Positions 1 to 46,824 of a stretch of DNA of 46,824 bases are shown here, piece after piece. A program made the position numbers and the translations under genes. This DNA is from a virus. Taxonomy: Duplodnaviria > Heunggongvirae > Uroviricota > Caudoviricetes. The stretch is taken from IMG/VR virus record IMGVR_UViG_2541047840_000001; one strand, 5' to 3'. The notes beneath the pieces were generated by a model that was not told the origin of the DNA, did no database searches, and worked only from the letters and a program-made list of their open reading frames with translations. Numbering within the stretch: position 1 is the first letter of the stretch; each line of letters begins with the position of its first letter.

Positions 1-2037
1 GCATTTGCTGCTGCTAACAATGCAGCAAATTTCAATCGTGAAAACAAAATGATTGGTCTTACGGCAGATATGAAGCCGGAAGAAGTTCAGGCGATGGGGC
101 AGGCGATGCTTGTTACCGGAACGGCCACCAACCAGTTTGCATCTGATATTCAGGCCGCTCAGGGTTTTCTCGTCGCTGCTGGGCAGGATTATAAAGAGGC
201 TCAGGCGAATCTACTAACTATTGGGCGAACAGCTACAGCTACTGGCTCTGATATCCTCGATGTCTCGAAAGCATCATTTACATTAAGTGACTCATTGAAG
301 ATTGATCCATCTCAAATGAAGTCTGCAATGGGGATTCTGGTTCAGGCAGGGAAAGAGGGAAACTTTGAATTTAAAGATATGGCCAAAAATCTTCCTGTGC
401 TTGGTGCTCAGTTCCAGGCATTAAAAATGGGAGGTAAAGAAGCCGCCGCGACGATGGGGGCAGCTTTGCAGATAGCTCGCAAAGGTGCTGCAACTTCGGA
501 TGAGGCTGCTAATAATATGAACAACTTTTTGGCAAAAATACTTTCCCCTGAAACACTAAAAAAAGCAAAGAAAAATTTCGGTGTAGATTTATATAAAATT
601 GTCACAACAGCGCAGAAAAAAGGGAAGAATCCATTCGAAGCTGCAATGCATTCTGTCATGAAAATGACTAAGAACGGAGATCAGAAGTTACTTGGTGAAC
701 TATTTGGCGATATGCAGGTTCAGAACTTTGTTCGTCCGATGATTCAAAACTGGAAGGAATACCAGAGAATCAAAGCAACATCTCTTGGAGCTGGAAGTGC
801 TGTTATTGACCGCGATTTTGCCAACATAACGAAAGATAATGCGGAGCGATTGAAACAATTACGTATTCAGGCTAGCAATGCATCATTAAGTTTTGGTCAG
901 GCCTTGCAACCTGCTTTGAATGCCGCGCTTAGTGTTTTGGTTCCGCTGATTACAAAAATTAGTGAATTTGTAGCTAACAACCCCAATTTTGTGTCTCAGA
1001 TAGTGATGGCGGCAGGTGCGTTTCTAACCATGAAAAGTGTGGTTATAGCGTGTAGGGTAGCTATGCTGGCTTTATCTGTAGCGACAAAGCTAACACCCTT
1101 CGGGTGGATTCAGATGGCTATATCTGCGCTGGTTGCCGCAGGAATATTGCTCTATCAGAACTGGGATAAGATCAGAGATTATGCTGTCAGAGTTTGGCCT
1201 TCTGTTAAGGAATATACAGTTAAATCGTTTGAGACTATAAAAAACTTTATCTTAAACTTTGATCTCAATGGATGGATTATATCTATATTTGGTAAAGCAT
1301 GGGATTATCTTTCCAACATAAACTGGAGTTCGGCAGGAGTAAGAATTTACAGTACATTAATTAGTGCTTTTAAATGGATGTCTCCGCTTCCGTTCTTAAT
1401 TAAAGCATTTAAACTTACAACAAATTACCTTTCTGGCATTAACTGGAGCGAAACAGGAAAGAAAATCATAGATACACTGGTATCTGTTTTTATGCGTTTT
1501 TCGCCAGTTGGACTCTTTATAAGAGCATTCCAATCTGTAACGTCTTATTTATCTGGAATAAACTGGAGTGAGTCAGGTGCAAAAATAATTGAGACGTTAA
1601 TCATTGGGATAAAATCAAAAGCAAATGCTTTAATTAATGAAGTGAAAGGCGTTTTTTCTTCTGTACGTGAGTATTTACCGTTCTCTGACGCGAAAAAAGG
1701 TCCATTCTCACAGCTAACAAAGTCAGGTGGTGCAATAATGACTACTCTGGCATCAGGTGTTAGCAGGAATAACAGCTTACAGAATGCAATAGCAACCAAG
1801 TTCGGGCAATCAAATTTATCACCTCACGGGATATCTGCCGCCGGGACTTCTGGACCTCGCCAGAACGTTAACGCTGTGACTGGTGGAATAACCTATTCAC
1901 CTGTAATCAATCTTCCGGCTGGTTCACCAAAGGAAACTGAGGCGGCAGCTAAAAGAGCATTAGATGCGGGATATTCTGATTTTGAGAAGAAATTGAGTGC
2001 TCATATGTTCCAACAACGGAGATTAAGTTTTGGATGA
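1..2037 (+). CDS. Tail tape measure protein, C-terminal portion (ORF open from window nt 1; track ORF 49..2037)
   Basis: 662-aa ORF with no in-frame stop upstream to nt 1; sits immediately upstream of X/D/V baseplate genes; hydrophobic central segment typical of tape measure proteins. Confidence 0.8.
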   Translation, partial: AFAAANNAANFNRENKMIGLTADMKPEEVQAMGQAMLVTGTATNQFASDIQAAQGFLVAAGQDYKEAQANLLTIGRTATATGSDILDVSKASFTLSDSLKIDPSQMKSAMGILVQAGKEGNFEFKDMAKNLPVLGAQFQALKMGGKEAAATMGAALQIARKGAATSDEAANNMNNFLAKILSPETLKKAKKNFGVDLYKIVTTAQKKGKNPFEAAMHSVMKMTKNGDQKLLGELFGDMQVQNFVRPMIQNWKEYQRIKATSLGAGSAVIDRDFANITKDNAERLKQLRIQASNASLSFGQALQPALNAALSVLVPLITKISEFVANNPNFVSQIVMAAGAFLTMKSVVIACRVAMLALSVATKLTPFGWIQMAISALVAAGILLYQNWDKIRDYAVRVWPSVKEYTVKSFETIKNFILNFDLNGWIISIFGKAWDYLSNINWSSAGVRIYSTLISAFKWMSPLPFLIKAFKLTTNYLSGINWSETGKKIIDTLVSVFMRFSPVGLFIRAFQSVTSYLSGINWSESGAKIIETLIIGIKSKANALINEVKGVFSSVREYLPFSDAKKGPFSQLTKSGGAIMTTLASGVSRNNSLQNAIATKFGQSNLSPHGISAAGTSGPRQNVNAVTGGITYSPVINLPAGSPKETEAAAKRALDAGYSDFEKKLSAHMFQQRRLSFG

Positions 2038-2248
2038 TTATAGAACGGTTCAAGGGGACTCATGGGATAGTATCGCGTTAAAGTTGTATGGTAATGAGTA
2101 CCTGTCTTATCTTCTTATTGATGCTAATACTGAGCACCGCTTTACGGTGCTTTTTTCTGCGGGAATTATTCTTAAAGTTCCTGATGCTCCGGTTATGCCA
2201 ATATCAGTAAACAATTTGCCTCCGTGGAGACGCAATAGTGTTACGTAA
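2030..2248 (+). CDS. Phage tail protein X (LysM-like small tail protein)
   Basis: 72 aa, position between tape measure and gpD-like gene; DSWDSIALKLYGNEY motif resembles the tail protein X family. Confidence 0.6.
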   Translation: MDDYRTVQGDSWDSIALKLYGNEYLSYLLIDANTEHRFTVLFSAGIILKVPDAPVMPISVNNLPPWRRNSVT

Positions 2249-3239
2249 AACGCTTTTTGATGTTATATATCAGAATGTAAATATTACCGCTCATATGTCA
2301 CCTGATGTTTTGTCAATGTCTTATACAGATAATGAAGATGGTCAGGTCGATGATATTTCTATTATATTAAAAAATGATGATGGGAAATGGTCTGGAGACT
2401 GGACACCTAAAAAGGGTGATTTTATTGATTTGAGCTTTAAGCCTATAAATCAAATCGTCCTTGAGTGCGGGAAATTCCAGGTGGATGGCATAACTTGCTC
2501 TGGACCACCTTCTGTTGTTGAGGTGACTGCTGTTTCTGTTCCTGTTTCATCAGGCATTAGACGTGATTTAAAAAGTAATGCATGGGAAAAAACAACTCTT
2601 AAAGATATAGCAACTTCTATAGCTAAATTAGCTAACCTTGAACTGTTGTTTCTTATTGATGGTGATAGTAATCCATATTATGCGCGTGAAGATCAAATGG
2701 AGGAAAGCGATTTAAAATTTCTCCATCGACTTTGCCAGGATGAAGGGTTGTCGTTAAAGGTCACTGATAGCCAATTAATAATATTTGCTCAAGAGATGTT
2801 TGAGCAAAAAGATCCTATCGCTACGCTTACGTTAGGTATTGATGAGATAATCAGATATAGCTTTAGCACACAATCTACAGATTTGTATAAAAGTTGCACG
2901 TGCAAATATCGCGTACCTAAAAAAAGAAAGTCGCTTTCGTATACTTGGGTAGATCCATCCGTAGAAGAAGGGTCGAATCTTAAGATAAGAAAACTGGTAG
3001 CTAATTTAGATGAAGCAAAACGTAAGGCAAAGGCTGCTTTGCGGCTTAAAAATAGATATCAAAATACCGGATCTTTAGTATTGGTTGGAGACACCAGATT
3101 GGTAGCTGGTGTAACTATAAATCTGGACGGATTCGGTTTATTTTCTGGAAAATATCTTATATCGAAAGCTGTGCATTCAATTGGGGCTAGTGGTTATACC
3201 ACCTCGATTGATGTCCGAAGAGTAATTAATGGGTATTAA
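2238..3239 (+). CDS. Late control gene D-like tail/baseplate hub protein
   Basis: 333 aa, GTG start overlapping upstream stop; size and position match P2 gpD / Mu gp44-like proteins. Confidence 0.75.
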   Translation: MLRKTLFDVIYQNVNITAHMSPDVLSMSYTDNEDGQVDDISIILKNDDGKWSGDWTPKKGDFIDLSFKPINQIVLECGKFQVDGITCSGPPSVVEVTAVSVPVSSGIRRDLKSNAWEKTTLKDIATSIAKLANLELLFLIDGDSNPYYAREDQMEESDLKFLHRLCQDEGLSLKVTDSQLIIFAQEMFEQKDPIATLTLGIDEIIRYSFSTQSTDLYKSCTCKYRVPKKRKSLSYTWVDPSVEEGSNLKIRKLVANLDEAKRKAKAALRLKNRYQNTGSLVLVGDTRLVAGVTINLDGFGLFSGKYLISKAVHSIGASGYTTSIDVRRVINGY

Positions 3240-3241
3240 TT

Positions 3242-3862
3242 ATGAATGATTTAGAAACATTATTACGTCAGACTATAAGAGTTGGCGTTGTTTCTGATAT
3301 TGATGATGGTGATGTTACAGCAAGAGTTACTTTCGATGATCAGGATAACGTCACTTCGGCAAAGTTATCAGTTATTGTGAAAAATACAGATAAGAATGCT
3401 GATTACTGGATGCCAGATATTGGTGAGCAAGTTTTGTGTATCTTTCATCCCGCAGGGCCGCAACAAGGTTTTATTCTTGGTAGTTTTTATGATGAAACAC
3501 AGAAGCCGCCATCTAATACTGTTAATAAACGCGTCATTAGATTTAATAACGGAACTCGTATTGAGATAGACAGAGAATCTAATTTACTCCTTGTTGATGC
3601 TGTCGGAGATGTAACCGTTAAGGCTACAGGAACCGTAACTATTGATGCTCCAGAAACCATCATTACCGGAAATGCTACAGTTGAAGGATTACTAACCTTC
3701 AAAGGTGGAATGAAAGGATCTTCTGCTGGAGGTGTTGCAGCTACAATTTCTGGGAATGTTAAGGTTGTTGGTGGTGATATAGATGTTGATGGGATTAAAT
3801 CTAAAGGCCACCATCACACAGCTCAGGGGGAATACGCTTCGACAACGGAGGCTCAGGCATGA
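3242..3862 (+). CDS. Baseplate spike protein (gpV-like)
   Basis: 206 aa, Gly/Val-rich C-terminal repeat region typical of gpV spike; gene order. Confidence 0.75.
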   Translation: MNDLETLLRQTIRVGVVSDIDDGDVTARVTFDDQDNVTSAKLSVIVKNTDKNADYWMPDIGEQVLCIFHPAGPQQGFILGSFYDETQKPPSNTVNKRVIRFNNGTRIEIDRESNLLLVDAVGDVTVKATGTVTIDAPETIITGNATVEGLLTFKGGMKGSSAGGVAATISGNVKVVGGDIDVDGIKSKGHHHTAQGEYASTTEAQA

Positions 3863-4326
3863 TTGTGGGTATGCTTGGTACAATGCCTTTTGTTGCCTCA
3901 TCAATAGTAGTGAATACGTTCAACAATTTTAAAAGGACGTCAAAGCGTCGTGTAGCGCGCCATGATGTTATTGGGCTTAAACCTGTTCTGGAGGATATAG
4001 GTCCAGATCTGGATGAAGTTAGTTTTAATATGCGGTTGGATACAACACTTGGCATTGTTCCATTGGCTGCGCTTTCATTACTTAGGACAATGCAATCAAT
4101 TCAGGAAGTAAATCCTGTTGTAATTGGTATTCAGTATTTTGGTAATTTTATAATTACAGATATAGAGGAATCATGGACTTATTTCGGTCCAACTGGGAAT
4201 CCGCGAGTGATTATCGTCGGCATTAAATTACAGGAAGTCGGACAGACCTCTCTGAAAGAAGCATTAGTTGATATTGCTGGCAATATAGAGTCAAAAACTA
4301 GAAGTGCGTTAGGTAAATTATTATGA
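3859..4326 (+). CDS. Tail/baseplate-associated protein of uncertain function
   Basis: 155 aa ORF translationally coupled between gpV-like and gpW-like genes; no confident family assignment by eye. Confidence 0.5.
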   Translation: MIVGMLGTMPFVASSIVVNTFNNFKRTSKRRVARHDVIGLKPVLEDIGPDLDEVSFNMRLDTTLGIVPLAALSLLRTMQSIQEVNPVVIGIQYFGNFIITDIEESWTYFGPTGNPRVIIVGIKLQEVGQTSLKEALVDIAGNIESKTRSALGKLL

Positions 4327-4643
4327 ATAATACGTTTACCATATCATCACCTTCTTACTCGATTGATTGGTCGCCCAAAACAGTTGTAGAAGAAGTTTTG
4401 CAAAATGTCTCTACTATTATTAATACTCAGATTGGCACTGTACCATATGCCAGAAAATTAGGAGTTAATTCAAGTCTTGTTGATAGCCCCAGTCCAATTT
4501 TTATTGCTACAGCAACACGAGAAATAATTCAAAAAATTAGTGAGTTTGAGCCTAGAGCGATTATCCATTCTGTTACTTTTGAAAGAACGGACGTTTCTGA
4601 TGGTTTTATTAGGCCAAAACTTGTGATAGGAGTTAGAGAATGA
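4323..4643 (+). CDS. Baseplate wedge protein (gpW / gp25-like)
   Basis: 106 aa, size and position preceding gpJ-like gene. Confidence 0.7.
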   Translation: MNNTFTISSPSYSIDWSPKTVVEEVLQNVSTIINTQIGTVPYARKLGVNSSLVDSPSPIFIATATREIIQKISEFEPRAIIHSVTFERTDVSDGFIRPKLVIGVRE

Positions 4644-5764
4644 CGTTGCCGCGTGGTGGTTTGCCAGATATTACTTTCGCAGATTCTAACCCGACTGATA
4701 TAACAACTCGTTCAATCAGGGCTTTTGAGAGTATAACAGGTGAAACATTAGCACCTGCTGATCCACGTAGATTATTCATCTTATCATTGTGTGAGATTAT
4801 TATACAGCAAAGAAAAGCTATCGATTTTTCTGCAAAACAAAACCTTCTTACATATGGTGAAGGTGAATATCTCGACCATATAGGCTATCTGACGGATACG
4901 CCTAGGCTGGAAGCTCAATCTGCCTTGACTACATTTGAGTTTAATCTGTCAACAAAATTATCGGGGATATATACAATACCTTCTGGCACTCAAGTTTCAA
5001 CTGGAAATGGTGTTATTTTCCAAACAGATGTTTTGTTGGAAATACCTGCTGGGAAAACAGTTGGTACAGTCTCAGGATATGCTGTTATACCTGGTTTATC
5101 GGGGAATGGCTTTTTACCAGGGCAAATAAATGAGTTGGTGACTCCGTTGCCGTATGTTTCCAGCGTAAGGAATCTAACAACATCTAATTCTGGTGCTGAT
5201 ACAGAGTCAGATGATAATTATGCTGAAAGAATAAAACTGTCGCCGGAAAAACTGTCTACAGCAGGGCCGGAGGATTCTTATAAATATTGGACAAGAACAG
5301 CCAATCAGAATATAAAAGATGTGAATGTATATACACCATCGCCCGGAACTGTAGAAATCCGTTCTTTGTTAGAGAACGGAGATATACCTTCTGATGAACT
5401 ATTGGAGCAGATAAATAGCGTTCTCTCTGCAACTAATATTCGACCATTCACAGATAAAGTTCTTGTTAAGAAACCAGAGAGCATTGAATACGATATAGTA
5501 ATTAAATACTGGATTAACTCATCGGACAAAAACAGAACAACATTAATTCAAAGTGAGGTTGAGAAAGCTATTGATGAGTATAAACAATGGCAACGTTCGG
5601 TTATGGGAAGAGATATAAATCCAGATGAAATTATTCAACGTTTAAAAAATGCTGGGGCTAAAAGATTAGAAATATCAAGTCCTGTATTTACTGTGGTTGG
5701 AGAGACGCAGGTCGCCAGAGAGAGAAATATAAATTGCCAGTATGCGGGGTTAGAGGATGGCTGA
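4640..5764 (+). CDS. Baseplate protein J-like
   Basis: 374 aa, coupled to W and I genes; typical baseplate J size and order. Confidence 0.8.
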   Translation: MTLPRGGLPDITFADSNPTDITTRSIRAFESITGETLAPADPRRLFILSLCEIIIQQRKAIDFSAKQNLLTYGEGEYLDHIGYLTDTPRLEAQSALTTFEFNLSTKLSGIYTIPSGTQVSTGNGVIFQTDVLLEIPAGKTVGTVSGYAVIPGLSGNGFLPGQINELVTPLPYVSSVRNLTTSNSGADTESDDNYAERIKLSPEKLSTAGPEDSYKYWTRTANQNIKDVNVYTPSPGTVEIRSLLENGDIPSDELLEQINSVLSATNIRPFTDKVLVKKPESIEYDIVIKYWINSSDKNRTTLIQSEVEKAIDEYKQWQRSVMGRDINPDEIIQRLKNAGAKRLEISSPVFTVVGETQVARERNINCQYAGLEDG

Positions 5765-6338
5765 TATCTTTAATGTTAGCTTGTTGGATGTTTTACCTCC
5801 TAACTTAGCTAGAGATCCGAACGTGATAGCTATGTCGAAAGCTATCGATGATGAACTACAAGCAATTAACAATTTAATATATAAGACAGAAATATATAGC
5901 GTTGTTGATAACCTGGACTCAGTTGTTCTCGATCATTTAGCTTGGCAATGGAATGCTGATACATGGAGGGATAGTTGGCCTGTATCGTTAAAGCGTTCTG
6001 TTTTTAAATCAATAATACGAACAAAGCGAATAAAGGGTACAAGGGCAGCGGTTGAAGATGTAGTAAATAGCTTGGGTGGAGAGGTAAACATAACAGAATG
6101 GTTTGAAACATCACCACCTGGCGAGCCATATACAGCCTCAATTGTTGCTTCGATTAACTCTTTTGATGGTGCCGTTCCTTCGAAAGAAATGTTGGAAGAT
6201 ACGTTAAGAAGTATCAAGAGCGCAAAGTCGGCAAGAACATTATTTACATTTTCGCAAGCAGCCAATGTTTCTGGTGGTGTCGGTATTGTTGGTGCTTGTC
6301 AGCCTGTGTCTTATGTACGATTAATTGGCGAGTGCTAA
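5757..6338 (+). CDS. Tail protein I-like (baseplate, fibre attachment)
   Basis: 193 aa, immediately upstream of tail fibre gene. Confidence 0.7.
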   Translation: MADIFNVSLLDVLPPNLARDPNVIAMSKAIDDELQAINNLIYKTEIYSVVDNLDSVVLDHLAWQWNADTWRDSWPVSLKRSVFKSIIRTKRIKGTRAAVEDVVNSLGGEVNITEWFETSPPGEPYTASIVASINSFDGAVPSKEMLEDTLRSIKSAKSARTLFTFSQAANVSGGVGIVGACQPVSYVRLIGEC

Positions 6339-6368
6339 TTCGCAATTTGTTAATTCAAGGAATTAAGC

Positions 6369-8723
6369 GTGAGTAAATTATTATTTACGATGACTGACGC
6401 CGGGCGTCAGGAGCTGGTTAATGCCAACAAAACAGGAACAAATAAAGTTGAGATTGTTTCTGTTGGTTTAGGTAGTAGATATTATGTCACGTCAACCTCA
6501 CAAACAAATATAACAAACGAAATAAAACGACTTACCACAATAGGTGGCAAAGTTGTTTCCCCTGATACAATTCATGTAACAGCGAAGGATGATAGTAAAG
6601 ATGAGTATGTTGTCCATACAATAGGATTGTATACGAATAAGGGGGCGTTGTTTGCTGTATACTCACAAGAACAAGCAATAATAAATAAAGCATCATCTAC
6701 TATCGCTTTAATATCAAGTGATATAGCAATTAAGACTCTTGATACTAAAAATATTACATTTGGTGATATTGAGTTTATTAATCCTCCCGCGACCGAAACT
6801 GTTGTTGGGGTGGCAAGATTTGCTAATGAACAAGAAATTGAGGCAGGTACAGATGATTCCCTTGCTGTTTCAGCAAAGCGGCTTAAGCAAGCCATTGTGA
6901 AACATGAGCAATCACGTAATCATCCTGATGCAACTTTAACCTCAAAAGGCTTTGTTCAACTTAGCAGCGCCACCAATAGCGCGTCTGAAACGCTTGCTGC
7001 GACGCCTAAGGCTGTTAAGGCAGCATATGACCTTGCTAACGCTAAATACACCGCACAGGACGCTACCACAGCGCGAAAAGGGATTGTTCAGCTCAGTAGT
7101 GCCACCAACAGCACGTCTGAAACGCTAGCAGCAACACCAAAGGCTGTTAAGGCAGCGTATGATCTTGCGGCCGGAAAGGCTCCGTCCAATCACACGCATT
7201 CGTGGGAGCAGATAACAAATGTGCCTGTAGCTTCACTGACTGTAAGGGGAATAACTCAGCTCAGTAGTGCCACTAACAGCACGTCTGAAACGCTGGCTGC
7301 GACACCAAAAGCTGTTAAGGCGGTAATGGATAAAACGAACAAGAAAGCGCCCTTAAACAGTCCTGCGCTGACCGGAACACCAACAACACCAACTGCGCCA
7401 AAAGGTACTAACAATACTCAGATCGCAAGCACGGCTTATGTTATGGCTGCGATCGCTGCCCTCGTGGACTCGTCGCCTGACGCACTAAATACGCTGAACG
7501 AGCTGGCTGCGGCGTTGGGCAACGACCCGAATTTTGCGACCACCATGACTAACGCGCTTGCGGGTAAGCAACCGAAAGATGCCACCCTGACGGCGCTGGC
7601 CGGGCTTGCTACTGCGGCAGACAGGTTTCCGTATTTTACGGGGAATGATGTCGCCAGCCTGGCAACTCTGACAAAAGTCGGGCGGGATATTCTTGCGAAA
7701 TCGACCGTTGCCGCCGTTATCGAATACCTCGGTTTACAGGAAACGGTAAATCAGGCTTCTGGCGCATTACAGAAAAACCAGAACGGCGCAGATATTCCTG
7801 ATAAAAGATTATTCCTGCGCAATATTGGAGCAACAAATTCAACAACCATGTCTTTTAATGGTGGTGTAGGATGGTTCAAACTGGCAACTGTAACAATGCC
7901 ACAAGCCAGTTCCGTGGTTTACATAAGCCTGATTGGTGGTGCAGGGTATAACGTTGGCTCCCCGCAGCAAGCAGGCATCTCTGAGCTGGTTCTGCGTGCC
8001 GGAAATGGAAATCCAAAGGGTATTACTGGTGCATTATGGCGACGGACCTCGGTTGGATTTACTAATTTTGCATGGGTGAATACATCCGGTGATACCTATG
8101 ACATTTATGTAGAAATAGGTAATTACGCCACGGGTGTTAATATCCAGTGGGATTATACAAAGGATGCCACTGTACAAATTCATACATCACCAACTTATAC
8201 AGCGAATAAACCGACAGGCCTGACAGATGGGACTGTATATGTAATTTACAGTTCGCACATAAAACCGACTGCTGCTGATGTTGGGGCGTTGTCATTATCT
8301 GGTGGTCAATTGAATGGTGCACTGGGTATCGGAACATCCAGTGCTCTTGGCGGTAACTCGATTGTTTTGGGTGATAATGACACGGGCTTTAAACAAAATG
8401 GCGACGGTAATCTGGACGTTTATGCTAATAACGTCCATGTTATGCGCTTTGTCTCCGGCAGCATTCAAAGTAATAAAACCATAAATATTACAGGGCGTGT
8501 TAACCCCTCGGATTACGGTAACTTTGATTCCCGTTATGTGAAAGATGTTCGCCTGGGTACGCGTGTTGTTCAATTGATGGCGCGTGGTGGTCGTTATGAA
8601 AAAGCCGGACACGCAATTACCGGATTAAGAATCATTGGTGAAGTAGATGGCGATGATGAAGCCATCTTCAGACCAATACAAAAATACATCAATGGCACAT
8701 GGTATAACGTCGCACAGGTGTAA
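6369..8723 (+). CDS. Tail fibre protein (constant N-terminal part plus invertible variable C-terminal part)
   Basis: 784 aa, GTG start; three tandem SSATNS-SETLAATPKAVKA fibre repeats; C-terminus ends PIQKYINGTWYN like the alternative fibre end on the minus strand; gix-like site inside the gene. Confidence 0.85.
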   Translation: MSKLLFTMTDAGRQELVNANKTGTNKVEIVSVGLGSRYYVTSTSQTNITNEIKRLTTIGGKVVSPDTIHVTAKDDSKDEYVVHTIGLYTNKGALFAVYSQEQAIINKASSTIALISSDIAIKTLDTKNITFGDIEFINPPATETVVGVARFANEQEIEAGTDDSLAVSAKRLKQAIVKHEQSRNHPDATLTSKGFVQLSSATNSASETLAATPKAVKAAYDLANAKYTAQDATTARKGIVQLSSATNSTSETLAATPKAVKAAYDLAAGKAPSNHTHSWEQITNVPVASLTVRGITQLSSATNSTSETLAATPKAVKAVMDKTNKKAPLNSPALTGTPTTPTAPKGTNNTQIASTAYVMAAIAALVDSSPDALNTLNELAAALGNDPNFATTMTNALAGKQPKDATLTALAGLATAADRFPYFTGNDVASLATLTKVGRDILAKSTVAAVIEYLGLQETVNQASGALQKNQNGADIPDKRLFLRNIGATNSTTMSFNGGVGWFKLATVTMPQASSVVYISLIGGAGYNVGSPQQAGISELVLRAGNGNPKGITGALWRRTSVGFTNFAWVNTSGDTYDIYVEIGNYATGVNIQWDYTKDATVQIHTSPTYTANKPTGLTDGTVYVIYSSHIKPTAADVGALSLSGGQLNGALGIGTSSALGGNSIVLGDNDTGFKQNGDGNLDVYANNVHVMRFVSGSIQSNKTINITGRVNPSDYGNFDSRYVKDVRLGTRVVQLMARGGRYEKAGHAITGLRIIGEVDGDDEAIFRPIQKYINGTWYNVAQV
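6948..7330 (+). repeat. Three in-frame tandem coding repeats (about 40 aa each) inside tail fibre gene
   Basis: Near-identical blocks GxxQLSSATNSxSETLAATPKAVKA repeated three times in the translation. Confidence 0.7.
7717..7742. other. gix/hix-like recombination site (left crossover site of invertible segment)
   Basis: TTATCGAATACC-TC-GGTTTACAGGAA; inner half-site is a perfect match to the Gin/Hin-type half-site TTCCTGTAAACC as recalled. Confidence 0.65.
7726..7798. repeat. 73-bp perfect inverted repeat, left copy (IRL) of invertible fibre segment
   Basis: 7726-7798 is the exact reverse complement of 10708-10780 (checked base by base). Confidence 0.85.
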
Positions 8724-8726
8724 ATT

Positions 8727-9254
8727 ATGCAGCATTTAAAAAATATTAAGTCAGGAAATCCAAAAACAAAAGAGCAATATCAGCTAACAAAGAATTTTGA
8801 TGTTATCTGGTTATATACAGAAGACGGTAAAAACTGGTATGAGGAAGTAAATAACTTTCAGGACGACACCATAAAGATTGTATACGACGAAAATAATATT
8901 ATTGCCGCCATCACCAAAGATGCCTCCACGCTTAACCCTGAAGGTTTTAGCGTTGTCGAGGTTCCTGATATTACCGCCAACCGACGTGCTGATGACTCAG
9001 GTAAATGGATGTTTAAGGATGGTGCTGTGATTAAGCGGATTTATACGGCTGACGAACAGCAACAACAGGCCGAATCACAAAAGGCCGCGTTGATTTCCGA
9101 AGCTGAATCAGTCATCCAGCCGCTGGAACGCGCTGTCAGGCTGAATATGGCAACAGACGAGGAACGCACACGACTGGAAGCATGGGAACGCTACAGCGTT
9201 CTGGTCAGCCGTGTGGATACGGCAAATCCTGAATGGCCACAAAAGCCTGAATAA
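8727..9254 (+). CDS. Tail fibre assembly protein (chaperone)
   Basis: 175 aa directly after fibre gene; N-terminus [22 protein letters not shown] is paralogous to the minus-strand copy at 9283..9816. Confidence 0.8.
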
Positions 9255-9259
9255 AAATT

Positions 9260-9279
9260 AAGGCCCGATAGCGGGCCTT
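9260..9279. terminator. Hairpin between convergent fibre-assembly genes (bidirectional terminator-like)
   Basis: AAGGCCCG-ATA-GCGGGCCTT stem-loop followed by T-rich tract. Confidence 0.55.
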
Positions 9280-9282
9280 GTT

Positions 9283-9816
9283 TCATTCTGGTTGTTCTGG
9301 AAACGTTACTGGCAGGCTGGAGGTGTCTGTGGATTCGACCTTCTGCGCATAGAGCATCCACTCGGTTAATTTTTGTTTATTCTCGTTGGAAATGATACCC
9401 AGCCGTAGCTGTGAGTCCCATAGCTGGGTTTTATCCCTGACGAGCTGTAGCAGGCTTTGCTTTTCATTTTCCGCTTGTTGCCTCTGCTCTTCCTCGGTAT
9501 AAGTTCGCTTTATCACTACGCCATCTTTGAACAACCATTTCCCCGAAATATCAGCCCGGCGATTTGCTGTAATATCAGGTAATTCAACGACGCTTGCGCC
9601 TTCCGGATTAATTGCTGAAACATCCTTTTCAATACAAATAATAACGCCGTTATGGTCATAGACCATTTTCAAAGTGTCTGGCTGGAAATTCTTTTGTTCC
9701 TCATACCAGTTTTTTCCATCATCTGAATAAAGCCATTTGATGTTAAATTGCTTTGTTAGCTGGTATTGCTCTTTTGTTTTAGGGTTGCCAGCAGTAATGT
9801 TTTTTAAGTGCATCAT
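9283..9816 (-). CDS. Alternative tail fibre assembly protein
   Basis: 177 aa paralog of 8727..9254 in inverted orientation. Confidence 0.8.
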   Translation of the reverse strand: MMHLKNITAGNPKTKEQYQLTKQFNIKWLYSDDGKNWYEEQKNFQPDTLKMVYDHNGVIICIEKDVSAINPEGASVVELPDITANRRADISGKWLFKDGVVIKRTYTEEEQRQQAENEKQSLLQLVRDKTQLWDSQLRLGIISNENKQKLTEWMLYAQKVESTDTSSLPVTFPEQPE

Positions 9817-9818
9817 CG

Positions 9819-10707
9819 TTAAATACTCCCCGCGTTATACCACGTCCCATTAATGCAATACTGAATTGGCCTTGCCTGTGTTGTATCAATTAATTTATCA
9901 CGGTTTCCGTTAACTGAACCCGTAACGACATAACCTGACCTGTCAGACCAGCCGGGGCCATTCCATGTCTGAACAGATGACAGACCGCCAAGGCGAATAC
10001 CTGTAATAAACCTTGAGTTACATTCTGCCCGCGTGTATGCACCAACATCTCCCGCAGAGGGTTTGCGGGTCGTGGTGTAAAACTCTGACCAGTCAGCCTC
10101 AAATCCATAACCATCACGCGCTGAACGATAAAAAATACCGCCGTTCTTATAATTCACACGGAACTGTACGGCAGGGCAACTCCCCGCATTCATATTGAAG
10201 TGGAGGATTAATGTCGATGCACCGCTGATATCTGCATCATAAACACCGCTATTCCAGTTCCAGCCAACAGCTTTATCATTTGCAACCCTGCTTCCTGTTT
10301 GCCCTAAAGCAAATGCAGGCTGCTGGTTTTTCGTGTTGTAGTCTCGTCGCCAGCCAGGAGCGTAAGCATCACCATGATTAATATAAGTGAATTGAGCGTT
10401 AGTAATTCCGCCACCGCTGGACGTGCTCGGCGTGGTAACGCGTATGGTCATTGCGCCGCGAGTGCCAATAACTTCCACCACAGCACCTGCAAGACAAATA
10501 TTTCCGCAACCTGTATCTGTAATGACCTTATTATTTGCATAAGCCCATGAGCCTTTGCACATCCAGTAAGGATGGTTAAATGCCCCCTGGCTCTCCAGCC
10601 ACGAAATAAATTGCGCGGTTGTCCAGACCTGACTATCGCCACCAATATTCAGCCATGCGCTATATGCGCGGCAGGCCCCAATATTTTTGGTGAAGGTATC
10701 TTTTCCC
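9819..10707 (-). CDS. Alternative tail fibre variable C-terminal segment (Sv'-like, no own start; expressed after inversion)
   Basis: Minus-strand frame is open from 10780 down to the stop at 9819; translation through the IR reads LGLQETVNQASGALQKNQNGADIP, identical to the fibre gene at the left IR; reading frames match across the crossover. Confidence 0.75.
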
Positions 10708-10780
10708 GGAATATCTGCGCCGTTCTGGTTTTTCTGTAATGCGCCAGAAGCCTGATTTACCGTTTCCTGTAAACCGAGGT
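10708..10780. repeat. 73-bp perfect inverted repeat, right copy (IRR)
   Basis: Exact reverse complement of 7726-7798. Confidence 0.85.
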
Positions 10781-10789
10781 TTTTGCGAA
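10764..10789. other. gix/hix-like recombination site (right crossover site)
   Basis: TTCCTGTAAACC-GA-GGTTTTTGCGAA, strong match to recalled gix/hix sites; central dinucleotide is inverted relative to left site. Confidence 0.65.
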
Positions 10790-10853
10790 TTGCCTCTGTG
10801 TCGTCTGAACGATATTTTTTTCCGCTTTTAGCAACAATCGCGGTTTAGAAAGT

Positions 10854-11408
10854 ATGCAATATGGTTATGCGAGGGTGTCAACTTTTGACCAGAATTTGGA
10901 ATTACAACTGGAGGCGCTCAGGAGTTCAGGATGTGACCAGATTTTTGAAGATAAAATATCCGGTGCTAAATCAAAACGACCAGGACTTGATAAGCTACTT
11001 AAGGTGTTACGGCCGGGCGATACGGTTATTGTCTGGAAGCTGGACCGAATGGGGCGTTCTCTGATTCATCTTGTTGATTTACTTAACCATTTTTTATCAA
11101 ACAACATTGAGTTTATTTCGATTACGGAAGGGATAAAAATTAGCACTTCAATTGGCCGCTTTGCCTACACGATGCTGAGTGCAGTCGCAGAGATGGAGCG
11201 GGAAAATATGATTGAAAGAACGCGTGCAGGATTGGCGGTGGCAAGGGCTAACGGCAGGATAGGAGGACGCCGCTCAAAATTGGCACCAGAGCAATGGGAA
11301 CAGATCGGAAGGCTTATTGCGAATGGTGTTTCACGTAAGCGGATAGCGATTATCTTCGATGTTACCTTATCCACGCTTTACCGCAGGTTTCCGGCTGGGA
11401 ATCATTGA
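10854..11408 (+). CDS. Serine recombinase, DNA invertase (Gin/Hin/Cin/Pin family)
   Basis: 184 aa; N-terminal YARVSTxxQ catalytic-serine motif and C-terminal HTH; sits next to a gix-like site. Confidence 0.9.
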   Translation: MQYGYARVSTFDQNLELQLEALRSSGCDQIFEDKISGAKSKRPGLDKLLKVLRPGDTVIVWKLDRMGRSLIHLVDLLNHFLSNNIEFISITEGIKISTSIGRFAYTMLSAVAEMERENMIERTRAGLAVARANGRIGGRRSKLAPEQWEQIGRLIANGVSRKRIAIIFDVTLSTLYRRFPAGNH

Positions 11409-11591
11409 CTGGAGTTAGGCCAGTAGTATGATGCTCGCAAAACGAGATCCAATTTAGATCCTTTTACTGGTGGATTATCGTTCGATCAGTGAGAGACTTC
11501 GTGCATGACCGAAAGTGTTGTGGTAGAGTTCTCTGAAAACCACGTAACGTGGTTATGATTGTGGGTGTCTGGTTGGAAAATGACCAGATAT

Positions 11592-11710
11592 GGAAACAAA
11601 AAGCCCGCAGATAAATCTGCGGGCTTCTTGCGACATCCACGGAAAACCAACAAAAACAATCCATGGGCGCCTCAACAAATCCCATTATACGTTGGTTTTC
11701 CGTGGACGCA
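11592..11710 (-). ncRNA. Candidate CopA-like antisense RNA in repA leader (prediction)
   Basis: Minus-strand intrinsic terminator (stem 11601-11626 followed by TTTTGTTTCC on minus strand) plus a 15-bp perfect inverted repeat (11637-11651 / 11691-11705) in the leader just upstream of repA ATG. Confidence 0.3.
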
Positions 11711-11721
11711 AGAGCGAACAT

Positions 11722-12570
11722 ATGGATAGACCAATGCCGTCTCTACGTTCAGCTTACGTTTGTAATTTGTCGCCGGAGTTCCAGCCTCCAAAGCACCATA
11801 CGCACAAGCTGCCGCTAGTGTTATCTGATGCTTTACAGCGCATTAATGGTCGTGATCTTACGTGTGAGGTTGCGTTCTACGTTAATCAGCCGTCAGAGCG
11901 GAAGCGCCGGATAAACGAGCATCGTCGTCGGGCGATTAATGCTGTGATTGCTGCGATTTTGCACCATGTAAACATCATTTCTAAGCGGGTTCTGGCCAGT
12001 GCTGAGGCGTTGGCTGATTTTTGCGGCCTGTCTACCGTATCCGAAGCTGGGAACAAGTCTATAACACGCTGTACAAGGGCGTTGTCGCAACTGAAAGCGT
12101 TAGGTTTTATTGATTATGAACGTCGCTGGGATCGGGTGAATAAACAGTATTGGCCAGCGAAAATAGAGATTCGTGATCAACTGCTGGAAACCGTTGGTAT
12201 TACTGAACAAGCATGGAGACGTGCGGTTAGCCAGAAACTTAATTACTTCAATGCGAAGAATAGCGAACGGCTTAAAAAAGCGATAACGGAGGCTGATTAT
12301 AAGCGTATTGTTATTCAGGAGCAGATGGAGAATGTATGGCGTCAGAGGAAGACAGCCAGAGAGATAAAGGCAAAACAGAAAGCAGCGGAGAGAGCTGCGC
12401 GTCTTGTTCAGGAAAAGGGAGAGGCCGAACTTCGTCATCAAATCACTAGAGAGGTTAGCCAGGAATTTGCTGATGGCATGTATCCTGGTGCTGACCTTGC
12501 ATATTTACGATCCCTCGTTGAGCAGCGTTATAACAGGTTAAGAAAGACCTGGAAATCACTCCAACATTAA
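11722..12570 (+). CDS. repA: Plasmid replication initiator RepA (IncFII RepA1-like)
   Basis: Translation contains SITRCTRALSQLKALGFIDYE, resembling IncFII RepA1 as recalled from memory; probable ATG at 11722 (track ORF begins 11590). Confidence 0.8.
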   Translation: MDRPMPSLRSAYVCNLSPEFQPPKHHTHKLPLVLSDALQRINGRDLTCEVAFYVNQPSERKRRINEHRRRAINAVIAAILHHVNIISKRVLASAEALADFCGLSTVSEAGNKSITRCTRALSQLKALGFIDYERRWDRVNKQYWPAKIEIRDQLLETVGITEQAWRRAVSQKLNYFNAKNSERLKKAITEADYKRIVIQEQMENVWRQRKTAREIKAKQKAAERAARLVQEKGEAELRHQITREVSQEFADGMYPGADLAYLRSLVEQRYNRLRKTWKSLQH

Positions 12571-12599
12571 CCCACCTGAATGATGAATCCGGTTTTACC

Positions 12600-12850
12600 G
12601 GAGGATTATCTACGTCGCAATAAAATATCTGTTCAAAAAACAATCTAAATTAATTTTCTCTAAACCTGAACACAGCAAAAATATCGCCTTCACAGGCATC
12701 GGCTAATAAAGTTATCCACAGTTTTGATATGTATATGCAAATGGTTTTTTATAATAGATGCACTAAACAAATAAATGCAAAATCACTTTCTTTTATTAAG
12801 ACTTTCTTTATTTAACTTACGCAGGCTTTGCCTGTGAATATGTTCGCCCT
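12600..12850. other. Putative plasmid origin region (AT-rich, DnaA box TTATCCACA at 12712-12720)
   Basis: Perfect DnaA-box 9-mer plus AT-rich tract directly downstream of repA, as in IncFII oriR. Confidence 0.5.
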
Positions 12851-13213
12851 TGCAGCGAGCTAAAGCTCGCGCCGGTTCGAGTCGCTACGCTCAAATATAC
12901 CTCCTCCGGCACTTGCCGGAGGCATGGAGCAGCCTGATCATCCTTTTCGAAACGGCACGTTTCGAACTATACAAAATCAATTTATATAAGGCCGAAATAA
13001 GGCCTACGGCCGGGCTTTGCAGGAGGAAGGGGCGAGCCTTATCAATAAACGTCGATAAATACGCACACAGTAGCCATCAGAACGCGATAAAACGTAAGAA
13101 ACATCATTTCCTATTAGACATAGAAAACTTGTCTTATACGCAATGTAGTAAATTTCTATTGCCACATAGGAAAAGATTTCCTACCATCGTAGATATAATA
13201 AATGGAGATGGTT

Positions 13214-13501
13214 ATGGATAAAGATACTGTTTTAAAAATGTTGAATCCGGCTTGTTTAAAAAAAGCGGATGAATGGGAATCTCCTACATGTGGAGAAGTT
13301 CGGGCAGTCATTGGCCTGACTGGAATGAGCGGCTCGCAGTTGGCCAAAAAACTAGGCTTAAAAGATAGTCGCAATGTTCGCAACTGGCAGATGTTAAAGG
13401 AGTCCACATCCAGATCCAGCATTCCGTATGCAGCCTGGGCGCTGCTGTGTTACTTCGCTGGGTTAGGGTTAATCTTCATTGATAACAAAACAGATGTTTG
13501 A
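13214..13501 (+). CDS. Small HTH DNA-binding protein (CII-like / XRE-like, tentative)
   Basis: ATG at 13214 preceded by GGAG; helix-turn-helix-like segment GMSGSQLAKKLGLKDSRNVRNWQ. Confidence 0.5.
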   Translation: MDKDTVLKMLNPACLKKADEWESPTCGEVRAVIGLTGMSGSQLAKKLGLKDSRNVRNWQMLKESTSRSSIPYAAWALLCYFAGLGLIFIDNKTDV

Positions 13502-13524
13502 AACATGCAAATATGAGGTTTGTT

Positions 13525-13788
13525 ATGGAACTTGTACGCAAAACACGCAAAGAGTTCTTGGACCTGTATCGCATGGGAGCTTTCACTTGTGTTGTGGCTA
13601 CCCAGGACGAAGTGACAAAAAGCTGGCGGCTTTTTGCTCTCAATAAAAAAGGGATTGCCGTTTTCATTGAAAAAGCCCGTGGTGGTATCCGCGAATGGGC
13701 GGGATTGAATTATGTGGCTGATTTTTGCGCAGCTATGGGGATTCGTCGCTGGGAAGTCCATATGCCAGGAGTAAAGTCACAAAAATAG
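13525..13788 (+). CDS. Hypothetical protein
   Basis: 87 aa ORF with GAGG RBS, coupled to upstream gene. Confidence 0.45.
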   Translation: MELVRKTRKEFLDLYRMGAFTCVVATQDEVTKSWRLFALNKKGIAVFIEKARGGIREWAGLNYVADFCAAMGIRRWEVHMPGVKSQK

Positions 13789-13985
13789 GGCTTTCGCGTC
13801 GAAAATGAGGCGAAACTGAAAACGAGATTTCATTAACAAATAAGCAACATAAAAAACGGTGGAAAACGCCCAGGAAAACATGATCTTTTGAGCGGATTTT
13901 TTAGATCCGACAATGAACGGTGATCCGGTGGTGCCGATAACGTCCATTATGTTAAATAGCCCCCGTTTTTCTTGAAATTATAACT

Positions 13986-14024
13986 CACAGGTTATATAGT
14001 TAGTGATATAAACTACAGGTTATA
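13986..14024. promoter_or_regulatory. Direct repeats CACAGGTTATA / TACAGGTTATA upstream of the TA operon (putative operator)
   Basis: Two 10-11 bp near-identical repeats 28 bp apart, ending about 10 bp upstream of the toxin start. Confidence 0.35.
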
Positions 14025-14033
14025 GGATTGAGC

Positions 14034-14381
14034 ATGTGGACGGTACTTTTTAGCCAGCGATTTGACGACTGGCTAAATGAGCAAGAAGACGCTCTTCAGG
14101 AAAAGGTTTTGGCTGATTTGAAAAAGCTACAGGTTTACGGACCTGAGTTACCCAGGCCATATGCCGATACCGTAAAAGGTTCTCGGTACAAAAATATGAA
14201 AGAGCTTCGCGTTCAGTTTTCTGGCCGTCCGATAAGAGCCTTTTATGCGTTCGATCCGATTCGCCGGGCCATCGTTCTTTGTGCAGGAGACAAAAGTAAC
14301 GATAAACGGTTTTATGAAAAACTGGTGCGTATAGCTGAGGATGAGTTTGCAGCACATCTGAACACACTGGAGAGCAAGTAA
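14034..14381 (+). CDS. Type II toxin, HigB/RelE-family-like (toxin-first arrangement)
   Basis: About 115 aa, small basic protein; stop overlaps start of a downstream HTH antitoxin-like gene (TAATG). Confidence 0.7.
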   Translation: MWTVLFSQRFDDWLNEQEDALQEKVLADLKKLQVYGPELPRPYADTVKGSRYKNMKELRVQFSGRPIRAFYAFDPIRRAIVLCAGDKSNDKRFYEKLVRIAEDEFAAHLNTLESK

Positions 14382-14680
14382 TGAGAACATTAGATGAGGT
14401 GATTGCCAGCCGTTCACCTGAAAGCCAGGCGCGAATTAAAGAAATGGCAGATGAGATGATTCTTGAGGTCGGCTTGCAGATGATGCGTGAAGAACTCCAG
14501 TTATCACAAAAACAGGTTGCTGAGGCGATGGGTATAAGCCAGCCAGCAGTAACAAAGCTGGAGCAGCGCGGAAATGATTTAAAGCTGGCGACATTAAAGC
14601 GTTACGTTGAAGCTATGGGAGGCAAATTAAGCCTGGATGTTGAGCTTCCTACAGGAAAGCGAGTAGCGTTCCATGTCTAA
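14381..14680 (+). CDS. HTH (XRE-family) antitoxin, HigA-like
   Basis: 99 aa, HTH segment LSQKQVAEAMGISQPAVTKLE; downstream position typical of HigA. Confidence 0.7.
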   Translation: MRTLDEVIASRSPESQARIKEMADEMILEVGLQMMREELQLSQKQVAEAMGISQPAVTKLEQRGNDLKLATLKRYVEAMGGKLSLDVELPTGKRVAFHV

Positions 14681-14688
14681 CATAATGT

Positions 14689-14707
14689 AAGGCCCCATTG
14701 GGGCCTT
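14689..14707. terminator. Bidirectional terminator-like hairpin between convergent genes
   Basis: AAGGCCCC-ATT-GGGGCCTT. Confidence 0.55.
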
Positions 14708-14713
14708 ACTTAT

Positions 14714-14998
14714 TTACTTTCCATTTTTGCGGTTTTTTTCGGACTTCATAAGCTGGCTAACGCGCCCTGGTGTGATATTTAACATGCGGCTTACTTCAGC
14801 TTGTGATCCTACTTCCTCTACTAGCGATGCAACATAGCGAGATTTTCCTGAGGAGGTTAATCCATTATATGTTGCTCGTACGACTTTTCCCTGAGCTTCT
14901 CTCATATCAACTAATGCCTGAGCAACCTGCTCAAAACCTTTAATTGTTACTTCTGTTAATGCTCGAATAGCATCAATTTCAGATTTTTGTTTAGCCAT
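14714..14998 (-). CDS. Putative DNA-binding regulator (C-terminal HTH)
   Basis: ATG at 14998 with GAGGTG RBS; C-terminal EVSRMLNITPGRVSQLMKS HTH-like segment. Confidence 0.55.
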   Translation of the reverse strand: MAKQKSEIDAIRALTEVTIKGFEQVAQALVDMREAQGKVVRATYNGLTSSGKSRYVASLVEEVGSQAEVSRMLNITPGRVSQLMKSEKNRKNGK

Positions 14999-15045
14999 TT
15001 GGCACCTCAAATTGTTTAAAATGTGTTAATTACAAAATTCAGCCG

Positions 15046-15064
15046 ATACCATGTTCAATGGTAT
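15046..15064. promoter_or_regulatory. Perfect palindrome ATACCAT-GTTCA-ATGGTAT upstream of regulator gene (putative operator)
   Basis: 7-bp perfect inverted arms with 5-bp spacer, about 50 bp upstream of the start of 14714..14998. Confidence 0.4.
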
Positions 15065-15156
15065 AGCATTGCTGAAATGTCTTTTTCAAGACCTTGCCAA
15101 TAAGCTAAACAAAAATGTTTAATGCTTCGCCTAAAAAAACACCAGTTACTATTATT

Positions 15157-15258
15157 TATATAATTATAGATTTATATAAAAAGCGCTTTACAGGTGGGAA
15201 AAAATTTCCTAAGGTTATACCCGAAACCGAGCGATACCCGCCCTGGTTAAACCGGAGA
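15157..15258 (+). repeat. 102-bp regulatory module, copy A (AT-rich promoter-like box + conserved leader + GGAGA RBS)
   Basis: Identical to 24097-24198 except one mismatch (C at 15184 vs T at 24124); ends 7 nt before ATG of 15266. Confidence 0.85.
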
Positions 15259-15265
15259 TAACCCG

Positions 15266-15646
15266 ATGAGCATGATTAAAATCCGCAAAAACGCTTTCCT
15301 TAAAATTCAAACTATCCTGGCTGGTTCTGTTGGCGTGATTTGCCGTTCTTCCTCAAGCCGCATCGATGACGGCTACGATGATGAGTATCGTGTGTCCTCA
15401 TGCGATGAGGCTTTAACCTGGCTGAAGGAGAATCAGGAACGTGCCCAGGTATATCTGGAAACAGAGAACGGCAATCAGATGCTGCGTATTAGCGGTCGTT
15501 ATGGATTTGAAACTACATTCATGGCCTATTTTAATCAGGCTTACTTTGACAAGGAGTTGGCTTGGTACACTGATCGCATGAGCAAAAGCGAGCCAGCCCC
15601 GATTACACCGCCGAACAATAAACCATTTTTATTCCTCGTTAAGTAA
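15266..15646 (+). CDS. Hypothetical protein (126 aa)
   Basis: ORF with GGAGA RBS 7 nt upstream; no recognisable family. Confidence 0.55.
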   Translation: MSMIKIRKNAFLKIQTILAGSVGVICRSSSSRIDDGYDDEYRVSSCDEALTWLKENQERAQVYLETENGNQMLRISGRYGFETTFMAYFNQAYFDKELAWYTDRMSKSEPAPITPPNNKPFLFLVK

Positions 15647-15656
15647 ACACAATGCG

Positions 15657-15679
15657 CAAAGTGTCATTTTGACACTTTG
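15657..15679. promoter_or_regulatory. Perfect palindrome CAAAGTGTCA-TTT-TGACACTTTG between two genes
   Basis: 10-bp perfect arms; lies between the stop at 15646 and the next ATG at 15710. Confidence 0.4.
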
Positions 15680-15709
15680 CGAGTGTTAATATTGTGCGAG
15701 GAGGGTGCT

Positions 15710-15982
15710 ATGACGGGTTATGAATTGAAATTATGGCGTCGTGGGATGAACTGGACGCAGGAGCGAGCCGCCGAAGAATTTGGGATATCGTTGGCTACAT
15801 ATAAGCGATATGAGAAGGGGGAGCCGCCGAGGGTCATTGAGATGGCCATTCGCGTTCTGTCGTTTGACGATATGGTGAAGGATCTTTCACACCTTGATAA
15901 AGACGCGATTCTGTTAAGGCTGCAAACCCTTGTATGGGAAAAGGTTAAAGTGTCGTCAGAATTGGAACAAGGGATCAAATGA
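15710..15982 (+). CDS. HTH XRE-family-like transcriptional regulator
   Basis: ATG at 15710 after GAGGAGGG RBS; segment MNWTQERAAEEFGISLATYKRYEKG is HTH-like. Confidence 0.55.
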   Translation: MTGYELKLWRRGMNWTQERAAEEFGISLATYKRYEKGEPPRVIEMAIRVLSFDDMVKDLSHLDKDAILLRLQTLVWEKVKVSSELEQGIK

Positions 15983-16034
15983 TCCTTTACGGATCGTTTT
16001 ATGGTGGTGTAATGTAAGCGCCAGAAAGACAAAA

Positions 16035-16055
16035 ACCGCCTTGCCGGGCGGTTTT
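16035..16055. terminator. Terminator-like hairpin
   Basis: ACCGCC-TTGCCG-GGCGGT followed by TTTT; A-run on the other side. Confidence 0.5.
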
Positions 16056-16592
16056 CAGTCTGAAATTTAAATCTTGCTTGATAGGCTGGATTTAAAAAGA
16101 CACCTCTTGATTGGGGCGGCTTTCTTGCGTCTAAAGATAATCAAATCTTTTTGCGCCTGCAACCCCTTTTTTACTGGTGCCCATTTCAGACTCACGCTCG
16201 CGTCGTTGTCTTTGCCACTTCGTTGGGTTCGGTGTTTTTGGGCGAAGTGGCGCGCGGGTATGCGTACAAGGGGAAAGTGTGCTGACGCAAGCCAGGAACA
16301 GCGATCTAAACTAAGTCGAGTCTGAGAAAGGCAGGAGTGCGACAACTCGCCTGTGCTCTATGAGCAGAAGAAGGTATATCAGACGACCAATGGCATGATT
16401 GTGGGCCACAGGGCGCACACGGCGGCGAAGCATTGGAAACGATGTGGAGCTATCTGGTGGCATGAGTTCCGGTACTCGATCTCGAGCTTTTTTTGATGCT
16501 TTTGAGAAGGGGCCGGAACTCCGGTAAAGGGCACCCTGTATGGGGGGAGGGGGGGTTGTGTCTGAAGGGTGGTTATCAGTTATGGTGGAATT

Positions 16593-16781
16593 ATGATGCG
16601 TAGAAAAGCGAGTTTGCTGCAAGCTATTGGGTCCATTATTTCTTTGTTTCCGGCAGTTGATCATTTTCGTCATATGGCGACACGTTCCAGTATGGGCTTG
16701 GCGTGTGACGCTGACGCTATTCGAAAGGATTTTCAGAAAGTCTCTGGCGTTGATAAGAGAGAAAAGAGTAAGGGGCCGTAG
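16593..16781 (+). CDS. Small hypothetical protein (about 62 aa)
   Basis: ATGATG start after GGTGGA; converges on antirepressor gene and shares a hairpin at 16770-16787. Confidence 0.3.
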   Translation: MMRRKASLLQAIGSIISLFPAVDHFRHMATRSSMGLACDADAIRKDFQKVSGVDKREKSKGP

Positions 16782-16791
16782 CCCCTTGTAG

Positions 16792-17973
16792 TTATGGTCT
16801 GCTTTTCTGTGCCAGCTTATCAGCACATGTTTTTATCAGATCCTGTAGTGTCTTGGCTGGCAGGTTTGCATCCAGTACGCTGAGTATGCTGTTGTGATCA
16901 GCTTGGTCGACTACTTTGCCTGTCGGTGGTAGTAGCTTGAGCTGAGGATTCAGGTTTTCGTCAAAGCTGATAAGTGCTCTGGCGTTTCTGAGCAGATCAA
17001 GAAGTAAGGCTGATATCACATTTTCCTGAGTCATTGCTGGCAGATTTAGCGCCGCTTTGGTTTTCCCTGTTGCCTTGTCAAACTCCTTGATTAGTTCCTT
17101 CCTGTAGTTCGGTTCCGTTAATAGCCGATTATGCTCTGTTGCCGCGCGGATAATCGTTTTTTCTTGGTACAGTCGTTTAGCCAGATCACGCTCGTACTGT
17201 GTTTTTAACACGCTGCTGATAGCGTTAAAGGCTTCAATGTAGGCCAGCTTGATATCTTTCACGCTTGGACCGTCGATGCTCTCCATGAGCAAGGTAAATC
17301 CGTCTTTTGTCATGCGATAGATTGTTATTTCGCGGTCGCTTCCTTCCAACGGTCGTTGCTCTTTAAAAAAATGACGCGCCGCAGCTGTGCGAGGAATGCG
17401 TAACGCATCGATGGCCATAACGATGGAATTGTTTGTGGTGCTGAATGCCTGGGCAACATCGGCTGAGGTTGTGAGTGGCTCGTTATTGCACACCTTAATG
17501 TAAAACATCGGTTTGGCGTTGAGCGTATCGACAACCTCACGAGCATTGCTTGGCGAGACGGTAACGGTCGCGGCCGTTTGTGCGTTCTGGTTGAAATAGC
17601 AGTCTTCCAGCCGTTCGAACACATCCCACGCTTGGTTAGTTTCAAGCATTTTAGCGTGACGTGCAGCCCCGCGTTCTGTCCAGAGGATGAGGGAGCGAAC
17701 TTTCGGGGGAATTTGTAACCCTCTTAAAGATGGTTCGTTAACTACTCTCACAGGAACTCTTAAAGAGTTTTTGTTCTTCAACTCTCGTAACTCTTTACCT
17801 TCTATCCTAAAAAAGTGTTTACCTTCTATAAAACGTTCCTTGTTTCTATTGAAATTGTTTGTCAGACGTTGGCGCTCGGTTCCATACAATTGCGCCAGTA
17901 GTTCAGTAGTGATAACGGGGAGCTGGTTATGCAGGATAGGCTGTAGGGTGTTAACGGTCGGAAGCGTTTTCAT
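16792..17973 (-). CDS. Phage antirepressor-like regulatory protein (ORF6N / Rha-like domains)
   Basis: 393 aa; N-terminal segment ending FIEGKHFF and a central Rha-like segment; calls are from recalled domain patterns. Confidence 0.65.
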   Translation of the reverse strand: MKTLPTVNTLQPILHNQLPVITTELLAQLYGTERQRLTNNFNRNKERFIEGKHFFRIEGKELRELKNKNSLRVPVRVVNEPSLRGLQIPPKVRSLILWTERGAARHAKMLETNQAWDVFERLEDCYFNQNAQTAATVTVSPSNAREVVDTLNAKPMFYIKVCNNEPLTTSADVAQAFSTTNNSIVMAIDALRIPRTAAARHFFKEQRPLEGSDREITIYRMTKDGFTLLMESIDGPSVKDIKLAYIEAFNAISSVLKTQYERDLAKRLYQEKTIIRAATEHNRLLTEPNYRKELIKEFDKATGKTKAALNLPAMTQENVISALLLDLLRNARALISFDENLNPQLKLLPPTGKVVDQADHNSILSVLDANLPAKTLQDLIKTCADKLAQKSRP

Positions 17974-18161
17974 TTTGCACCTCCCATAACTACTTTGGTT
18001 ACGAGGGAGATTTTTGCGTCAGAAACAGCGTTATCGTTGCTGGCGATGCGCATAGCTTCGCGCTCGATGATTTCAGCCAGGCGGAGTTTATCGGCGTATG
18101 AGGCTTTCTTGAGAAGGATCTTTACGAGGTTGACGTAATAGTCATGGGGTAAGTTTGTCAT
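17970..18161 (-). CDS. Small protein overlapping antirepressor start (icd-like position)
   Basis: 63 aa ORF whose stop overlaps the antirepressor start codon. Confidence 0.4.
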   Translation of the reverse strand: MTNLPHDYYVNLVKILLKKASYADKLRLAEIIEREAMRIASNDNAVSDAKISLVTKVVMGGAK

Positions 18162-18917
18162 GGTGATAGTTCCCTTAAAGGTTAAGGATACTCACCACCG
18201 TCTGGTTCCAATCATTGGGTGGTGAGACGTACAGGGTTGGAACTACCGGTCACCATGGAATCCGGCGAGTCTTACGACTCCCCCGCACGCCCCACCATAA
18301 TTTGGGTGTAGCAGTGCTTTACGCATAAAAAAACCGCTAACGCGGTATGCGCCATGATGATTATCGGGGTTCCAATCCCGGTCGTAGATTTTGCTACGGC
18401 TCGGAAAGTGTCCACCAATGGCGCATTCATGTCAATACGGCGGGATTTTAACAGAGACAACCACATAGCGTGGGTTTATTGGTAGGCAGAAACAAAAAAA
18501 CCGCCCTATTGAGGACGGTTCTTTCGTGCTGATCGGATTCGCGGTCCTTTCAGCATTACGTTGTTGTATAAACAACCACGCAAGCACAAGCAGCAAGTTA
18601 ATTTTACCCAAAAGGTAATAATAGTCCACTATTATGCTTCATAAAATTGTGGTTCTTGTTGTGCCTGCAAACTCACAGATTGTGGGTAGGTTACTGATTT
18701 TGTGAAAATAAACTGGTTTTTTCGTTTAATTTATTTCCTATTACTAATCTTAAAATAATCGTAAAATACCTGTGGACCTTCCCGCCGATTCGCACCCGGG
18801 CACCGACTTTAGGGGAGGATTTCCTGTTGCCGTACATGCAAGCACAAGCAGCCGTGCTTGCTCTCGCGTTGTTTTCGTCGGTGGGGATGCCGTGAAACGG
18901 CCTGTAAGGGCCATACA

Positions 18918-19040
18918 ATGAAAAAATACTGTATGTGTATTTTTATCGTTGTTACTGGGGCTTTGTTTACGCCACATGGGGAGGGTTGGAAGATTACTGA
19001 TAACGCTCTGAATGTGACGATAAACATTAGCAGCAAGTAG
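18918..19040 (+). CDS. Candidate small hydrophobic peptide (40 aa)
   Basis: ATG 18918 with AAGG RBS inside a short hairpin; translation MKKYCMCIFIVVTGALFTPHGEGWKITDNALNVTINISSK; strong terminator immediately downstream. Confidence 0.3.
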   Translation: MKKYCMCIFIVVTGALFTPHGEGWKITDNALNVTINISSK

Positions 19041-19045
19041 CGATT

Positions 19046-19068
19046 AGGCCCCTTCGGGGGCCTTTTTT
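19046..19068 (+). terminator. Rho-independent terminator
   Basis: AGGCCCC-TTCG-GGGGCCT followed by TTTTTT. Confidence 0.65.
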
Positions 19069-19290
19069 ATGGTTGAATTTAAACGCTGGAGCGCATTAAA
19101 CCTTTCAGAACTGCTTCACGTACCCATTCTGGCCTGGTAGATAGCAGGGCAAATAAGCAACCAGCTTGCAGCCGTTTGAGGTCGGTTAGACGAGTTTTCA
19201 GTAACCGTGTATATTGTTGCTCGGACATAACAAATTCCCCTTGTTGTGTCGCGACGGCCAACAGTTGGCGCTGGAGGCCGTCACCTTCTC

Positions 19291-19539
19291 TTACTTCTGG
19301 TTGTATTGAGCCTTGAGTAACTCAAAAGATTTTGTCAGCACTTCTTTCAATGACATATCCATTGAGCTGGCGAACGTTTTGTACTCGCGTTTAAATTCAG
19401 GGTCGACGTTAAACGCCATTTGTGCCCCACCTGATTTGGTTCTGGTCGGCGTTTCAGTCGGGTCGAAAACCTGCGGTTGTTCGATTGATGGCGGTACGCC
19501 TTTGCTGTTCTTTTTCGGTGGTTTTGATGGTGCGGCCAT
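19291..19539 (-). CDS. ParG-like ribbon-helix-helix partition protein
   Basis: 82 aa, disordered N-terminus then FNVDPEFKREYKTFASSMDMSLKEVL, resembling the ParG RHH region as recalled; directly downstream of parA-like gene. Confidence 0.6.
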   Translation of the reverse strand: MAAPSKPPKKNSKGVPPSIEQPQVFDPTETPTRTKSGGAQMAFNVDPEFKREYKTFASSMDMSLKEVLTKSFELLKAQYNQK

Positions 19540-19549
19540 GTGTATCCCC

Positions 19550-19584
19550 TTTTATATAAATCTATAAAACTATAATTATATATT
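19550..19584. repeat. AT-rich dispersed motif copy (TTTTATATAAATCTATAA...TATAATTATATA)
   Basis: Shares TATAAATCTATA and TATAATTATATA cores with other copies; lies between parA stop and parG start. Confidence 0.6.
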
Positions 19585-20236
19585 ACGCGGCAGTAGTCAG
19601 AGCCTCAAGCTGATTGATAATCCCCTGGATAACATCGTCTGCCTTTTTGCGTGGCGCAACGTATGAGCACTCAATGAGGCTTAAGCCCTTATCCTGAGCT
19701 TTGCTCAGAGCTGGCTTGTGGGGAATGTACTTATCGACAACAAAGTATGGCGTATTAGCCAGGTACTCTTGGGCTTCAATATAGTCAGCTTCGTTTTCAG
19801 CCGCGCCGGAAAACACCATGCAAATTTTCTTGATTGGTACACCCTTTTTAACGATGCCGTGAGCTGTGTTAACGGTGGTTTCCAGGTCATCGGTAGAGAA
19901 TCTGGTTGGCAAAATAACCATATCCAGAAATTCAGAGAGCTTCGGTACTGATTCAGATGCGTAGGCACCGCCATCGACGATAACCAAGTCGTATACTTCT
20001 GATTCGATGATTTTCTGGACTTGTGATGGTGTGCCGCACGGCTGCGCCGCGATTGCTGGTTCGATATTGTTGGCCATTCTGCGTTGTACCCAACGCGTTA
20101 CCGTTCCGTTAAGCACATCCATATCGATCAGGCATACATTCCAGCCAGCCTTTGCATAAGCAACTGCTAAAGCACGGGCAATTGTTGATTTGGTTACGCC
20201 GCCTTTTCCGTTGAAAATACCTACAGAGATAGTCAT
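19583..20236 (-). CDS. ParA/ParF-family partition ATPase
   Basis: Deviant Walker A GKGGVTKST near N-terminus; probable start at second ATG (20236) with GGAG RBS; track ORF extends to 20251. Confidence 0.85.
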   Translation of the reverse strand: MTISVGIFNGKGGVTKSTIARALAVAYAKAGWNVCLIDMDVLNGTVTRWVQRRMANNIEPAIAAQPCGTPSQVQKIIESEVYDLVIVDGGAYASESVPKLSEFLDMVILPTRFSTDDLETTVNTAHGIVKKGVPIKKICMVFSGAAENEADYIEAQEYLANTPYFVVDKYIPHKPALSKAQDKGLSLIECSYVAPRKKADDVIQGIINQLEALTTAA

Positions 20237-20257
20237 TTGTCGAGACTCCATGTGTTT

Positions 20258-20290
20258 GATTATATAATTCTATAAATCTATATTTATAGA
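20258..20290. repeat. AT-rich dispersed motif copy upstream of parA
   Basis: GATTATATAATTCTATAAATCTATATTTATAGA. Confidence 0.6.
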
Positions 20291-20330
20291 ACGAGGTAAG
20301 CATAACCAACTTTTTGGCGGATGAAAAGCG

Positions 20331-20365
20331 TTTTATATAATTATATAAATCTATAATCATATAAG
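20331..20365. repeat. AT-rich dispersed motif copy upstream of parA
   Basis: TTTTATATAATTATATAAATCTATAATCATATAAG, followed by hairpin GCGGGC-GTTA-GCCCGC (20365-20380). Confidence 0.6.
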
Positions 20366-20386
20366 CGGGCGTTAGCCCGCTTGCAG

Positions 20387-20761
20387 TCAGAGGTCAGCTA
20401 TCGTTGATATCAGTTGATTTGCTAGCTGTCGCTGTTTACGTGAGAGGGTTAGAGCAGCTTCTGAGCGGTCGCTAAGAGGGGTGTTTTCATCGAGAATCAT
20501 GAGGCATACAGAAATAATAGCTCTGTTATATGCCATCAATGGCTGGCACAGCTTCGATACCGCTGGCACATCGTATTGTAAGGCCGTTTTGAGGCAGATT
20601 TTTTGTTCTGATGCCAGATGAAGGATAGATTCTATCCAGTCGATATCTTTCTCATTATCAATGATTTGGCATAACATACACTCAATCGCTATGTTCAACG
20701 CTTGGATTTCGATTCCAGCAGTGATCAGAGTTTCGTTTTTATTGGCTGTATGTAATTCCAT
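20387..20761 (-). CDS. Hypothetical protein encoded immediately downstream of the repressor gene
   Basis: 124 aa ORF; operator-like palindrome at 20797-20811 between it and the repressor gene. Confidence 0.5.
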   Translation of the reverse strand: MELHTANKNETLITAGIEIQALNIAIECMLCQIIDNEKDIDWIESILHLASEQKICLKTALQYDVPAVSKLCQPLMAYNRAIISVCLMILDENTPLSDRSEAALTLSRKQRQLANQLISTIADL

Positions 20762-20796
20762 GCGTAGCCTCTTTTATACTTTCACATGTTGTCAAA

Positions 20797-20811
20797 ACCA
20801 CAAAGCGTGGT
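20797..20811. promoter_or_regulatory. ACCAC-N5-GTGGT palindrome (repressor operator-like; also a terminator-like hairpin with T7 on plus strand)
   Basis: ACCACAAAGCGTGGT followed by TTTTTTT; same half-site consensus as palindromes in the cI-cro intergenic region. Confidence 0.45.
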
Positions 20812-20853
20812 TTTTTTGAGCGTAGAAATGCACGGCTTTCGCCGTGCTGTGTA

Positions 20854-21510
20854 TCATAACCAGTTGACAACACTAACTACGCGGCCCAGAACTTTATAAC
20901 GCTTAAATTCCTCGTTATTCAGATGCTTAGTGTTCATTTCAGCATCCCTTTCGGTTGACAGCATAACAGCATTGTCACCCGGTATGACTCTACAGTGCCT
21001 CAAAACAACCAGGCCATTTCTGTCTTCAAGGGCATAGATCCCCTCATGAATCTCTGTATCGTCTGTATCAATCAGGACTTGGGAGCCAGGGGATATTGTT
21101 GGTGACATTAACTCATCGTTGCTCTGGAGAACTGACAGAGACGATGGGTTGATGTTCTTGCTTCGTAGAATCTCCTGTTCTATCGCCAGCACTGGCTTTT
21201 CTCCGGCGTGCGATGCTATGTCATTTTTTATAGCTACAAGCCCAGGAATAACAGGAGCGTTAGTATTCTGGGGTGGGAACGGGTTATCTGTTAAGCACGC
21301 GATATAAGGCGCTGATGCTTTCAGGGCGTGCGCGATTTTCTTGATGGCAGGTATAGATGGTTGTCTTAATCCGGCCTCATAGTTCTGCAAGGTGCTTAAG
21401 CCTATTCCAGTGACTTGCTGGAGATCTCCGGCAGTCATGCCGGATTGTTTCCGTAGAGTCTGAATGCGCAGACCTATTTCTTTCTTGATGTTCTCGTCGT
21501 TGCTTTTCAT
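20854..21510 (-). CDS. CI-like prophage repressor (N-terminal HTH, C-terminal S24/LexA-like peptidase)
   Basis: 218 aa; N-terminal HTH-like segment; C-terminal half consistent with an S24 autoproteolytic domain; divergent from a Cro-like gene. Confidence 0.8.
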   Translation of the reverse strand: MKSNDENIKKEIGLRIQTLRKQSGMTAGDLQQVTGIGLSTLQNYEAGLRQPSIPAIKKIAHALKASAPYIACLTDNPFPPQNTNAPVIPGLVAIKNDIASHAGEKPVLAIEQEILRSKNINPSSLSVLQSNDELMSPTISPGSQVLIDTDDTEIHEGIYALEDRNGLVVLRHCRVIPGDNAVMLSTERDAEMNTKHLNNEEFKRYKVLGRVVSVVNWL

Positions 21511-21547
21511 GTCTCATCAATCGTGAATGGTGGGTTATTTATACATT

Positions 21548-21562
21548 ACCACATTTAGTGGT
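21548..21562. promoter_or_regulatory. Operator-like palindrome ACCAC-ATTTA-GTGGT
   Basis: Perfect 5-bp arms, in divergent promoter region between repressor and cro-like genes. Confidence 0.5.
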
Positions 21563-21650
21563 TTTCACATGGTAAGACGAGAGGTGGACCACAAATAGAA
21601 GGTTATTTTTTGTTTTGCCCATTGAAAAACTCACGATATGTGGTTTTAAT

Positions 21651-21665
21651 ACCACATATCGTGGT
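21651..21665. promoter_or_regulatory. Operator-like palindrome ACCAC-ATATC-GTGGT
   Basis: Perfect 5-bp arms; a related palindromic sequence CACGATATGTGG lies at 21632-21643. Confidence 0.5.
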
Positions 21666-21684
21666 TTTAACTGGAGTTCGTTAA

Positions 21685-22179
21685 ATGACCTTTCAGGAGT
21701 GGGTTGACGAAAATGGAGGCCAAATTGGTGTTGCCAGAAAGTTTGGCTTTACGTCATCACTGATTGGTGCCTGGTATCGCTTCGAGAGATTCCCTCGTGC
21801 GGATAACCTGACGCTGCTGGTGGCGTATTCGGAAGGCCGGATTAACGTCCAGCAATGGGCGGCAGATTTTGCCGAACGTCAGCGCCAGCGTAGCGATGGC
21901 ACATCGGTTCGGCAGAACAAGATCAAAGGGAATCTCCCTGTTAACTGCTTATCAAGGCTGAAAGCGGTTTTCTCTGAGTTGGGGATGCCTGCGGAGCGTT
22001 GCAATCTACGCGGTCCGCGATTCATTGCTCGCTGGAAACACTCACACGTAACCGTTTCAGAGGTTCGTGATGCGATTACCGTGCTGGAGCTTAAGAATAA
22101 AGATTCCAGCGATATCGAGCTGATTCATAAGGAGATTAGCAACGCCCGGCGTTCAGCACTTGGGAGGCTTGAGGAATGA
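21685..22179 (+). CDS. Early regulator, Cro/YdaS-like N-terminal HTH with C-terminal extension (tentative)
   Basis: 164 aa, first gene transcribed divergently from repressor; CTGGAG RBS. Confidence 0.5.
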   Translation: MTFQEWVDENGGQIGVARKFGFTSSLIGAWYRFERFPRADNLTLLVAYSEGRINVQQWAADFAERQRQRSDGTSVRQNKIKGNLPVNCLSRLKAVFSELGMPAERCNLRGPRFIARWKHSHVTVSEVRDAITVLELKNKDSSDIELIHKEISNARRSALGRLEE

Positions 22180-22691
22180 TGATTCTGGCCTTCTTTGGTG
22201 ATAATCACCAGATTCAATCGAAGGTGGTGCATTACCTTGATCAAACGATTAAAGGATTTGCTATCGATCATATTGATAACGATAGCAAACATCTATCTGT
22301 AGATCAGAAAATTGGACGTGTGCAGCGACTGGTTGCCAGCCGTAACAGACGTGACACCGTAACAGTAGTCACGGGGATAACGGAGGTCATGGAGTACCAG
22401 ATGTTGCTGCATCGTGGAGCTGTTTTCTGCGTTCTTCCTGGCATTCTGCCAGCAATTCTTGCTCGTGGTTTTGTCCCTATTGATGAGTCGTTTTTATATG
22501 TAACCCCAAGCCGTTCCCTTCTGGATACGGAGGCGAAGCGTCGCATTTATATGATGCCGGACGAGGCATTTTCTGAATGTTACCGCCGTGAAATGAGGTT
22601 GGGTAAACGAGAAGTGTCTGTTGTTCGTGATGGCAGGTTTTTAAGAAGCCGCACGGTGAAAAGCACCAGAAATGACGGGGGCCATCAATGA
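22176..22691 (+). CDS. Hypothetical early-region protein
   Basis: 171 aa ORF coupled to flanking genes. Confidence 0.5.
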   Translation: MMILAFFGDNHQIQSKVVHYLDQTIKGFAIDHIDNDSKHLSVDQKIGRVQRLVASRNRRDTVTVVTGITEVMEYQMLLHRGAVFCVLPGILPAILARGFVPIDESFLYVTPSRSLLDTEAKRRIYMMPDEAFSECYRREMRLGKREVSVVRDGRFLRSRTVKSTRNDGGHQ

Positions 22692-22921
22692 GTAGTTATG
22701 TTCGCGGTGCTGCGATGCATTGCCAGAATCCCCAATTCTGGCGCTTTCTGACCAGTAAAACAGGGAAGAACGTTTCAAACAGTTCTGAGGCCTCTGTGAT
22801 TCTGCGTGAGTTTTGCGGGATCTCATCCCGTAAAGAGCTGGCAAAGAACTACGCGGCCAGAAGCATGTATGTCCAGTTAATCAACGAGTTCAACCTCTTT
22901 ATCAATGGTAAGGGGCGCTGA
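22688..22921 (+). CDS. Hypothetical early-region protein
   Basis: 77 aa ORF, overlapping stops/starts with neighbours. Confidence 0.4.
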   Translation: MSSYVRGAAMHCQNPQFWRFLTSKTGKNVSNSSEASVILREFCGISSRKELAKNYAARSMYVQLINEFNLFINGKGR

Positions 22922-23325
22922 TGAACGGACGTACACCAACGAAGAAAGAGAAACTTTATATACAAGCGGTGCTCACTCACGTGGGTTGCATAGCTTGCAT
23001 TATTGATGGCCGTGAAATTGAGAATCCAGAGCTGTGGACGGAGCTACATCACGATCCTGATTACGGCAGCGTTGATGAGAATTGCCACTTCCATAGCTTT
23101 GGGTTGTGCGCACCACATCATCGCGGTGTTGTGCCTGGTGGTGGGCGCGTGCCTCCGCATATTGCCGTTCGTCACCCTCCCCTGAGTAATTGTGCTCGCT
23201 TTGTTGAGCGTTATGGCACCGATGAATTTTTGTGTGCGCAGACGTGGGAGCTGTTGCCGCAGTCAGTTAAAGACGAAATTGGGTTTGATCTTAGTCTTGG
23301 TGAAGTACCAGGGGATACCAAATGA
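22921..23325 (+). CDS. Cys/His-rich putative HNH-type nuclease (Ref-like, tentative)
   Basis: 134 aa with CIAC and HH...CHFH...HH motifs suggesting a zinc-binding HNH-like fold. Confidence 0.45.
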   Translation: MNGRTPTKKEKLYIQAVLTHVGCIACIIDGREIENPELWTELHHDPDYGSVDENCHFHSFGLCAPHHRGVVPGGGRVPPHIAVRHPPLSNCARFVERYGTDEFLCAQTWELLPQSVKDEIGFDLSLGEVPGDTK

Positions 23326-23654
23326 GATATACCGGCTTTCGCAAACCAGCGACCAGGAAAAGCAAATACGGCAATAAAAAAACTGTTGTCGATGATATCT
23401 CTTTTGATAGCAAAAAAGAGGCTGATTACTACTGCGAACTGAAGCTACTGAGAAAAGCTGGCCGCGTTGTGACGTTTCTTATGCAGGTGCCTTTTCATCT
23501 GCCAGGTGGTGTCGTTTATAAACTTGATTTCATGGTGTTTTATGACGATGGGACGATTGATTGTGTCGACACTAAAGGTGTGCGAACAGACGTCTACATC
23601 ATGAAGAAAAAGCAGGTAGAGGCGCTTTATCCCGTCACGATACGGGAGATCTGA
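23322..23654 (+). CDS. DUF1064-like phage protein (tentative)
   Basis: 110 aa; N-terminal KYGNKKTVVDDISFDSKKEADYY pattern recalled from DUF1064 family phage proteins. Confidence 0.55.
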   Translation: MRYTGFRKPATRKSKYGNKKTVVDDISFDSKKEADYYCELKLLRKAGRVVTFLMQVPFHLPGGVVYKLDFMVFYDDGTIDCVDTKGVRTDVYIMKKKQVEALYPVTIREI

Positions 23655-23657
23655 ACA

Positions 23658-24035
23658 GTGAGACGCGATCTGGATAGCTTGTTTGAGCTATGGGCGCTGT
23701 GGGTGCGCAATGGCTGCAACGCCCGTAGCGGTTTCGCGTCGATGTTAGAAATGATGATGGTTACGCGCTGCCAGTTTACCGGAGGGGGCGGCGCACCAAA
23801 TGACTCACTGGAAACCAGTATCGAGGGAGCGGTGACGGCCCTCACGGTAGTTGATGAGACTGCGGCGCTGGTTGTCCGAATTGAATACGGGGCGTGGGAG
23901 ATTCGGGGCCTCGACATAAATGCACCGCATATTGATAAAGCCCACGCCCTTTCTCTTAGTCTCAGACAGTATCGCCGGAAGCTGGCAAAAGCCAGGGCGT
24001 ATGTTGTCGACTATTTGAAAAAGCGAAGAGAGTAA
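23658..24035 (+). CDS. Putative late-gene antiterminator (Q-like, tentative)
   Basis: 125 aa, last gene of early region immediately before the duplicated module and late-region genes; weak resemblance to small Q-family proteins. Confidence 0.4.
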   Translation: MRRDLDSLFELWALWVRNGCNARSGFASMLEMMMVTRCQFTGGGGAPNDSLETSIEGAVTALTVVDETAALVVRIEYGAWEIRGLDINAPHIDKAHALSLSLRQYRRKLAKARAYVVDYLKKRRE

Positions 24036-24096
24036 AAGTGTCATTTTGAGCTGTTTTGATGGTGTGTAGATATCGGGAACATCGAAAATCTATAAA

Positions 24097-24198
24097 TATA
24101 TAATTATAGATTTATATAAAAAGTGCTTTACAGGTGGGAAAAAATTTCCTAAGGTTATACCCGAAACCGAGCGATACCCGCCCTGGTTAAACCGGAGA
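24097..24198 (+). repeat. 102-bp regulatory module, copy B
   Basis: One mismatch to 15157-15258; ends 7 nt before ATG of 24205. Confidence 0.85.
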
Positions 24199-24204
24199 AA
24201 TCTG

Positions 24205-25272
24205 ATGAATAAACAAGTAATTATTTCTGACTGGATCAACAACCCTAACAGCCTGTTAAGCACTGATACTGGCTACCTATTACGCCATGTTAATGGTCGT
24301 ATGGTCAAAAGCGATGAGCACGAAACCTTTTTCTTTGTTGAAGATGATGGGCGTATCTATGAGGATGGTTACTCTTATGAAGCCCAAACTGGTTGTATCC
24401 CTGCGGAGCTGGTGGACGTAACAGAAGATCTGCGCAAAGCATGGCTTGAACAGCAGCAGCGCGGAGATGATTACGTAAACACCTATCAGGAACGCCAGAA
24501 CGCGCGTCTTGCCCGATATATTGCTCGTGCAGAAAAAGCCAGAAAAGAAGGTGCGGTAGCGCATAAGCGAGCGCATGACCTGTTGGATGTGATCCCGTTA
24601 GGCCAGCCGATTTTAGTTGACCATTATAGCGCGAAAGGCCATCGCCGCCGTTTGTCTAAAGCTGATGCGTTATTAAGAAAAGCGTTTGTTGAATGCGAAA
24701 GTAAAGCATCACACTACGAGAGCAAAGCCGCAGGTGTTGGTCGTAATGGAATTTCGTCTGATGATCCTGATGCGCTATTTAAGTTGCTTCGTAAGCTGCA
24801 AGGCTGCATGAAGTCACACGTCAAAATGAAGGCCGCAAATAAGGCCATTCGCAAATACAAAAAAGACCAATTACAGCAGCTTTCTGCATTAATCGATCTC
24901 AGGTTTACAGAAAGCGAAGCCAAAGAGTTACTGGCCGGAGATTTCTGTGGGCGCATCGGATTCCCTTCATACGTACTGAGCAACAATAACGCCGAGATCA
25001 AACGACTACAGAGCCGTATTAAGGAGCTTGAATCGGTCAAGTCTGTAACAGGAGCACAGCGCGAAGAATACGACGACTTTTCTATGGAGATAGATCCAGA
25101 GGATAACCGCATCCTGTTTTATTTCCCTGGCAAACCAGAGGCAAACATTCGTTCGCTGCTTAAATCACGCGCCTTTAAGTGGAGTCCAACCCGTAATGCA
25201 TGGATTCGCAAAATTACTCCAAATGCCCTGGCTGATGCCCGATATCTGAAAGAATCGCTATTGAAAGCCTGA
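24205..25272 (+). CDS. DUF3560-like protein (function unknown)
   Basis: 355 aa; C-terminal ILFYFPGKP...KWSPTRNAWIRK segment recalled from the DUF3560 family. Confidence 0.55.
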   Translation: MNKQVIISDWINNPNSLLSTDTGYLLRHVNGRMVKSDEHETFFFVEDDGRIYEDGYSYEAQTGCIPAELVDVTEDLRKAWLEQQQRGDDYVNTYQERQNARLARYIARAEKARKEGAVAHKRAHDLLDVIPLGQPILVDHYSAKGHRRRLSKADALLRKAFVECESKASHYESKAAGVGRNGISSDDPDALFKLLRKLQGCMKSHVKMKAANKAIRKYKKDQLQQLSALIDLRFTESEAKELLAGDFCGRIGFPSYVLSNNNAEIKRLQSRIKELESVKSVTGAQREEYDDFSMEIDPEDNRILFYFPGKPEANIRSLLKSRAFKWSPTRNAWIRKITPNALADARYLKESLLKA

Positions 25273-25283
25273 CAGTAAGCCTA

Positions 25284-25303
25284 CGGCGGGATGTCTCCCG
25301 CCG
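25284..25303 (+). terminator. Hairpin CGGCGGG-ATGTCT-CCCGCCG after DUF3560 gene
   Basis: 7-bp GC stem followed by TA-rich tract. Confidence 0.45.
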
Positions 25304-25338
25304 TATATAGAATTATATATTTATATAAATGTATAAGG
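25304..25338. repeat. AT-rich dispersed motif copy
   Basis: TATATAGAATTATATATTTATATAAATGTATAAGG. Confidence 0.55.
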
Positions 25339-25349
25339 ACGCCTCGACA

Positions 25350-25631
25350 ATGAAACGCAAAATTATTAACCCCCAAGATGTGATTAATTTCCTGACCGAT
25401 CACCCATGTTCAAAAGTGGACGTAATCGCGGAGCACATTGGTGTGTCGCAGAACTCTATGCGTTGCAGACTGAGAAGCATGGTTGCCGAAGGACAGATAA
25501 CAACCAGGAAAATAAATGGTTGCCTGTACTACTCCGCTAAACCGGAATTGCCATTTGGCATGAACCCTAACTCCATGTTGTTTAACACCTTATTAGCCAA
25601 AGTTAAGCCGTTGAGAGGGGCTGTGGCATGA
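25350..25631 (+). CDS. Small putative DNA-binding protein
   Basis: 93 aa from ATG 25350 (track ORF starts 25329). Confidence 0.45.
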   Translation: MKRKIINPQDVINFLTDHPCSKVDVIAEHIGVSQNSMRCRLRSMVAEGQITTRKINGCLYYSAKPELPFGMNPNSMLFNTLLAKVKPLRGAVA

Positions 25632-25993
25632 GCATCAAAACCCATACCGGAATAATCATCACCATTGATGGTGAGAAAAAAGTGAAGTTACGCGAAACGC
25701 CGACAACTTGGTGTGTTGGTCCGAAAGAAACATATCGCAAGGAAGATGGGCGCCGTTGTGGGTCGCCACTTTCCAGCCGTCGCCTCCTTTTGAGCACGAT
25801 AAAACCTATCGGGCAGGTTGAGCAACCAACGACTCCGGTAACGAAGATTTCAGACAAGAGTCTGGCAAATCTGATCGCAGATGCGGACAAGGTGCTGGAG
25901 CGGAACACCCCCGTTGCAGATGAGGAGTGGTGGCAGGATTTCCGAGCCGCAATGCTAGAGCTTCAGGAACGTCGTCGGGAGGAGTTGAAGTGA
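25628..25993 (+). CDS. Hypothetical protein
   Basis: 121 aa, coupled. Confidence 0.45.
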   Translation: MSIKTHTGIIITIDGEKKVKLRETPTTWCVGPKETYRKEDGRRCGSPLSSRRLLLSTIKPIGQVEQPTTPVTKISDKSLANLIADADKVLERNTPVADEEWWQDFRAAMLELQERRREELK

Positions 25994-26013
25994 GCAAGGT
26001 GAAAGAGCGCGGC

Positions 26014-26619
26014 ATGATTTTTAATGATGAGATGGTCCGAGCCATCCTCGAAGGCAGGAAGACGCAGACTCGTCGACCTGTAAAAAATGTCAGGGCCGAT
26101 AACTGCCTGGTTATCAGTAAACCGACAAAGAAACGCAATGGTGTCTATACCCACGTTATGGATGCACCTGAGCATGGCTTATGCCCGTTCGGTAACGTTG
26201 GTGATCGCATATGGGTACGTGAGACATTCAACGCTTTTTGGCTGGATGACGATGTTATTCAGGAAATCAAAGATGGTGTCTCTCTGGCTTCTGAACTGTG
26301 TGATTACAAGGCTGATTACTCAGATAGTAACAAGCCATCTGAGGGCTGGACCCCGTCAATTCACATGCCGAGATGGGCATCGCGAATTTTGCTGGAAATT
26401 ACCGACGTGCGTGTGGAGCGGCTGCATGACATGAGCGAGGCAGATGCCAAAGCGGAAGGCGCATCTCCGGCAACGTACAAGATTACGCCGCCGGAAGCTG
26501 TTTATCGTGTTGGTTTTGGTGATATCTGGCGCGGTATTTACGGGCAAGAGAACTGGCTATCTAACCCGTGGGTATGGGTAATTGAGTTTAAACGTATTCA
26601 GGGGGCAAACAGTGAGTAA
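26014..26619 (+). CDS. ASCH (PUA-like) domain protein (tentative)
   Basis: N-terminal MVRAILEGRKTQTRRP resembles the ASCH GRKTxTxR signature; start could instead be GTG 25990. Confidence 0.5.
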   Translation: MIFNDEMVRAILEGRKTQTRRPVKNVRADNCLVISKPTKKRNGVYTHVMDAPEHGLCPFGNVGDRIWVRETFNAFWLDDDVIQEIKDGVSLASELCDYKADYSDSNKPSEGWTPSIHMPRWASRILLEITDVRVERLHDMSEADAKAEGASPATYKITPPEAVYRVGFGDIWRGIYGQENWLSNPWVWVIEFKRIQGANSE

Positions 26620-26869
26620 TTCCGCACGGCTACAGCTTGGTTTTTCACCGCTATCAAAAACCATCGTGTTGGCCAAAATGCGCGATTTAGGTGACGGAAC
26701 AAAACGCCGTGTAGGCAATGATCGCGGTCGTGATGTAACCAACGAGGCCGCACAACTCGTTTGGCATCTTGTCATGGCAGAAGGCGGTGAAATCAATTGG
26801 GAGCTGGATGATGGTTCTCGCATGGTGTTAAGGGCAGAAAAGCAGGGGGCAAACGATGAAAAACCGTAA
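26582..26869 (+). CDS. Hypothetical protein
   Basis: ORF from track; true start uncertain. Confidence 0.35.
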   Translation: MSLNVFRGQTVSNSARLQLGFSPLSKTIVLAKMRDLGDGTKRRVGNDRGRDVTNEAAQLVWHLVMAEGGEINWELDDGSRMVLRAEKQGANDEKP

Positions 26870-27050
26870 AGCAAAGATTCTGTTAGTTCGTAGAAACGCT
26901 CCTGGCGTCTGGCAGTGGGTGAGACTCAGCAACCGACGGATGGGGTTAATGAAACATTACGGGATGATGGATTGTGGTTTTTGCAAAAAGCCCAGCGCGG
27001 CGCAAAACCGCTGGAAAAACCACTGTTATCTGCGCACTAAAGGAGAGTGA
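26856..27050 (+). CDS. Hypothetical small basic protein
   Basis: 64 aa ORF from track. Confidence 0.35.
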   Translation: MKNRKAKILLVRRNAPGVWQWVRLSNRRMGLMKHYGMMDCGFCKKPSAAQNRWKNHCYLRTKGE

Positions 27051-27051
27051 G

Positions 27052-27567
27052 ATGGCGTTAACACACCGCGAACTCTGTCAGATTGCGTACAAGTTCCTTA
27101 AGCGCAACGGGTTCAAGGTTTGCTTTCATGACCGCTTTATAGCTGTAACCAGTACCGGAGAACAGCCAGATGCTATGGGATTCAGAAATTCAGCATCATG
27201 CCTGATAGAGGCAAAGTGTTCTCGTGCTGACTTGTTGGCAGATAGAAAAAAGCGTTTCCGTAAAAATCCCTCACTTGGCATGGGCGACTGGCGATTCTTT
27301 ATTAGTGAGCCGGGAATTATTTCAGTTGAGGATTTACCTCCCGGCTGGGGATTACTTCACGTTGTTAACGGAAGAGTACGGAAAGTACATGGGTGGCCCA
27401 AGGGAAATTGCTGTTGGGGTAATCCTGACGATAAGCCATTTACTGGAAATAAGCAGGTTGAATGCGATTACATGTTATCTGCATTAAGGCGCATGGAGTT
27501 GAGAGGGCACCTTAATGAAATATATGACGGTGTAATTGTTAATAAGAAAGAAGGAAACGCGGCATGA
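27052..27567 (+). CDS. Putative PD-(D/E)XK-fold nuclease
   Basis: ATG 27052 after AGGAGAG; motif QPD...(12 aa)...IEAK fits the PD-(D/E)XK pattern. Confidence 0.5.
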   Translation: MALTHRELCQIAYKFLKRNGFKVCFHDRFIAVTSTGEQPDAMGFRNSASCLIEAKCSRADLLADRKKRFRKNPSLGMGDWRFFISEPGIISVEDLPPGWGLLHVVNGRVRKVHGWPKGNCCWGNPDDKPFTGNKQVECDYMLSALRRMELRGHLNEIYDGVIVNKKEGNAA

Positions 27568-28007
27568 TTACTATTACCAAAGAGCGACTACTGACAATCA
27601 AGCAGTGGCGCGAAACATACGGACCTAGTAGCAACGTTGTACTGCCAGCAGAAGAAGCGGAAGAACTGGCACGAATTGCTCTGGCAGCGCTGGAAGTCGA
27701 GCCGGTTGCAGTAAACGACGACATGGCTTACGCATTCCATCACGCATTGTCAGATTCATCGCTAGGCGCTGATGAAGTAGAGGAAATTAAGGCCGGTTTG
27801 CGTGCTGCCTTTGCCAACGTCACTATCCAACCAGAGCCGGTAGTGCCGGATGATGGTCGCGAAAAGTTCGAAGCACTTGTCAGGTTTCATGCGGGTGATA
27901 AAGACCATGAAACATTATTGCTTCGTGCCAACGAAGGGATGAATTACCAGGACCCGAATGTTGATCTGGCGTGGATATTCTGGAAGTCCAGTCGTGAACA
28001 TATATAA
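27564..28007 (+). CDS. Hypothetical acidic protein
   Basis: 147 aa, coupled to upstream gene. Confidence 0.5.
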   Translation: MITITKERLLTIKQWRETYGPSSNVVLPAEEAEELARIALAALEVEPVAVNDDMAYAFHHALSDSSLGADEVEEIKAGLRAAFANVTIQPEPVVPDDGREKFEALVRFHAGDKDHETLLLRANEGMNYQDPNVDLAWIFWKSSREHI

Positions 28008-28348
28008 GCTGTAGTGAGAAGCCATGCGATTACGAGCAGTATTCAGATATTCAGAGCGGATAATGAAGCACATACAACCGAAAACATGGCAGAAACTGGA
28101 CTCTATGGGAGTTAAGTTGGAGAAGATTACTCAACTTAAGCAGTGGCATATCGGCGAATATTATGGAAGTCCTGGCCGGGATGTTCGTTTGGCAAAAAGT
28201 TGAGTATTGTTTTTTTATTGATCGATTAACCACGATTTGAAGGTTTTTTTTATGAGAAAACCTTGTTTTAGGTGGTAACTGGGTGTAGTGTTTCATTTAA
28301 CGTAGTAAAACTGCGTTAAGCGATTACCGCGTAATTTGTTGCTTTATG

Positions 28349-28381
28349 AAGCCCTGCCTTTTTCGGCGGGGCTTTTTTTTT
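28349..28381 (+). terminator. Rho-independent terminator-like hairpin upstream of lysis cassette
   Basis: AGCCCTGCC-TTTTTC-GGCGGGGCT followed by TTTTTTTT. Confidence 0.5.
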
Positions 28382-28394
28382 AACGAGGATTTCA

Positions 28395-28790
28395 ATGTCA
28401 GCAGAACCAATTTCCGGTACGGCCGTTGCTGCTGGTGGCCTGATGGGGGCCAGCGTTTTTGGTATTGCAACTGGTATTGATTACGGCGTTGTATTCGGGG
28501 CATTTGCTGGCGCTGTTTTCTATGTTGCTACAGCGGTGAATATTAGCCGTCTCAAGCTGATTGGCTATTTCTTTACATCGTTCATTGTTGGAGTGATTGG
28601 AGCGCCGTTAGTTGGCTCATTTCTTGCCAAATGGACCAGCTACAACGATCGTCCTCTGGATGCGCTTGGTGCGGTTATTGTGGCTGCATTGACCATTAAA
28701 ATCCTCACGTTCGTAAACAGCCAGGATCTCGGTAGCATCTTTGGAATGCTTTCCCGCTTACGTGGAGGGGGTTCAAATGGTAAGCAGTGA
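28395..28790 (+). CDS. Putative holin (multi-pass membrane protein)
   Basis: 131 aa with several hydrophobic Gly/Ala-rich segments; first gene of lysis cluster. Confidence 0.6.
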   Translation: MSAEPISGTAVAAGGLMGASVFGIATGIDYGVVFGAFAGAVFYVATAVNISRLKLIGYFFTSFIVGVIGAPLVGSFLAKWTSYNDRPLDALGAVIVAALTIKILTFVNSQDLGSIFGMLSRLRGGGSNGKQ

Positions 28791-29073
28791 CCCGTCAGCA
28801 CTGATTAATGCGGTGCTTTGCACAGTAATAGTAATGGCGCTGATGCTTTATCGACGGAAAGACTCCAGGCATCGTCCATTTGTTTCCTTTCTGGCTTATA
28901 TCTACGTCATTGTATACGCCAATGTTCCCTTCCGTTATGTGTTCGGTCTTTATCAAGAATCCCACTGGCTGGTGGTTATTGGAAATCTGATTATCTGCAT
29001 CGTTGTTCTGTATTTCAGGGGCAATCTGGCGCGGATAGTTGACGCATTAGGATTTAATCATGACCAAAGATGA
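28774..29073 (+). CDS. Second small membrane protein (holin or antiholin-like)
   Basis: About 99 aa with 2-3 hydrophobic segments, overlapping holin end and endolysin start. Confidence 0.5.
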   Translation, partial: QMVSSDPSALINAVLCTVIVMALMLYRRKDSRHRPFVSFLAYIYVIVYANVPFRYVFGLYQESHWLVVIGNLIICIVVLYFRGNLARIVDALGFNHDQR

Positions 29074-29602
29074 GATTTTTAACAGCATTCTTGGAAAAGA
29101 GGGCGGTTATGTTGATCACCCTGACGACAAGGGAGGCCCAACAATGTGGGGCATCACTCAGAATACTGCCCGTGCTCACGGATACCGTGGCGATATGCGA
29201 GATCTGACGCGAGAACAGGCTCTGATGATTCTTGAAGGTGATTATTGGTATGGGCCTCGTTTTGACCAGGTGGCGCAATTTTCCCCTGATATTGCGGCTG
29301 AGATGTGCGATACGGGCGTCAACATGGGGCCGACTGTGGCTACGAAGATGCTTCAACGTTGGCTGAATGTTTTCAACCGTGGCGGGAAGTTGTATCCAGA
29401 TATGGATGTGGATGGGCGAATCGGCCCGCGCACCATTGCGGCATTACGTGCTTATCTTGGGAATCGGGGAAAAGACGGCGAACGGGTAATGCTGACGGCC
29501 CTTAACTGTACGCAGGGCGACCGTTATCTGGACCTGGCGGAGAAACGCGAAGCAAATGAGTCGTTTGTCTATGGCTGGATGAAAGAGCGAGTGGTGGTAT
29601 GA
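29060..29602 (+). CDS. Endolysin (GH108-like N-terminal domain with peptidoglycan-binding C-terminal domain)
   Basis: 180 aa; N-terminal ILGKEGGYVDHPDDKGGPTMWGIT typical of GH108 lysozymes; lysis-cassette position. Confidence 0.75.
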   Translation: MTKDEIFNSILGKEGGYVDHPDDKGGPTMWGITQNTARAHGYRGDMRDLTREQALMILEGDYWYGPRFDQVAQFSPDIAAEMCDTGVNMGPTVATKMLQRWLNVFNRGGKLYPDMDVDGRIGPRTIAALRAYLGNRGKDGERVMLTALNCTQGDRYLDLAEKREANESFVYGWMKERVVV

Positions 29603-29877
29603 CTGGTTTGAAAGCCGTTTTGTCATTTATCGGCACCATTATATTGGTTGCATTCGGCGCATTTGGTTTTGGTCGTATGAAGGGGCGAGAAAAGGCCGAA
29701 GATGAAGCTGAAAAGCAGCGCATTAATGAGAATGCAGCCGCCGTAAAAGCCACTGCGGAGCGGCGTATAGAAGTGACAAAAGAGGTGGGGAATGTACAGC
29801 AGAGTGTTAACCATATGGCTGATGACGATGTTGATCGCGAGCTGCGGGAGTCGTGGAAGCGTCCCGGTGGTGGTTGA
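29599..29877 (+). CDS. i-spanin (Rz-like)
   Basis: N-terminal transmembrane segment then charged coiled-coil region; follows endolysin. Confidence 0.6.
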   Translation: MTGLKAVLSFIGTIILVAFGAFGFGRMKGREKAEDEAEKQRINENAAAVKATAERRIEVTKEVGNVQQSVNHMADDDVDRELRESWKRPGGG

Positions 29878-30001
29878 TACCGCCTGTGATTGGGTAAAGC
29901 CCATCTACCTGACTGATCACGATATCGATGTTATGGACCGCCAGACAAAGAAAGATATTCTGGCTCATAACAGGGCATGGGAAATCAACTGCCTCAAGTA
30001 A
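29792..30001 (+). CDS. o-spanin (Rz1-like lipoprotein), overlapping i-spanin in another frame
   Basis: LIASC lipobox-like sequence, Pro-rich; overlaps the 3' end of the Rz-like gene. Confidence 0.5.
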   Translation: MYSRVLTIWLMTMLIASCGSRGSVPVVVDTACDWVKPIYLTDHDIDVMDRQTKKDILAHNRAWEINCLK

Positions 30002-30034
30002 TATATATTTCTATAATTATATAAATATATAGTT
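30001..30034. repeat. AT-rich dispersed motif copy
   Basis: ATATATATTTCTATAATTATATAAATATATAGTT. Confidence 0.55.
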
Positions 30035-30170
30035 ACAACATTCTATGCGCTTTTCTCATGAGCGCACGCATCAACCATGTTTGTCTGATATGCCGCCGCG
30101 CCCAAAAATCCTGAATTTATTGGCTGGGATTTTCGTGCGCGGCGCCACACCAGACAAACAGATCAAATAT

Positions 30171-30246
30171 GGCCCCTTAGCTCAGTGGTTAGAGCAGGCG
30201 ACTCATAATCGCACGGTCATCGGTTCAAATCCGGTAGGGGCCACCA
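30171..30246 (+). tRNA. tRNA with CAU anticodon (closest to tRNA-Ile2 type; tRNA-Met not excluded)
   Basis: 7-bp acceptor stem GGCCCCT/AGGGGCC, anticodon loop CTCATAA, T-loop GGTTCAAATCC, 3' CCA encoded; 5' half matches E. coli ileX as recalled from memory. Confidence 0.8.
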
Positions 30247-30554
30247 ATTCACTCTCACACATAAAGATAAGCGCGGTGGAGTTACTTCCTTCGTGCTCAT
30301 CTTTATGCGTGCCTGGTGCGCATTTCGGGCGAACGTGGGGCTAAGTTACAGGCAGGGCCTGTTATCCGCAAAGGGGTAAAAGCTGGAGCGGCGCGGAACT
30401 GTAGCCGTGTTACCAAAACAGCGTTGTCGGGCGATATCCGGCACACAACAGGCAAGGGCATTAATCAGTCTGGTTAGTGCCCTTTTCGTTGTGTTTGCTG
30501 TAGGGCTGGCCAGCATTATGACTGCCGGAGATAAGCGCCGGAGGCACAACTAAC

Positions 30555-31091
30555 ATGGAGGCAATTGCATTGTTTAATCTGATTTATGCAGATCCCCCCT
30601 GGGAATACAAAGACAAGTGTAAGGATGGGAATCGTGGCGCTGGTTTTAAGTATCCAACGATGAAAGCTGAGGAGATTGCTCGTATTCCTGTCTGGCAGCT
30701 TGCTAATCCTGAATCGTGTTTGTTGGCCATGTGGTGGGTTCCGACTCAGCCAGAAGAAGCGTTGCTGGTGGTGAAAGCATGGGGATTCAGGCTGATGACC
30801 ATGAAGGGCTTCACATGGAACAAATGTGGTAGCCGACAACCAGATAAGCTGGTGATGGGGATGGGGCATATGACTCGTGCAAACAGTGAAGATTGCTTGT
30901 TTGCAGTGAAAGGCAAACTACCGACACGTCTTGATGCGGGGATCATTCAGTCGTTTACATCGCCTCGTCTGGAGCATTCTCGGAAGCCTGATGTGGTCCG
31001 TGACAAGCTGGTAAGGCTGTTAGGTGATGTTCCTCGTATTGAGCTGTTTGCTCGCGGTGATTTACCTGATGAGCAAAGATGTTTTCGCTAG
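30555..31091 (+). CDS. MT-A70-family DNA N6-adenine methyltransferase
   Basis: DPPW catalytic motif in IYADPPWEY near N-terminus. Confidence 0.75.
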   Translation: MEAIALFNLIYADPPWEYKDKCKDGNRGAGFKYPTMKAEEIARIPVWQLANPESCLLAMWWVPTQPEEALLVVKAWGFRLMTMKGFTWNKCGSRQPDKLVMGMGHMTRANSEDCLFAVKGKLPTRLDAGIIQSFTSPRLEHSRKPDVVRDKLVRLLGDVPRIELFARGDLPDEQRCFR

Positions 31092-31220
31092 ACTAAAAGA
31101 AATTAGCAATGAGCCATTGGCTGTTATGAAGGATGTTGGTGTAGAACTTCTCAAGTCATTGGCAAAGAAGAAGTTTGGTTTATCTGATTAGTGCAGATAC
31201 CTGTTTGCTATTTATTTATA

Positions 31221-31249
31221 AAACCACCTGCGGGTGGTTTTGTTTTTTT
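31221..31249 (+). terminator. Rho-independent terminator
   Basis: AAACCACC-TGCG-GGTGGTTT followed by TGTTTTTTT. Confidence 0.6.
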
Positions 31250-31483
31250 AGCATTACAGCAGCTCTTGTGCTTACCAGGGGCTGCGATAATGCGCAAACC
31301 AAAGCTGCCTCATTAACTCCAGCTCGCTGTGGAGTTAATGCTGGTGGCTTTTTTATTACTGGAAGGTGGGCGACCGCCGTCAGTTGCGACCTGACGACAG
31401 TCATTCATACCCACAGGGTGCCGTGGATACAAACCGAGGCCCACTTGCTTGCACAAGCGAGGGGATTTTAGCGGATAAACGGC

Positions 31484-32107
31484 ATGACAAAACATCTTAA
31501 TGTGGTTTCTTTACCACTTTCTGTGTTGATTGGTTATGAAAAGAACGCTCGCACACACTCCGTGGAGCAGGTAGATCAGATTGTTGCCAGCATACAGGAG
31601 TACGGATGGACTAATCCGATCCTGATAGACGAGAACAACGTTGTAATTGCTGGTCATGGTCGAATTGCTGCGGCCACTCAGTTGGGGATGGATGATGTTC
31701 CCTGCATTGTTCTGGAAGGGCTAACGGAGAATCAGAAGAAGGCATATCGTCTGGCCGACAACCGTATTCCGCTGAATGCTGGTTGGGATGAAGAGTTGTT
31801 AAGCGCGGAGCTTGCAGATCTTGCGGCCGATGATTTTGCTCTGGACTCAATTGGTTTTACTCAGCGCGAACTGGATAACTTATTGAGTGCGGCGGTCTAC
31901 GATGACACAGAGGGTATGGATATCCCATTTGAGAAGGATGAGGCCAAATCAGGCGTAAAAGTTCAGTACCTGTCATTTGGAGGTCATAAAATCCCGGCAA
32001 CGGATGAGGAAGCGGATCGTTTTGACTGCGCGGTGTCTCGTTATGTTGATGATAATGGCAGCTATATCGGATTTGTATCCGCATTGCTGGCTGGGGAGGT
32101 GTGCTGA
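31484..32107 (+). CDS. ParB N-terminal (ParB/Srx nuclease-like) domain protein
   Basis: IAGHGRIAAA motif; clear paralog of 34774..35364. Confidence 0.65.
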   Translation: MTKHLNVVSLPLSVLIGYEKNARTHSVEQVDQIVASIQEYGWTNPILIDENNVVIAGHGRIAAATQLGMDDVPCIVLEGLTENQKKAYRLADNRIPLNAGWDEELLSAELADLAADDFALDSIGFTQRELDNLLSAAVYDDTEGMDIPFEKDEAKSGVKVQYLSFGGHKIPATDEEADRFDCAVSRYVDDNGSYIGFVSALLAGEVC

Positions 32108-33480
32108 TGCTTCACCTCAATTACGACATAACGCACCTACGCGGTGCGGAATATAACCCGCGTTTTATCGGTGAGGATGATCTTGCGAGGCTGGCGGAAA
32201 GCGTCAGGGAGCTAGGGCTTGTGAAGCCATTGATAGTGCGCGGCGATTTGCTGGTGGCGGGACACCAAAGGACGAAGGCGCTACGTAAGTTGGGAATAAC
32301 GCGTGCTGCGGTGTATGTGTTGCCCTGTGAAACGACGGTATACGACGAAGTACGGTTTAACCAACTGCATAACGGAACGGATTTTGATAGCGGAGATGAG
32401 CGTTGCAGGGTGTCCGGTCTGGAAGATAAGCATGGTTTTGTTCAGGTATCGGCAAGCCAGATCTCAGGCAATATGCGCGCGAAAATGGCATATGTTCGAA
32501 AGAACATAGCGGAACTGGTTATCAAGTATGGTCCGTGGGGTGGTTGTGTTGCTACTCAGTCTGGCGAGGTTATTCACTGTGCTCAGTATGCATTAGCAGC
32601 GAAGATGACGCGCACACCGCTAACGGTGTTTGTGATCCCTGATGTTGAGAAGGAAAAATACCAAAGTTATCTGAATAAAACTTATGGTGTATTTGAGTAT
32701 TCTCATCTGGAGAAAACAACATACATCCAGACGTATGCGCAGCTTATGCGGTTGCGTAATGGTGGCAGCCTGAAATCAAACCTGTATGAGTCGTTGATCC
32801 TCCCGATCATTGCCAAGACGCCAAGAGGAATTGATTTTGGTTCGGGGCAGGGAGACTACGCGCGAATGCTCAGGGCAAAGGGATATAACCTGCATGATCT
32901 CGAGCTTTTCCGCCGTAAGGGCGCTGGAAACACTCTGGATAGGGCCGCAACAAACTGGATGATTGATACGCTGGTGGACGACTTAAAAACGCGAGGGCGT
33001 TACGACTACGTGATTTGCGATAGCGTTTTGAACTCGGTCGATAGTGTCGAGGCTGAATGGTCCGTTCTGACGGTTCTGAAAGGCCTGTGTAAAGCTGGTG
33101 GGTCAATATTCTTTTCTGGTCGTAGCCGTGGAGAGCTGGAAACAGTCCTGAAGCAAACACAAGCGGCGAGTTCCAAAAGCCGGCTTTATTTTATTGATCA
33201 TAACGGTTTTACCGCGTTGTACCGGAAGGGGCACTGGTTTTACCAGAAGTTTCACTCTGATGATGAAGTGAAGCAGTTGTGTCGTGTACATGGTTTCAGG
33301 ATTAAGCGGTCAATATTCAACTGTAAGAGCTGGTATTTGCACGTCATTAACGATGATTCCCTTAGTTGGGCGAGTCTGGAGAAAGCTGTTCGTTTTGAGT
33401 TTGAGTTGCCGTTGCCTGGTGGTTCAACAATCGGACGATCTGATGATGTGCTGGCGGCTTTCCGGCCGTTGATTAAGTAG
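32107..33480 (+). CDS. Fusion protein: ParB-like N-terminal domain plus SAM-dependent methyltransferase-like domain
   Basis: N-terminal LVAGHQRTKAL ParB-like motif; central GIDFGSGQGDY Rossmann SAM-binding motif; ATG overlaps upstream stop (TGATG). Confidence 0.6.
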   Translation: MLHLNYDITHLRGAEYNPRFIGEDDLARLAESVRELGLVKPLIVRGDLLVAGHQRTKALRKLGITRAAVYVLPCETTVYDEVRFNQLHNGTDFDSGDERCRVSGLEDKHGFVQVSASQISGNMRAKMAYVRKNIAELVIKYGPWGGCVATQSGEVIHCAQYALAAKMTRTPLTVFVIPDVEKEKYQSYLNKTYGVFEYSHLEKTTYIQTYAQLMRLRNGGSLKSNLYESLILPIIAKTPRGIDFGSGQGDYARMLRAKGYNLHDLELFRRKGAGNTLDRAATNWMIDTLVDDLKTRGRYDYVICDSVLNSVDSVEAEWSVLTVLKGLCKAGGSIFFSGRSRGELETVLKQTQAASSKSRLYFIDHNGFTALYRKGHWFYQKFHSDDEVKQLCRVHGFRIKRSIFNCKSWYLHVINDDSLSWASLEKAVRFEFELPLPGGSTIGRSDDVLAAFRPLIK

Positions 33481-33496
33481 TGTGTAGGAGGCGCTG

Positions 33497-34216
33497 GTGG
33501 CTGACAGAATTGAGATAAAGATGGATTTTTCTTCTCAGGATATTCAACGACAACTCCAGCGCCTTGAAGAACGCGAATTGCCGTTCGCAATGGCGCTTGC
33601 GGCAACCAGAACGGCAAAGGCTTCTCAGGCTGCGATTAAGAATGAAATTAATCGGGTATTTGACAGGCCCACGCCGTGGATTCAGAACTCTACTTACGTT
33701 TTGGCCGCAAAGAAGAGTGATCCTACAGCCATTGTGTATGCTCGTGAATGGGGAGGAACGCCAGCCCCTGTAACGTTGACTCCGCAAATCGAAGGTGGAC
33801 AACGACAGTACAAACGCTCAGAAGGGGCGCTAAGGGCTGGTGGATATTTGCCTAACGGCTGGCAGCTTGCTCCTGGTCCCGGCGCAAAGCTGGACAAATA
33901 TGGGAATATTTCGCGGGGGCAATTACAGCAGGTCTTATCTGGCCTAAGAGTTCAGCGAGATGCGCATCAAAATCGCCGTCAGGGCAAGCCTACGGAGTTT
34001 TTTGTTGTTCGACCAGGTACAAGTAACCCGCTTCAACCAGGCGTCTGGCAGCGCGTTGGGCGGCGTCCTACGTTGATCCTTACGTTTATCCAGCAACCTA
34101 ACTATTCGCAGCGTCTTGATTGGCATGGCGTGGCGCTGCGTGCTGGTGAGGATGCGTTTGCTGATGAAGTCACAAAGGCTATTGATGACATTCTTTCTAA
34201 GACTTTCTCTCGTTAA
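33497..34216 (+). CDS. Hypothetical protein (239 aa)
   Basis: ORF with GGAGG RBS; no family recognised. Confidence 0.55.
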   Translation: MADRIEIKMDFSSQDIQRQLQRLEERELPFAMALAATRTAKASQAAIKNEINRVFDRPTPWIQNSTYVLAAKKSDPTAIVYAREWGGTPAPVTLTPQIEGGQRQYKRSEGALRAGGYLPNGWQLAPGPGAKLDKYGNISRGQLQQVLSGLRVQRDAHQNRRQGKPTEFFVVRPGTSNPLQPGVWQRVGRRPTLILTFIQQPNYSQRLDWHGVALRAGEDAFADEVTKAIDDILSKTFSR

Positions 34217-34773
34217 TCATCGTGTGGTTGATGGTGTTGTTATGCAGAGTGTATTCACTGTGTTCTGTAGCGTCGCTCGCTGGCTGTCTGTGGGGGAGCA
34301 CGAGCATCGTTTCATCGTCCGGCAGAATTGGGTCCTTCTGGCCAAAAGCGTTGGATGCGGGTCATTCGAACCCCGATATTCGGCTAGCTAAACGTGAAAA
34401 AAGTTAGGTTAAAAGTTGCGGTAAAAGAAATTTACCCATCTCATTGAAAAATATTGGGAAAACGTGATTTTTTGCTGTGCTTGTGATGGTGAAAAGAAAG
34501 TAGAGAATTTTCTTTTAGATCATCAAGATACGCGCAGATCTTTAACCAATGTGATGTTGTTCTGATAAAAATCGTTATAAATCATGCAAATACATCCAAT
34601 CTTTTAACCAAAACACCATCTCAAGATCCTTTTCACTTATAAAAACTTAATAAAATCAGATGATTATGCTGGTTTGTGTGATTTTTTATGAGTAAAAAGA
34701 TCGTCATTTTTCTCTTTTAGTATCAATAAGTTAAACAGTTTTCTTTAACCTGTTGTGTTATGGCGGTTAAAAA

Positions 34774-35364
34774 ATGGCTCTAAAAATCGAATATTTACCA
34801 GTCGGTAAGCTGCTCAGATACGCCAAAAATTCACGGACTCATTCAGATGAGCAGGTTGAACAGTTGGTGAACAGTATCCGTGAGTTCGGTTTCACTAATC
34901 CTGTGCTGATCGATGAAAAGAATGAACTGATTGCGGGGCATGGTCGGCTTGCAGCAGCCGAAATTCTTGAAATGGATAAAGTTCCGGCGATTCGGTTGAG
35001 TAACCTTTCTGAAAAACAGAAGAAGGCTTACAGGATTGCAGATAACAAGCTGGCCTTAAATGCTGGCTGGGATATGCAGCTTCTGGCCGAAGAAGTCAAA
35101 GAGTTAATGGATGATGATTTTGATATTGATCTGCTTGGGTTTAATGATGCAGAGCTTGACGAAATGTTAAGCGATGAACAGCCGGAGGAAGAAGACGATA
35201 ATTCTTCCCCTGTTGTTCAAATTAAGTACCTGGCTATTGATAAAGAACGTATTCCCGCGACGGATATGGAAATTGCATTGTTGCTGGATGTTTATCGTCA
35301 GTACCACGACGCGCATGAAACGCATGAGGGATTTGTTCAGTATCTTGCTAATGGTTGCAAGTAA
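34774..35364 (+). CDS. ParB N-terminal domain protein (paralog), coupled to terminase small subunit
   Basis: IAGHGRLAAA motif; shares blocks QKKAYR-ADN and LNAGWD with 31484..32107; stop overlaps TerS start. Confidence 0.65.
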   Translation: MALKIEYLPVGKLLRYAKNSRTHSDEQVEQLVNSIREFGFTNPVLIDEKNELIAGHGRLAAAEILEMDKVPAIRLSNLSEKQKKAYRIADNKLALNAGWDMQLLAEEVKELMDDDFDIDLLGFNDAELDEMLSDEQPEEEDDNSSPVVQIKYLAIDKERIPATDMEIALLLDVYRQYHDAHETHEGFVQYLANGCK

Positions 35365-35915
35365 TGGCCATCGTCAGTAAGTCAGAGTTTGCCCGCCGGA
35401 AAGGTATTTCTCCGGCAATGGTTACGAAGCTCTGTCGTTCCGGTCGCATTCCAGTGCTGAAAAGCGGCAAGCTGGATTTTGATAAAGCAAGTGCGGCTTA
35501 TGAAGCGAGCCGACAGGTTGGTCGTGAGGTATCTGCTGAAAACGGAAAAAGAGGGCATGGGATATCTTCGGAACAACCAGAGTTACCCGCTGATGATGCC
35601 GGATTAGCTGGTGGTACTTCCGGTGTTGCGGTGCAATTCAACAAGGCTAAGACCGCAGAAAAAATTTATCAGGCAAAGCTGAAACGCCTTGAATTTGAAG
35701 AAAAGGAAGGCTCTCTCATCGCTAAAGATGCGGTCAGGGATGATGCATTTCTGGCAGCTAATGAATTGCGTAGCCGCTTATTTAGTATTGCTCCAAGAGC
35801 AGCTCCCCGTTGTGAAGGCAAAACAGCTAGGGAGATCGAACGCATTATTGAAGACGAGATTAATTTTGCGCTCCAGGCGCTCCAGGAATCCCGATTTATT
35901 AAGCAGGAAGAATAA
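35364..35915 (+). CDS. Terminase small subunit (Nu1-like, N-terminal HTH)
   Basis: Position immediately upstream of large terminase; N-terminal SKSEFARRKGISPAMVTKL resembles the lambda Nu1 HTH region as recalled. Confidence 0.6.
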   Translation: MAIVSKSEFARRKGISPAMVTKLCRSGRIPVLKSGKLDFDKASAAYEASRQVGREVSAENGKRGHGISSEQPELPADDAGLAGGTSGVAVQFNKAKTAEKIYQAKLKRLEFEEKEGSLIAKDAVRDDAFLAANELRSRLFSIAPRAAPRCEGKTAREIERIIEDEINFALQALQESRFIKQEE

Positions 35916-35920
35916 ACCTC

Positions 35921-37777
35921 ATGGGCGAAACAGTATGGAGCACCGCTTTTTTCCGTGCGCTTCGCCCTAAATCACGGCTAACTGTTTCCGAATGGGCTGA
36001 TAAGTATCGTCATGTAGCGCCGGGAACGTCTCCAGAGCCAGGGCCGTGGCGTACAAGCCGAGTGCCATATTTGCGTGAACCAATGGATGTTATTGGTGAC
36101 GCTGATACAGAAACAGTAGTGATGCAATGTAGCTCGCAAATTGGTAAATCCGAATTACAGCTAAATGTTATGGGTTACTTTGCAGATCAGGAGCCATCTC
36201 CTCAGTTGATGATTTATCCAACGGTAGAGGCGGCTGAGGCTTTTTCAAAGGAGCGTATTGATCCGACGTTCAAATATTCCCCTGGTTTGAAACACAAGCT
36301 GCATGAAGGGAAAGAGGGGCGCGGTGCAGCCAAAAAGTCCAGCACGACTATACGTATGAAGCATTACGCTGGTGGATATATAGCACTTGTTGGTGCTAAT
36401 TCCCCAGCAGGTCTTGCATCCAGGCCAATTCGAATACTGTTAGCTGATGAGATTGATCGTTATGGTGTGACGCAGGAGGGCGACCCACTAAAACTAGGTA
36501 TTCAGCGTACTACCAACTTTCATAATCGTAAGAAAGTTTTTGTTTCTACTCCTGTTTTGGAGGAAACGAGCAAAATCCACAAGTGGTTTAAGCTCTCCGA
36601 TCAGCGTTACTACCATGTTCCTTGTCCATGTTGTGGCACCATGCAGGTGATGAAATGGTCGCAAGTCAGATGGGATAAGAGCGATTCAGGTGAGGCGTTA
36701 CCGGAAACGGCCAGATATGAGTGCTGTGAGTGCGGCGGGATTATGCGCGGATCTGGTAAACCAGACGTTGATTGGTTGGCAAAGGGGGTATGGATAGCTG
36801 AACATACTGGAGTTAAAGGTATTGTTGGTTTTCATATTAACAGTCTTTACTCCCCGTGGGTTGCATTGTCAGAGCTGGTTGAAGAATTTACGGAAGCAAC
36901 CAGAAACCGCGATAAAAATGGATTAATGGAGTTTATTAACCTTAAGCTGGGTGAGCCATGGAAAGAGGATGCTAAAGACGATATCGATCCTGAATACTTG
37001 TTGCAACGCAGAATAAGGTTTGAAGAGTTTTTACCAGATGATGTTTTATTGTTAAGTGCTGGTGTTGACGTACAGGACACGTATTTAGTTTGTGAATTGG
37101 TCGGTTGGGGAAAAGGTAAGGAGTCATGGGGGATAGAATATAAAATATTCCCAGGTGATCCCGCACAAGATGTTGTCTGGAAACAACTTGATGAATACTT
37201 ACTCCGTAGCTGGTCATTCCGTGACGGTCGAAAATTACAGATTTCTTCTGTTTGTATTGACTCTGGTGGGCATTTTACGACAGAGGTATATCGTTTTACT
37301 AAGCCGAGAGAATCAAGGCGAATATACTCTATCAGGGGGCGTGGTGGGGTAGGTTTACCATTTATAGGAAAGCCAAGTAATAATAACCGTGTGGGTGCTA
37401 TGTTGTTTAATTTGGGGGTTGATGATGGTAAAGGGACCATCATGGCAAGAATTAAACTACATGATCCTGGTCCTGGTTATATGCATTTCCCATTAGATTC
37501 TGACAGAGGATATGATACTGAATACTTTAAAGGATTATTATCAGAGAAAAAAATATTTGAATATAAAAATGGGCAGACAAAAGAAAAGTGGGTGAAAGTC
37601 TACGAGCGTAACGAGCCTCTTGATTGCCGTAACTATGCAACTGCCGCGATGGAAATTCTGAACCCTAATTTTAACTGGCTTGCCGAACAGGAAATGCGAG
37701 GTAATGTGTATGTGCAGAACTCGTCAGGTATACGTAGAAGACGCCGTAGAGTTATAAGTAAAGGCGTAACCATATAG
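35921..37777 (+). CDS. Terminase large subunit (lambda gpA-like)
   Basis: 618 aa; size and gene order match lambda gpA. Confidence 0.85.
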   Translation: MGETVWSTAFFRALRPKSRLTVSEWADKYRHVAPGTSPEPGPWRTSRVPYLREPMDVIGDADTETVVMQCSSQIGKSELQLNVMGYFADQEPSPQLMIYPTVEAAEAFSKERIDPTFKYSPGLKHKLHEGKEGRGAAKKSSTTIRMKHYAGGYIALVGANSPAGLASRPIRILLADEIDRYGVTQEGDPLKLGIQRTTNFHNRKKVFVSTPVLEETSKIHKWFKLSDQRYYHVPCPCCGTMQVMKWSQVRWDKSDSGEALPETARYECCECGGIMRGSGKPDVDWLAKGVWIAEHTGVKGIVGFHINSLYSPWVALSELVEEFTEATRNRDKNGLMEFINLKLGEPWKEDAKDDIDPEYLLQRRIRFEEFLPDDVLLLSAGVDVQDTYLVCELVGWGKGKESWGIEYKIFPGDPAQDVVWKQLDEYLLRSWSFRDGRKLQISSVCIDSGGHFTTEVYRFTKPRESRRIYSIRGRGGVGLPFIGKPSNNNRVGAMLFNLGVDDGKGTIMARIKLHDPGPGYMHFPLDSDRGYDTEYFKGLLSEKKIFEYKNGQTKEKWVKVYERNEPLDCRNYATAAMEILNPNFNWLAEQEMRGNVYVQNSSGIRRRRRRVISKGVTI

Positions 37778-37788
37778 AGGAAATATAA

Positions 37789-38028
37789 ATGAACAATGAA
37801 GCATTTTCTCTGACTGAAGCCAGAGAGATGTTATCTGTCTGGCGGGAAGCATATCGCGCTATTGCTATTGGCGGTCAGTCATATAAATTTGGTACGCGGC
37901 AGTTAACTCGTGCGGATTTATCAGAAGTCAGAAAAGAGATGGATTACTGGCGTAATGAAGTAGAAAGATTATCAGCAGGTATACGCCGAGGCCCACGAAT
38001 TAAACGAGTGGTGATAAGAGATTTATGA
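37789..38028 (+). CDS. Head-tail joining protein (gpW-like)
   Basis: 79 aa between terminase and portal as in lambda. Confidence 0.6.
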   Translation: MNNEAFSLTEAREMLSVWREAYRAIAIGGQSYKFGTRQLTRADLSEVRKEMDYWRNEVERLSAGIRRGPRIKRVVIRDL

Positions 38029-39599
38029 ATATTCTTGATCGAGTTATTGCGCCGTTTTCACCTCAGAGGGCATTAAATCGAGCTTTGGCAAGAAAACGGT
38101 TAGAAGCACTTGAAGGTATTAATAACCTTGGATATTCACGTCATGGTGCAAGCACTCATAAAAAATCATTAAGGGGTTGGTTTAGTAAAGCTGGTTCTCC
38201 TGATGATGATATTGTTAAAAATATAGATAAATTGCGTGAGCGTTCTCGTGATCTCTTCATGGGAAACCCGCTATCGGTTGGCGCAATAAAAACTATCAGG
38301 ACAAACGTTGTTGGTTCCGGTTTAAAACTAAATGCGAACATTGATGCCGATTTTTTGGGGATGACGCAGGAAGAAGCGCGAGCATGGGAAAAGCATGTTG
38401 AGCGTGAGTTTAGATTATGGGCTGATTCTCCAAATTGTGATGCATCAAGAATGTGTACTTTTGGACAATTGCAATCATTGGTCCAAATATCTGCGTTAAC
38501 ATCTGGCGATATATTTGCTGCGCTACCAGTTATTAAGCGTAAGGGTGTTATATATGATTTGTGCGTCTATTTAATTGAAGGTGATCGTGTTTGCAATCCA
38601 GAGGATCGTTTTATACCAAATCTTTACGGTGGCGTAGAGGTTGGTGAATTTAGCGAGCCTGTGGCGTACTGGGTTGCAAAACATCACCCAGCCGGGACTT
38701 CTGGTTTTGTAACCCGCAAGTGGGAACGTATTCCCGCATATGGGAGTAAAACAGGAAGAAGAAATATTCTGCATGTCATGCAGGATTTTGAAAGGCCTGG
38801 GCAACGTCGTGGCGTTCCTGTCCTTGCTCCTGTAATTGAAGCATTGAAGCAGTTAGGACGATACACCGATGCTGAATTGGTTGCTGCGGTTGTGTCAGGG
38901 ATGTTTACAGTCTTTATTAAAACAGACGCTCCTGATGGACCAGTAGGTGAATCAGGTATCCCTCAGTACGAGCAGATCGATAACCATGATGATAACACCC
39001 AAGAAATGGGGAATGGCTCCATAGTAAGTTTGGGTGAAGGTGAGTCGATAGATACAGCAAATCCCGGGCGACCAAATACGGCATTTGATGGTTTTGTTGT
39101 CGCCATATGCCGTCAAATTGGGGCTGCTTTAGAACTCCCTTACGAACTCTTGGTAAAGCATTTTACAGCAAGTTATAGCGCTAGCAGGGCCGCATTACTT
39201 GAAGCCTGGAAAATGTTCCGTATGCGACGTGACTGGATGGTTCAGTCATTTTGCCAACCGATCTATGAGGAATGGTTGGCCGAAGCCGTTGCAAAAGGCC
39301 GTGTTATTGCCCCTGGTTTTTTTTATGGTCCTGAATATCGCGCTGCATGGAGCGGTGCCCAATGGTATGGCCCATCACAAGGCCAATTAGATCCCCTTAA
39401 AGAAGTTAAAGCTGCAAAACTGCGTGTTGAGGAAACATTCTCTACCCGTGAAAAGGAAGCGGCTGAAATGTCAGGTCTTAACTGGGAAGAAACCGCACAA
39501 ATCTGTGGCAGAGAAGAGAATGCTCGCCGTGAGTTGGGGCTTATTACACCTCCTGTTTCTGAGGTAAATGAACAAAATATGGAGACTGATGATGCCTAA
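38025..39599 (+). CDS. Portal protein (lambda gpB-like)
   Basis: 524 aa, position after W-like gene. Confidence 0.85.
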   Translation: MNILDRVIAPFSPQRALNRALARKRLEALEGINNLGYSRHGASTHKKSLRGWFSKAGSPDDDIVKNIDKLRERSRDLFMGNPLSVGAIKTIRTNVVGSGLKLNANIDADFLGMTQEEARAWEKHVEREFRLWADSPNCDASRMCTFGQLQSLVQISALTSGDIFAALPVIKRKGVIYDLCVYLIEGDRVCNPEDRFIPNLYGGVEVGEFSEPVAYWVAKHHPAGTSGFVTRKWERIPAYGSKTGRRNILHVMQDFERPGQRRGVPVLAPVIEALKQLGRYTDAELVAAVVSGMFTVFIKTDAPDGPVGESGIPQYEQIDNHDDNTQEMGNGSIVSLGEGESIDTANPGRPNTAFDGFVVAICRQIGAALELPYELLVKHFTASYSASRAALLEAWKMFRMRRDWMVQSFCQPIYEEWLAEAVAKGRVIAPGFFYGPEYRAAWSGAQWYGPSQGQLDPLKEVKAAKLRVEETFSTREKEAAEMSGLNWEETAQICGREENARRELGLITPPVSEVNEQNMETDDA

Positions 39600-40656
39600 T
39601 TGGTGGGAAATAAAAAATAGCACGGGTGAAGATGACTCTCCGGCTGAACTTTTAATTTACGGGTATATTGGTGAATTTGATGAGGTTTCTTCTTCTGACA
39701 TAGTTAATAAATTAAAGGATATTTCATCAAATACTATCAACGTAAAAATTAATAGTTATGGTGGTTCTGTTTTTACTGCTCAAGCTATTCTTTCATCATT
39801 AAAGCGTCATAAGGCGAATATTACGGTTTATATCGACGGGATTGCTGCATCGGCTGCAACTATTATTGCAATGGCGGGTGATAAAATTATTATCCCATCT
39901 AATGCTATGATGATGATCCATAATCCGTGGACATTTGCTGCTGGCGATGCGGATGAATTGCGTGATATTGCTGAGATGATGGATAAGATACGCAATAGTA
40001 TTTTATCTGCATATAAGGAGAAAACAGGGCTTTCTGAGGATAAATTAATTGAACTAATGGATCAGGAAACATGGCTAAATGCAGAAGAGGCTGTAGAGCT
40101 TGGATTTGCTGACGAAGTTGAAAAACCAATACGCTTATCCGCTTCTATAAAAGAAGGGATGCTTTCTCTTAATGGAATAACTTTTGAAGCATCAAGGTTT
40201 TCAAAATTACCTGATTCACTCGCAAAGTTGCCGCAAAATAAAAATGAGTTATCTACTGAATCAAATGAACAAAATGAGGACGATATTGTGACTCTTGATG
40301 AATTAAAAAATAAATATCCAGAATTATACAATCAGGTTTTTAATGCTGGTAAAGACGAGGGCGTTAAATCAGAACGCGAGCGCATTGAAACAATCGAGAA
40401 TAGCGTGATTCCTGGTCATGACGACCTGGTTAAGAATGCAAAATTCAAAACAGGAGTTTCTGCGGCTGAACTTGCTTTGGAAATTATGAATGCAGAGCGA
40501 GCGCGTAACAAAAACTTTCTTAATCAACGGCAAGAAGACGCAAGTGAGGTGAATGATTCAGTTGATGTTAATCAACCAGAAAACAACGGTAACAAACAGG
40601 CTGAAGCAGTAAAAAATGTTATTGGGTCAGTATTTAAAAAACGCGATAAAAATTAA
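39568..40656 (+). CDS. Head maturation protease (ClpP/S49-like) with C-terminal scaffold-like region
   Basis: ClpP-like core with GIAASAATIIAMAGD and MMMIHNP segments; true start probably ATG 39589/39592. Confidence 0.8.
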   Translation: MNKIWRLMMPNWWEIKNSTGEDDSPAELLIYGYIGEFDEVSSSDIVNKLKDISSNTINVKINSYGGSVFTAQAILSSLKRHKANITVYIDGIAASAATIIAMAGDKIIIPSNAMMMIHNPWTFAAGDADELRDIAEMMDKIRNSILSAYKEKTGLSEDKLIELMDQETWLNAEEAVELGFADEVEKPIRLSASIKEGMLSLNGITFEASRFSKLPDSLAKLPQNKNELSTESNEQNEDDIVTLDELKNKYPELYNQVFNAGKDEGVKSERERIETIENSVIPGHDDLVKNAKFKTGVSAAELALEIMNAERARNKNFLNQRQEDASEVNDSVDVNQPENNGNKQAEAVKNVIGSVFKKRDKN

Positions 40657-40665
40657 GGTGAGTTT

Positions 40666-41049
40666 ATGCGAGAGTCTTTTTCATTTGAACCAGATAATCT
40701 GATTATTTCTGGTGGTATGCCAGCAATTCCAACAAGTATTAAACTTGCCAGCGGTAAAGTAAAACGGGGTGAGTTACTTGCTTTTGTCAGTATTGATCAG
40801 ACAACAAATGTTGTCACTGTGGCGCCAATAAATCTCTCTGGTGAAGGGGAGGCAAAAGAACCGTATTGTATCGCTCAACACAATATTGATGCGACTGATT
40901 CAGCGCAAGTCGGAACAGCATGGCTGACCGGAATGTTCAATGCACATGCGGTTATACTTCCTGAATCAGCAAAAGTTGCCGATGTATATCTGGCTTGCCG
41001 GAAGGTTGGAATATTCCTTAATACCGCACAACAAAATCCATCTGCATAA
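40666..41049 (+). CDS. Head decoration protein (lambda gpD-like, tentative)
   Basis: 127 aa directly upstream of major capsid gene. Confidence 0.55.
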   Translation: MRESFSFEPDNLIISGGMPAIPTSIKLASGKVKRGELLAFVSIDQTTNVVTVAPINLSGEGEAKEPYCIAQHNIDATDSAQVGTAWLTGMFNAHAVILPESAKVADVYLACRKVGIFLNTAQQNPSA

Positions 41050-41069
41050 TATAAAGAGGTCGTATTTTT

Positions 41070-42113
41070 ATGCCGAATATTGATATTTTTGAACGACGTA
41101 CGATGCTTGAGCCTGTTATTCAGAATTTCAAGGCTCGTCGTTTTCTTCTTCGTACCTTTTTTCCTGGTGTTCAGACCTTTAATACAAAGAAAGTTGATCT
41201 GGATTTTGTTCGCGGTGGCCGTACTATGGCTCCGTTTGTTGGTAAAGGTTTTGGTTCAAAAACCGTTGAGCGACGCGGCTTTGTAACGAGAACTCTGGAG
41301 CCGCCGCTTGTTGCACCTGATTTGGTAACAACAGCAGAGCTGCTTTTAAACAGGCTTCCGGGTGAGAATATTTACAACGCAAAATCGCCAGAAGAACGAG
41401 CCGCCGAGCAATTAGGTAAAGATTTGCTTGAGCTTGATGAAATGGTTAACCGCCGTGAAGAATGGATGTGTGCACAAGTCTTGTTTACGGGGCAGGTTGA
41501 TATTGTTGGTGAAGGAGTGGATGACACAGTTTATTTTTGGCCTGAAGAGGAAGGAGATAAACCATATCTTGAGCTGACAGGTGATGATTTATGGAGTGCA
41601 GCAAAATCAGATCCGTTGGTCAATGTTCGCAACTGGAAACGTCGGGTATCACTAACTTCAGGTTTTACACCTCGTGTTGCCGTAATGGGCGCAAAAGTTG
41701 TTGATGCCTTCGTTAAAAATGAAGCAGTAACTAAATATCTTGATAATCGCCGAAAAGAGCTTGGGTATATTGAGCCTAAAGAGTTAGAAGAAGGCGTAAC
41801 TCATTATGGCAATCTTGAAGGTGTCGATTTTTATGGTTACGACGAACTTATTCGCAATGATAAAACAGGAAAACCTGAACCATTAGTACCGGAAGATAAG
41901 ATCCTCTTTGGCTCTCCTGGTCGAGGAACGATGCTGTATGGTGCTGTAGAGCTTGTAGATGACGCCGAAAAGACTCTAACGATTGTTGAGTCACCACGAG
42001 TTCCAGACACTTGGGTAACTCGTAAGCCGGCTGGCCGTTATGTTGCCATGAAGTCATCTCCACTGCCTAATCCTGGTGTGGCTGATGCCTATCTGGTGGC
42101 TAAGGTGGTTTAA
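41070..42113 (+). CDS. Major capsid protein (lambda gpE-like)
   Basis: 347 aa, position and size. Confidence 0.8.
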   Translation: MPNIDIFERRTMLEPVIQNFKARRFLLRTFFPGVQTFNTKKVDLDFVRGGRTMAPFVGKGFGSKTVERRGFVTRTLEPPLVAPDLVTTAELLLNRLPGENIYNAKSPEERAAEQLGKDLLELDEMVNRREEWMCAQVLFTGQVDIVGEGVDDTVYFWPEEEGDKPYLELTGDDLWSAAKSDPLVNVRNWKRRVSLTSGFTPRVAVMGAKVVDAFVKNEAVTKYLDNRRKELGYIEPKELEEGVTHYGNLEGVDFYGYDELIRNDKTGKPEPLVPEDKILFGSPGRGTMLYGAVELVDDAEKTLTIVESPRVPDTWVTRKPAGRYVAMKSSPLPNPGVADAYLVAKVV

Positions 42114-42506
42114 ATGGCCAGACTGATTAAAAACATTGATACGATAAGCCACGGCTCGCTAAAAGCGGGCCGTTTGCTTAATGGGCTAATGGATAACTCC
42201 AGAATTGCCGAACTGATTGCGTCAGGACATGCTATTGCCACCAAAGAGGATGGTGATTTGGCATCGGCTGGGGGCTATGATGCTGCTAAGTTAGCTTTTG
42301 AGCATGGATACGCATCTGCTGTTAATGATGCTGTGGACGCGGGGTTGATTACGCGAACGGAGGCGGGTAGCTGTGTATTCGAGGTTGAGTTTGAGGATGA
42401 TGGCGGCAATGAGGAAATGGTTGCTGATGATTCATCTGAATCTGTAGCTACTTCTGATACCAGTAATGCGAAAAAATCAACGCAAAAAAAAGGTAATAAG
42501 AAGTAA
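42114..42506 (+). CDS. Hypothetical head-module protein with acidic C-terminus
   Basis: 130 aa, coupled to capsid gene. Confidence 0.45.
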   Translation: MARLIKNIDTISHGSLKAGRLLNGLMDNSRIAELIASGHAIATKEDGDLASAGGYDAAKLAFEHGYASAVNDAVDAGLITRTEAGSCVFEVEFEDDGGNEEMVADDSSESVATSDTSNAKKSTQKKGNKK

Positions 42507-42850
42507 TGAACTCCTTCAAAGAGGTTATAGCGCAAGACATTTCTGCAATATTCCTCAATGAAAAAGAGTTTGCCGATACATATAACATAGACGGCAAGGA
42601 TATCCTTGCCGTTATTGATACAGACCTTATTCATGAGCGGAATAAACGCTCATATGCTGAGTTTGCAGAGGGAATAAATCAGGGGCAAATAATATTATTT
42701 GTTTCAAGAAAAGATTTTCCTGTTCTCCCTGTCAAAGACCAGTCAATGAAAATCAACGGTAAAAATTATATTGTTGATGAAGTATCAGATAATGTTGGTG
42801 TATTGGAAATAACTCTCACTGTTAATACTAACAGAGGAATGCCGATTTGA
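42506..42850 (+). CDS. Putative head-tail connector / head completion protein
   Basis: 114 aa, gene order between capsid and tail sheath. Confidence 0.45.
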   Translation: MNSFKEVIAQDISAIFLNEKEFADTYNIDGKDILAVIDTDLIHERNKRSYAEFAEGINQGQIILFVSRKDFPVLPVKDQSMKINGKNYIVDEVSDNVGVLEITLTVNTNRGMPI

Positions 42851-43332
42851 TTAATCTTTTGATAGATGCAATAAAAAATCGGTTGGAACATGAGGTTTTC
42901 CATGATTTATTAGTGCAGGGGCCTCCTTATGATGAAACAGACAGCGATATTAAATTGTTTGTTCCAACAATATTTAAAGGGTACTTGCCTCCTAAATCAC
43001 AACCATCTCCAGATAAACCGCCAGAATTTCCTCATGTGATTATCAGGCCCACGGAAGGAGGAATGCAGCCTGAAACGGATGAAGTTAAGGTTAAGTTTCT
43101 TCTAGGTGGTTTTTGTGAGGACCATACTGGATATGAATGGGTAATGGCTCTTCTTGAAAGGATGATGTTTCATTTTCAGGAGAAGCCTTTACTTGAAGAG
43201 AAATTTCTCTTTCAGGGTGATATCAGATGGCGAATGTTTGATGATCAACCATATCCATATTGGATAACGGAAGCAACTGGAACGTGGCTAGTATTAAAGC
43301 CTCAGAATATTCAGTCTCAGGAGTTTATCTAA
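42847..43332 (+). CDS. Putative neck / tail completion protein
   Basis: 161 aa, gene order. Confidence 0.45.
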   Translation: MINLLIDAIKNRLEHEVFHDLLVQGPPYDETDSDIKLFVPTIFKGYLPPKSQPSPDKPPEFPHVIIRPTEGGMQPETDEVKVKFLLGGFCEDHTGYEWVMALLERMMFHFQEKPLLEEKFLFQGDIRWRMFDDQPYPYWITEATGTWLVLKPQNIQSQEFI

Positions 43333-43623
43333 ATGGCTAATAAGAAAAGTAGTAAAGAAGATATAGAAAAGAAGGAAGATGTTGCTCAAACATTTGTATA
43401 TATAGGACCAACAATCCCTCAACTCTCAATTTTGAAGCATAAACTATTTAAGAATGGCTTATCTCCAGAGTGTAAAAAATTAATATCACATATTCCTGGT
43501 GCAAAGTGTTTGTTTGTGGCAACCAGTGATTTTGCAGATGCAGAAAAAAGACTTTCTGATAAAACCAGTGTCGAGTATGTAATGTACTCTAGAGTTTCTT
43601 CTTCTATCATGGAGATTAAATAA
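43333..43623 (+). CDS. Hypothetical structural-module protein
   Basis: 96 aa, stop overlaps sheath start. Confidence 0.4.
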   Translation: MANKKSSKEDIEKKEDVAQTFVYIGPTIPQLSILKHKLFKNGLSPECKKLISHIPGAKCLFVATSDFADAEKRLSDKTSVEYVMYSRVSSSIMEIK

Positions 43624-45086
43624 TGGGATATCGCCACGGTATTTATATATCTGAGCTGGCTACATCTATAACTCCTCCAGTACAAGTTAGTGCTGGGTTG
43701 ATTGTCGCATTTGGTACAGCTCCTGTTAATCAGTTAGAAGATCCAGCCTCAGCGGTAAATAAACCTATCATTGCTTATACATACGCAGAGGCCGTATCTA
43801 AAATAGGATATAGCACAAACTTCGAGAAATATACTTTAAGCGAAGTAATTAAAGTCGCATTTGGAATATATGGTATTGCGCCAGTTGTATTTATCAATGT
43901 GCTTGATCCAGCAAAGCATAAGAAAGACGTAACTGATGAGGTAGTAAAACTTTCTGGCGGGAAAGGTACGCTCTCTAACGATGGTGTCTTATATAAATCT
44001 GTTGTTGTGAAAAAAGCAGATGGTGATTCTCCAGGGTTAACGGTTGATACAGATTATGTACTGGCGCTGGATGATAATGGCTATACGGTCATTACCGCTA
44101 TTAGCGGAGGAAAAATTACTGAAAAAGACGCCACTCTTAAGGTTAGTTATACGCATCTTGATCCCGGGGCTGTAACTAAAAACGATATTATTGGTGGTGT
44201 GGATTCCAACACTAAAGCGAATACGGGGCTTGAGTTACTGTCGGATGTTTATCCCCGCTTCAAACTAGTTCCAGGACAAGTGATTGCGCCTGGATTTAGT
44301 TCTGATAGTGAAGTTGGCCAGCTAATGGCGGCTAAAGCTGCGCTGATTAGTGAATTGTTCAAAGCAGAAGCTATCACCGATGCGCCGACTGATAAATCTA
44401 CTATCAGTGATTATTCTGCTGTTCCTGAATGGAAGCAGAACAATAATCATATGGCAGCTAACCAGACAGTGTGCTGGCCGATGGTGAAACTTGGTGACAA
44501 TATTTACCATCACTCAACCCATTTAGCGGCCGCAACATGCTTGCTGGATAGTCAGTATGGTGATATTCCATCACGTTCTCCGTCAAATATAAAACTACAG
44601 ATGGACGGTGCTGTACGTAAAGATGGCAGTGAGGTATGGCTTAACATTAGCCAGGCAAACTACTTAAATGGACAGGGGATTGTAACAAGCCTTAATTTTG
44701 ATGGTTGGAAATCATGGGGAAACCGTAATGCTATTTATCCAACATCTACAGACCCCAAAGACGCATTTCGTGTTTGCCGACGTATGTTTAACTGGGTGGG
44801 TAATACGTTAATTCTTTCGCATTGGTCAAAAATAGACAATCCTGCAAACCGTCGATTAATTGAATCGATTGTTACTAGTGCGAATATTTGGCTTAACGGC
44901 CTCACAGGTAATCAGGATATTGCAGGTGGTGTTGTTACCTTTGATCAGTCTGAAAACACGATTACGTCATTGATGGACGGGATTGTTAAATTCCATGTGA
45001 AAATGACACCATTCTCACCTGCCAGAGATATAGAGTTCGTCATGGAATATAATCCTGATTATCTGCTGAACTTGTTTTCTGAATAA
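43623..45086 (+). CDS. Tail sheath protein
   Basis: 487 aa directly preceding tube gene; contractile-tail order. Confidence 0.85.
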   Translation: MGYRHGIYISELATSITPPVQVSAGLIVAFGTAPVNQLEDPASAVNKPIIAYTYAEAVSKIGYSTNFEKYTLSEVIKVAFGIYGIAPVVFINVLDPAKHKKDVTDEVVKLSGGKGTLSNDGVLYKSVVVKKADGDSPGLTVDTDYVLALDDNGYTVITAISGGKITEKDATLKVSYTHLDPGAVTKNDIIGGVDSNTKANTGLELLSDVYPRFKLVPGQVIAPGFSSDSEVGQLMAAKAALISELFKAEAITDAPTDKSTISDYSAVPEWKQNNNHMAANQTVCWPMVKLGDNIYHHSTHLAAATCLLDSQYGDIPSRSPSNIKLQMDGAVRKDGSEVWLNISQANYLNGQGIVTSLNFDGWKSWGNRNAIYPTSTDPKDAFRVCRRMFNWVGNTLILSHWSKIDNPANRRLIESIVTSANIWLNGLTGNQDIAGGVVTFDQSENTITSLMDGIVKFHVKMTPFSPARDIEFVMEYNPDYLLNLFSE

Positions 45087-45102
45087 ATAATAGGAGGTTG
45101 CT

Positions 45103-45624
45103 TTGAGCAATCAAATTCCTGAGAGACTTATTAACTTTACAGTATACGGTGAAGGAAACCGTATTATCGGTGTTGCTGACGCAAAGCTGCCATCAATTGA
45201 GATGATGACAGAGACAGTTAGTGGTGCAGGTATCGCTGGAGAGCTTGAGAGCGGAACGCTGGGGCATTTCAAACCAATGACCGTCTCTCTTAAATGGCGA
45301 ACTCTGACCTCTGCTGGTACAAAATTATTTCTATCCTCATCTCATCAGGTAGATTTTCGCGGTAGCCAGCAGGTTTATGATGCAGGAACAGGAAAATATA
45401 AAACGGTTCCTATTCGGGCTTCAATGAAGCTAAACCCTAAAAAACTGGATTTAGGTTCGCTACAGGTGGCAAAGGCTACTGATTCAGAGAATGAATTTGA
45501 AGTTCTCTATATCAAATTATTTATTGATGGAAAAGAAGTCTTGGAAATTGATAAGTTGAACTTTATTTGTATCTTTGATGGTGAAGATATATTAAAAAGC
45601 GTTCGTGATGATTTAGGTTTATAA
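45103..45624 (+). CDS. Tail tube protein
   Basis: 173 aa after sheath. Confidence 0.8.
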   Translation: MSNQIPERLINFTVYGEGNRIIGVADAKLPSIEMMTETVSGAGIAGELESGTLGHFKPMTVSLKWRTLTSAGTKLFLSSSHQVDFRGSQQVYDAGTGKYKTVPIRASMKLNPKKLDLGSLQVAKATDSENEFEVLYIKLFIDGKEVLEIDKLNFICIFDGEDILKSVRDDLGL

Positions 45625-45633
45625 GGTGACAAA

Positions 45634-45915
45634 ATGGAAACCGTTAAATTAAGTAAAGAATATCGTTTTGAAGACTTTGAGCCGGTGACTGAACTCAACC
45701 TTGATTTAGACAACCTAAAAGGCAGTGATATTTTAGAGGTATCGGACTTACTGCAATCTCAAGGGCATGTTTCAGTTCAAACATCACTTGATAATAAAGT
45801 CCATGCAGCCTTGGCTGCTCGCTGTATTGGCCGTCCAATAGAGTATCTGAATGGATTGCCAGCGAAAGACTTTGTTAAAGTTTGTCAAAAGGTACAGAAT
45901 TTTTTGCTCTCGTAG
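45634..45915 (+). CDS. Tail assembly chaperone (short form)
   Basis: 93 aa immediately upstream of tape measure gene. Confidence 0.65.
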   Translation: METVKLSKEYRFEDFEPVTELNLDLDNLKGSDILEVSDLLQSQGHVSVQTSLDNKVHAALAARCIGRPIEYLNGLPAKDFVKVCQKVQNFLLS

Positions 45916-46064
45916 GTTTTGATGAGCAAAAACCTATTGATAAGCAAATAATGAGGGCCGCGAGTTCTCTATCTCAATCATCTCAATCAACACCTATATC
46001 CTACTGGCTTTCGCTTCGGTTGAGGCGAATCGTCGCATGGATTGATGTGTTTAATGAGGATTAA
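45634..46064 (+). CDS. Tail assembly chaperone, predicted -1 frameshift fusion product
   Basis: Slippery heptamer T_TTT_TTG at 45900-45906; the -1 frame is open from there to 46064 just before the tape measure start. Confidence 0.5.
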
Positions 46065-46087
46065 TACTAATGGCCAGCAATAAGAAC

Positions 46088-46824
46088 TTTAAGCTGGCTT
46101 TTGAAATTGGCGGCAAAGTTGCCGCCTCTCTCCCCAAAAGTTTTACTACAGCTAATCAGGCTGTTGCTAAATTAAATGCCGAGCTTGCTGGATTAACGAA
46201 AGAACATGGGGAAATTCAAAAGCTACAATCTGTAAAAGTAAAGGTTGGACAGACTGCCCTCGAATATCATAAAGCTGCCGCTCGCGTTGAAGAGTTACAG
46301 AAGCAAATAAAAAACACGGCCAATCCAACCAGAGCGATGCTTCGTGACTTTGAGAAGGCAAAAACACATTCATCAAATTTACGAGCATCACTACGTTCTC
46401 AGCGTGAAGAACTGGCCGCTTTAAAGTCTGCGTATCAGGGAGCTGATACATCTGCCAGAGCTTTGGCCTCAAGAGAGAAAGAGCTTAAAGCAAGCATTGA
46501 TCGTAATCGTGAGGCTCAGGCCCGTAGCGTTGAGCAGGTTAACCGCTACAGAACGGCTTTGGCTTTAGCCAGAGCAAATGTTCAGCAAGTGAAAAAACAG
46601 CAGGAGGAACTTAACCGGGCATTAGAAAAACAACGTATTGATAAAATTAACAGTTATAAAAATGCGTTGGCTGAAGCACGGAAAAATGTTCTTGCAGTAA
46701 AACGTGCTCAGGAGGAGTTAAACCGCGCGTTGGAAAGGCAGCGTGAATTGAAGCGAGAGCATCTTGGTGAGGCAAAGAGTCAACTTGTAAGGTCAGGATT
46801 ACAAACTGGTGCTGTAGCGGCTGG
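46088..46824 (+). CDS. Tail tape measure protein, N-terminal portion (runs off window end)
   Basis: ATG 46088; Ala/Glu/Lys/Arg-rich coiled-coil-like sequence with repeated EELNRALE blocks; no stop before window end. Confidence 0.8.

Follow-up and report, generated by a model that had tools for sequence, protein, structure and literature searches.

The par locus and seven tandem arrays

The DNA analyzed here (the window) is a 46,824-nt stretch of a Caudoviricetes virus, IMG/VR record IMGVR_UViG_2541047840_000001, which is an E. coli phage-plasmid, and it carries a two-gene partition locus on the minus strand. The first gene, parA (19583-20236), encodes a 217-aa small Walker-type (type Ib) partition ATPase that is matched across its entire length by Pfam CbiA/ParA/MipZ; no HTH domain was found in this protein, and its NCBIfam ParA_partition score of 78.6 bits lies under the curated cutoff of 180. 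The second gene (19291-19539) encodes an 82-aa protein with a disordered, basic, Lys/Pro-rich N-terminal tail followed by a probable ribbon-helix-helix (RHH) domain, with a candidate strand, QMAFNV, and helices at residues 46-58 and 63-79. In the AF2 model, the tail is disordered and both helices are present; the strand is absent, although a model of a monomer might fail to show it. The family of this protein, with 62 representatives at E<=1e-3, corresponds to phrog_6024 in PHROGs, where no function is assigned to it. Pfam RHH_10 matches 19 of 53 family members, hhalign aligns the family in register with the RHH domain of TP228 ParG (probability 51%, E of 1.5e-4), and a profile search of the PDB with the family reached 1p94 at an E of 0.82. 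The window protein itself has no Pfam match (ParG, ParB, and HTH included) and no PDB match by sequence, BLASTP against TP228 ParG detected no similarity, Pfam ParG (PF09274) matches 1 of 53 family members at an E of 0.018, and two fold searches gave empty or meaningless output. Judging from the matches of its family and the two predicted helices, an RHH fold is probable for the window protein, which we refer to as ParG-like.

The window contains exactly seven arrays, each composed of three to four tandem 8-bp units, with 27 boxes altogether. The unit consists of a 4-bp TATA box (occasionally TAGA, TCTA, or TGTA) and an AT-rich 4-bp spacer. All seven are located between genes in the 15.1-30.1 kb interval, with none elsewhere in the window and none in its structural gene regions. 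An earlier note on this DNA had described a dispersed AT-rich motif at seven intergenic places, and each of these does carry an array: two upstream of parA, one between parA and parG, two in a 102-nt duplicate, one before the gene at 25350, and one before a tRNA-Met/methylase block.

At the par locus, 12 boxes within 830 bp form three arrays on the minus strand, which surround the parA promoter and occupy the space between parA and parG. The parA-distal array P2 (20336-20363; four perfect boxes starting at 20336/44/52/60) directly follows the terminator-like hairpin of an upstream 124-aa gene. The parA-proximal array P1 (20263-20290; four boxes starting at 20263/71/79/87) follows the predicted parA transcription start, precedes the ribosome-binding site, and is nearly invariant in alignment with relatives, while its flanks diverge. 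Between P2 and P1, a putative parA promoter, TTTTCA-17-TATGCT (20299-20327, minus), can be read from the sequence, with a weak consensus match of 8/12. Array G (19555-19582; four perfect TATA boxes starting at 19555/63/71/79) occupies the parA-parG gap, where it abuts the parG ribosome-binding site 12 nt from the start codon; it is kept in relatives, one of which (L002) has one whole extra unit.

The four arrays outside par, all on the plus strand, adjoin promoters or ribosome-binding sites or stand ahead of the tRNA block. Array A (15157-15180; boxes TATAtaat, TATAgatt, and TATAtaaa starting at 15157/65/73), orthologous arrays of which are carried by Salmonella and Citrobacter relatives, ends 6 nt before the -35 of a predicted sigma-70-like promoter, TTTACA-17-TAAGGT (15187-15215, plus), of a 126-aa gene and an HTH gene (15266-15982). 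This promoter, which scored below the threshold of a consensus promoter scan, contains the inverted repeat GGAAAAAATTTCC within its spacer and has counterparts in relatives (TTTACA-17-TATGGT) and in Serratia (TTGCAG-17-TATTCT). Array and promoter are part of a 102-nt module (15157-15258) duplicated with 99% identity at 24097-24198, which places a second copy of the promoter at 24127-24155 (plus). Array D (24089-24120; four boxes, one of them degenerate, starting at 24089/97/105/113) likewise ends 6 nt before the -35, 5' of the duplicated promoter and the leader of a gene (24205-25272) matching Pfam DUF3560. Array E (25306-25335; four boxes starting at 25306/14/22/30, with an overlapping second register from 25308) is flanked by a terminator-like hairpin on one side and, on the other, by the ribosome-binding site of a 93-aa MarR/winged-helix-like gene (25350-25631), the first gene of a 25.3-28 kb operon; its equivalents in Serratia (27687) and lineage L013 (6541) lie upstream of Lar-type genes. 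Array F (30004-30031; four perfect boxes starting at 30004/12/20/28) lies ~140 nt 5' of tRNA-Met (30171-30246), and methylase genes of the MT-A70 and ParB_N-domain types come after the tRNA. The position of the arrays relative to promoters thus varies, being 5' of the -35 for A, D, and P2, 3' of the predicted start for P1, and inside the operon for G, and no promoter could be placed for E, F, or G.

The number of these sites exceeds what AT-rich composition alone would produce, a point that the earlier note had made decisive for its motif. With one mismatch or fewer, TATAAATCTATA matches the window 13 times against 0.28 expected and TATAATTATATA 19 times against 0.35 expected, and for neither did any of 100 shuffles equal the observed count. 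The window has 79 segments of high AT content (GC <=25% in 40 bp; together 5 kb), and these contain eight chains of at least three TATA spaced 8 bp apart compared to 0.009 expected from 1000 dinucleotide-preserving shuffles of these segments (maximum, 1), and at periods 4-7, 9, and 11-13 the same segments contain zero such chains. A possible weak half-site of two boxes (TAGATTTATATAAAA/TAGAtttaTATAaaa; 584-598, plus) falls within the coding ORF 49-2037 and may be due to chance.

Box sequences change together with the ParG-like protein

Without exception, homologues 35-48% identical to the 82-aa protein adjoin a small ParA, both in phage-plasmids and in non-phage plasmids, and their loci share a common layout of distal array, sigma-70-like promoter, proximal array, parA, gap array, and parG. 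Eight further lineages have the array-flanked parA promoter, and the parA-parG gap also holds arrays in L008, L012, L013, L014, and L015. Promoters at the parA position read TTTACA-17-TATGCT in L013, TTTACA-17-TAATCT in Serratia, TTTACA-17-TAAGCT in L008, and TTGCAC-16-TATACT in L015. Three of these lineages, L012, L014, and L015, are non-phage plasmids with the same par array architecture. Among relatives with a ParG 79-90% identical to that of the window, the arrays are nearly invariant and the DNA between them has diverged, and array copy number shifts by a whole unit.

It is clear from these comparisons that across divergent par loci the box sequence changes together with the ParG-like protein. 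L013 has three perfect units of AATT-CTTT, at the distal, proximal, and gap positions, and the boxes elsewhere are AATT-CGTT in L012, AATT-AGCT in L015 (Pseudomonas), CGCT/AGCG in L010, GTAC in L011, AAAT/NTTT in L008 and Serratia (L009), and ACAT/ATGT in L007. A lineage's own box also recurs outside par, accounting for four of six arrays in Serratia and found at 6541 in L013, at 4724 in L007, and at 3866 and 5639 in L014. In the predicted beta-strand, positions 40/42/44 are mostly hydrophobic, and the alternate positions 39/41/43 vary with the box, being QAN or QSN for TATA, ANN or PNN for AAAT-NTTT, SNK for CTTT, and DGK for AGCT. This link between box and strand spans ~9 lineages that are phylogenetically not independent, and glutamine at position 39 is found with both TATA and GTAC boxes.

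Candidate binders of the arrays

We consider it probable, on the strength of sequence comparison, that the arrays are the cognate sites of the ParG-like protein and serve as both centromere and operators. The earlier note had raised a ParG-type operator or dispersed centromere as one option, and this option gains support from the ParG-like gene, the TP228-type grammar of the sites, and the box that changes with the protein. The note had also raised an operator for a global regulator, which is compatible with the data; the most likely regulator of this kind is the ParG-like protein.

It is unlikely that the arrays are instead operators of another regulator encoded by the element, for which the 124-aa (20387-20761), 93-aa MarR-like (25350-25631), and 101-aa HTH (15677-15982) proteins are candidates. 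The three genes adjoin arrays and are conserved in phage-plasmid relatives, and two of them sit behind arrays, as expected of an autoregulator. However, L012, L014, and L015 have the array/promoter/array/parA/array/parG layout with no counterparts of these candidates seen beside par, and in the regions examined the only array-adjoining genes common to these plasmids and the window are parA and parG, so that neither the phage repressor nor the 124-aa protein can be the binder common to all. Moreover, the cI-like repressor has a separate palindrome of its own at 21631-21664, and tandem 8-bp box-spacer units suit RHH proteins better than HTH dimers (PMC3130281).

That the arrays are promoter elements for RNA polymerase or a phage-specific factor, whether as -10-like TATAAT clusters, UP elements, or the phage-specific promoter class entertained in the earlier note, is distinctly improbable. 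TATAAT-like hexamers are plentiful in the arrays, six of the seven have the polarity of the downstream gene and terminate in TATATAAA, A, D, and P2 occupy the position of an UP element, and a consensus scan finds TATAAT within P1 and P2, though on the strand opposite parA. Sister lineages, however, have CTTT, CGTT, AGCT, or GTAC boxes at the same positions, and such boxes cannot be -10 or UP elements. At parA, A, and D, a separate sigma-70-like promoter lies beside rather than within the arrays, array G is intra-operonic and 12 nt from a start codon, the blocks of structural genes have no array before them, none of the scanned ORFs was seen to encode a phage RNA polymerase or sigma factor, and the presence of the same architecture in non-phage plasmids speaks against a class specific to phages. 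Lastly, very AT-rich and intergenic as the arrays are, they are most improbable as sites of host nucleoid proteins (H-NS, IHF, or Fis) or as merely AT-rich or curved DNA, given that none of the 70-odd remaining AT-rich segments in the window shows strict 8-bp phasing, that a period of 8 bp does not keep step with the turn of the DNA helix and so disfavors intrinsic curvature, and that a lineage-specific box is unexpected for a host protein common to all.

Comparison with known systems and proposed role

The closest parallel is TP228 ParF/ParG (type Ib), from an E. coli/Salmonella plasmid, in which a small Walker ParA is likewise followed by a partner of ~80 aa whose N terminus is a flexible tail and whose C terminus is an RHH domain, the latter probable in the window. 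The TP228 sites are 4-bp ACTC boxes with AT-rich 4-bp spacers, each box bound by one dimer, and the operator (OF) doubles as the centromere (PMC3130281); as in the window, these arrays lie upstream of the ATPase gene and overlap its promoter (PMC3130281). The two systems differ in that the box is TATA in the window, with three to four boxes per array compared to 8 and 12 in the parH/OF system, and in that the window protein lacks significant pairwise similarity to ParG and a Pfam ParG match. The window also has an array between the two par genes and four more arrays kilobases away, whereas the TP228 sites are described only upstream of parFG (PMC3130281).

In the omega (ParB)/delta (ParA) system of pSM19035 and other inc18 plasmids, an RHH centromere-binding protein also occupies tandem short repeats, one dimer per repeat. 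Several operons (copS, delta, and omega) have promoters overlapped by such arrays, each of which acts as parS and operator (PMC9499535). Beyond par, the likeness of the window to pSM19035 is one of array position alone, seen in its four arrays outside par. The pSM19035 repeats are 7-bp WATCACW heptads, 7-10 per array, compared to three to four 8-bp TATA units in the window, where the AT-rich segments contain no period-7 chains. Its host plasmids come from Firmicutes, and it controls copy control and toxin-antitoxin genes, compared to phage early genes and a tRNA in the window.

Sites for a partition protein are dispersed over other replicons as well. KorB of IncP-1 RK2/RP4 is a partition protein with sites scattered over the replicon and acts as a global repressor, and N15 is a phage-plasmid with several separated SopB centromere sites. 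Both are type Ia systems in which a large helix-turn-helix ParB recognizes inverted repeats of 13-16 bp, with neither an RHH domain nor tandem 8-bp units. The comparison with N15 drawn in the earlier note therefore stands as an analogy but not as an assignment, and we rejected an N15/F-type type Ia system for the window on the grounds that its ParA is only 217 aa, the 82-aa partner lacks a ParB/HTH domain, and the units are tandem rather than a single inverted repeat. In MetJ, one RHH dimer binds each 8-bp metbox, with two to five tandem units per operator and cooperative neighbors. Unlike the system considered here, MetJ is a metabolic repressor encoded on the chromosome, depends on a co-repressor, and has neither a partition role nor a ParA partner.

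We infer binding, repression, and partition activity for the ParG-like protein. By analogy with TP228 ParG, one RHH dimer would bind each 4-bp TATA box, reading it with the beta-ribbon, and dimers 8 bp apart would bind cooperatively across the AT-rich spacers to coat the three to four boxes of an array. The par-locus arrays would jointly form the centromere and an auto-repression operator, and the basic N-terminal tail would recruit the ParA ATPase and stimulate it. At sites A, D, E, and F, the ParG-like protein would tune transcription according to its own level, most likely by repression, and these sites may also contribute centromere capacity. In TP228, an array of four boxes retained the plasmid about half as well as the full centromere did (PMC3130281), and three repeats activated ParA poorly in pSM19035 (PMC9499535), so single dispersed arrays may be weak centromeres.

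A bolder proposal, which we put forward tentatively and with some doubt, is that in a widespread family of ~48-kb enterobacterial phage-plasmids the ParG-like RHH protein, its level following plasmid copy number, acts through dispersed mini-centromeres as a master regulator of a tRNA gene and of several operons, both phage and accessory, and that the whole set of sites is rewritten across lineages together with two to three beta-strand residues. If true, such a partition protein would couple segregation to the phage program, and the rewriting of the box with the beta-strand residues would amount to a specificity code of natural origin for RHH proteins. TP228, pSM19035, RK2, and N15 already illustrate the principle, and the reading of the arrays as partition-protein sites therefore extends known biology and does not overturn it. 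A seven-site regulon linking plasmid maintenance with phage genes is proposed, and the ~9 box/beta-strand pairs provide a data set for engineering RHH specificity. A probable function can now be named for an unannotated protein family, and a centromere is predicted for a common phage-plasmid lineage of E. coli, Salmonella, Citrobacter, and Yersinia. A tblastn search with a homologue of the 82-aa protein located this family in no fewer than 233 PLSDB plasmids, among them the plasmid of the reference strain E. coli ATCC 25922.

Tandem 8-bp arrays and their gene context

The earlier note had described a dispersed motif of ~25 bp, and the motif is indeed present at all seven loci claimed, always in intergenic DNA, although it is better seen as an array in which 8-bp units follow one another in tandem than as a single 25-mer. 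In each unit, a 4-bp TATA box (now and then TAGA, TCTA, or TGTA) is paired with an AT-rich spacer of 4 bp (for example AATC, ATTA, GATT, or TAAT), and there are 27 boxes in the seven arrays: A (15157-15180), G (19555-19582), P1 (20263-20290), P2 (20336-20363), D (24089-24120), E (25306-25335), and F (30004-30031). The arrays are restricted to 15.1-30.1 kb of the window, and none stands in front of any of its structural gene blocks. With at most one mismatch, two 12-mers of the motif have 13 and 19 matches in the window versus 0.28 and 0.35 expected. Among the 79 segments of the window that are AT-rich, chains of at least three TATA boxes spaced 8 bp apart occur 8 times, versus 0.009 in 1000 dinucleotide-preserving shuffles confined to these segments, and the segments contain no such chains at periods of 4-7, 9, or 11-13 bp. 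AT-rich intergenic composition, the concern raised in the earlier note, therefore does not account for the motif, and the statistics exclude a chance origin of the arrays. A two-box half-site (TAGATTTATATAAAA) followed by TTGTCA, at 584-598 inside the 49-2037 ORF, matches the junction between array and promoter at A and D with 71% identity across 38 nt and may be either a chance occurrence or a weak internal site. TTATA-containing repeats with a 14-bp period (TTATAACTCACAGGTTATATAGTTAGTGATATAAACTACAGGTTATAGG, 13965-14031), upstream of a Gp49/HTH toxin-antitoxin-like pair (14028-14680), are probably the pair's own operator, unrelated to the 8-bp arrays.

Three arrays belong to the partition region, in which P2 and P1 lie upstream of parA (19583-20236, minus strand), encoding a 217-aa small Walker ParA, and G occupies the 43-nt gap between parA and the parG-like gene (19291-19539), whose product is 82 aa. 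Along the direction of transcription, the order is a terminator-like hairpin, P2, 4 nt, TTTTCA-17-TATGCT, 8 nt, P1, RBS and parA, G, and RBS and parG, placing P2 at roughly -44 to -72 and P1 at roughly +2 to +30 relative to the predicted parA start. Arrays A and D end 6 nt ahead of a predicted promoter, TTTACA-17-TAAGGT. Array E lies between a hairpin and the RBS of a 93-aa MarR-like gene, and F is ~140 nt upstream of tRNA-Met; behind the tRNA come MT-A70 and ParB_N-domain methylase genes. A consensus promoter scan gave no promoter excess (17 versus 24 expected), and its listing lacks the promoters at parA, A, and D, which we infer because their position is conserved across lineages; at E, F, and G, no convincing promoter could be placed.

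The surroundings of A and D form a 102-nt duplicate (15157-15258 and 24097-24198, 99% identical) comprising the array, the promoter, and a ~45-nt leader, and it heads a 126-aa/HTH gene pair at A and a DUF3560 gene at D. An inverted repeat, GGAAAAAATTTCC, within the spacer of the duplicated promoter is possibly the operator for a second regulator. A structured-RNA reading of the leader was rejected, as 15222-15285 folds no better than shuffles (z = -1.0). Homologous modules head two to three genes in relatives from Salmonella and Citrobacter, and likewise in the Serratia plasmid pJSRIV006_2 (16933-17021, 19273-19361, and 26230-26318 in the latter). Between array F and tRNA-Met (30171-30246) there is a 34-nt inverted repeat, 85% complementary (30078-30160), and a 99-aa ORF (30045-30344) that overlaps the tRNA is probably spurious.

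Array boxes across lineages

For comparison, contigs and plasmids encoding homologues 35-48% identical to the 82-aa protein were gathered protein by protein. All nine of these loci have 8-bp-unit arrays at the par region, with a box that is particular to the lineage, and wherever the upstream region was recovered, the ParG-like protein is encoded directly downstream of a small ParA; the box thus varies within a par layout that is kept. Distal, proximal, and gap arrays surround TTTACA-17-TATGCT in another phage-plasmid, L013, with three perfect units of AATTCTTT, and TTGCAC-16-TATACT in a Pseudomonas avellanae mobilizable plasmid (L015/L016), with AATT-AGCT. Serratia pJSRIV006_2 (L009), which has lambda-like structural genes and the same plasmid/early module as the window, carries two arrays of the AAAT/NTTT type on either side of TTTACA-17-TAATCT, and a 24-kb conjugative plasmid of E. 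coli (L014, NZ_CP101228.1) has proximal and gap arrays of TATA/TATT. The par-locus arrays are of the AAAT/NTTT type in a phage-plasmid fragment (L008), ACAT/ATGT in a phage-plasmid (L007), AATT-CGTT in a contig with a type IV coupling protein and without phage genes (L012), and CGCT/AGCG in a short contig (L010), and GTAC arrays lie upstream of the parG-like gene of a marine contig (L011). Among close relatives (Salmonella, Citrobacter, and one metagenomic contig, with ParG 79-90% identical), P1, P2, and G hardly vary even as the promoter DNA separating them diverges, array G is longer by one whole unit in one locus (L002), and equivalents of A, D, and E are retained.

Across the regions of the non-phage plasmids that were read, parA and parG are the sole array-adjacent genes in common with the window, which singles out the ParG-like protein as the putative reader of the arrays; type Ib ParA proteins are not known to have a sequence-specific DNA-binding domain. 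The alternatives that the arrays serve a different phage regulator, represent a promoter class or UP element, or bind a host nucleoid protein each fit these cross-lineage data less well. That the arrays are scattered immunity-repressor operators, like those of P1 C1, was rejected, given that a separate palindrome belongs to the cI-like repressor and that some of the array-bearing plasmids showed no such repressor gene. This palindrome, with a 14-bp stem (TCACGATATGTGG...CCACATATCGTG, 21631-21664), lies between the cI-like repressor gene (20854-21510, minus strand) and the divergent early operon (21685, plus strand) and is probably an immunity operator or a bidirectional terminator; L007 and L013 have analogous palindromes.

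Dispersal beyond par is found in several of these elements. The Serratia plasmid has four extra-par arrays with its own lineage's box, three before genes led by the shared promoter/leader module and one before a Lar gene, and single arrays with the element's own box lie upstream of a Lar-type gene in L013 and after parG in L007. The E. coli conjugative plasmid has two TATA/TATT arrays (3866-3895 and 5639-5668) in intergenic gaps of its VirB-type T4SS operon, opposite in strand to the operon's genes, and dispersal is therefore not restricted to phage-plasmids. The Pseudomonas plasmid has arrays at par only, and no array outside par was found in the 20 kb of L012 that was read. Judged from these sequences, dispersal is a recurrent yet optional elaboration, and within an element, a single lineage-specific reader would serve the sites at par and the dispersed ones alike.

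The ParG-like protein and a proposed mechanism

The first ~38 residues of the 82-aa protein are Lys/Pro-rich and predicted to be disordered, and after them come the short segment QMAFNV, a helix at 46-58, and another at 63-79, with AF2 pLDDT above 90 across the helical part (53-sequence alignment). With the protein alone, Pfam, NCBIfam, and PDB phmmer searches were all negative, as were BLASTP against TP228 ParG and the sequence test for Pfam ParG membership, and two structure-database searches were uninformative. Signals of ribbon-helix-helix (RHH) proteins or ParG came solely from family-level profiles. An exhaustive HMMER search recovered 62 family representatives, mostly of 74-90 aa and sharing this layout; 19 of 53 members match Pfam RHH_10, and others match antitoxin-type RHH families. 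With hhalign, the profile of the family lines up, in register, on the TP228 ParG RHH domain (probability 51%, E 1.5e-4), and it matches PDB 1p94 at E 0.82. From these mixed results, an RHH fold is probable, not proven. In a 12-protein alignment, strand positions 40/42/44 are mostly hydrophobic and 39/41/43 vary with the box (Q/A/N in the window protein versus S/N/K in L013), the alternation expected of a DNA-reading RHH ribbon. No simple strand-to-box code emerges from these 12 proteins, a small and phylogenetically non-independent sample, and a one-residue rule equating Gln39 with TATA was rejected, as L011 has Gln39 but GTAC boxes.

In TP228, every tetramer box takes one ParG dimer, dimers cooperate over the intervening AT-rich spacers of 4 bp, and the operator OF is at the same time a centromere (PMC3130281). 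By analogy, we infer that each array would be coated by ParG-like dimers. Occupied par arrays would auto-repress parA-parG, as their positions relative to the predicted start suggest, and would also form a partition complex engaging ParA via the ParG-like protein's basic tail. Occupancy of A, D, E, and F would modulate transcription, with repression the likelier direction by analogy with KorB of RK2 and omega of pSM19035. Omega binds heptad arrays that overlap the promoters of copS, delta, and omega (PMC9499535). A contribution of the dispersed arrays to the partition complex is also possible; three to four units is, however, at the low end of what sufficed in TP228 (PMC3130281) and pSM19035 (PMC9499535).

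Functionally, the system would be a type Ib ParA/RHH partition system, resembling TP228 in its site grammar, and omega and KorB in the spread of sites to other promoters. Unlike N15, it is not type Ia. This reading would give an annotation to a widespread protein family without prior function, predicts a centromere and seven-site regulon in a common enterobacterial phage-plasmid, and provides, in the lineages, natural box/protein specificity pairs.

The phage-plasmid carrying the arrays

The window is a nearly complete phage-plasmid of ~48 kb. Over the 10.5 kb tested, Yersinia phages vB_YpM_39/41/44 match it at 98% identity, as do ~60 E. coli plasmids that are non-mobilizable and 46-50 kb in size, one of them in E. 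coli ATCC 25922 (NZ_CP009073.1). Searching the literature by the name of the closest phage gave no result, no paper was found on this lineage or the 82-aa protein family, and the 'p0111' literature is mainly about P1-like elements. The window encodes myovirus-type structural genes, an IncFII-type RepA, a Ref nuclease, lysis genes, tRNA-Met, a cI-like HTH/S24 repressor, and a P1-like C4 antisense RNA beside an ORF6N/Rha antirepressor-like gene. Rfam matches to C4 (18215-18302, minus strand, 84 bits) and isrK (18327-18400, minus strand, 65 bits) both lie upstream of the ORF6N/Rha-domain gene (16792-17973, minus strand), a cluster reminiscent of a P1/P7-type immI antirepressor control module. A full-length Rfam match to ryfA RNA (18772-19068, plus strand, 143 bits, E 7e-37) lies directly downstream of the par operon on the other strand. 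At 7723-10783 and 10854-11408, nested inverted repeats (83 nt at 95% and 167 nt at 74%) bound tail-fibre and tail-fibre-assembly ORFs beside a serine recombinase (Resolvase and HTH_7), and this region looks like a Cin/Gin-type invertible host-range segment. Three coding direct repeats of 93 nt, 70-84% identical, lie at 6944-7336 within the large tail-fibre ORF (6369-8723).

Follow-up and report, generated by a model that had tools for sequence, protein, structure and literature searches.

A possible repressor-gated switch or early gene behind a predicted CI operator in the immunity module of an Escherichia coli phage-plasmid

In lambdoid phages, rexAB and other exclusion genes classically come right after cI, on its strand. 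Long-range cooperativity of CI-type repressors is established for the lambda OL-OR pair and for the flanking sites of phage 186. In the ant/sar pair of P22 immI, a promoter on the opposite strand near the 5' end of the gene supplements repressor control with a short RNA directed against the ribosome-binding site. Type Ib partition systems are complete with ParA and a small centromere-binding protein. In phage P1, the small protein Coi, which is repressor-controlled and encoded next to c1, inactivates C1 at a 1:1 ratio, and the repressor acts on several separate units through solitary operators (PMC8546580).

We analysed one window of 46,824 nucleotides (the whole stretch of DNA under study, IMG/VR record IMGVR_UViG_2541047840_000001), which belongs to a ~48-kb element of a myovirus-type phage-plasmid lineage of E. 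coli. By protein, the element is represented in 61 PLSDB records of non-mobilisable plasmids in Escherichia. It is carried by 71 of 5426 complete E. coli genomes (~1.3%), among them the quality-control strain ATCC 25922, whose copy is plasmid NZ_CP009073.1, and 72 of the 73 places in which it occurs are on plasmids. Three phages isolated on Yersinia pestis EV76 match it at 98-99% identity. Myovirus structural genes are present, and the element encodes ParA with an 82-aa, ParG-like partner, an initiator of the IncFII-RepA family and a lambda-style divergent cI/cro pair. By the plasmid records, the phage isolates and these genes, the element is therefore a phage-plasmid. The gene order cI-orf124-parA-parG is invariant in every member of the lineage, and the order of the cro-side operon, cI, orf124, parA and the 82-aa gene is the same in every recovered contig, down to 27% identity. 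A literature search returned nothing on this element or on orf124, the 124-codon gene that is our subject, and the lysis-lysogeny and plasmid-maintenance circuitry of the element is so far undescribed. Elsewhere in the window (9283-11408), a 184-aa serine invertase of the Hin/Gin/Cin type adjoins oppositely oriented tail-fibre and tail-fibre-assembly genes, which suggests a host-range inversion switch, and a tRNA-Met (CAT) at 30171-30246 (+), among the late genes, shares 87-90% identity with many unrelated enterobacterial phages. The features at and around orf124 are as follows.

20854-21510, minus strand: CI-like repressor gene, with an HTH_3 N-terminal domain and a weak S24-like C-terminal domain
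20830-20847, minus strand: cI intrinsic terminator hairpin, GCACGGC-TTTC-GCCGTGC, with a 7-bp G+C stem
20811-20817, plus strand: T7 run after the palindrome, antisense to orf124 (T4-5 in relatives)
20794-20814, no strand assigned: predicted CI operator, core ACCAC-N5-GTGGT at 20797-20811, centre 43 nt upstream of the orf124 ATG
20790-20795, minus strand: TTGACA hexamer adjoining the operator, with no usable -10 and not conserved
20768-20772, minus strand: Shine-Dalgarno sequence AGAGG, 6 nt before the orf124 ATG, kept in relatives
20387-20761, minus strand: orf124, 124 aa, ATG start
20599-20604, minus strand: A6 run in codons 53-55 of orf124, the starting point of natural frameshifted alleles
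20366-20381, minus strand: terminator-like hairpin GCGGGC-loop-GCCCGC directly after the orf124 stop, followed by the T/A-rich par iterons

The gene that the first-pass annotation had placed on the repressor strand right after cI is real, conserved and under purifying selection. Its dN/dS is 0.26-0.34, as against 0.09-0.12 for cI, 0.04-0.07 for cro and 0.01-0.02 for parA, a constraint several-fold more relaxed than that on any of these three neighbours. We considered whether the step in conservation between orf124 and parA marks a recombination boundary and rejected this, as dS of parA is saturated and what differs between the two genes is constraint. Homologues of orf124 are confined to the lineage: they form 12 clusters among 5.8 billion proteins, an exhaustive HMM search of 1.84 billion representatives recovered only seven proteins, all from the same lineage, and a scan of genome contigs found no relatives. 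The orf124 protein diverges to much the same extent as the CI C-terminal domain does (r = 0.78, a loose relation and similar to that with cro), and the CI DNA-binding domain stays ~80% identical while both of these diverge. Within the lineage, 58 plasmids carry parAG and 58 carry an orf124 allele of at least 95% identity; orf124 is therefore an invariant core gene and not swappable cargo. Three database alleles, P0008, P0009 and P0011, carry frameshifts that start at the A6 homopolymer and go in both directions. These represent either recurrent loss of function or sequencing artefacts. They occur on full-size plasmid contigs, that of P0009 being 49.6 kb, and orf124 is therefore dispensable for plasmid carriage unless the frameshifts are sequencing errors.

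The first-pass annotation had proposed profile and structure searches of the 124-aa protein, and these yielded a confident fold and no match that would assign a function. AlphaFold2, run on an alignment of eight family sequences, predicts an up-down four-helix bundle (pLDDT 91.7, pTM 0.85). The protein is acidic (pI 4.8, range 4.5-4.8; 16 Asp/Glu vs 10 Lys/Arg) and contains five cysteines in the window and two to five across relatives. Its maximum 19-residue hydropathy is 1.5, with charged residues included, and there is no membrane segment. In PHROGs it matches only phrog_7632, its own family of unknown function; a Pfam search gave no hits, an NCBIfam search nothing relevant, and neither the PDB sequence profiles nor the viral-structure library gave a match. 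The sole PADLOC match, to NucC at E 0.036 in one of 11 members, is not meaningful. The orf124 family is thus new but narrow. As modelled, its product would be a small helical binder, soluble and without a catalytic signature, and fold and sequence say no more than this.

Hairpins delimit orf124 on both sides. The one at 20830-20847, between cI and orf124, is present as first described and is the cI terminator: its stem covaries among the 11 relatives (GCACGGC/GCCGTGC becoming GCGCGGC/GCTGCGC, plus wobble pairs) while the loop is free, it folds at -11 to -17 kcal/mol, and it is called as a terminator in the Citrobacter relative L003 and in L007. A run of T6-7 follows it in all relatives, the window lineage alone having a degenerate one (ATTTCT), and because of this the terminator scan of the window did not call the hairpin. 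The poor U-tract also means that read-through from cI could express orf124 in lysogens of the window lineage. At 20366-20381, the stem is conserved in relatives and the loop is variable. In L003, the only two terminator calls on the sense strand are the two hairpins that flank orf124. With a terminator on each side, orf124 is therefore an insulated single-gene unit. Beyond it, at 20252-20364, two iteron arrays of the type TTATATAATT(C/A)TATAAATCTATA (TATATAATT-type) flank the par promoter region upstream of parA; these iterons are conserved in relatives and are likely the centromere or operator of a type Ib-like partition system.

Between the cI terminator and orf124 lies the palindrome ACCAC-AAAGC-GTGGT (20797-20811), which had been noted to match those of the cI-cro spacer. 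This observation is confirmed: the same motif is found there at 21548 and 21651, and the window holds four exact copies of ACCAC-N5-GTGGT (11539, 20797, 21548 and 21651) as against 0.01 expected from shuffled sequences. The site at 20794-20814 is the only one with perfectly symmetric 8-bp arms (AAAACCAC/GTGGTTTT), and it shares A-rich flanks with the other operators. In each of the 11 loci it is found shortly past the cI gene, and its distance from that gene is conserved. Its arms are invariant in the 11 relatives and its 5-nt spacer is variable, differing even between plasmids that are 98% identical. The most distant relative, L021 (27% protein identity), keeps the palindrome and has an extra half-site, without a T-run. 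The orf124-side operator is the best-scoring one in eight of 10 loci, a ranking that is partly circular, as the site contributes to the matrix. We conclude from this pattern of variation that the palindrome is a genuine site of the CI operator type, one that appears to evolve as a protein-binding site. The remaining operators of the window are the following.

21548-21562, no strand assigned: operator O3, centre 45 nt upstream of the cI ATG, 4 nt before TATAAA
21630-21665, no strand assigned: operators O2 (degenerate) and O1 (exact, at the transcript start)
11539-11553, no strand assigned: solitary exact operator, centre 44 nt upstream of the IncFII-RepA-family gene, TATGAT directly after
18460-18474, no strand assigned: one-mismatch operator between a T7 terminator and the isrK/c4-like RNA and antirepressor operon

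The distance from operator centre to ATG is nearly constant, at 43 nt for orf124, 45 nt for cI (O3) and 44 nt for the repA-family gene. At cI and repA, a -10-like hexamer (TATAAA and TATGAT, respectively) comes 0-4 nt after the operator, which places the operator in the promoter spacer, where a bound repressor would repress. The same repression logic is seen at the cro-side promoter, TTGAAA-17-TTTAAT, with O2 inside the 17-nt spacer and O1 at the start. The first gene on the cro side (21685-22179, +) encodes 164 aa with a weak N-terminal match to Cro/repressor-like proteins (phrog_35, residues 1-53) plus an additional C-terminal part that is conserved, and is unusually long for a Cro. The RepA-family gene (11590-12570, +) is identified as a replication initiator by Pfam at E 1e-43, and CI appears to gate it; derepression of repA upon induction could drive a copy-number run-up. 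At the fourth location, Rfam finds c4 antisense RNA (84 bits) and isrK (65 bits) at 18215-18474 (-), together with a sub-threshold match to the a1b1 target (30.3 bits; gathering score 46.7). Downstream of these RNAs (16792-18161, -) are a 63-aa gene, whose counterpart in a related plasmid is annotated as ash family, and a gene for a 393-aa ORF6N/Rha protein, so that the region makes up a P1 immI-like antirepressor module within a phage that has a lambda-type CI. The variable region between this module and the par genes contains a full-length match to ryfA RNA (18772-19068, +; 143 bits vs a gathering score of 80), and related plasmids hold other genes there, an HTH regulator and NinX. Judged by its operators, CI would thus control several separate units through solitary sites, a layout known from P1.

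The CI C-terminal domain matches the S24 family weakly (Pfam E 5.7e-4, below the cut-off), the serine of the SM motif, located by eye only, reads leucine (DELMSPTI), and BLASTP of CI against LexA gave no usable alignment. The domain is probably non-catalytic and the repressor probably non-autocleaving. Apparently lacking a functional S24 site, CI would therefore have to be inactivated by protein partners, and a repressor of this kind would fit antirepressor-driven induction. No LexA box was found near orf124.

The TTGACA hexamer had been thought to overlap the palindrome; it runs from 20795 to 20790 on the minus strand and is adjacent to it, with a 1-nt gap. The only -10-like hexamer nearby, TATAAA, is 11 nt away and thus too close, and the pair is specific to the lineage: relatives read TTAACG, TTGACG or TTAGTG at the position of TTGACA, and neither hexamer is conserved. 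A weight-matrix search for a sigma-70 sense promoter across seven relatives found nothing positionally conserved in the 60-nt gap, and no convincing candidate from the operator to the Shine-Dalgarno sequence. We also considered a leaderless start activated by CI, modelled on the lambda maintenance promoter, and rejected it, as the position that such a start requires has no -10 and relatives keep the Shine-Dalgarno sequence. Since the operator stands in the same geometry to orf124 as to cI and repA, CI would be expected to occlude a promoter in the 60-nt gap, and the geometry points to repression of orf124 rather than activation.

A second layer of control may originate from within the gene, where two features coincide.

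20666-20695, plus strand: putative antisense promoter, TTGGCA-18 nt-TATGTT, at codons 31-32 and 23-24 of orf124
20627-20695, no strand assigned: block of frozen synonymous sites, codons 23-45 of orf124

The promoter was flagged by the scan in the window and independently in Citrobacter L003, where it has a TG extension, and TGnTATGTT is found in most relatives. Within the block, codons are retained among relatives at AAC (9/9), the rare ATA (8/9), TGT (9/10), CAA (9/9), ATT (10/10), GAT (9/9) and AAT (7/7), and those at ATA, AAC and CAA preserve the two promoter hexamers. From codon 46 to codon 124 synonymous sites are free to vary, and codons 23-45 have a higher share of frozen sites than the remainder of orf124 (Fisher p = 2.5e-4). 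An overlapping plus-strand ORF (20661-20819) was rejected as the cause of the frozen codons, its ATG being absent in relatives. The predicted transcript would run from ~20702 to ~20817, ~115 nt, and a consensus structure search of this putative RNA found a terminal hairpin only, with no conserved internal structure or covariation. From these features, we regard a cis-antisense RNA from inside orf124 as probable. Another DNA-level element could also explain the frozen sites, because these extend upstream of the antisense -35 and fit an IHF-core match, TATCAATGATTTG at 20656-20668 (+), which lies in the block, overlaps the antisense -35 and shows synonymous conservation in 10 of 11 relatives; the IHF-core motif occurs four times in the window against 3.35 expected, a count not above chance.

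From these observations, we hypothesize that orf124 is a CI-repressed, antisense-buffered, insulated unit of the immunity module of the phage-plasmid, a switch or early gene whose product binds another protein; we put this forward tentatively, with confidence a little short of even. CI bound at 20797-20811 would occlude a promoter in the 60-nt gap, keeping orf124 off or very low in lysogens, and the gene would be released on infection or upon inactivation of CI. The opposite-strand promoter inside the ORF would give a cis-antisense RNA of ~115 nt that covers the ribosome-binding site and the first ~20 codons and ends at the palindrome and its T-run, so that a single stretch of DNA may double as an operator at the DNA level and as the antisense terminator at the RNA level. 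Three layers thus point toward orf124 being off, namely the terminator against cI read-through, the consensus CI operator and the probable antisense RNA; the pattern is that of switch-critical or harmful phage genes (P22 ant/sar, P1 ant/c4, P1 coi), not that of rexAB. The most speculative part concerns the product, which, as a small acidic four-helix bundle with no catalytic motif, may act by binding another protein. Our preferred target is the switch itself, orf124 being a Coi-like inactivator of the CI C-terminal domain that would lock the lytic decision; that it binds CI is purely an inference. An early anti-host or anti-defence role comes a close second and is about as compatible with the fast evolution of the gene as a Coi-like lock.

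Other readings of the palindrome and of the gene were weighed against this one. That the palindrome is solely a rho-independent bidirectional terminator, its likeness to an operator being coincidental, would agree with the A and T runs on its flanks, with a fold of -8.9 kcal/mol when these are included, and with the T7 run on the plus strand, where the whole forms a terminator-like structure for antisense transcription. The hairpin is weak, its A and T flanks being able to pair together, and is followed by only T4 on the strand of orf124, and the terminator scan of the window did not call it. An exact operator match is expected by chance at only ~0.01 per window, and the arms are constant, with no compensatory substitutions of the kind seen in the covarying cI terminator next to them. 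Because the palindrome behaves as a protein-binding site, with invariant arms, a free spacer and no T-run at all in L021, we reject the plain terminator that had originally been offered as an alternative, and we consider it highly improbable that termination is the sole function. Rather unlikely, though worth keeping in view and compatible with the switch or early gene proposed above, is that the operator serves mainly as an OL-like or flanking distal site, looping to O1-O3 ~750-850 bp away so as to tighten cro-side repression and autoregulate cI, with control of orf124 incidental. It is the most symmetric operator in most relatives, its distance beyond cI is conserved in all 11 loci, and the lambda OL-OR and 186 flanking sites are precedents; however, the other solitary operators, at repA and the c4 operon, each lie immediately upstream of a transcription unit, with the same spacing to the start, which argues for local promoter control.

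As for the gene, the proposal of the first-pass annotation was a rexAB-like exclusion or defence gene expressed in lysogens, which would owe its transcription to cI read-through or to a promoter activated by CI, and would guard the host against other phages. This proposal was built on where orf124 lies, right after cI and on its strand, and three further observations are in keeping with it: the U-tract of the cI terminator is degenerate in the window (AUUUCU), the gene evolves fast relative to its neighbours (dN/dS ~0.3), as arms-race genes do, and natural frameshift alleles suggest that it is dispensable for plasmid carriage. In relatives, however, a canonical T6-7 terminator separates cI from orf124, the operator has the geometry of repressed promoters and there is no -10 for a CI-activated leaderless start, and the antisense promoter inside the ORF is conserved. 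Moreover, Pfam and NCBIfam are empty and the PADLOC similarity to NucC (E 0.036) is confined to one member, the product is a single soluble protein with no membrane segment and no partner gene, and the equal counts of plasmids with parAG and with the orf124 allele mark an invariant core gene. The proposal is thereby weakened, and we now think it unlikely. A plasmid-maintenance accessory, for instance an adaptor for partition or copy number that cooperates with ParA, the ParG-like protein or RepA, might be expected from the constant placement of orf124 directly upstream of the par iterons and parA, and from the CI operator at repA, through which immunity and plasmid functions are wired together. 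Yet a terminator stands between orf124 and parA, par has its own iteron-flanked promoter region, type Ib systems are already complete without such a factor, constraint on orf124 is 10-20 times weaker than on parA, and frameshifted alleles sit on full-size plasmid contigs such as that of P0009; we judge this role quite improbable.

The CI-repressed switch or early gene remains the reading we prefer. The locus is a compact, testable case of a lambda-type repressor wired in the P1 style, in which CI would control the switch or early gene, the plasmid replication initiator and an antirepressor operon under antisense control, all at the same time. Should orf124 be an antirepressor or an anti-defence protein, a new protein family would be in hand; should it prove dispensable, the operator still defines the CI regulon. 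The boldest form of the hypothesis, that orf124 founds a new family, specific to this lineage, of repressor-gated four-helix-bundle antirepressor or commitment (or early anti-defence) proteins, gated by a single stretch of DNA that is at once the strongest CI operator and the terminator of the antisense RNA from within the gene, is a speculation that we consider unlikely to hold in full.

Compared with known systems, the regulatory architecture is of an ordinary kind; what is unusual is the proposed dual use of one site. In the lambda cI-rexA-rexB arrangement, rexA, like orf124, is the next gene after that of the repressor and shares its strand; unlike rexAB, orf124 is separated from cI by a terminator and an operator, encodes one soluble protein in place of a sensor and membrane-protein pair, has no homology to RexA or RexB, and is a core rather than an accessory gene. 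With the lambda OL-OR and 186 flanking sites, too, a high-quality site is located past the repressor gene, several hundred bp away from the main cluster, but here there is a single predicted site and it is promoter-proximal to another gene. P22 ant/sar resembles orf124 in having an antisense RNA complementary to the ribosome-binding site in addition to repressor control, with the differences that the orf124 antisense RNA is a prediction, that its promoter lies inside the coding sequence and that its terminator would coincide with the repressor operator. There is also a likeness in layout to P1 immC (coi-c1, Op99; c4/Ant). Both elements are phage-plasmids, both have solitary repressor operators scattered over the genome, one of them at a replication gene, and both combine a c4-type antisense RNA and antirepressor operon in the same element with a gene for a small, non-enzymatic protein; like coi, orf124 adjoins the repressor gene and lies behind a repressor operator. 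In contrast to P1, orf124 lies downstream of cI and not upstream, as a separate unit bounded by terminators, and where P1 uses C1 with asymmetric 17-mers, this element has a lambda-type HTH/S24-like CI whose operators are palindromic.

Follow-up and report, generated by a model that had tools for sequence, protein, structure and literature searches.

The eight genes located at positions 24,205-28,007 of the window (the whole stretch of DNA analysed, 46,824 nt, IMG/VR record IMGVR_UViG_2541047840_000001) probably constitute an accessory cargo bay of a phage-plasmid, namely, an operon of independently acquired single-gene cassettes with separate products, inserted between the gene of a Q82-type regulator and the terminator guarding the lysis genes. 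Of a preliminary description of this region, made from the sequence alone, the gene inventory, fold assignments, neighbours, and exchangeable character of the cargo have stood, while the functional pairing of the ASCH protein with the nuclease, the reader function of the former, the defence role, and the classic moron position have not.

Gene content of the block and its element

The region 24000-28100 is 99.2% identical to the relevant region of Yersinia phage vB_YpM_39, a Yersinia myophage. The matching ~48-kb E. coli plasmids carry repA, parA, relE/parE, a cI-like repressor gene, and P2-type tail genes; the element hosting the block is a ~48-kb RepA/ParA phage-plasmid (plasmid-prophage) with a P2-like contractile tail. 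All eight ORFs (Table 1), whose coordinates had been described correctly, are on the plus strand and correspond to CDS P39_00050-57 of vB_YpM_39. They represent real genes and not chance ORFs, because each of them matches a PHROG family with E ≤ 1e-24. The likely starts of g2, the ASCH gene (g4), and the DUF7446 gene (g5) were corrected (to 25350, GTG 25990, and 26612, respectively). Genes g2 to g8 are connected by start-to-stop overlaps, as in a translationally coupled operon.

The Q-like gene is the final gene of the tightly packed early-right operon. While the Q-like protein of the window itself matches no Pfam family, PF06530 was matched by 11 of the 94 representatives of its family (best E 3.7e-6), and hhalign, comparing the family profile with a genuine PF06530 Q protein from a Morganella prophage, gave a probability of 92.8% (E 4.1e-7), in agreement with the earlier assignment of this neighbour. 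On the other side, the block is separated from the lysis cassette (holin, endolysin, and spanins) by a ninth small conserved ORF and a strong intrinsic terminator. The product of this ORF, for which no family match was found, is 93-100% identical in close relatives and has 54-61% amino-acid identity in relatives L013 and L014, as indicated by tblastn.

Table 1. Genes and predicted regulatory elements in and around the cargo block
Feature	Position	Strand	Description
Ref nuclease gene	22921-23325		in tightly packed early-right operon
DUF1064 gene	23322-23654		in tightly packed early-right operon
Q-like gene	23658..24035	+	125 aa; distant relative of Q82-type antiterminators (PF06530)
AT-rich array	24089..24118		8-bp periodic (TATA-N4-TATA-N4-…); upstream of block promoter
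Candidate block promoter	24127..24155	+	sigma-70 type; TTTACA, 17-nt spacer, TAAGGT; read from sequence
g1	24205..25272	+	DUF3560 protein, 355 aa; Pfam PF12083, E 7.6e-31
Second AT-rich array	25306..25335		8-bp periodic; between g1 and g2
g2	25350..25631	+	small winged-helix DNA-binding protein, 93 aa; alternative start 25329 (100 aa)
g3	25628..25993	+	121 aa; phrog_7520, 3.8e-83; ends conserved half of block
g4	25990..26619	+	ASCH-domain protein; 209 aa (GTG 25990) or 201 aa (ATG 26014)
g5	26612..26869	+	DUF7446 protein, 85 aa; Pfam PF24233, E 5.1e-17
g6	26856..27050	+	basic, 64 aa, pI 11.1; phrog_1380, 3.5e-38
g7	27052..27567	+	PD-(D/E)XK nuclease-fold protein, 171 aa, MmcB-like
g8	27564..28007	+	acidic, 147 aa, pI 4.68; PHROG 660, 924, 60
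Small unannotated ORF	28024..28203	+	59 aa, basic; between block and terminator
Conserved non-coding element	28261..28317	+	candidate late promoter or leader (putative function)
Intrinsic terminator	28348..28385	+	strong; 11-bp GC-rich stem and T run; ends 10 nt before holin start (28395)

Mosaicism of the block

The block is a swap-prone mosaic accessory bay of unrelated genes, which is a known, ordinary kind of phage region. In every relative, the Q-like and holin genes are separated by 4-10 kb of differing genes, as expected of the exchangeable cargo proposed previously, and in relatives with Q-like proteins of about 50-65% identity the same slot is occupied by wholly different genes. The presence and absence of the block genes varies across the relatives. 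Breakpoints are at ~25994-26000, 26222/26353, 26620, 27056, and 27704, with conserved flanks. At least 80% of the block is covered in only one phage record and in 7 of 5426 E. coli genomes, and some part of it is present in 1602 E. coli genomes.

The genes g1, g2, and g3 are conserved in close E. coli and Yersinia family members. In L013 and L014, the identity of g1 and g2 drops to 51-69% (67-69% for g1), and g3 was not detected. The g1 gene is kept in vB_YpM_39, 41, and 44 and in close E. coli plasmids, and is absent from L015-L023. Among close family members, the g3 product, which has no Pfam match, retains 96-100% identity, as against 56% in L004 and L021. The five distal genes (g4 to g8) are exchanged among siblings, g5 being carried by only some family members, and are common to the exo-xis (ea) and nin regions of lambdoid prophages, to P1 (PmgT), and to lytic phages.

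Transcription signals

The candidate block promoter was not called by a consensus scan because just 8 of its 12 positions match. It sits in a 102-nt promoter/5'UTR cassette (24097-24198), a 99% identical duplicate of which (15157-15258) precedes the ORF 15266-15646. The AT-rich arrays, of which 22 pattern matches in 7 clusters are present in the window (0.18 expected by chance), mark 7-8 operon boundaries, among them that of the parA promoter, which they bracket. An array, with co-varying unit sequence, is found directly 3' of the Q-like gene in L013, L014, L016-18, and L023; at this site none was found in L020-22.

The sole strong terminator lies past the 3' end of the block and immediately precedes the holin gene; there is none between the Q-like gene and the block. 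Its position is the same in L013, L014, L016-18, L020, and L021 despite sequence divergence. Thus, the cargo needs no antitermination, and the block, being upstream of the holin-guarding terminator and unremarkable in GC content, does not occupy the classic post-tR' moron slot in which it had been placed. The conserved element 28261-28317 is near-identical in the window, L013, and L014 despite diverging flanks. It is preceded by an AU-rich hairpin (28240-28264), and the region 28204-28394 has a folding z of -5.2.

We infer that transcription of the block starts at its own sigma-70-type candidate promoter cassette (24127-24155), with additional read-through from the early-right operon, and that it would halt at the hairpin/terminator region (28240-28385) unless the RNA polymerase is termination-resistant. 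Since the block promoter is flanked by arrays like those bracketing the parA promoter, a common array-binding protein probably sets expression. The best candidate would be the 82-aa ParA partner, acting like omega or ParG repressors; this is a guess, as this protein has no family match.

The late promoter could be the conserved element 28261-28317 or, alternatively, the block promoter itself could be the Q-dependent pR' equivalent. In the latter case, the block would be a Q-dependent or lysogen-expressed moron operon, whose constitutive promoter provides cargo in the plasmid-prophage state for lysogenic conversion or superinfection defence, and whose transcripts, ending at 28348-28385, are turned into read-through late transcripts by the Q-like protein. 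Consistent with this, Q82-type phages have pR' directly 3' of Q, the position in which the promoter-like cassette is found here, no strong terminator precedes the one in front of the holin gene, and L016-18 have the array twice, 3' of the Q-like gene and ~20 nt ahead of the pre-holin terminator. However, the arrays are present at 7-8 operon boundaries, that of parA included, and therefore are not Q-specific, the element just upstream of the terminator is conserved separately, and early operons as well as lytic phages contain relatives of g7 and of the ASCH gene. Additionally, a PADLOC search with the block proteins gave nothing credible as to a defence function, the only match with E ≤ 0.01 being a marginal, partial one of g2 to SoFic (E 0.0063). 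In our opinion, the moron operon is therefore an improbable explanation.

Predicted functions of the block products

Under the cargo bay explanation, each product most likely has its own action on nucleic acids, exerted while the element establishes itself or early in lytic growth. By analogy to conjugative-plasmid leading-region homologues, g1, whose DUF3560 assignment was upheld by the Pfam match, may be a DNA-entry or establishment factor. Its homologues are present in 433 plasmids, 231 of which are conjugative. It shares 40-46% identity over residues ~90-355 with leading-region DUF3560 proteins of pO157 and of a PromA plasmid, and is plasmid-borne like them, but differs in its N-terminal 90 residues, and its phage-plasmid lacks conjugation genes. 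In the PromA plasmid, the homology falls in the C-terminal portion of a protein annotated as 'ArdC', in a cluster with kfrA and ssb; the pO157 homologue is listed together with antirestriction, DNA methylase, and ssb genes. The DNA-binding character ascribed to g2 is supported by phrog_1687 ('MarR family', 5.2e-32), weak Pfam matches to the winged-helix families FaeA and HTH_24, and the PGAP name 'helix-turn-helix domain-containing protein'.

The ASCH fold of g4 and the PD-(D/E)XK fold of g7 were also supported, although g4 falls short of Pfam's threshold for ASCH and, of five AlphaFold models computed for it, only one was confident. The ASCH barrel is common to g4, E. coli YqfB (PDB 1te7/9kyf), and ASCH tRNA ac4C erasers. 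The YqfB-type 'GKTR' motif of g4 (G22-R-K24-T-Q-T27-R-R29) corresponds to the GRKTxTxR octapeptide with Lys, Thr, and Arg, and its C-terminal E156 aligns with E74 of YqfB. As all four catalytic residues of this N4-acetylcytidine amidohydrolase (K, T, R, E) are intact, g4 looks like an enzyme, rather than the reader of modified nucleotides suggested before. It is predicted to be a YqfB-type amidohydrolase that strips N4-acyl groups off cytosine or cytidine, whether free or within tRNA. With 45% identity over 92% of its length, g4 belongs to the family of phage P1 PmgT ('putative morphogenetic function'), from whose annotation the label 'morphogenetic protein' of g4 homologues stems. It is an annotation name only; our literature search found no functional study of PmgT. 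Elsewhere, ASCH homologues have RecT, integrase, MT-A70 and Dam methyltransferases, and Ea22 as neighbours.

The nuclease-fold protein g7 has the catalytic residues D40, E53, and K55 and an 'SRxDxxAD' motif. MmcB-like PD-(D/E)XK proteins (Pfam PF06319; SPO1766, PDB 3dnx; Caulobacter MmcB) are among the closest known to it, although by sequence the match to MmcB is not significant (E 0.62) and g7 matches no Pfam family. It is predicted to be a Mg2+-dependent structure-specific DNA endonuclease of recombination or repair kind (MmcB/Hjc-like), in which role it would complement two nucleases with genes close upstream, Ref and DUF1064. In one annotated Stx2 phage, a 99.4% identical g7 is located between exo and xis, and g6-g7-g8 DNA is 95-97% identical in Stx phages. 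More distant homologues (62-70% identity) lie between the P and Q genes, adjoining NinF and NinG; nin-region neighbours of g7 relatives also include DUF1367, RecA_dep_nuc, and Ref-type genes. The preliminary description named, as an argument against its interpretation, confident homology to ordinary replication or recombination proteins (NinB/NinG-like, for example) in conserved synteny and without a defence phenotype. In part this is what is seen, g7 relatives being located in these nin regions and in the exo-xis region of Stx phages. Relatives of g7 are also found in Ackermannviridae and Vibrio phages. The g6 gene, present at 37 of 80 g7 loci, often precedes g7 in other phages, and phrog_9263 matches g6 with its N-terminal part and g7 with the remainder. 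The g8 protein, acidic as noted earlier, has no Pfam match in its window copy; its N- and C-terminal parts match different PHROG families, and its relatives bear the PGAP names Ead/Ea22-like and DUF551.

Some or all of these cassettes might alternatively shield incoming phage-plasmid DNA from host immunity: the DUF3560 protein would act as in plasmid leading regions, the ASCH protein would erase a signal or the modification of a base, a host factor would be destroyed by the nuclease, and g8 would mimic DNA, with early expression of all of them from their own promoter. The plasmid neighbourhoods of g1 homologues, including the fusion to an 'ArdC' N-terminal region, the acidity of g8, the carriage of g7 relatives by strictly lytic phages, and expression independent of antitermination would fit such an island. 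So would the ASCH homologues, which frequently have an orphan MT-A70, Dam, or SAM methyltransferase within four genes. However, no match to characterised anti-defence proteins was obtained in searches run without an anti-defence HMM library, the nin and exo-xis contexts equally fit recombination or housekeeping accessory genes, and the distal cassettes are dispensable in siblings plating on the same Y. pestis host. We thus regard counter-defence as unlikely, albeit the most plausible of the alternatives considered here.

Relationship between the ASCH protein and the nuclease

The ASCH and g7 genes, which are 433 nt apart in the window, do not form a coupled sensor-nuclease module. In the model drawn from the preliminary description, the ASCH protein would recognise a modified nucleotide and would direct or license g7, the two making up a two-component modification-dependent restriction or anti-defence module. 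In type IV restriction enzymes, modifications are indeed read by PUA-like domains (PMC12707154), and homologues of both genes are within 2.4 kb in Vibrio phage Her. Among 80 IMG/VR loci with 99-100% identical g7, an ASCH homologue was found within 8 kb at 20, always upstream and on the same strand; this proportion (25%) is far above chance across all phages, with the caveat that the two genes live in the same accessory regions. However, the spacing at these loci ranges between 0.4 and 4.4 kb, other genes intervening, and the near-identical g7 is paired with ASCH alleles of only 46-71% identity. Reciprocally, g7 is present at 3 of 79 ASCH loci and missing from 76, and the siblings vB_YpM_41 and 44 keep ASCH and lack g7. 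No fusion proteins were found among the best 120 of 325 g7 homologues or the best 120 ASCH homologues. Together with the intact catalytic set of the ASCH protein, these results make the sensor-nuclease model highly improbable.

Comparison with known regions and sites

Dispersed centromere or operator sites include the N15 sopC-like repeats, the omega heptad arrays of pSM19035, and the ParG boxes of TP228. The AT-rich arrays presumably resemble them, being short units repeated at the par promoter and at several other operon boundaries, with the difference that here the array binder is only a candidate. In the moron slot of Stx phages and lambda (Q - pR' - tR' - cargo - S), as in the block, a Q-type gene and the holin gene flank variable cargo, and an intrinsic terminator parts the regulator from the lysis genes. 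In the block, however, the cargo comes before the terminator, which adjoins the holin gene, and GC content is not atypical. The nin and exo-xis (ea/b) regions of lambdoid phages resemble the block as mosaic sets of small, tightly packed, non-essential early accessory genes. The block differs from them in belonging to a plasmid-prophage, where it is placed between a Q-type gene and the lysis terminator, and in having its own repeated promoter cassette and AT-rich arrays.

The phage-plasmid and its block of eight genes

Yersinia phage vB_YpM_39 (a 49-kb circular genome, grown on Y. pestis EV76) is 99.2% identical to the studied element across the entire block of eight genes (g1 to g8) that lies between the Q-like gene and the lysis genes, and many E. 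coli plasmids of about 48 kb match parts of this block. The RefSeq annotation of one such plasmid comprises repA, a RelE/ParE toxin-antitoxin pair, parA, a cI-like XRE repressor, the Ref nuclease, DUF1064 and the block, and further holins, a GH108 endolysin, a tRNA, an MT-A70 methyltransferase, terminase, portal and capsid genes, and a P2-type contractile tail. Pfam matches of the proteins of the window include ParA, an HTH_3 repressor (with a Peptidase_S24 match that is sub-threshold, 20.0 bits vs. a cut-off of 23.3), RecA_dep_nuc (Ref), holin and MT-A70. With this combined plasmid and phage gene set, the element is a phage-plasmid with a myovirus tail. Its membership of the pSLy3 phage-plasmid group was considered and dropped, as pSLy3 belongs to the SSU5 supergroup and the element lies outside it. 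A literature search found no paper on vB_YpM_39, its siblings vB_YpM_41 and vB_YpM_44, or their phage-plasmid group.

Elsewhere in the window, matches at Rfam gathering score to the P1-type C4 antisense RNA, isrK and ryfA (18215-18302, minus strand; 18327-18400, minus strand; 18772-19068, plus strand) adjoin the ORF6N (antirepressor-like) gene at 16792-17973, which indicates a P1 immI-like secondary immunity region. In the divergent region that separates the cI-like repressor gene (20854-21510, minus strand) from the early-right operon (from 21685), an inverted repeat with a 14-bp stem (21631-21664) is the probable main operator. At 8727-11408, plus-strand tail-fibre and assembly genes are followed by inverted alternatives on the minus strand (9283-10562) and then by a 184-aa ORF (10854-11408); from the ORF layout alone, this segment looks like a Mu/P1-type invertible host-range segment.

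The preliminary description of the genes in the block was accurate. Eight plus-strand ORFs occupy 24205-28007 and correspond to the CDS P39_00050-57 of vB_YpM_39; only the starts of g2, g4 and g5 need a slight shift relative to the earlier coordinates, and we add a terminator and a ninth, small ORF, which has no family match and, in the relatives carrying it, always lies directly upstream of the terminator and the late genes. The folds that had been guessed for g4 (ASCH) and g7 (PD-(D/E)XK) were likewise correct, as membership tests found the ASCH (PUA-like) beta-barrel in the former and the alpha-beta-beta-beta-alpha-beta restriction-endonuclease-like core in the latter. From g2 to g8, every stop overlaps or abuts the following start, an arrangement typical of operons with translational coupling. 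All eight proteins match PHROG families at E <= 1e-24, of unknown function in all but g2 ('MarR family' regulator). In Pfam, g1 matches PF12083 (DUF3560; 107.2 bits vs. a gathering cut-off of 27.2, E 7.6e-31) and g5 is DUF7446 (E 5.1e-17), while g3, g6, g7 and the acidic g8 (pI 4.68) have no match; an NCBIfam scan of the eight proteins gave nothing useful.

The ASCH protein g4

The octapeptide G22-R-K24-T-Q-T27-R-R29 of g4 fits the pattern G-x-K-x-x-(T/E)-x-R with catalytic Lys, Thr/Glu and Arg, and K24, T27, R28, R29 and E156 are invariant in the alignment of the g4 family (25 homologues). The motif G22-R-K-T-Q-T-R-R29 aligns to G19-R-K21-T-I-T24-I-R26 of YqfB (the sequence used is identical to PDB 1te7), g4 being of the GKTR subgroup, and hhalign places E156 on YqfB Glu74 with a probability that is itself low (8%). 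In YqfB, the mutants K21A, T24A and R26A are inactive and the activity of E74A is 100-1000-fold down (PMC6972931). According to a 2026 preprint, in which GKTR and GKER motifs are set apart, 19 of 19 tested ASCH proteins remove ac4C from tRNA. Given the conserved residues and the active-site mutants of YqfB, g4 appears to be a hydrolase of the YqfB type, with insertions of about 100 residues, and not a passive reader. The earlier view of the ASCH protein as a reader of modified nucleotides is thus not supported, since conservation of K24, T27, R29 and E156 points to an enzyme.

The g4 match to PF04266 (ASCH) in Pfam scores 17.7 bits, below the gathering cut-off of 21.2 (E 0.006); PGAP still names relatives of g4 'ASCH domain-containing protein'. 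Sequence searches of PDB with the single protein and with the profile returned nothing for g4. The protein is 45% identical to P1 PmgT, and this kinship is the source of the label 'morphogenetic protein' on its homologues. Because the family has the ASCH hydrolase fold and the catalytic residues, the P1 label on it is a name only; no paper on PmgT function was found in a literature search. Members of the family occur in phages of Pseudomonas, Vibrio, Microcystis and Salinibacter. In integrated prophages, ASCH homologues belong to the early-left accessory region; RecT, Ea22-like proteins, and MT-A70, Dam and SAM methyltransferases are common neighbours there, and an integrase gene is about three genes off.

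The window also carries a tRNA with a CAU anticodon (30171-30246), assigned as Met by ARAGORN and GenBank and as Ile by PGAP in a related plasmid; if the latter call holds, it is possibly a lysidine-type tRNA-Ile2. A tie between this tRNA and the ASCH protein as a possible ac4C eraser was rejected: the relative L014 has the tRNA without ASCH, and a CAU tRNA is present at 2 of 79 ASCH loci vs. 3 of 80 control loci.

The nuclease-fold protein g7 and its independence of ASCH

The catalytic D…(D/E)xK residues of g7, P39-D40 and E53-A-K55, are invariant in 24 homologues and align to D…ECK of 3dnx. The g7 profile pairs 'GEQPDA…CLIEAKCSRSDLLAD' with 'RVDV…WVIECKSSRADFQAD' of 3dnx at a sub-significant E of 0.62, and PDB sequence searches with g7, single and profile, gave nothing beyond this motif match. 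The 3dnx fragment itself belongs to PF06319 (MmcB-like; Pfam E 5.2e-10). In the 24 members of the g7 family, Pfam gave no PF06319 match at E <= 1 and merely weak Hjc matches, in 9 of them. The lack of a PF06319 match, together with the E value for 3dnx, argues that g7 is, as far as profiles can tell, fold-level kin of the MmcB-like PF06319 and not a member of that family. MmcB, a PD-(D/E)XK endonuclease induced in the SOS response, has been implicated in the repair of crosslinks (PMC9578287).

In an Stx2 phage, a 99.4% identical g7 is located in the pL operon (order N, Ea10, CIII, Kil, Gam, Bet, Exo, …, g7, …, xis, int). More distant homologues (62-70% identical) sit in nin regions, between a lambda-P-like replication gene and Q; the Morganella copy is flanked by NinF, NinG and DUF1367, and the Rahnella copy has DUF1367 and RecA_dep_nuc downstream. 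Lytic phages, namely Ackermannviridae and Vibrio phages, have the N-terminal nuclease core as well; it is present in 642 phage records altogether. In PHROG family 9263 (230 aa), the N-terminal part corresponds to g6 and the remainder to g7 (26856-27567).

It had been proposed that ASCH and the nuclease form a two-gene module in which the former senses a modification, but neither conserved adjacency, nor co-inheritance, nor fusion of the two was found. Phages vB_YpM_41 and vB_YpM_44 and several IMG/VR contigs keep ASCH, as two alleles (96-99% or 73% identical), but are devoid of g5-g8 or have other genes there, and the DNA breakpoints within the family coincide with gene boundaries. In an IMG/VR sample of 80 loci with 99-100% identical g7, none of them from this phage-plasmid family, an ASCH homologue lies within 8 kb at 20 loci, always upstream, on the same strand and 0.4-4.4 kb away, and these homologues are 46-71% identical to g4. 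The identity of the g7 alleles, set against the wide divergence of their ASCH partners, indicates that the two genes have independent histories. Conversely, g7 is present at 3 of 79 ASCH loci, and no ASCH-g7 fusion was found among the homologues listed (best 120 of 325 for g7, best 120 for ASCH). The modification-sensing nuclease hypothesis is not supported and does not survive. At 37 of the 80 g7 loci, g7 is preceded by g6; g6 and g7, instead of ASCH and g7, may be the real functional pair.

The DUF3560 protein g1 and the question of anti-defence

The C-terminal 265 residues of g1 have DUF3560 homologues in 433 plasmids (231 of them conjugative), at 40-46% identity. In a PromA plasmid, a protein named 'ArdC' has the g1-homologous region as its C-terminal portion, and kfrA and ssb are in the same cluster; in pO157, the g1 homologue is listed among antirestriction, methylase and ssb genes. 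Judging by the contexts in which ASCH, g7 and g1 homologues occur elsewhere, the cassettes are of a typical kind, early accessory genes that deal with nucleic acids. These contexts go part of the way towards what the preliminary description had named as evidence against its reading, namely homology to ordinary replication or recombination proteins.

A less probable reading is that some of the cassettes serve anti-defence. The kinship of g1 to plasmid leading-region proteins, the methyltransferases adjoining ASCH homologues, the occurrence of g7 in lytic phages and the acidic character of g8 are no more than compatible with such a role. When the eight proteins were compared with defence profiles of PADLOC-DB v2, as had been suggested, seven had no match at E <= 0.01 and g2 had a marginal, partial match to SoFic (E 0.0063), which is not credible.

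Candidate promoter cassette and AT-rich arrays

The 169-bp gap after the Q-like gene contains no terminator. A consensus promoter scan called no plus-strand promoter in the block region; the candidate promoter upstream of g1 was read from the sequence and lies in a 102-nt cassette, the second copy of which precedes ORF 15266-15646 (126 aa, no family match). In vB_YpM_39 and in E. coli plasmids, a third copy, which the window does not have, is located downstream of the MT-A70 gene.

Features of the block surroundings and of the array clusters
Feature	Position	Strand	Remarks
AT-rich array	24089-24118		Upstream of g1, in gap after Q-like gene
Candidate promoter, TTTACA-17 nt-TAAGGT	24127-24155	+	Read from sequence, after AT array
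Candidate promoter/5'UTR cassette, 102 nt	24097-24198 and 15157-15258		99% identical copies, upstream of g1 and of ORF 15266-15646
Array cluster	15157-15178		Upstream of ORF 15266
Array clusters near parA	19555-19582, 20263-20290, 20334-20363		Two upstream of parA, one between parA and 82-aa partner gene
Array cluster	25306-25335		Between g1 and g2
Array cluster	30002-30037		After spanins
Unannotated small ORF	28024-28203		59 aa, basic; 54-61% amino-acid identity kept in relatives L013 and L014
Conserved 57-nt element	28261-28317		Between ORF 28024-28203 and terminator; near-invariant in window, L013 and L014; flanks diverge
Strong intrinsic terminator	28348-28385	+	Ends 10 nt before holin start; sole strong one in 24036-28394

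The array motif TATA-N4-TATA-N4-TATA has 22 matches in seven intergenic clusters vs. 0.18 expected. In relatives whose ParA is about 54% and whose partner protein is 38-42% identical, arrays are found at the parA promoter, at the homologue of ORF 15266 and after the Q-like gene, with a different, GATATAAA-type unit. L016-18 and L023 have arrays at the same positions with a different unit, and the closer L013 and L014 have the unit of the window type. Such conservation of position combined with co-variation of sequence argues for the arrays being real operator sites. ParA and its 82-aa partner may use them as dispersed centromere or operator sites; analogous repeat systems are the arrays of ParG and omega and the dispersed centromeres of N15. 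The 82-aa protein, for which no family match was found, is by this analogy the best candidate for the array binder.

A bolder and, in our estimation, rather improbable proposal combines an AT-array regulon (promoters of the cargo operon, parA and ORF 15266) under an omega-like partition adaptor with a PmgT-family ASCH protein acting as an ac4C/N4-acylcytosine eraser; the positions and co-variation of the arrays speak for the former part, and the conserved catalytic residues are the sole basis of the latter. If true, the partition adaptor would couple plasmid maintenance to cargo expression, and the eraser would reprogram host tRNA or nucleotide pools during establishment.

The Q-like protein, the terminator and the position of the cargo

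The Q-like protein (125 aa, 23658-24035) has no direct Pfam match at E <= 0.01; a search for homologous proteins gave 31 close matches without Pfam labels, and a scan of genome contigs gave a single locus. A profile search of 1.84 billion representatives yielded 128 collinear relatives, and by this route relatives with PF06530 (Phage_antitermQ) were reached: 11 of 94 scanned family representatives match it (best E 3.7e-6), and in an alignment of the family profile to a Morganella prophage Q protein that is a genuine PF06530 member, the probability is 92.8% (E 4.1e-7, residues 3-77). The label 'Q-like' appears reasonably supported by these comparisons. The protein also has a weak full-length match to the PA0613 family (NCBIfam NF051483, E 2.5e-4). 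PA0613, which is encoded directly upstream of the holin gene in the R/F-pyocin cluster of P. aeruginosa, might also be a Q-type regulator; a literature search returned papers mentioning PA0613, all without it in title or abstract.

A terminator is kept at the same position in seven relatives, also where the holins are only 27-39% and the Q-like proteins 50-65% identical to those of the window. A regulator gene parted from the lysis genes by an intrinsic terminator, as here, is the arrangement of the Q82 type. The block had been assigned to the moron position. For a moron, a promoter and terminator of its own and an atypical base composition would be expected; the block has the repeated candidate promoter cassette and is followed by a terminator, and its GC of 0.44-0.50 is like that of the flanks. 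The block is, however, upstream of the only strong terminator and not downstream of a tR' in the late operon, while in stx-type morons the cargo is downstream of the terminator. Therefore, expression of the cargo needs no antitermination. In every relative, the interval from the Q-like gene to the terminator contains 4-10 kb, with genes that are for the most part different; the slot is a conserved cargo bay.

The region from the small ORF to the terminator is strongly structured (z = -5.2). The 57-nt element may be the true late promoter or a leader, and both it and the g1 promoter are candidates for the Q target. An AU-rich hairpin, the 57-nt element and the strong terminator abutting the holin start follow one another at 28240-28385, a layout similar to that of lambda 6S/tR'. 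This layout and the constant position of the terminator in the seven relatives suggest that lysis is under antitermination control.

Significance and comparison with known accessory regions

We consider it fairly probable that the block works as a set of independent cassettes, which would be expressed from the array-controlled promoter and by early read-through, with g4 as a predicted N4-acylcytosine/ac4C amidohydrolase, g7 as a predicted structure-specific recombination/repair endonuclease and g1 as a putative plasmid-type establishment factor. Of 5426 complete E. coli genomes, 1602 contain parts of the block. Folds and catalytic residues have been assigned here to two very common 'hypothetical' phage proteins, g4 and g7, the predicted activities of which are testable. 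For a widespread, little-described family of 48-kb phage-plasmids, there is now a map of a conserved hot spot for cargo, a lysis cassette guarded by a terminator and a repeated operator array, from which the study of cargo regulation in the plasmid state could start. As the modification-sensing nuclease hypothesis fails, the finding itself is ordinary: the block is a mosaic operon of accessory genes, of a kind already known from the nin and ea regions. Its slot is unusual, and the phage-plasmid family in which it occurs is poorly studied.

Follow-up and report, generated by a model that had tools for sequence, protein, structure and literature searches.

A conserved pair of ParB-like and ParB–methyltransferase genes in the mosaic packaging end of an E. 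coli phage-plasmid

We analysed the genes preceding the terminase in a 46,824-nt stretch of viral DNA (hereafter the window; IMG/VR record IMGVR_UViG_2541047840_000001), which represents a complete, circular E. coli phage-plasmid of ~47 kb. The element existed as a plasmid at 75 of 76 places. The reading frames for MT-A70, ParB1, the ParB–methyltransferase fusion, a 239-aa protein and ParB2 were all found on the plus strand, in agreement with a sequence-only reading of the same DNA. The features are, by position:

30171..30246, plus strand: tRNA with a CAU anticodon (tRNA-Met by ARAGORN; Rfam tRNA, 67 bits), given as context outside the module
30454..30484, plus strand: terminator-like hairpin 5' of MT-A70, with a 14-bp stem followed by a T-run
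30555..31091, plus strand: MT-A70-family N6-adenine DNA methyltransferase, C-terminally truncated (PF05063, E 4.8e-20; phrog_359, E 7e-95)
31218..31243, plus strand: strong intrinsic-terminator-like hairpin, located after the deletion scar and before ParB1, with an 11-bp stem followed by TTTTTTT
31484..32107, plus strand: ParB1, small acidic protein of the ParB/Srx fold, 207 aa, pI 4.3 (phrog_620, E 2.9e-74)
32107..33480, plus strand: fusion protein, 457 aa, pI 9.1, with ParB_N, conserved middle and class I SAM methyltransferase domains (phrog_5475; Pfam ParB_N and Methyltransf_23)
33497..34216, plus strand: 239-aa basic protein with an HK97-gp10-like (neck/tail-completion) fold (phrog_1924)
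34360..34371, no strand assigned: probable cosN with a 12-nt cohesive end, GGTCATTCGAAC, from the termini of GenBank phage records
34407..34771, no strand assigned: AT-rich spacer with five clustered GGTTAAA heptamers, from a repeat listing
34774..35364, plus strand: ParB2, small acidic ParB/Srx-fold paralog, 196 aa, pI 4.5 (PF02195, 33.7 bits; phrog_620, E 5.9e-75)
35364..35915, plus strand: small terminase subunit, TerS (phrog_57, E 7.4e-42), given as context
35921..37777, plus strand: large terminase of the lambda gpA type (GpA_ATPase, E 7e-76; GpA_nuclease, E 1e-84), given as context

RefSeq names the ortholog of the tRNA tRNA-Ile, whereas ARAGORN called tRNA-Met. No promoter was identified in the region.

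The sequence-only reading had taken these genes for a single DNA-modification or anti-restriction module, possibly linked to packaging. One coherent island is ruled out, because terminators, a probable cos site, a deletion and the separate distributions of the member genes divide it; what stands at the packaging end of the phage-plasmid is a mosaic. The MT-A70 gene is set apart from ParB1 by the hairpins at 30454-30484 and 31218-31243, and the interval between the two genes is a variable accessory hotspot. Its proposed identity as an adenine methylase with a DPPW motif was borne out (72.6 bits to PF05063, whose cut-off is 23.9; MT-A70 proteins in the PDB, E 5e-13), with the catalytic DPPW at residues 13-16 (YADPPWEY, residues 11-18), but its C terminus is truncated. 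The product has 172 native residues and 6 foreign ones, compared with 195 aa in the ortholog, and alignment to the latter showed that the final 23 codons, GWHGWGN included, are gone through a 1,745-bp deletion. The junction lies at window position 31071, with pP136-7 and Yersinia phage vB_YpM_39 as reference. The PF05063 match likewise ends at profile position 161 of 172, and the C-terminal GW..WGN segment is missing. None of the 69 complete E. coli genomes carrying the element spans this junction, which is private to this strain or contig.

Elsewhere, the MT-A70 family occurs in 515 phage records, at other genome positions. The window protein shares 73% identity with Stx2-phage homologs and 42% with p32 of Serratia phage BZS1, a GATC-specific, Dam-like orphan methylase of the MT-A70 family (PMC7556043). 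It resembles such orphans in Pfam family and size, but lacks the last 23 residues; furthermore, the orphan MT-A70 genes of BZS1- and Stx2-type phages are found near the integrase, not the terminase. From these comparisons we infer that MT-A70 is an independent, ordinary Dam-like orphan phage m6A methylase, whose window copy is predicted to be inactivated by the deletion.

The 239-aa protein also has a separate identity. Although the sequence-only reading had listed it as unknown, a profile search matched it to phrog_1924 (E 2.5e-97), and hence it is not an orphan; it matched neither PF04883 nor any other Pfam or NCBIfam model. It is a virion neck-type protein that shares its fold with the HK97 gp10-family protein of the 80alpha/SaPI1 neck (PDB 9mu2, chain P), but is double the length. 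Its gene lies upstream of cos, in contrast to the head-tail module position of the HK97 gp10 family, and in the flanks examined it was also found upstream of terminases in phages without ParB genes.

The probable cos site emerged from the ends of independent phage records. The vB_YpM_39 record begins at window position 34360 and that of vB_YpM_41 ends at 34359, while the vB_YpM_44 record ends at 34371 and begins at 34372, so that the two breaks (34359/34360 and 34371/34372) are exactly 12 nt apart. These termini indicate that 34360-34371 is probably a lambda-type cos site upstream of TerS and the gpA terminase, which would split the genes of the proposed island between the two ends of the virion DNA. 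ParB2 is the first gene past this site and overlaps TerS by TAATG, upholding the translational coupling proposed earlier. In the spacer that precedes it, 5 of the 12 window copies of GGTTAAA fall within 365 bp and are candidate binding sites for TerS (cosB) or ParB2.

The description of ParB1 and ParB2 as small paralogs stood: they are 48% identical, and both match phrog_620 over their full length (E about 1e-74). Against PF02195, with a cut-off of 26.3 bits, ParB2 scored above it at 33.7 bits; ParB1 (24.8 bits) and the ParB_N domain of the fusion (24.3 bits) fell just under, and all three assignments are supported by matches to PHROG ParB families. Aligned to the GERR of Spo0J/ParB, Box II reads GHGR in both small proteins and GHQR in the fusion. 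All three keep the phosphate-binding arginine of GxxR, and the catalytic glutamate of GERR is replaced by histidine. Searches with Pfam and NCBIfam profiles detected no HTH or other DNA-binding domain in ParB1 or ParB2, which are acidic in contrast to the basic fusion. A likeness to DndB suggested by the sequence-only reading was rejected: for these proteins PADLOC returned MTase_II models only, with no Dnd model among them, and the annotation of the element includes no Dnd-like gene.

The fusion of a ParB domain to a SAM-methyltransferase-like domain was likewise corroborated, by Pfam and by an end-to-end match to phrog_5475 (residues 3-459 on profile positions 1-457 of 458; E 5.8e-265). The family counts more than 772 homologs, and one domain architecture holds throughout its 414 clusters at 50% identity. 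In the fusion family profile, the ParB domain aligned with CDP-bound Spo0J (6sdk; E 1.5e-8), with the Box II arginine retained. In a full-length alignment of 79 homologs, NPR, AGHQR and FNQLHNGTD were invariant in the ParB domain, as were SAM motif I (DFGSGQG), E266 and D305 in the methyltransferase domain, many of whose Arg and Lys residues are also conserved. The SAM motifs of the fusion are intact, and the protein appears to be a dedicated enzyme with activity. The AF2 model (pLDDT 94.5) gives a hint of a second ParB/Srx-like domain at residues 110-190, where the predicted order of secondary structure echoes that of residues 1-90; for this segment, hhalign gave a P of about 0.1 and Pfam no match.

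The methyltransferase domain is outside the canonical DNA-methylase type. By Foldseek and PDB profile matches, its nearest solved folds are UbiG, Trm9, METTL6/9, GNMT and natural-product types, and the 50 best solved-structure matches contained small-molecule, tRNA and protein methyltransferases but no DNA methyltransferase. It has neither the motif IV (D/N/S)PP(Y/F/W) of amino-methyltransferases, the corresponding segment being an invariant CDSVLNSVD, nor the PCQ of C5-methyltransferases, and a Pfam search of the fusion found no N6_N4_Mtase, N6_Mtase or DNA_methylase domain. A non-standard mark is therefore possible, and to this extent the earlier suggestion of a novel modification pathway survives.

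ParB1 and the fusion form a conserved, widespread phage module. The two genes overlap by TGATG and a GGAGG Shine-Dalgarno sequence is present. Conservation of the pair was followed in 48 diverse viral clusters, with fusions 33-90% identical to that of the window: in 35 of 42 cases the fusion was preceded by a small ParB that ended within 150 nt of it, and in 40 of 42 by one that ended within 900 nt. ParB1 is 39-50% identical to the small ParBs preceding the fusion in distant phages, and the same order recurs in metagenomic phages and at a chromosomal Bradyrhizobium locus. About half of the distant modules add a third, Cys/His-rich protein of 144 aa, with no match in Pfam, PHROG or the PDB; its homolog is absent from the window, and the module here may be incomplete or work differently.

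The position of the pair is also shared with other modifying enzymes. Psychrobacter phage pOW20-A encodes a ParB-N6_N4 methyltransferase (gp39) followed by TerL, and a Rac-like E. coli phage carries a ParB with a TAGT glycosyltransferase followed by TerS/TerL. Pairings of a ParB-like protein with a modifying enzyme just ahead of the terminase are thus genuine and widespread. Both ParB1 and ParB2 match the ParB-N6_N4 fusions (phrog_498, PADLOC PDLC03229; E 1e-38 to 1e-52) over the first ~150 residues of the latter, and residues 1-145 of ParB2 are 45-60% identical to the N-termini of phage ParB-methyltransferase fusions, a comparison made within a phage collection, as broader homolog matches were dominated by near-identical E. 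coli sequences. The ParB-N6_N4 fusions carry a canonical DPPY-type enzyme, whereas neither small ParB of the window contains an enzyme domain and the methyltransferase of the window fusion belongs to a different class. A further parallel is the phage thymine dioxygenase system 5mYOX176/ParB176, described in 2026, whose enzyme is activated on dsDNA by a small phage ParB without a DNA-binding domain (PMC13229309). There too, a small nucleotide-binding ParB without an obvious DNA-binding domain adjoins a post-replicative modifying enzyme, but the window enzyme is a predicted SAM methyltransferase rather than an Fe/2OG dioxygenase and carries its own ParB domain.

The ParB–Methyltransf_23 architecture itself is already catalogued. 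In Kaljević et al. 2025 (PMC12704722), fusions of the ParB-CTPase fold to Methyltransf_23 (PF13489), equivalent to PHROG 5475 and enriched in phages and prophages, are listed as an architecture only, with DNA methylation or anti-defence offered as guesses. The paper also describes ATP binding by a related ParB–SAM-methyltransferase fusion and a ParB/Srx fold that spans kinases and ATP-, CTP- or GTP-binding switches. Relative to the text consulted, four points are additions: the conserved small ParB encoded ahead of the fusion, the conserved middle domain, the location before the terminase and a catalytic motif unlike that of DNA methyltransferases. Our literature searches turned up no experiments tying ParB-like proteins to terminase, and neither the Yersinia phages nor the RefSeq protein accessions led to relevant papers; the sole match for pP136-7 was an unrelated epidemiology paper.

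Tentatively, and at a likelihood somewhat short of even, we favour the reading that ParB1 and the fusion constitute a late, ParB-assisted nucleic-acid methylation module, the rest of the region being separate genes; "late" refers solely to the position of the pair. ParB1 and the fusion would work jointly as a complex, in keeping with the conserved upstream/downstream pairing and the TGATG overlap. Their ParB domains would engage DNA and serve as a switch or activator under NTP control; shortly before packaging, the methyltransferase would place its mark on replicated phage DNA or on a DNA-bound substrate. Such a mark might let progeny genomes be protected from, or recognised by, host systems, and its chemistry is probably other than standard m6A, m4C or m5C. 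In favour of this reading, other phages have confirmed or predicted DNA modifiers in this slot, and ParB2 is most similar to the N-termini of ParB–DNA-methyltransferase fusions. Against it count the non-DNA-methylase motifs and folds of the methyltransferase, the missing 144-aa protein and the lack, among the genes of the window, of hypermodification enzymes able to supply an unusual substrate base. A more specific version, in which the pair is an NTP-gated clamp that moves the non-canonical methyltransferase along replicated phage DNA and leaves a protective methyl mark distinct from m6A, m4C and m5C, whose site might be a ring nitrogen, an oxygen or the backbone, is quite doubtful.

The packaging link suggested by the sequence-only reading would make the pair an accessory of the terminase: the ParB-like proteins would bind or nick DNA near cos or organise concatemers, and the methyltransferase would regulate, for instance by methylating cos or a packaging protein. 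In phage P1, Dam methylation reportedly gates pac cleavage. In the window, ParB2 is coupled to TerS as the first gene past cos and GGTTAAA is clustered from cos to ParB2, and in nearly every genome examined the pair directly precedes TerS/TerL. Nicking activity is also mentioned for ParB domains fused to methylases in PMC5512222, which cites work on Bce_0392. However, the pair stands ahead of three unrelated and mechanistically different terminase types (gpA cos type; Terminase_2/6C; HNH + Terminase_4 + TerL), and a terminase-specific role is therefore unlikely. Moreover, ParB genes are missing from the examined flanks of phages whose packaging genes are closely similar, gpA terminases have their own nuclease domain, and the small ParBs are acidic with no DNA-binding domain detected. 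Overall, we regard a packaging role as unlikely.

The likeness of the methyltransferase to small-molecule, tRNA and protein enzymes points to a different alternative, in which the ParB/Srx domain recruits a nucleotide, RNA or protein that the methyltransferase then methylates in counter-defence or host takeover; signalling nucleotides, tRNAs and host defence proteins are candidate targets. The kinases and NTP-binding switches within the fold and the anti-defence roles proposed in PMC12704722 agree with this, as does the accessory hotspot between MT-A70 and ParB1. But a place at the head of the packaging operon suits late action on progeny DNA better than early takeover, the ParB domains have their nearest relatives in fusions with true DNA methylases, and the fusion is strongly basic with conserved Arg/Lys in its methyltransferase domain. 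On balance, this explanation is improbable.

A third possibility is that the ParB-like proteins act as transcriptional regulators in the manner of KorB, Noc or IbrB, and activate or silence late genes through sites close to cos. Control of transcription by ParB-family clamps is exemplified by KorB-KorA (cited in PMC13229309), in one relative the gene of a Mor-like activator lies directly 5' of the small ParB, and the repeated motif lies upstream of ParB2. As neither ParB1 nor ParB2 has a detectable HTH or DNA-binding domain, and the invariant, apparently active SAM-methyltransferase domain would be left unexplained, we consider this very unlikely. A role as centromere-binding proteins of the phage-plasmid, which the GenBank label "chromosome (plasmid) partitioning protein" and the plasmid-borne state of the element would suit, is ruled out for practical purposes by a separate ParA (19583-20251, minus strand, ~11 kb away) with an adjacent 82-aa RHH-like partner, by TIGR00180 scores of 16-40 bits against a cut-off of 58.45 with the N-domain alone aligned, by the missing HTH and C-terminal dimerisation domain, and by the same genes at a chromosomal Bradyrhizobium locus and in non-plasmid phages.

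ParB-fold proteins have only recently been seen as nucleotide switches outside chromosome segregation, and the ParB1–fusion pair, widespread (414 clusters at 50% identity) and tightly kept as a two-gene unit, occupies the slot of proven or predicted DNA modifiers. A methyltransferase of non-DNA-methylase type in such a slot is the point of interest. The E. coli phage-plasmid family is abundant and inducible and grows on laboratory hosts as Yersinia/Escherichia phages, which makes it tractable for finding the substrate. Should the mark prove ordinary, or the substrate something other than DNA, the result shrinks to routine annotation of a mosaic phage region; if the clamp reading is true, the pair would represent a new class of ParB-driven DNA methylation across hundreds of phage lineages.

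An ORF check of the window confirmed every gene that the sequence-only reading had placed at 30555-35364, a region that to it looked like a DNA-modification or anti-restriction module possibly linked to packaging. All components fall into catalogued families, and the packaging genes follow downstream:

30555-31091, MT-A70 adenine methylase (PF05063, 72.6 bits; DPPW motif present)
31484-32107, ParB1, small ParB-like protein
32107-33480, fusion protein, ParB_N plus Methyltransf_23
33497-34216, 239-aa protein
34774-35364, ParB2, ParB1 paralog (48% identity; both full-length phrog_620 members)
35364-35915, small terminase (TerS)
35921-37777, gpA-type large terminase (TerL)

ParB2 and TerS overlap as TAATG, bearing out their proposed translational coupling; ParB1 and the fusion overlap as TGATG, with a GGAGG Shine-Dalgarno sequence ahead. 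The 239-aa protein, listed as unknown in that reading, is no orphan, and the suggested DndB-like modification fell away, as no Dnd model matched in PADLOC. The idea of a modification module stood in part, in that a slot for a ParB plus a modifier recurs in other phages, but the region itself is a mosaic, not one unit.

Circular ~48-kb E. coli plasmids, for example pP136-7 (NZ_CP080230.1), align with the window end to end at 98-99% identity, and Yersinia phages vB_YpM_39/41/44 and Escherichia phage vB_EcoM-613R2 also align with it. The plasmid annotation combines a myovirus and a lambda gpA-type terminase with RepA, ParA, a RelE/ParE toxin-antitoxin pair and an invertase; the element is therefore a phage-plasmid, and in complete E. 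coli genomes it was matched at 76 places, 75 of them on plasmids. Outside the region, the element carries the following features:

18215-18302, minus strand, C4 antisense RNA (Rfam; P1/P7-type immunity RNA)
18327-18400, minus strand, isrK (Rfam; P1/P7-type immunity RNA)
18772-19068, plus strand, ryfA (Rfam)
19291-20251, minus strand, partition locus of a Walker-type ParA (222 aa), then an 82-aa ribbon-helix-helix-like partner, unrelated to the ParB-like genes of 30555-35364
30171-30246, tRNA with CAU anticodon

The Rfam matches at 18215-19068 suggest antisense-RNA-controlled immunity. The tRNA is called tRNA-Met by ARAGORN and tRNA-Ile in the RefSeq ortholog; the latter would imply a lysidine-modified Ile2.

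Independent GenBank records for three Yersinia phages break at window positions 34359/34360 and 34371/34372, exactly 12 nt apart, the pattern expected from a lambda-type cos with a 12-nt cohesive end. From these termini, 34360-34371 is a probable cosN with the cohesive end GGTCATTCGAAC. If so, virion DNA would have ParB2-TerS-TerL at its left end and the four genes from MT-A70 through the 239-aa gene at its right end. GC content shifts at this site (0.47-0.51 across 29-34 kb versus 0.41-0.46 from 34 kb onward). Five of the 12 GGTTAAA heptamers in the window fall, in both orientations, within the 365 bp between cos and ParB2 (34407-34771), and this cluster is a candidate for TerS (cosB) or ParB2 binding sites.

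Compared with all relatives, the window is missing 1,745 bp at 31071, a deletion that took out the last 23 MT-A70 codons, four small ORFs and most of a DUF2513 gene. With these codons went the conserved GWHGWGN segment, and the MT-A70 of this element is therefore probably dead. None of the 69 complete E. coli genomes that contain the element spans the junction. MT-A70 lies between two terminator-like hairpins (30454-30484 and 31218-31243), which set it apart from ParB1. Homologs were found in 515 phage records, with 73% identity to Stx2-phage copies and 42% to Serratia phage BZS1 p32, whose GATC specificity has been demonstrated experimentally (PMC7556043); in other phages, homologs of the family lie near the integrase, not the terminase (PMC7556043). 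On these grounds MT-A70 appears to be an ordinary orphan m6A methylase with independent distribution. A cassette of ~115 nt (AT-rich palindromic stretch, promoter-like TTTACA…TAAGGT, leader, GGAGA then ATG) stands in near-identical copies before different genes at 15150-15269 and 24091-24209 of the window, and also at 4147-4267 of L001, a comparison locus. The third copy lies downstream of MT-A70 in relatives and is gone from the window with the deletion. The cassette probably serves as a co-regulated early promoter plus leader.

The ParB1 and fusion genes form a conserved pair. Metagenomic phages (45-46% identity) carry, in this order, a small ParB, an overlapping fusion, a 143-144-aa Cys/His-rich protein, TerS and a gpA TerL, and a locus in a Bradyrhizobium genome has the first three of these genes. 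A scan of IMG/VR yielded 74 full-length fusion loci, forming 48 clusters at 90% identity. A same-strand small ParB ended no more than 150 nt upstream of the fusion in 35 of 42 informative clusters, and no more than 900 nt upstream in 40. The Cys-rich protein followed within 200 nt in 23 of the 48 clusters, and the 239-aa protein only in the two E. coli-type clusters. The pair stands ahead of no fewer than three packaging systems that are unrelated to one another:

gpA terminases
Terminase_2 with Terminase_6C
HNH with Terminase_4 and TerL_ATPase/nuclease

This independence of terminase type weakens the proposal that the pair is a packaging accessory, which we consider unlikely. The ~144-aa Cys/His-rich proteins after the fusion in about half of the distant phages are an orphan family (L006 2210-2644, L008 8516-8947 and L004 9419-9883 in comparison phages, and about 20 further viral loci) with invariant W, HC, Y.CG, N.H and CRN and no match in Pfam, PHROG or PDB; the window lacks it and has the 239-aa gene in its place.

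The fusion is a full-length member of phrog_5475 (E 5.8e-265), a family of unknown function. Over 772 homologs (about 460 aa, 45-99% identity) come from genomes, including those of Enterobacterales, Bradyrhizobium and Xanthobacteraceae, and from metagenomes. Residues 100-457 as sole query returned 414 clusters at 50% identity, whose members are nearly all 455-490 aa long with matches beginning near residue 100-135; the middle and methyltransferase parts thus occur almost exclusively behind a ParB domain. Confidence in the AlphaFold2 model is high (pLDDT 94.5, pTM 0.90), and the invariant NTP and SAM motifs are intact, including NPR, AGHQR and FNQLHNGTD in the ParB domain and DFGSGQG (motif I), E266 and D305 in the methyltransferase domain. 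The family profile aligned with CDP-bound B. subtilis Spo0J (6sdk; E 1.5e-8), in which QPR corresponds to NPR and GERR to GHQR; the phosphate-binding arginine is therefore retained and the catalytic glutamate replaced by histidine. ParB1 and ParB2 read GHGR at the GERR position. Domain-profile searches detected no DNA-binding domain in these small ParBs, which are acidic (pI 4.3 and 4.5), complementary in charge to the basic fusion (9.1). Residues 110-190 of the fusion, a conserved middle domain, are predicted to show the secondary-structure order of the N-terminal ParB domain a second time. This hints at a degenerate second ParB/Srx-like domain, but hhalign found no sequence similarity in its favour (P about 0.1).

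The methyltransferase domain contains neither (D/N/S)PP(Y/F/W) nor PCQ. Its 50 best PDB matches in Foldseek, like its top hits by sequence profile, all act on small molecules, tRNA or proteins (UbiG, Trm9, METTL6/9, GNMT, natural-product enzymes), with no DNA methyltransferase among them. These fold matches favour a non-DNA substrate in counter-defence, to which we give about one chance in five.

Other phages offer positional parallels. ParB2 residues 1-145 share 45-60% identity with the N-termini of phage ParB-DNA-methylase fusions. Psychrobacter phage pOW20-A encodes a protein joining ParB_N to N6_N4_Mtase, two genes ahead of TerL. A further ParB-plus-DNA-modifier pair occupies the pre-terminase slot of the Rac-like Escherichia phage vB_EcoS-885R8 (L018 2213-3929), which represents a prophage type common in E. 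coli: a 263-aa ParB_N protein overlaps a TET-associated glycosyltransferase (PF20691, 310 aa), and TerS/TerL follow directly. Stand-alone ParB-like genes are often first or last in phage genomes. ParB genes show a specific association with pathways of post-replicative modification (bioRxiv 10.1101/2023.12.21.572611), and a small phage ParB without a DNA-binding domain activates a T-dioxygenase on dsDNA (PMC13229309). PMC12704722 lists ParB–Methyltransf_23 fusions as enriched in phages and prophages, with function unknown, and reports ATP binding by a ParB–SAM-MTase fusion; PMC5512222 reports nicking by methylase-fused ParB domains.

From what is shown, namely the conserved pairing, the overlap of the two genes, the intact NTP and SAM motifs, the complementary charges and the positional analogy with real DNA modifiers, we tentatively propose, at somewhat under an even chance, that ParB1 and the fusion act jointly as a late, nucleotide-gated, ParB-assisted methyltransferase, marking replicated phage DNA, or something bound to it, ahead of packaging, probably by chemistry other than standard m6A, m4C or m5C. 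We infer that the two proteins would form a complex, act late on a DNA substrate and have a protective role. A part in transcriptional regulation is quite improbable. Plasmid partition is most improbable and was rejected, as the element has its own ParA (19583-20251) and 82-aa RHH-like partner and the TIGR00180 scores of the ParB-like proteins are far under cut-off. The part of the region that merits follow-up is the ParB1-fusion pair, which is widespread and uncharacterised and lends itself to experiment.
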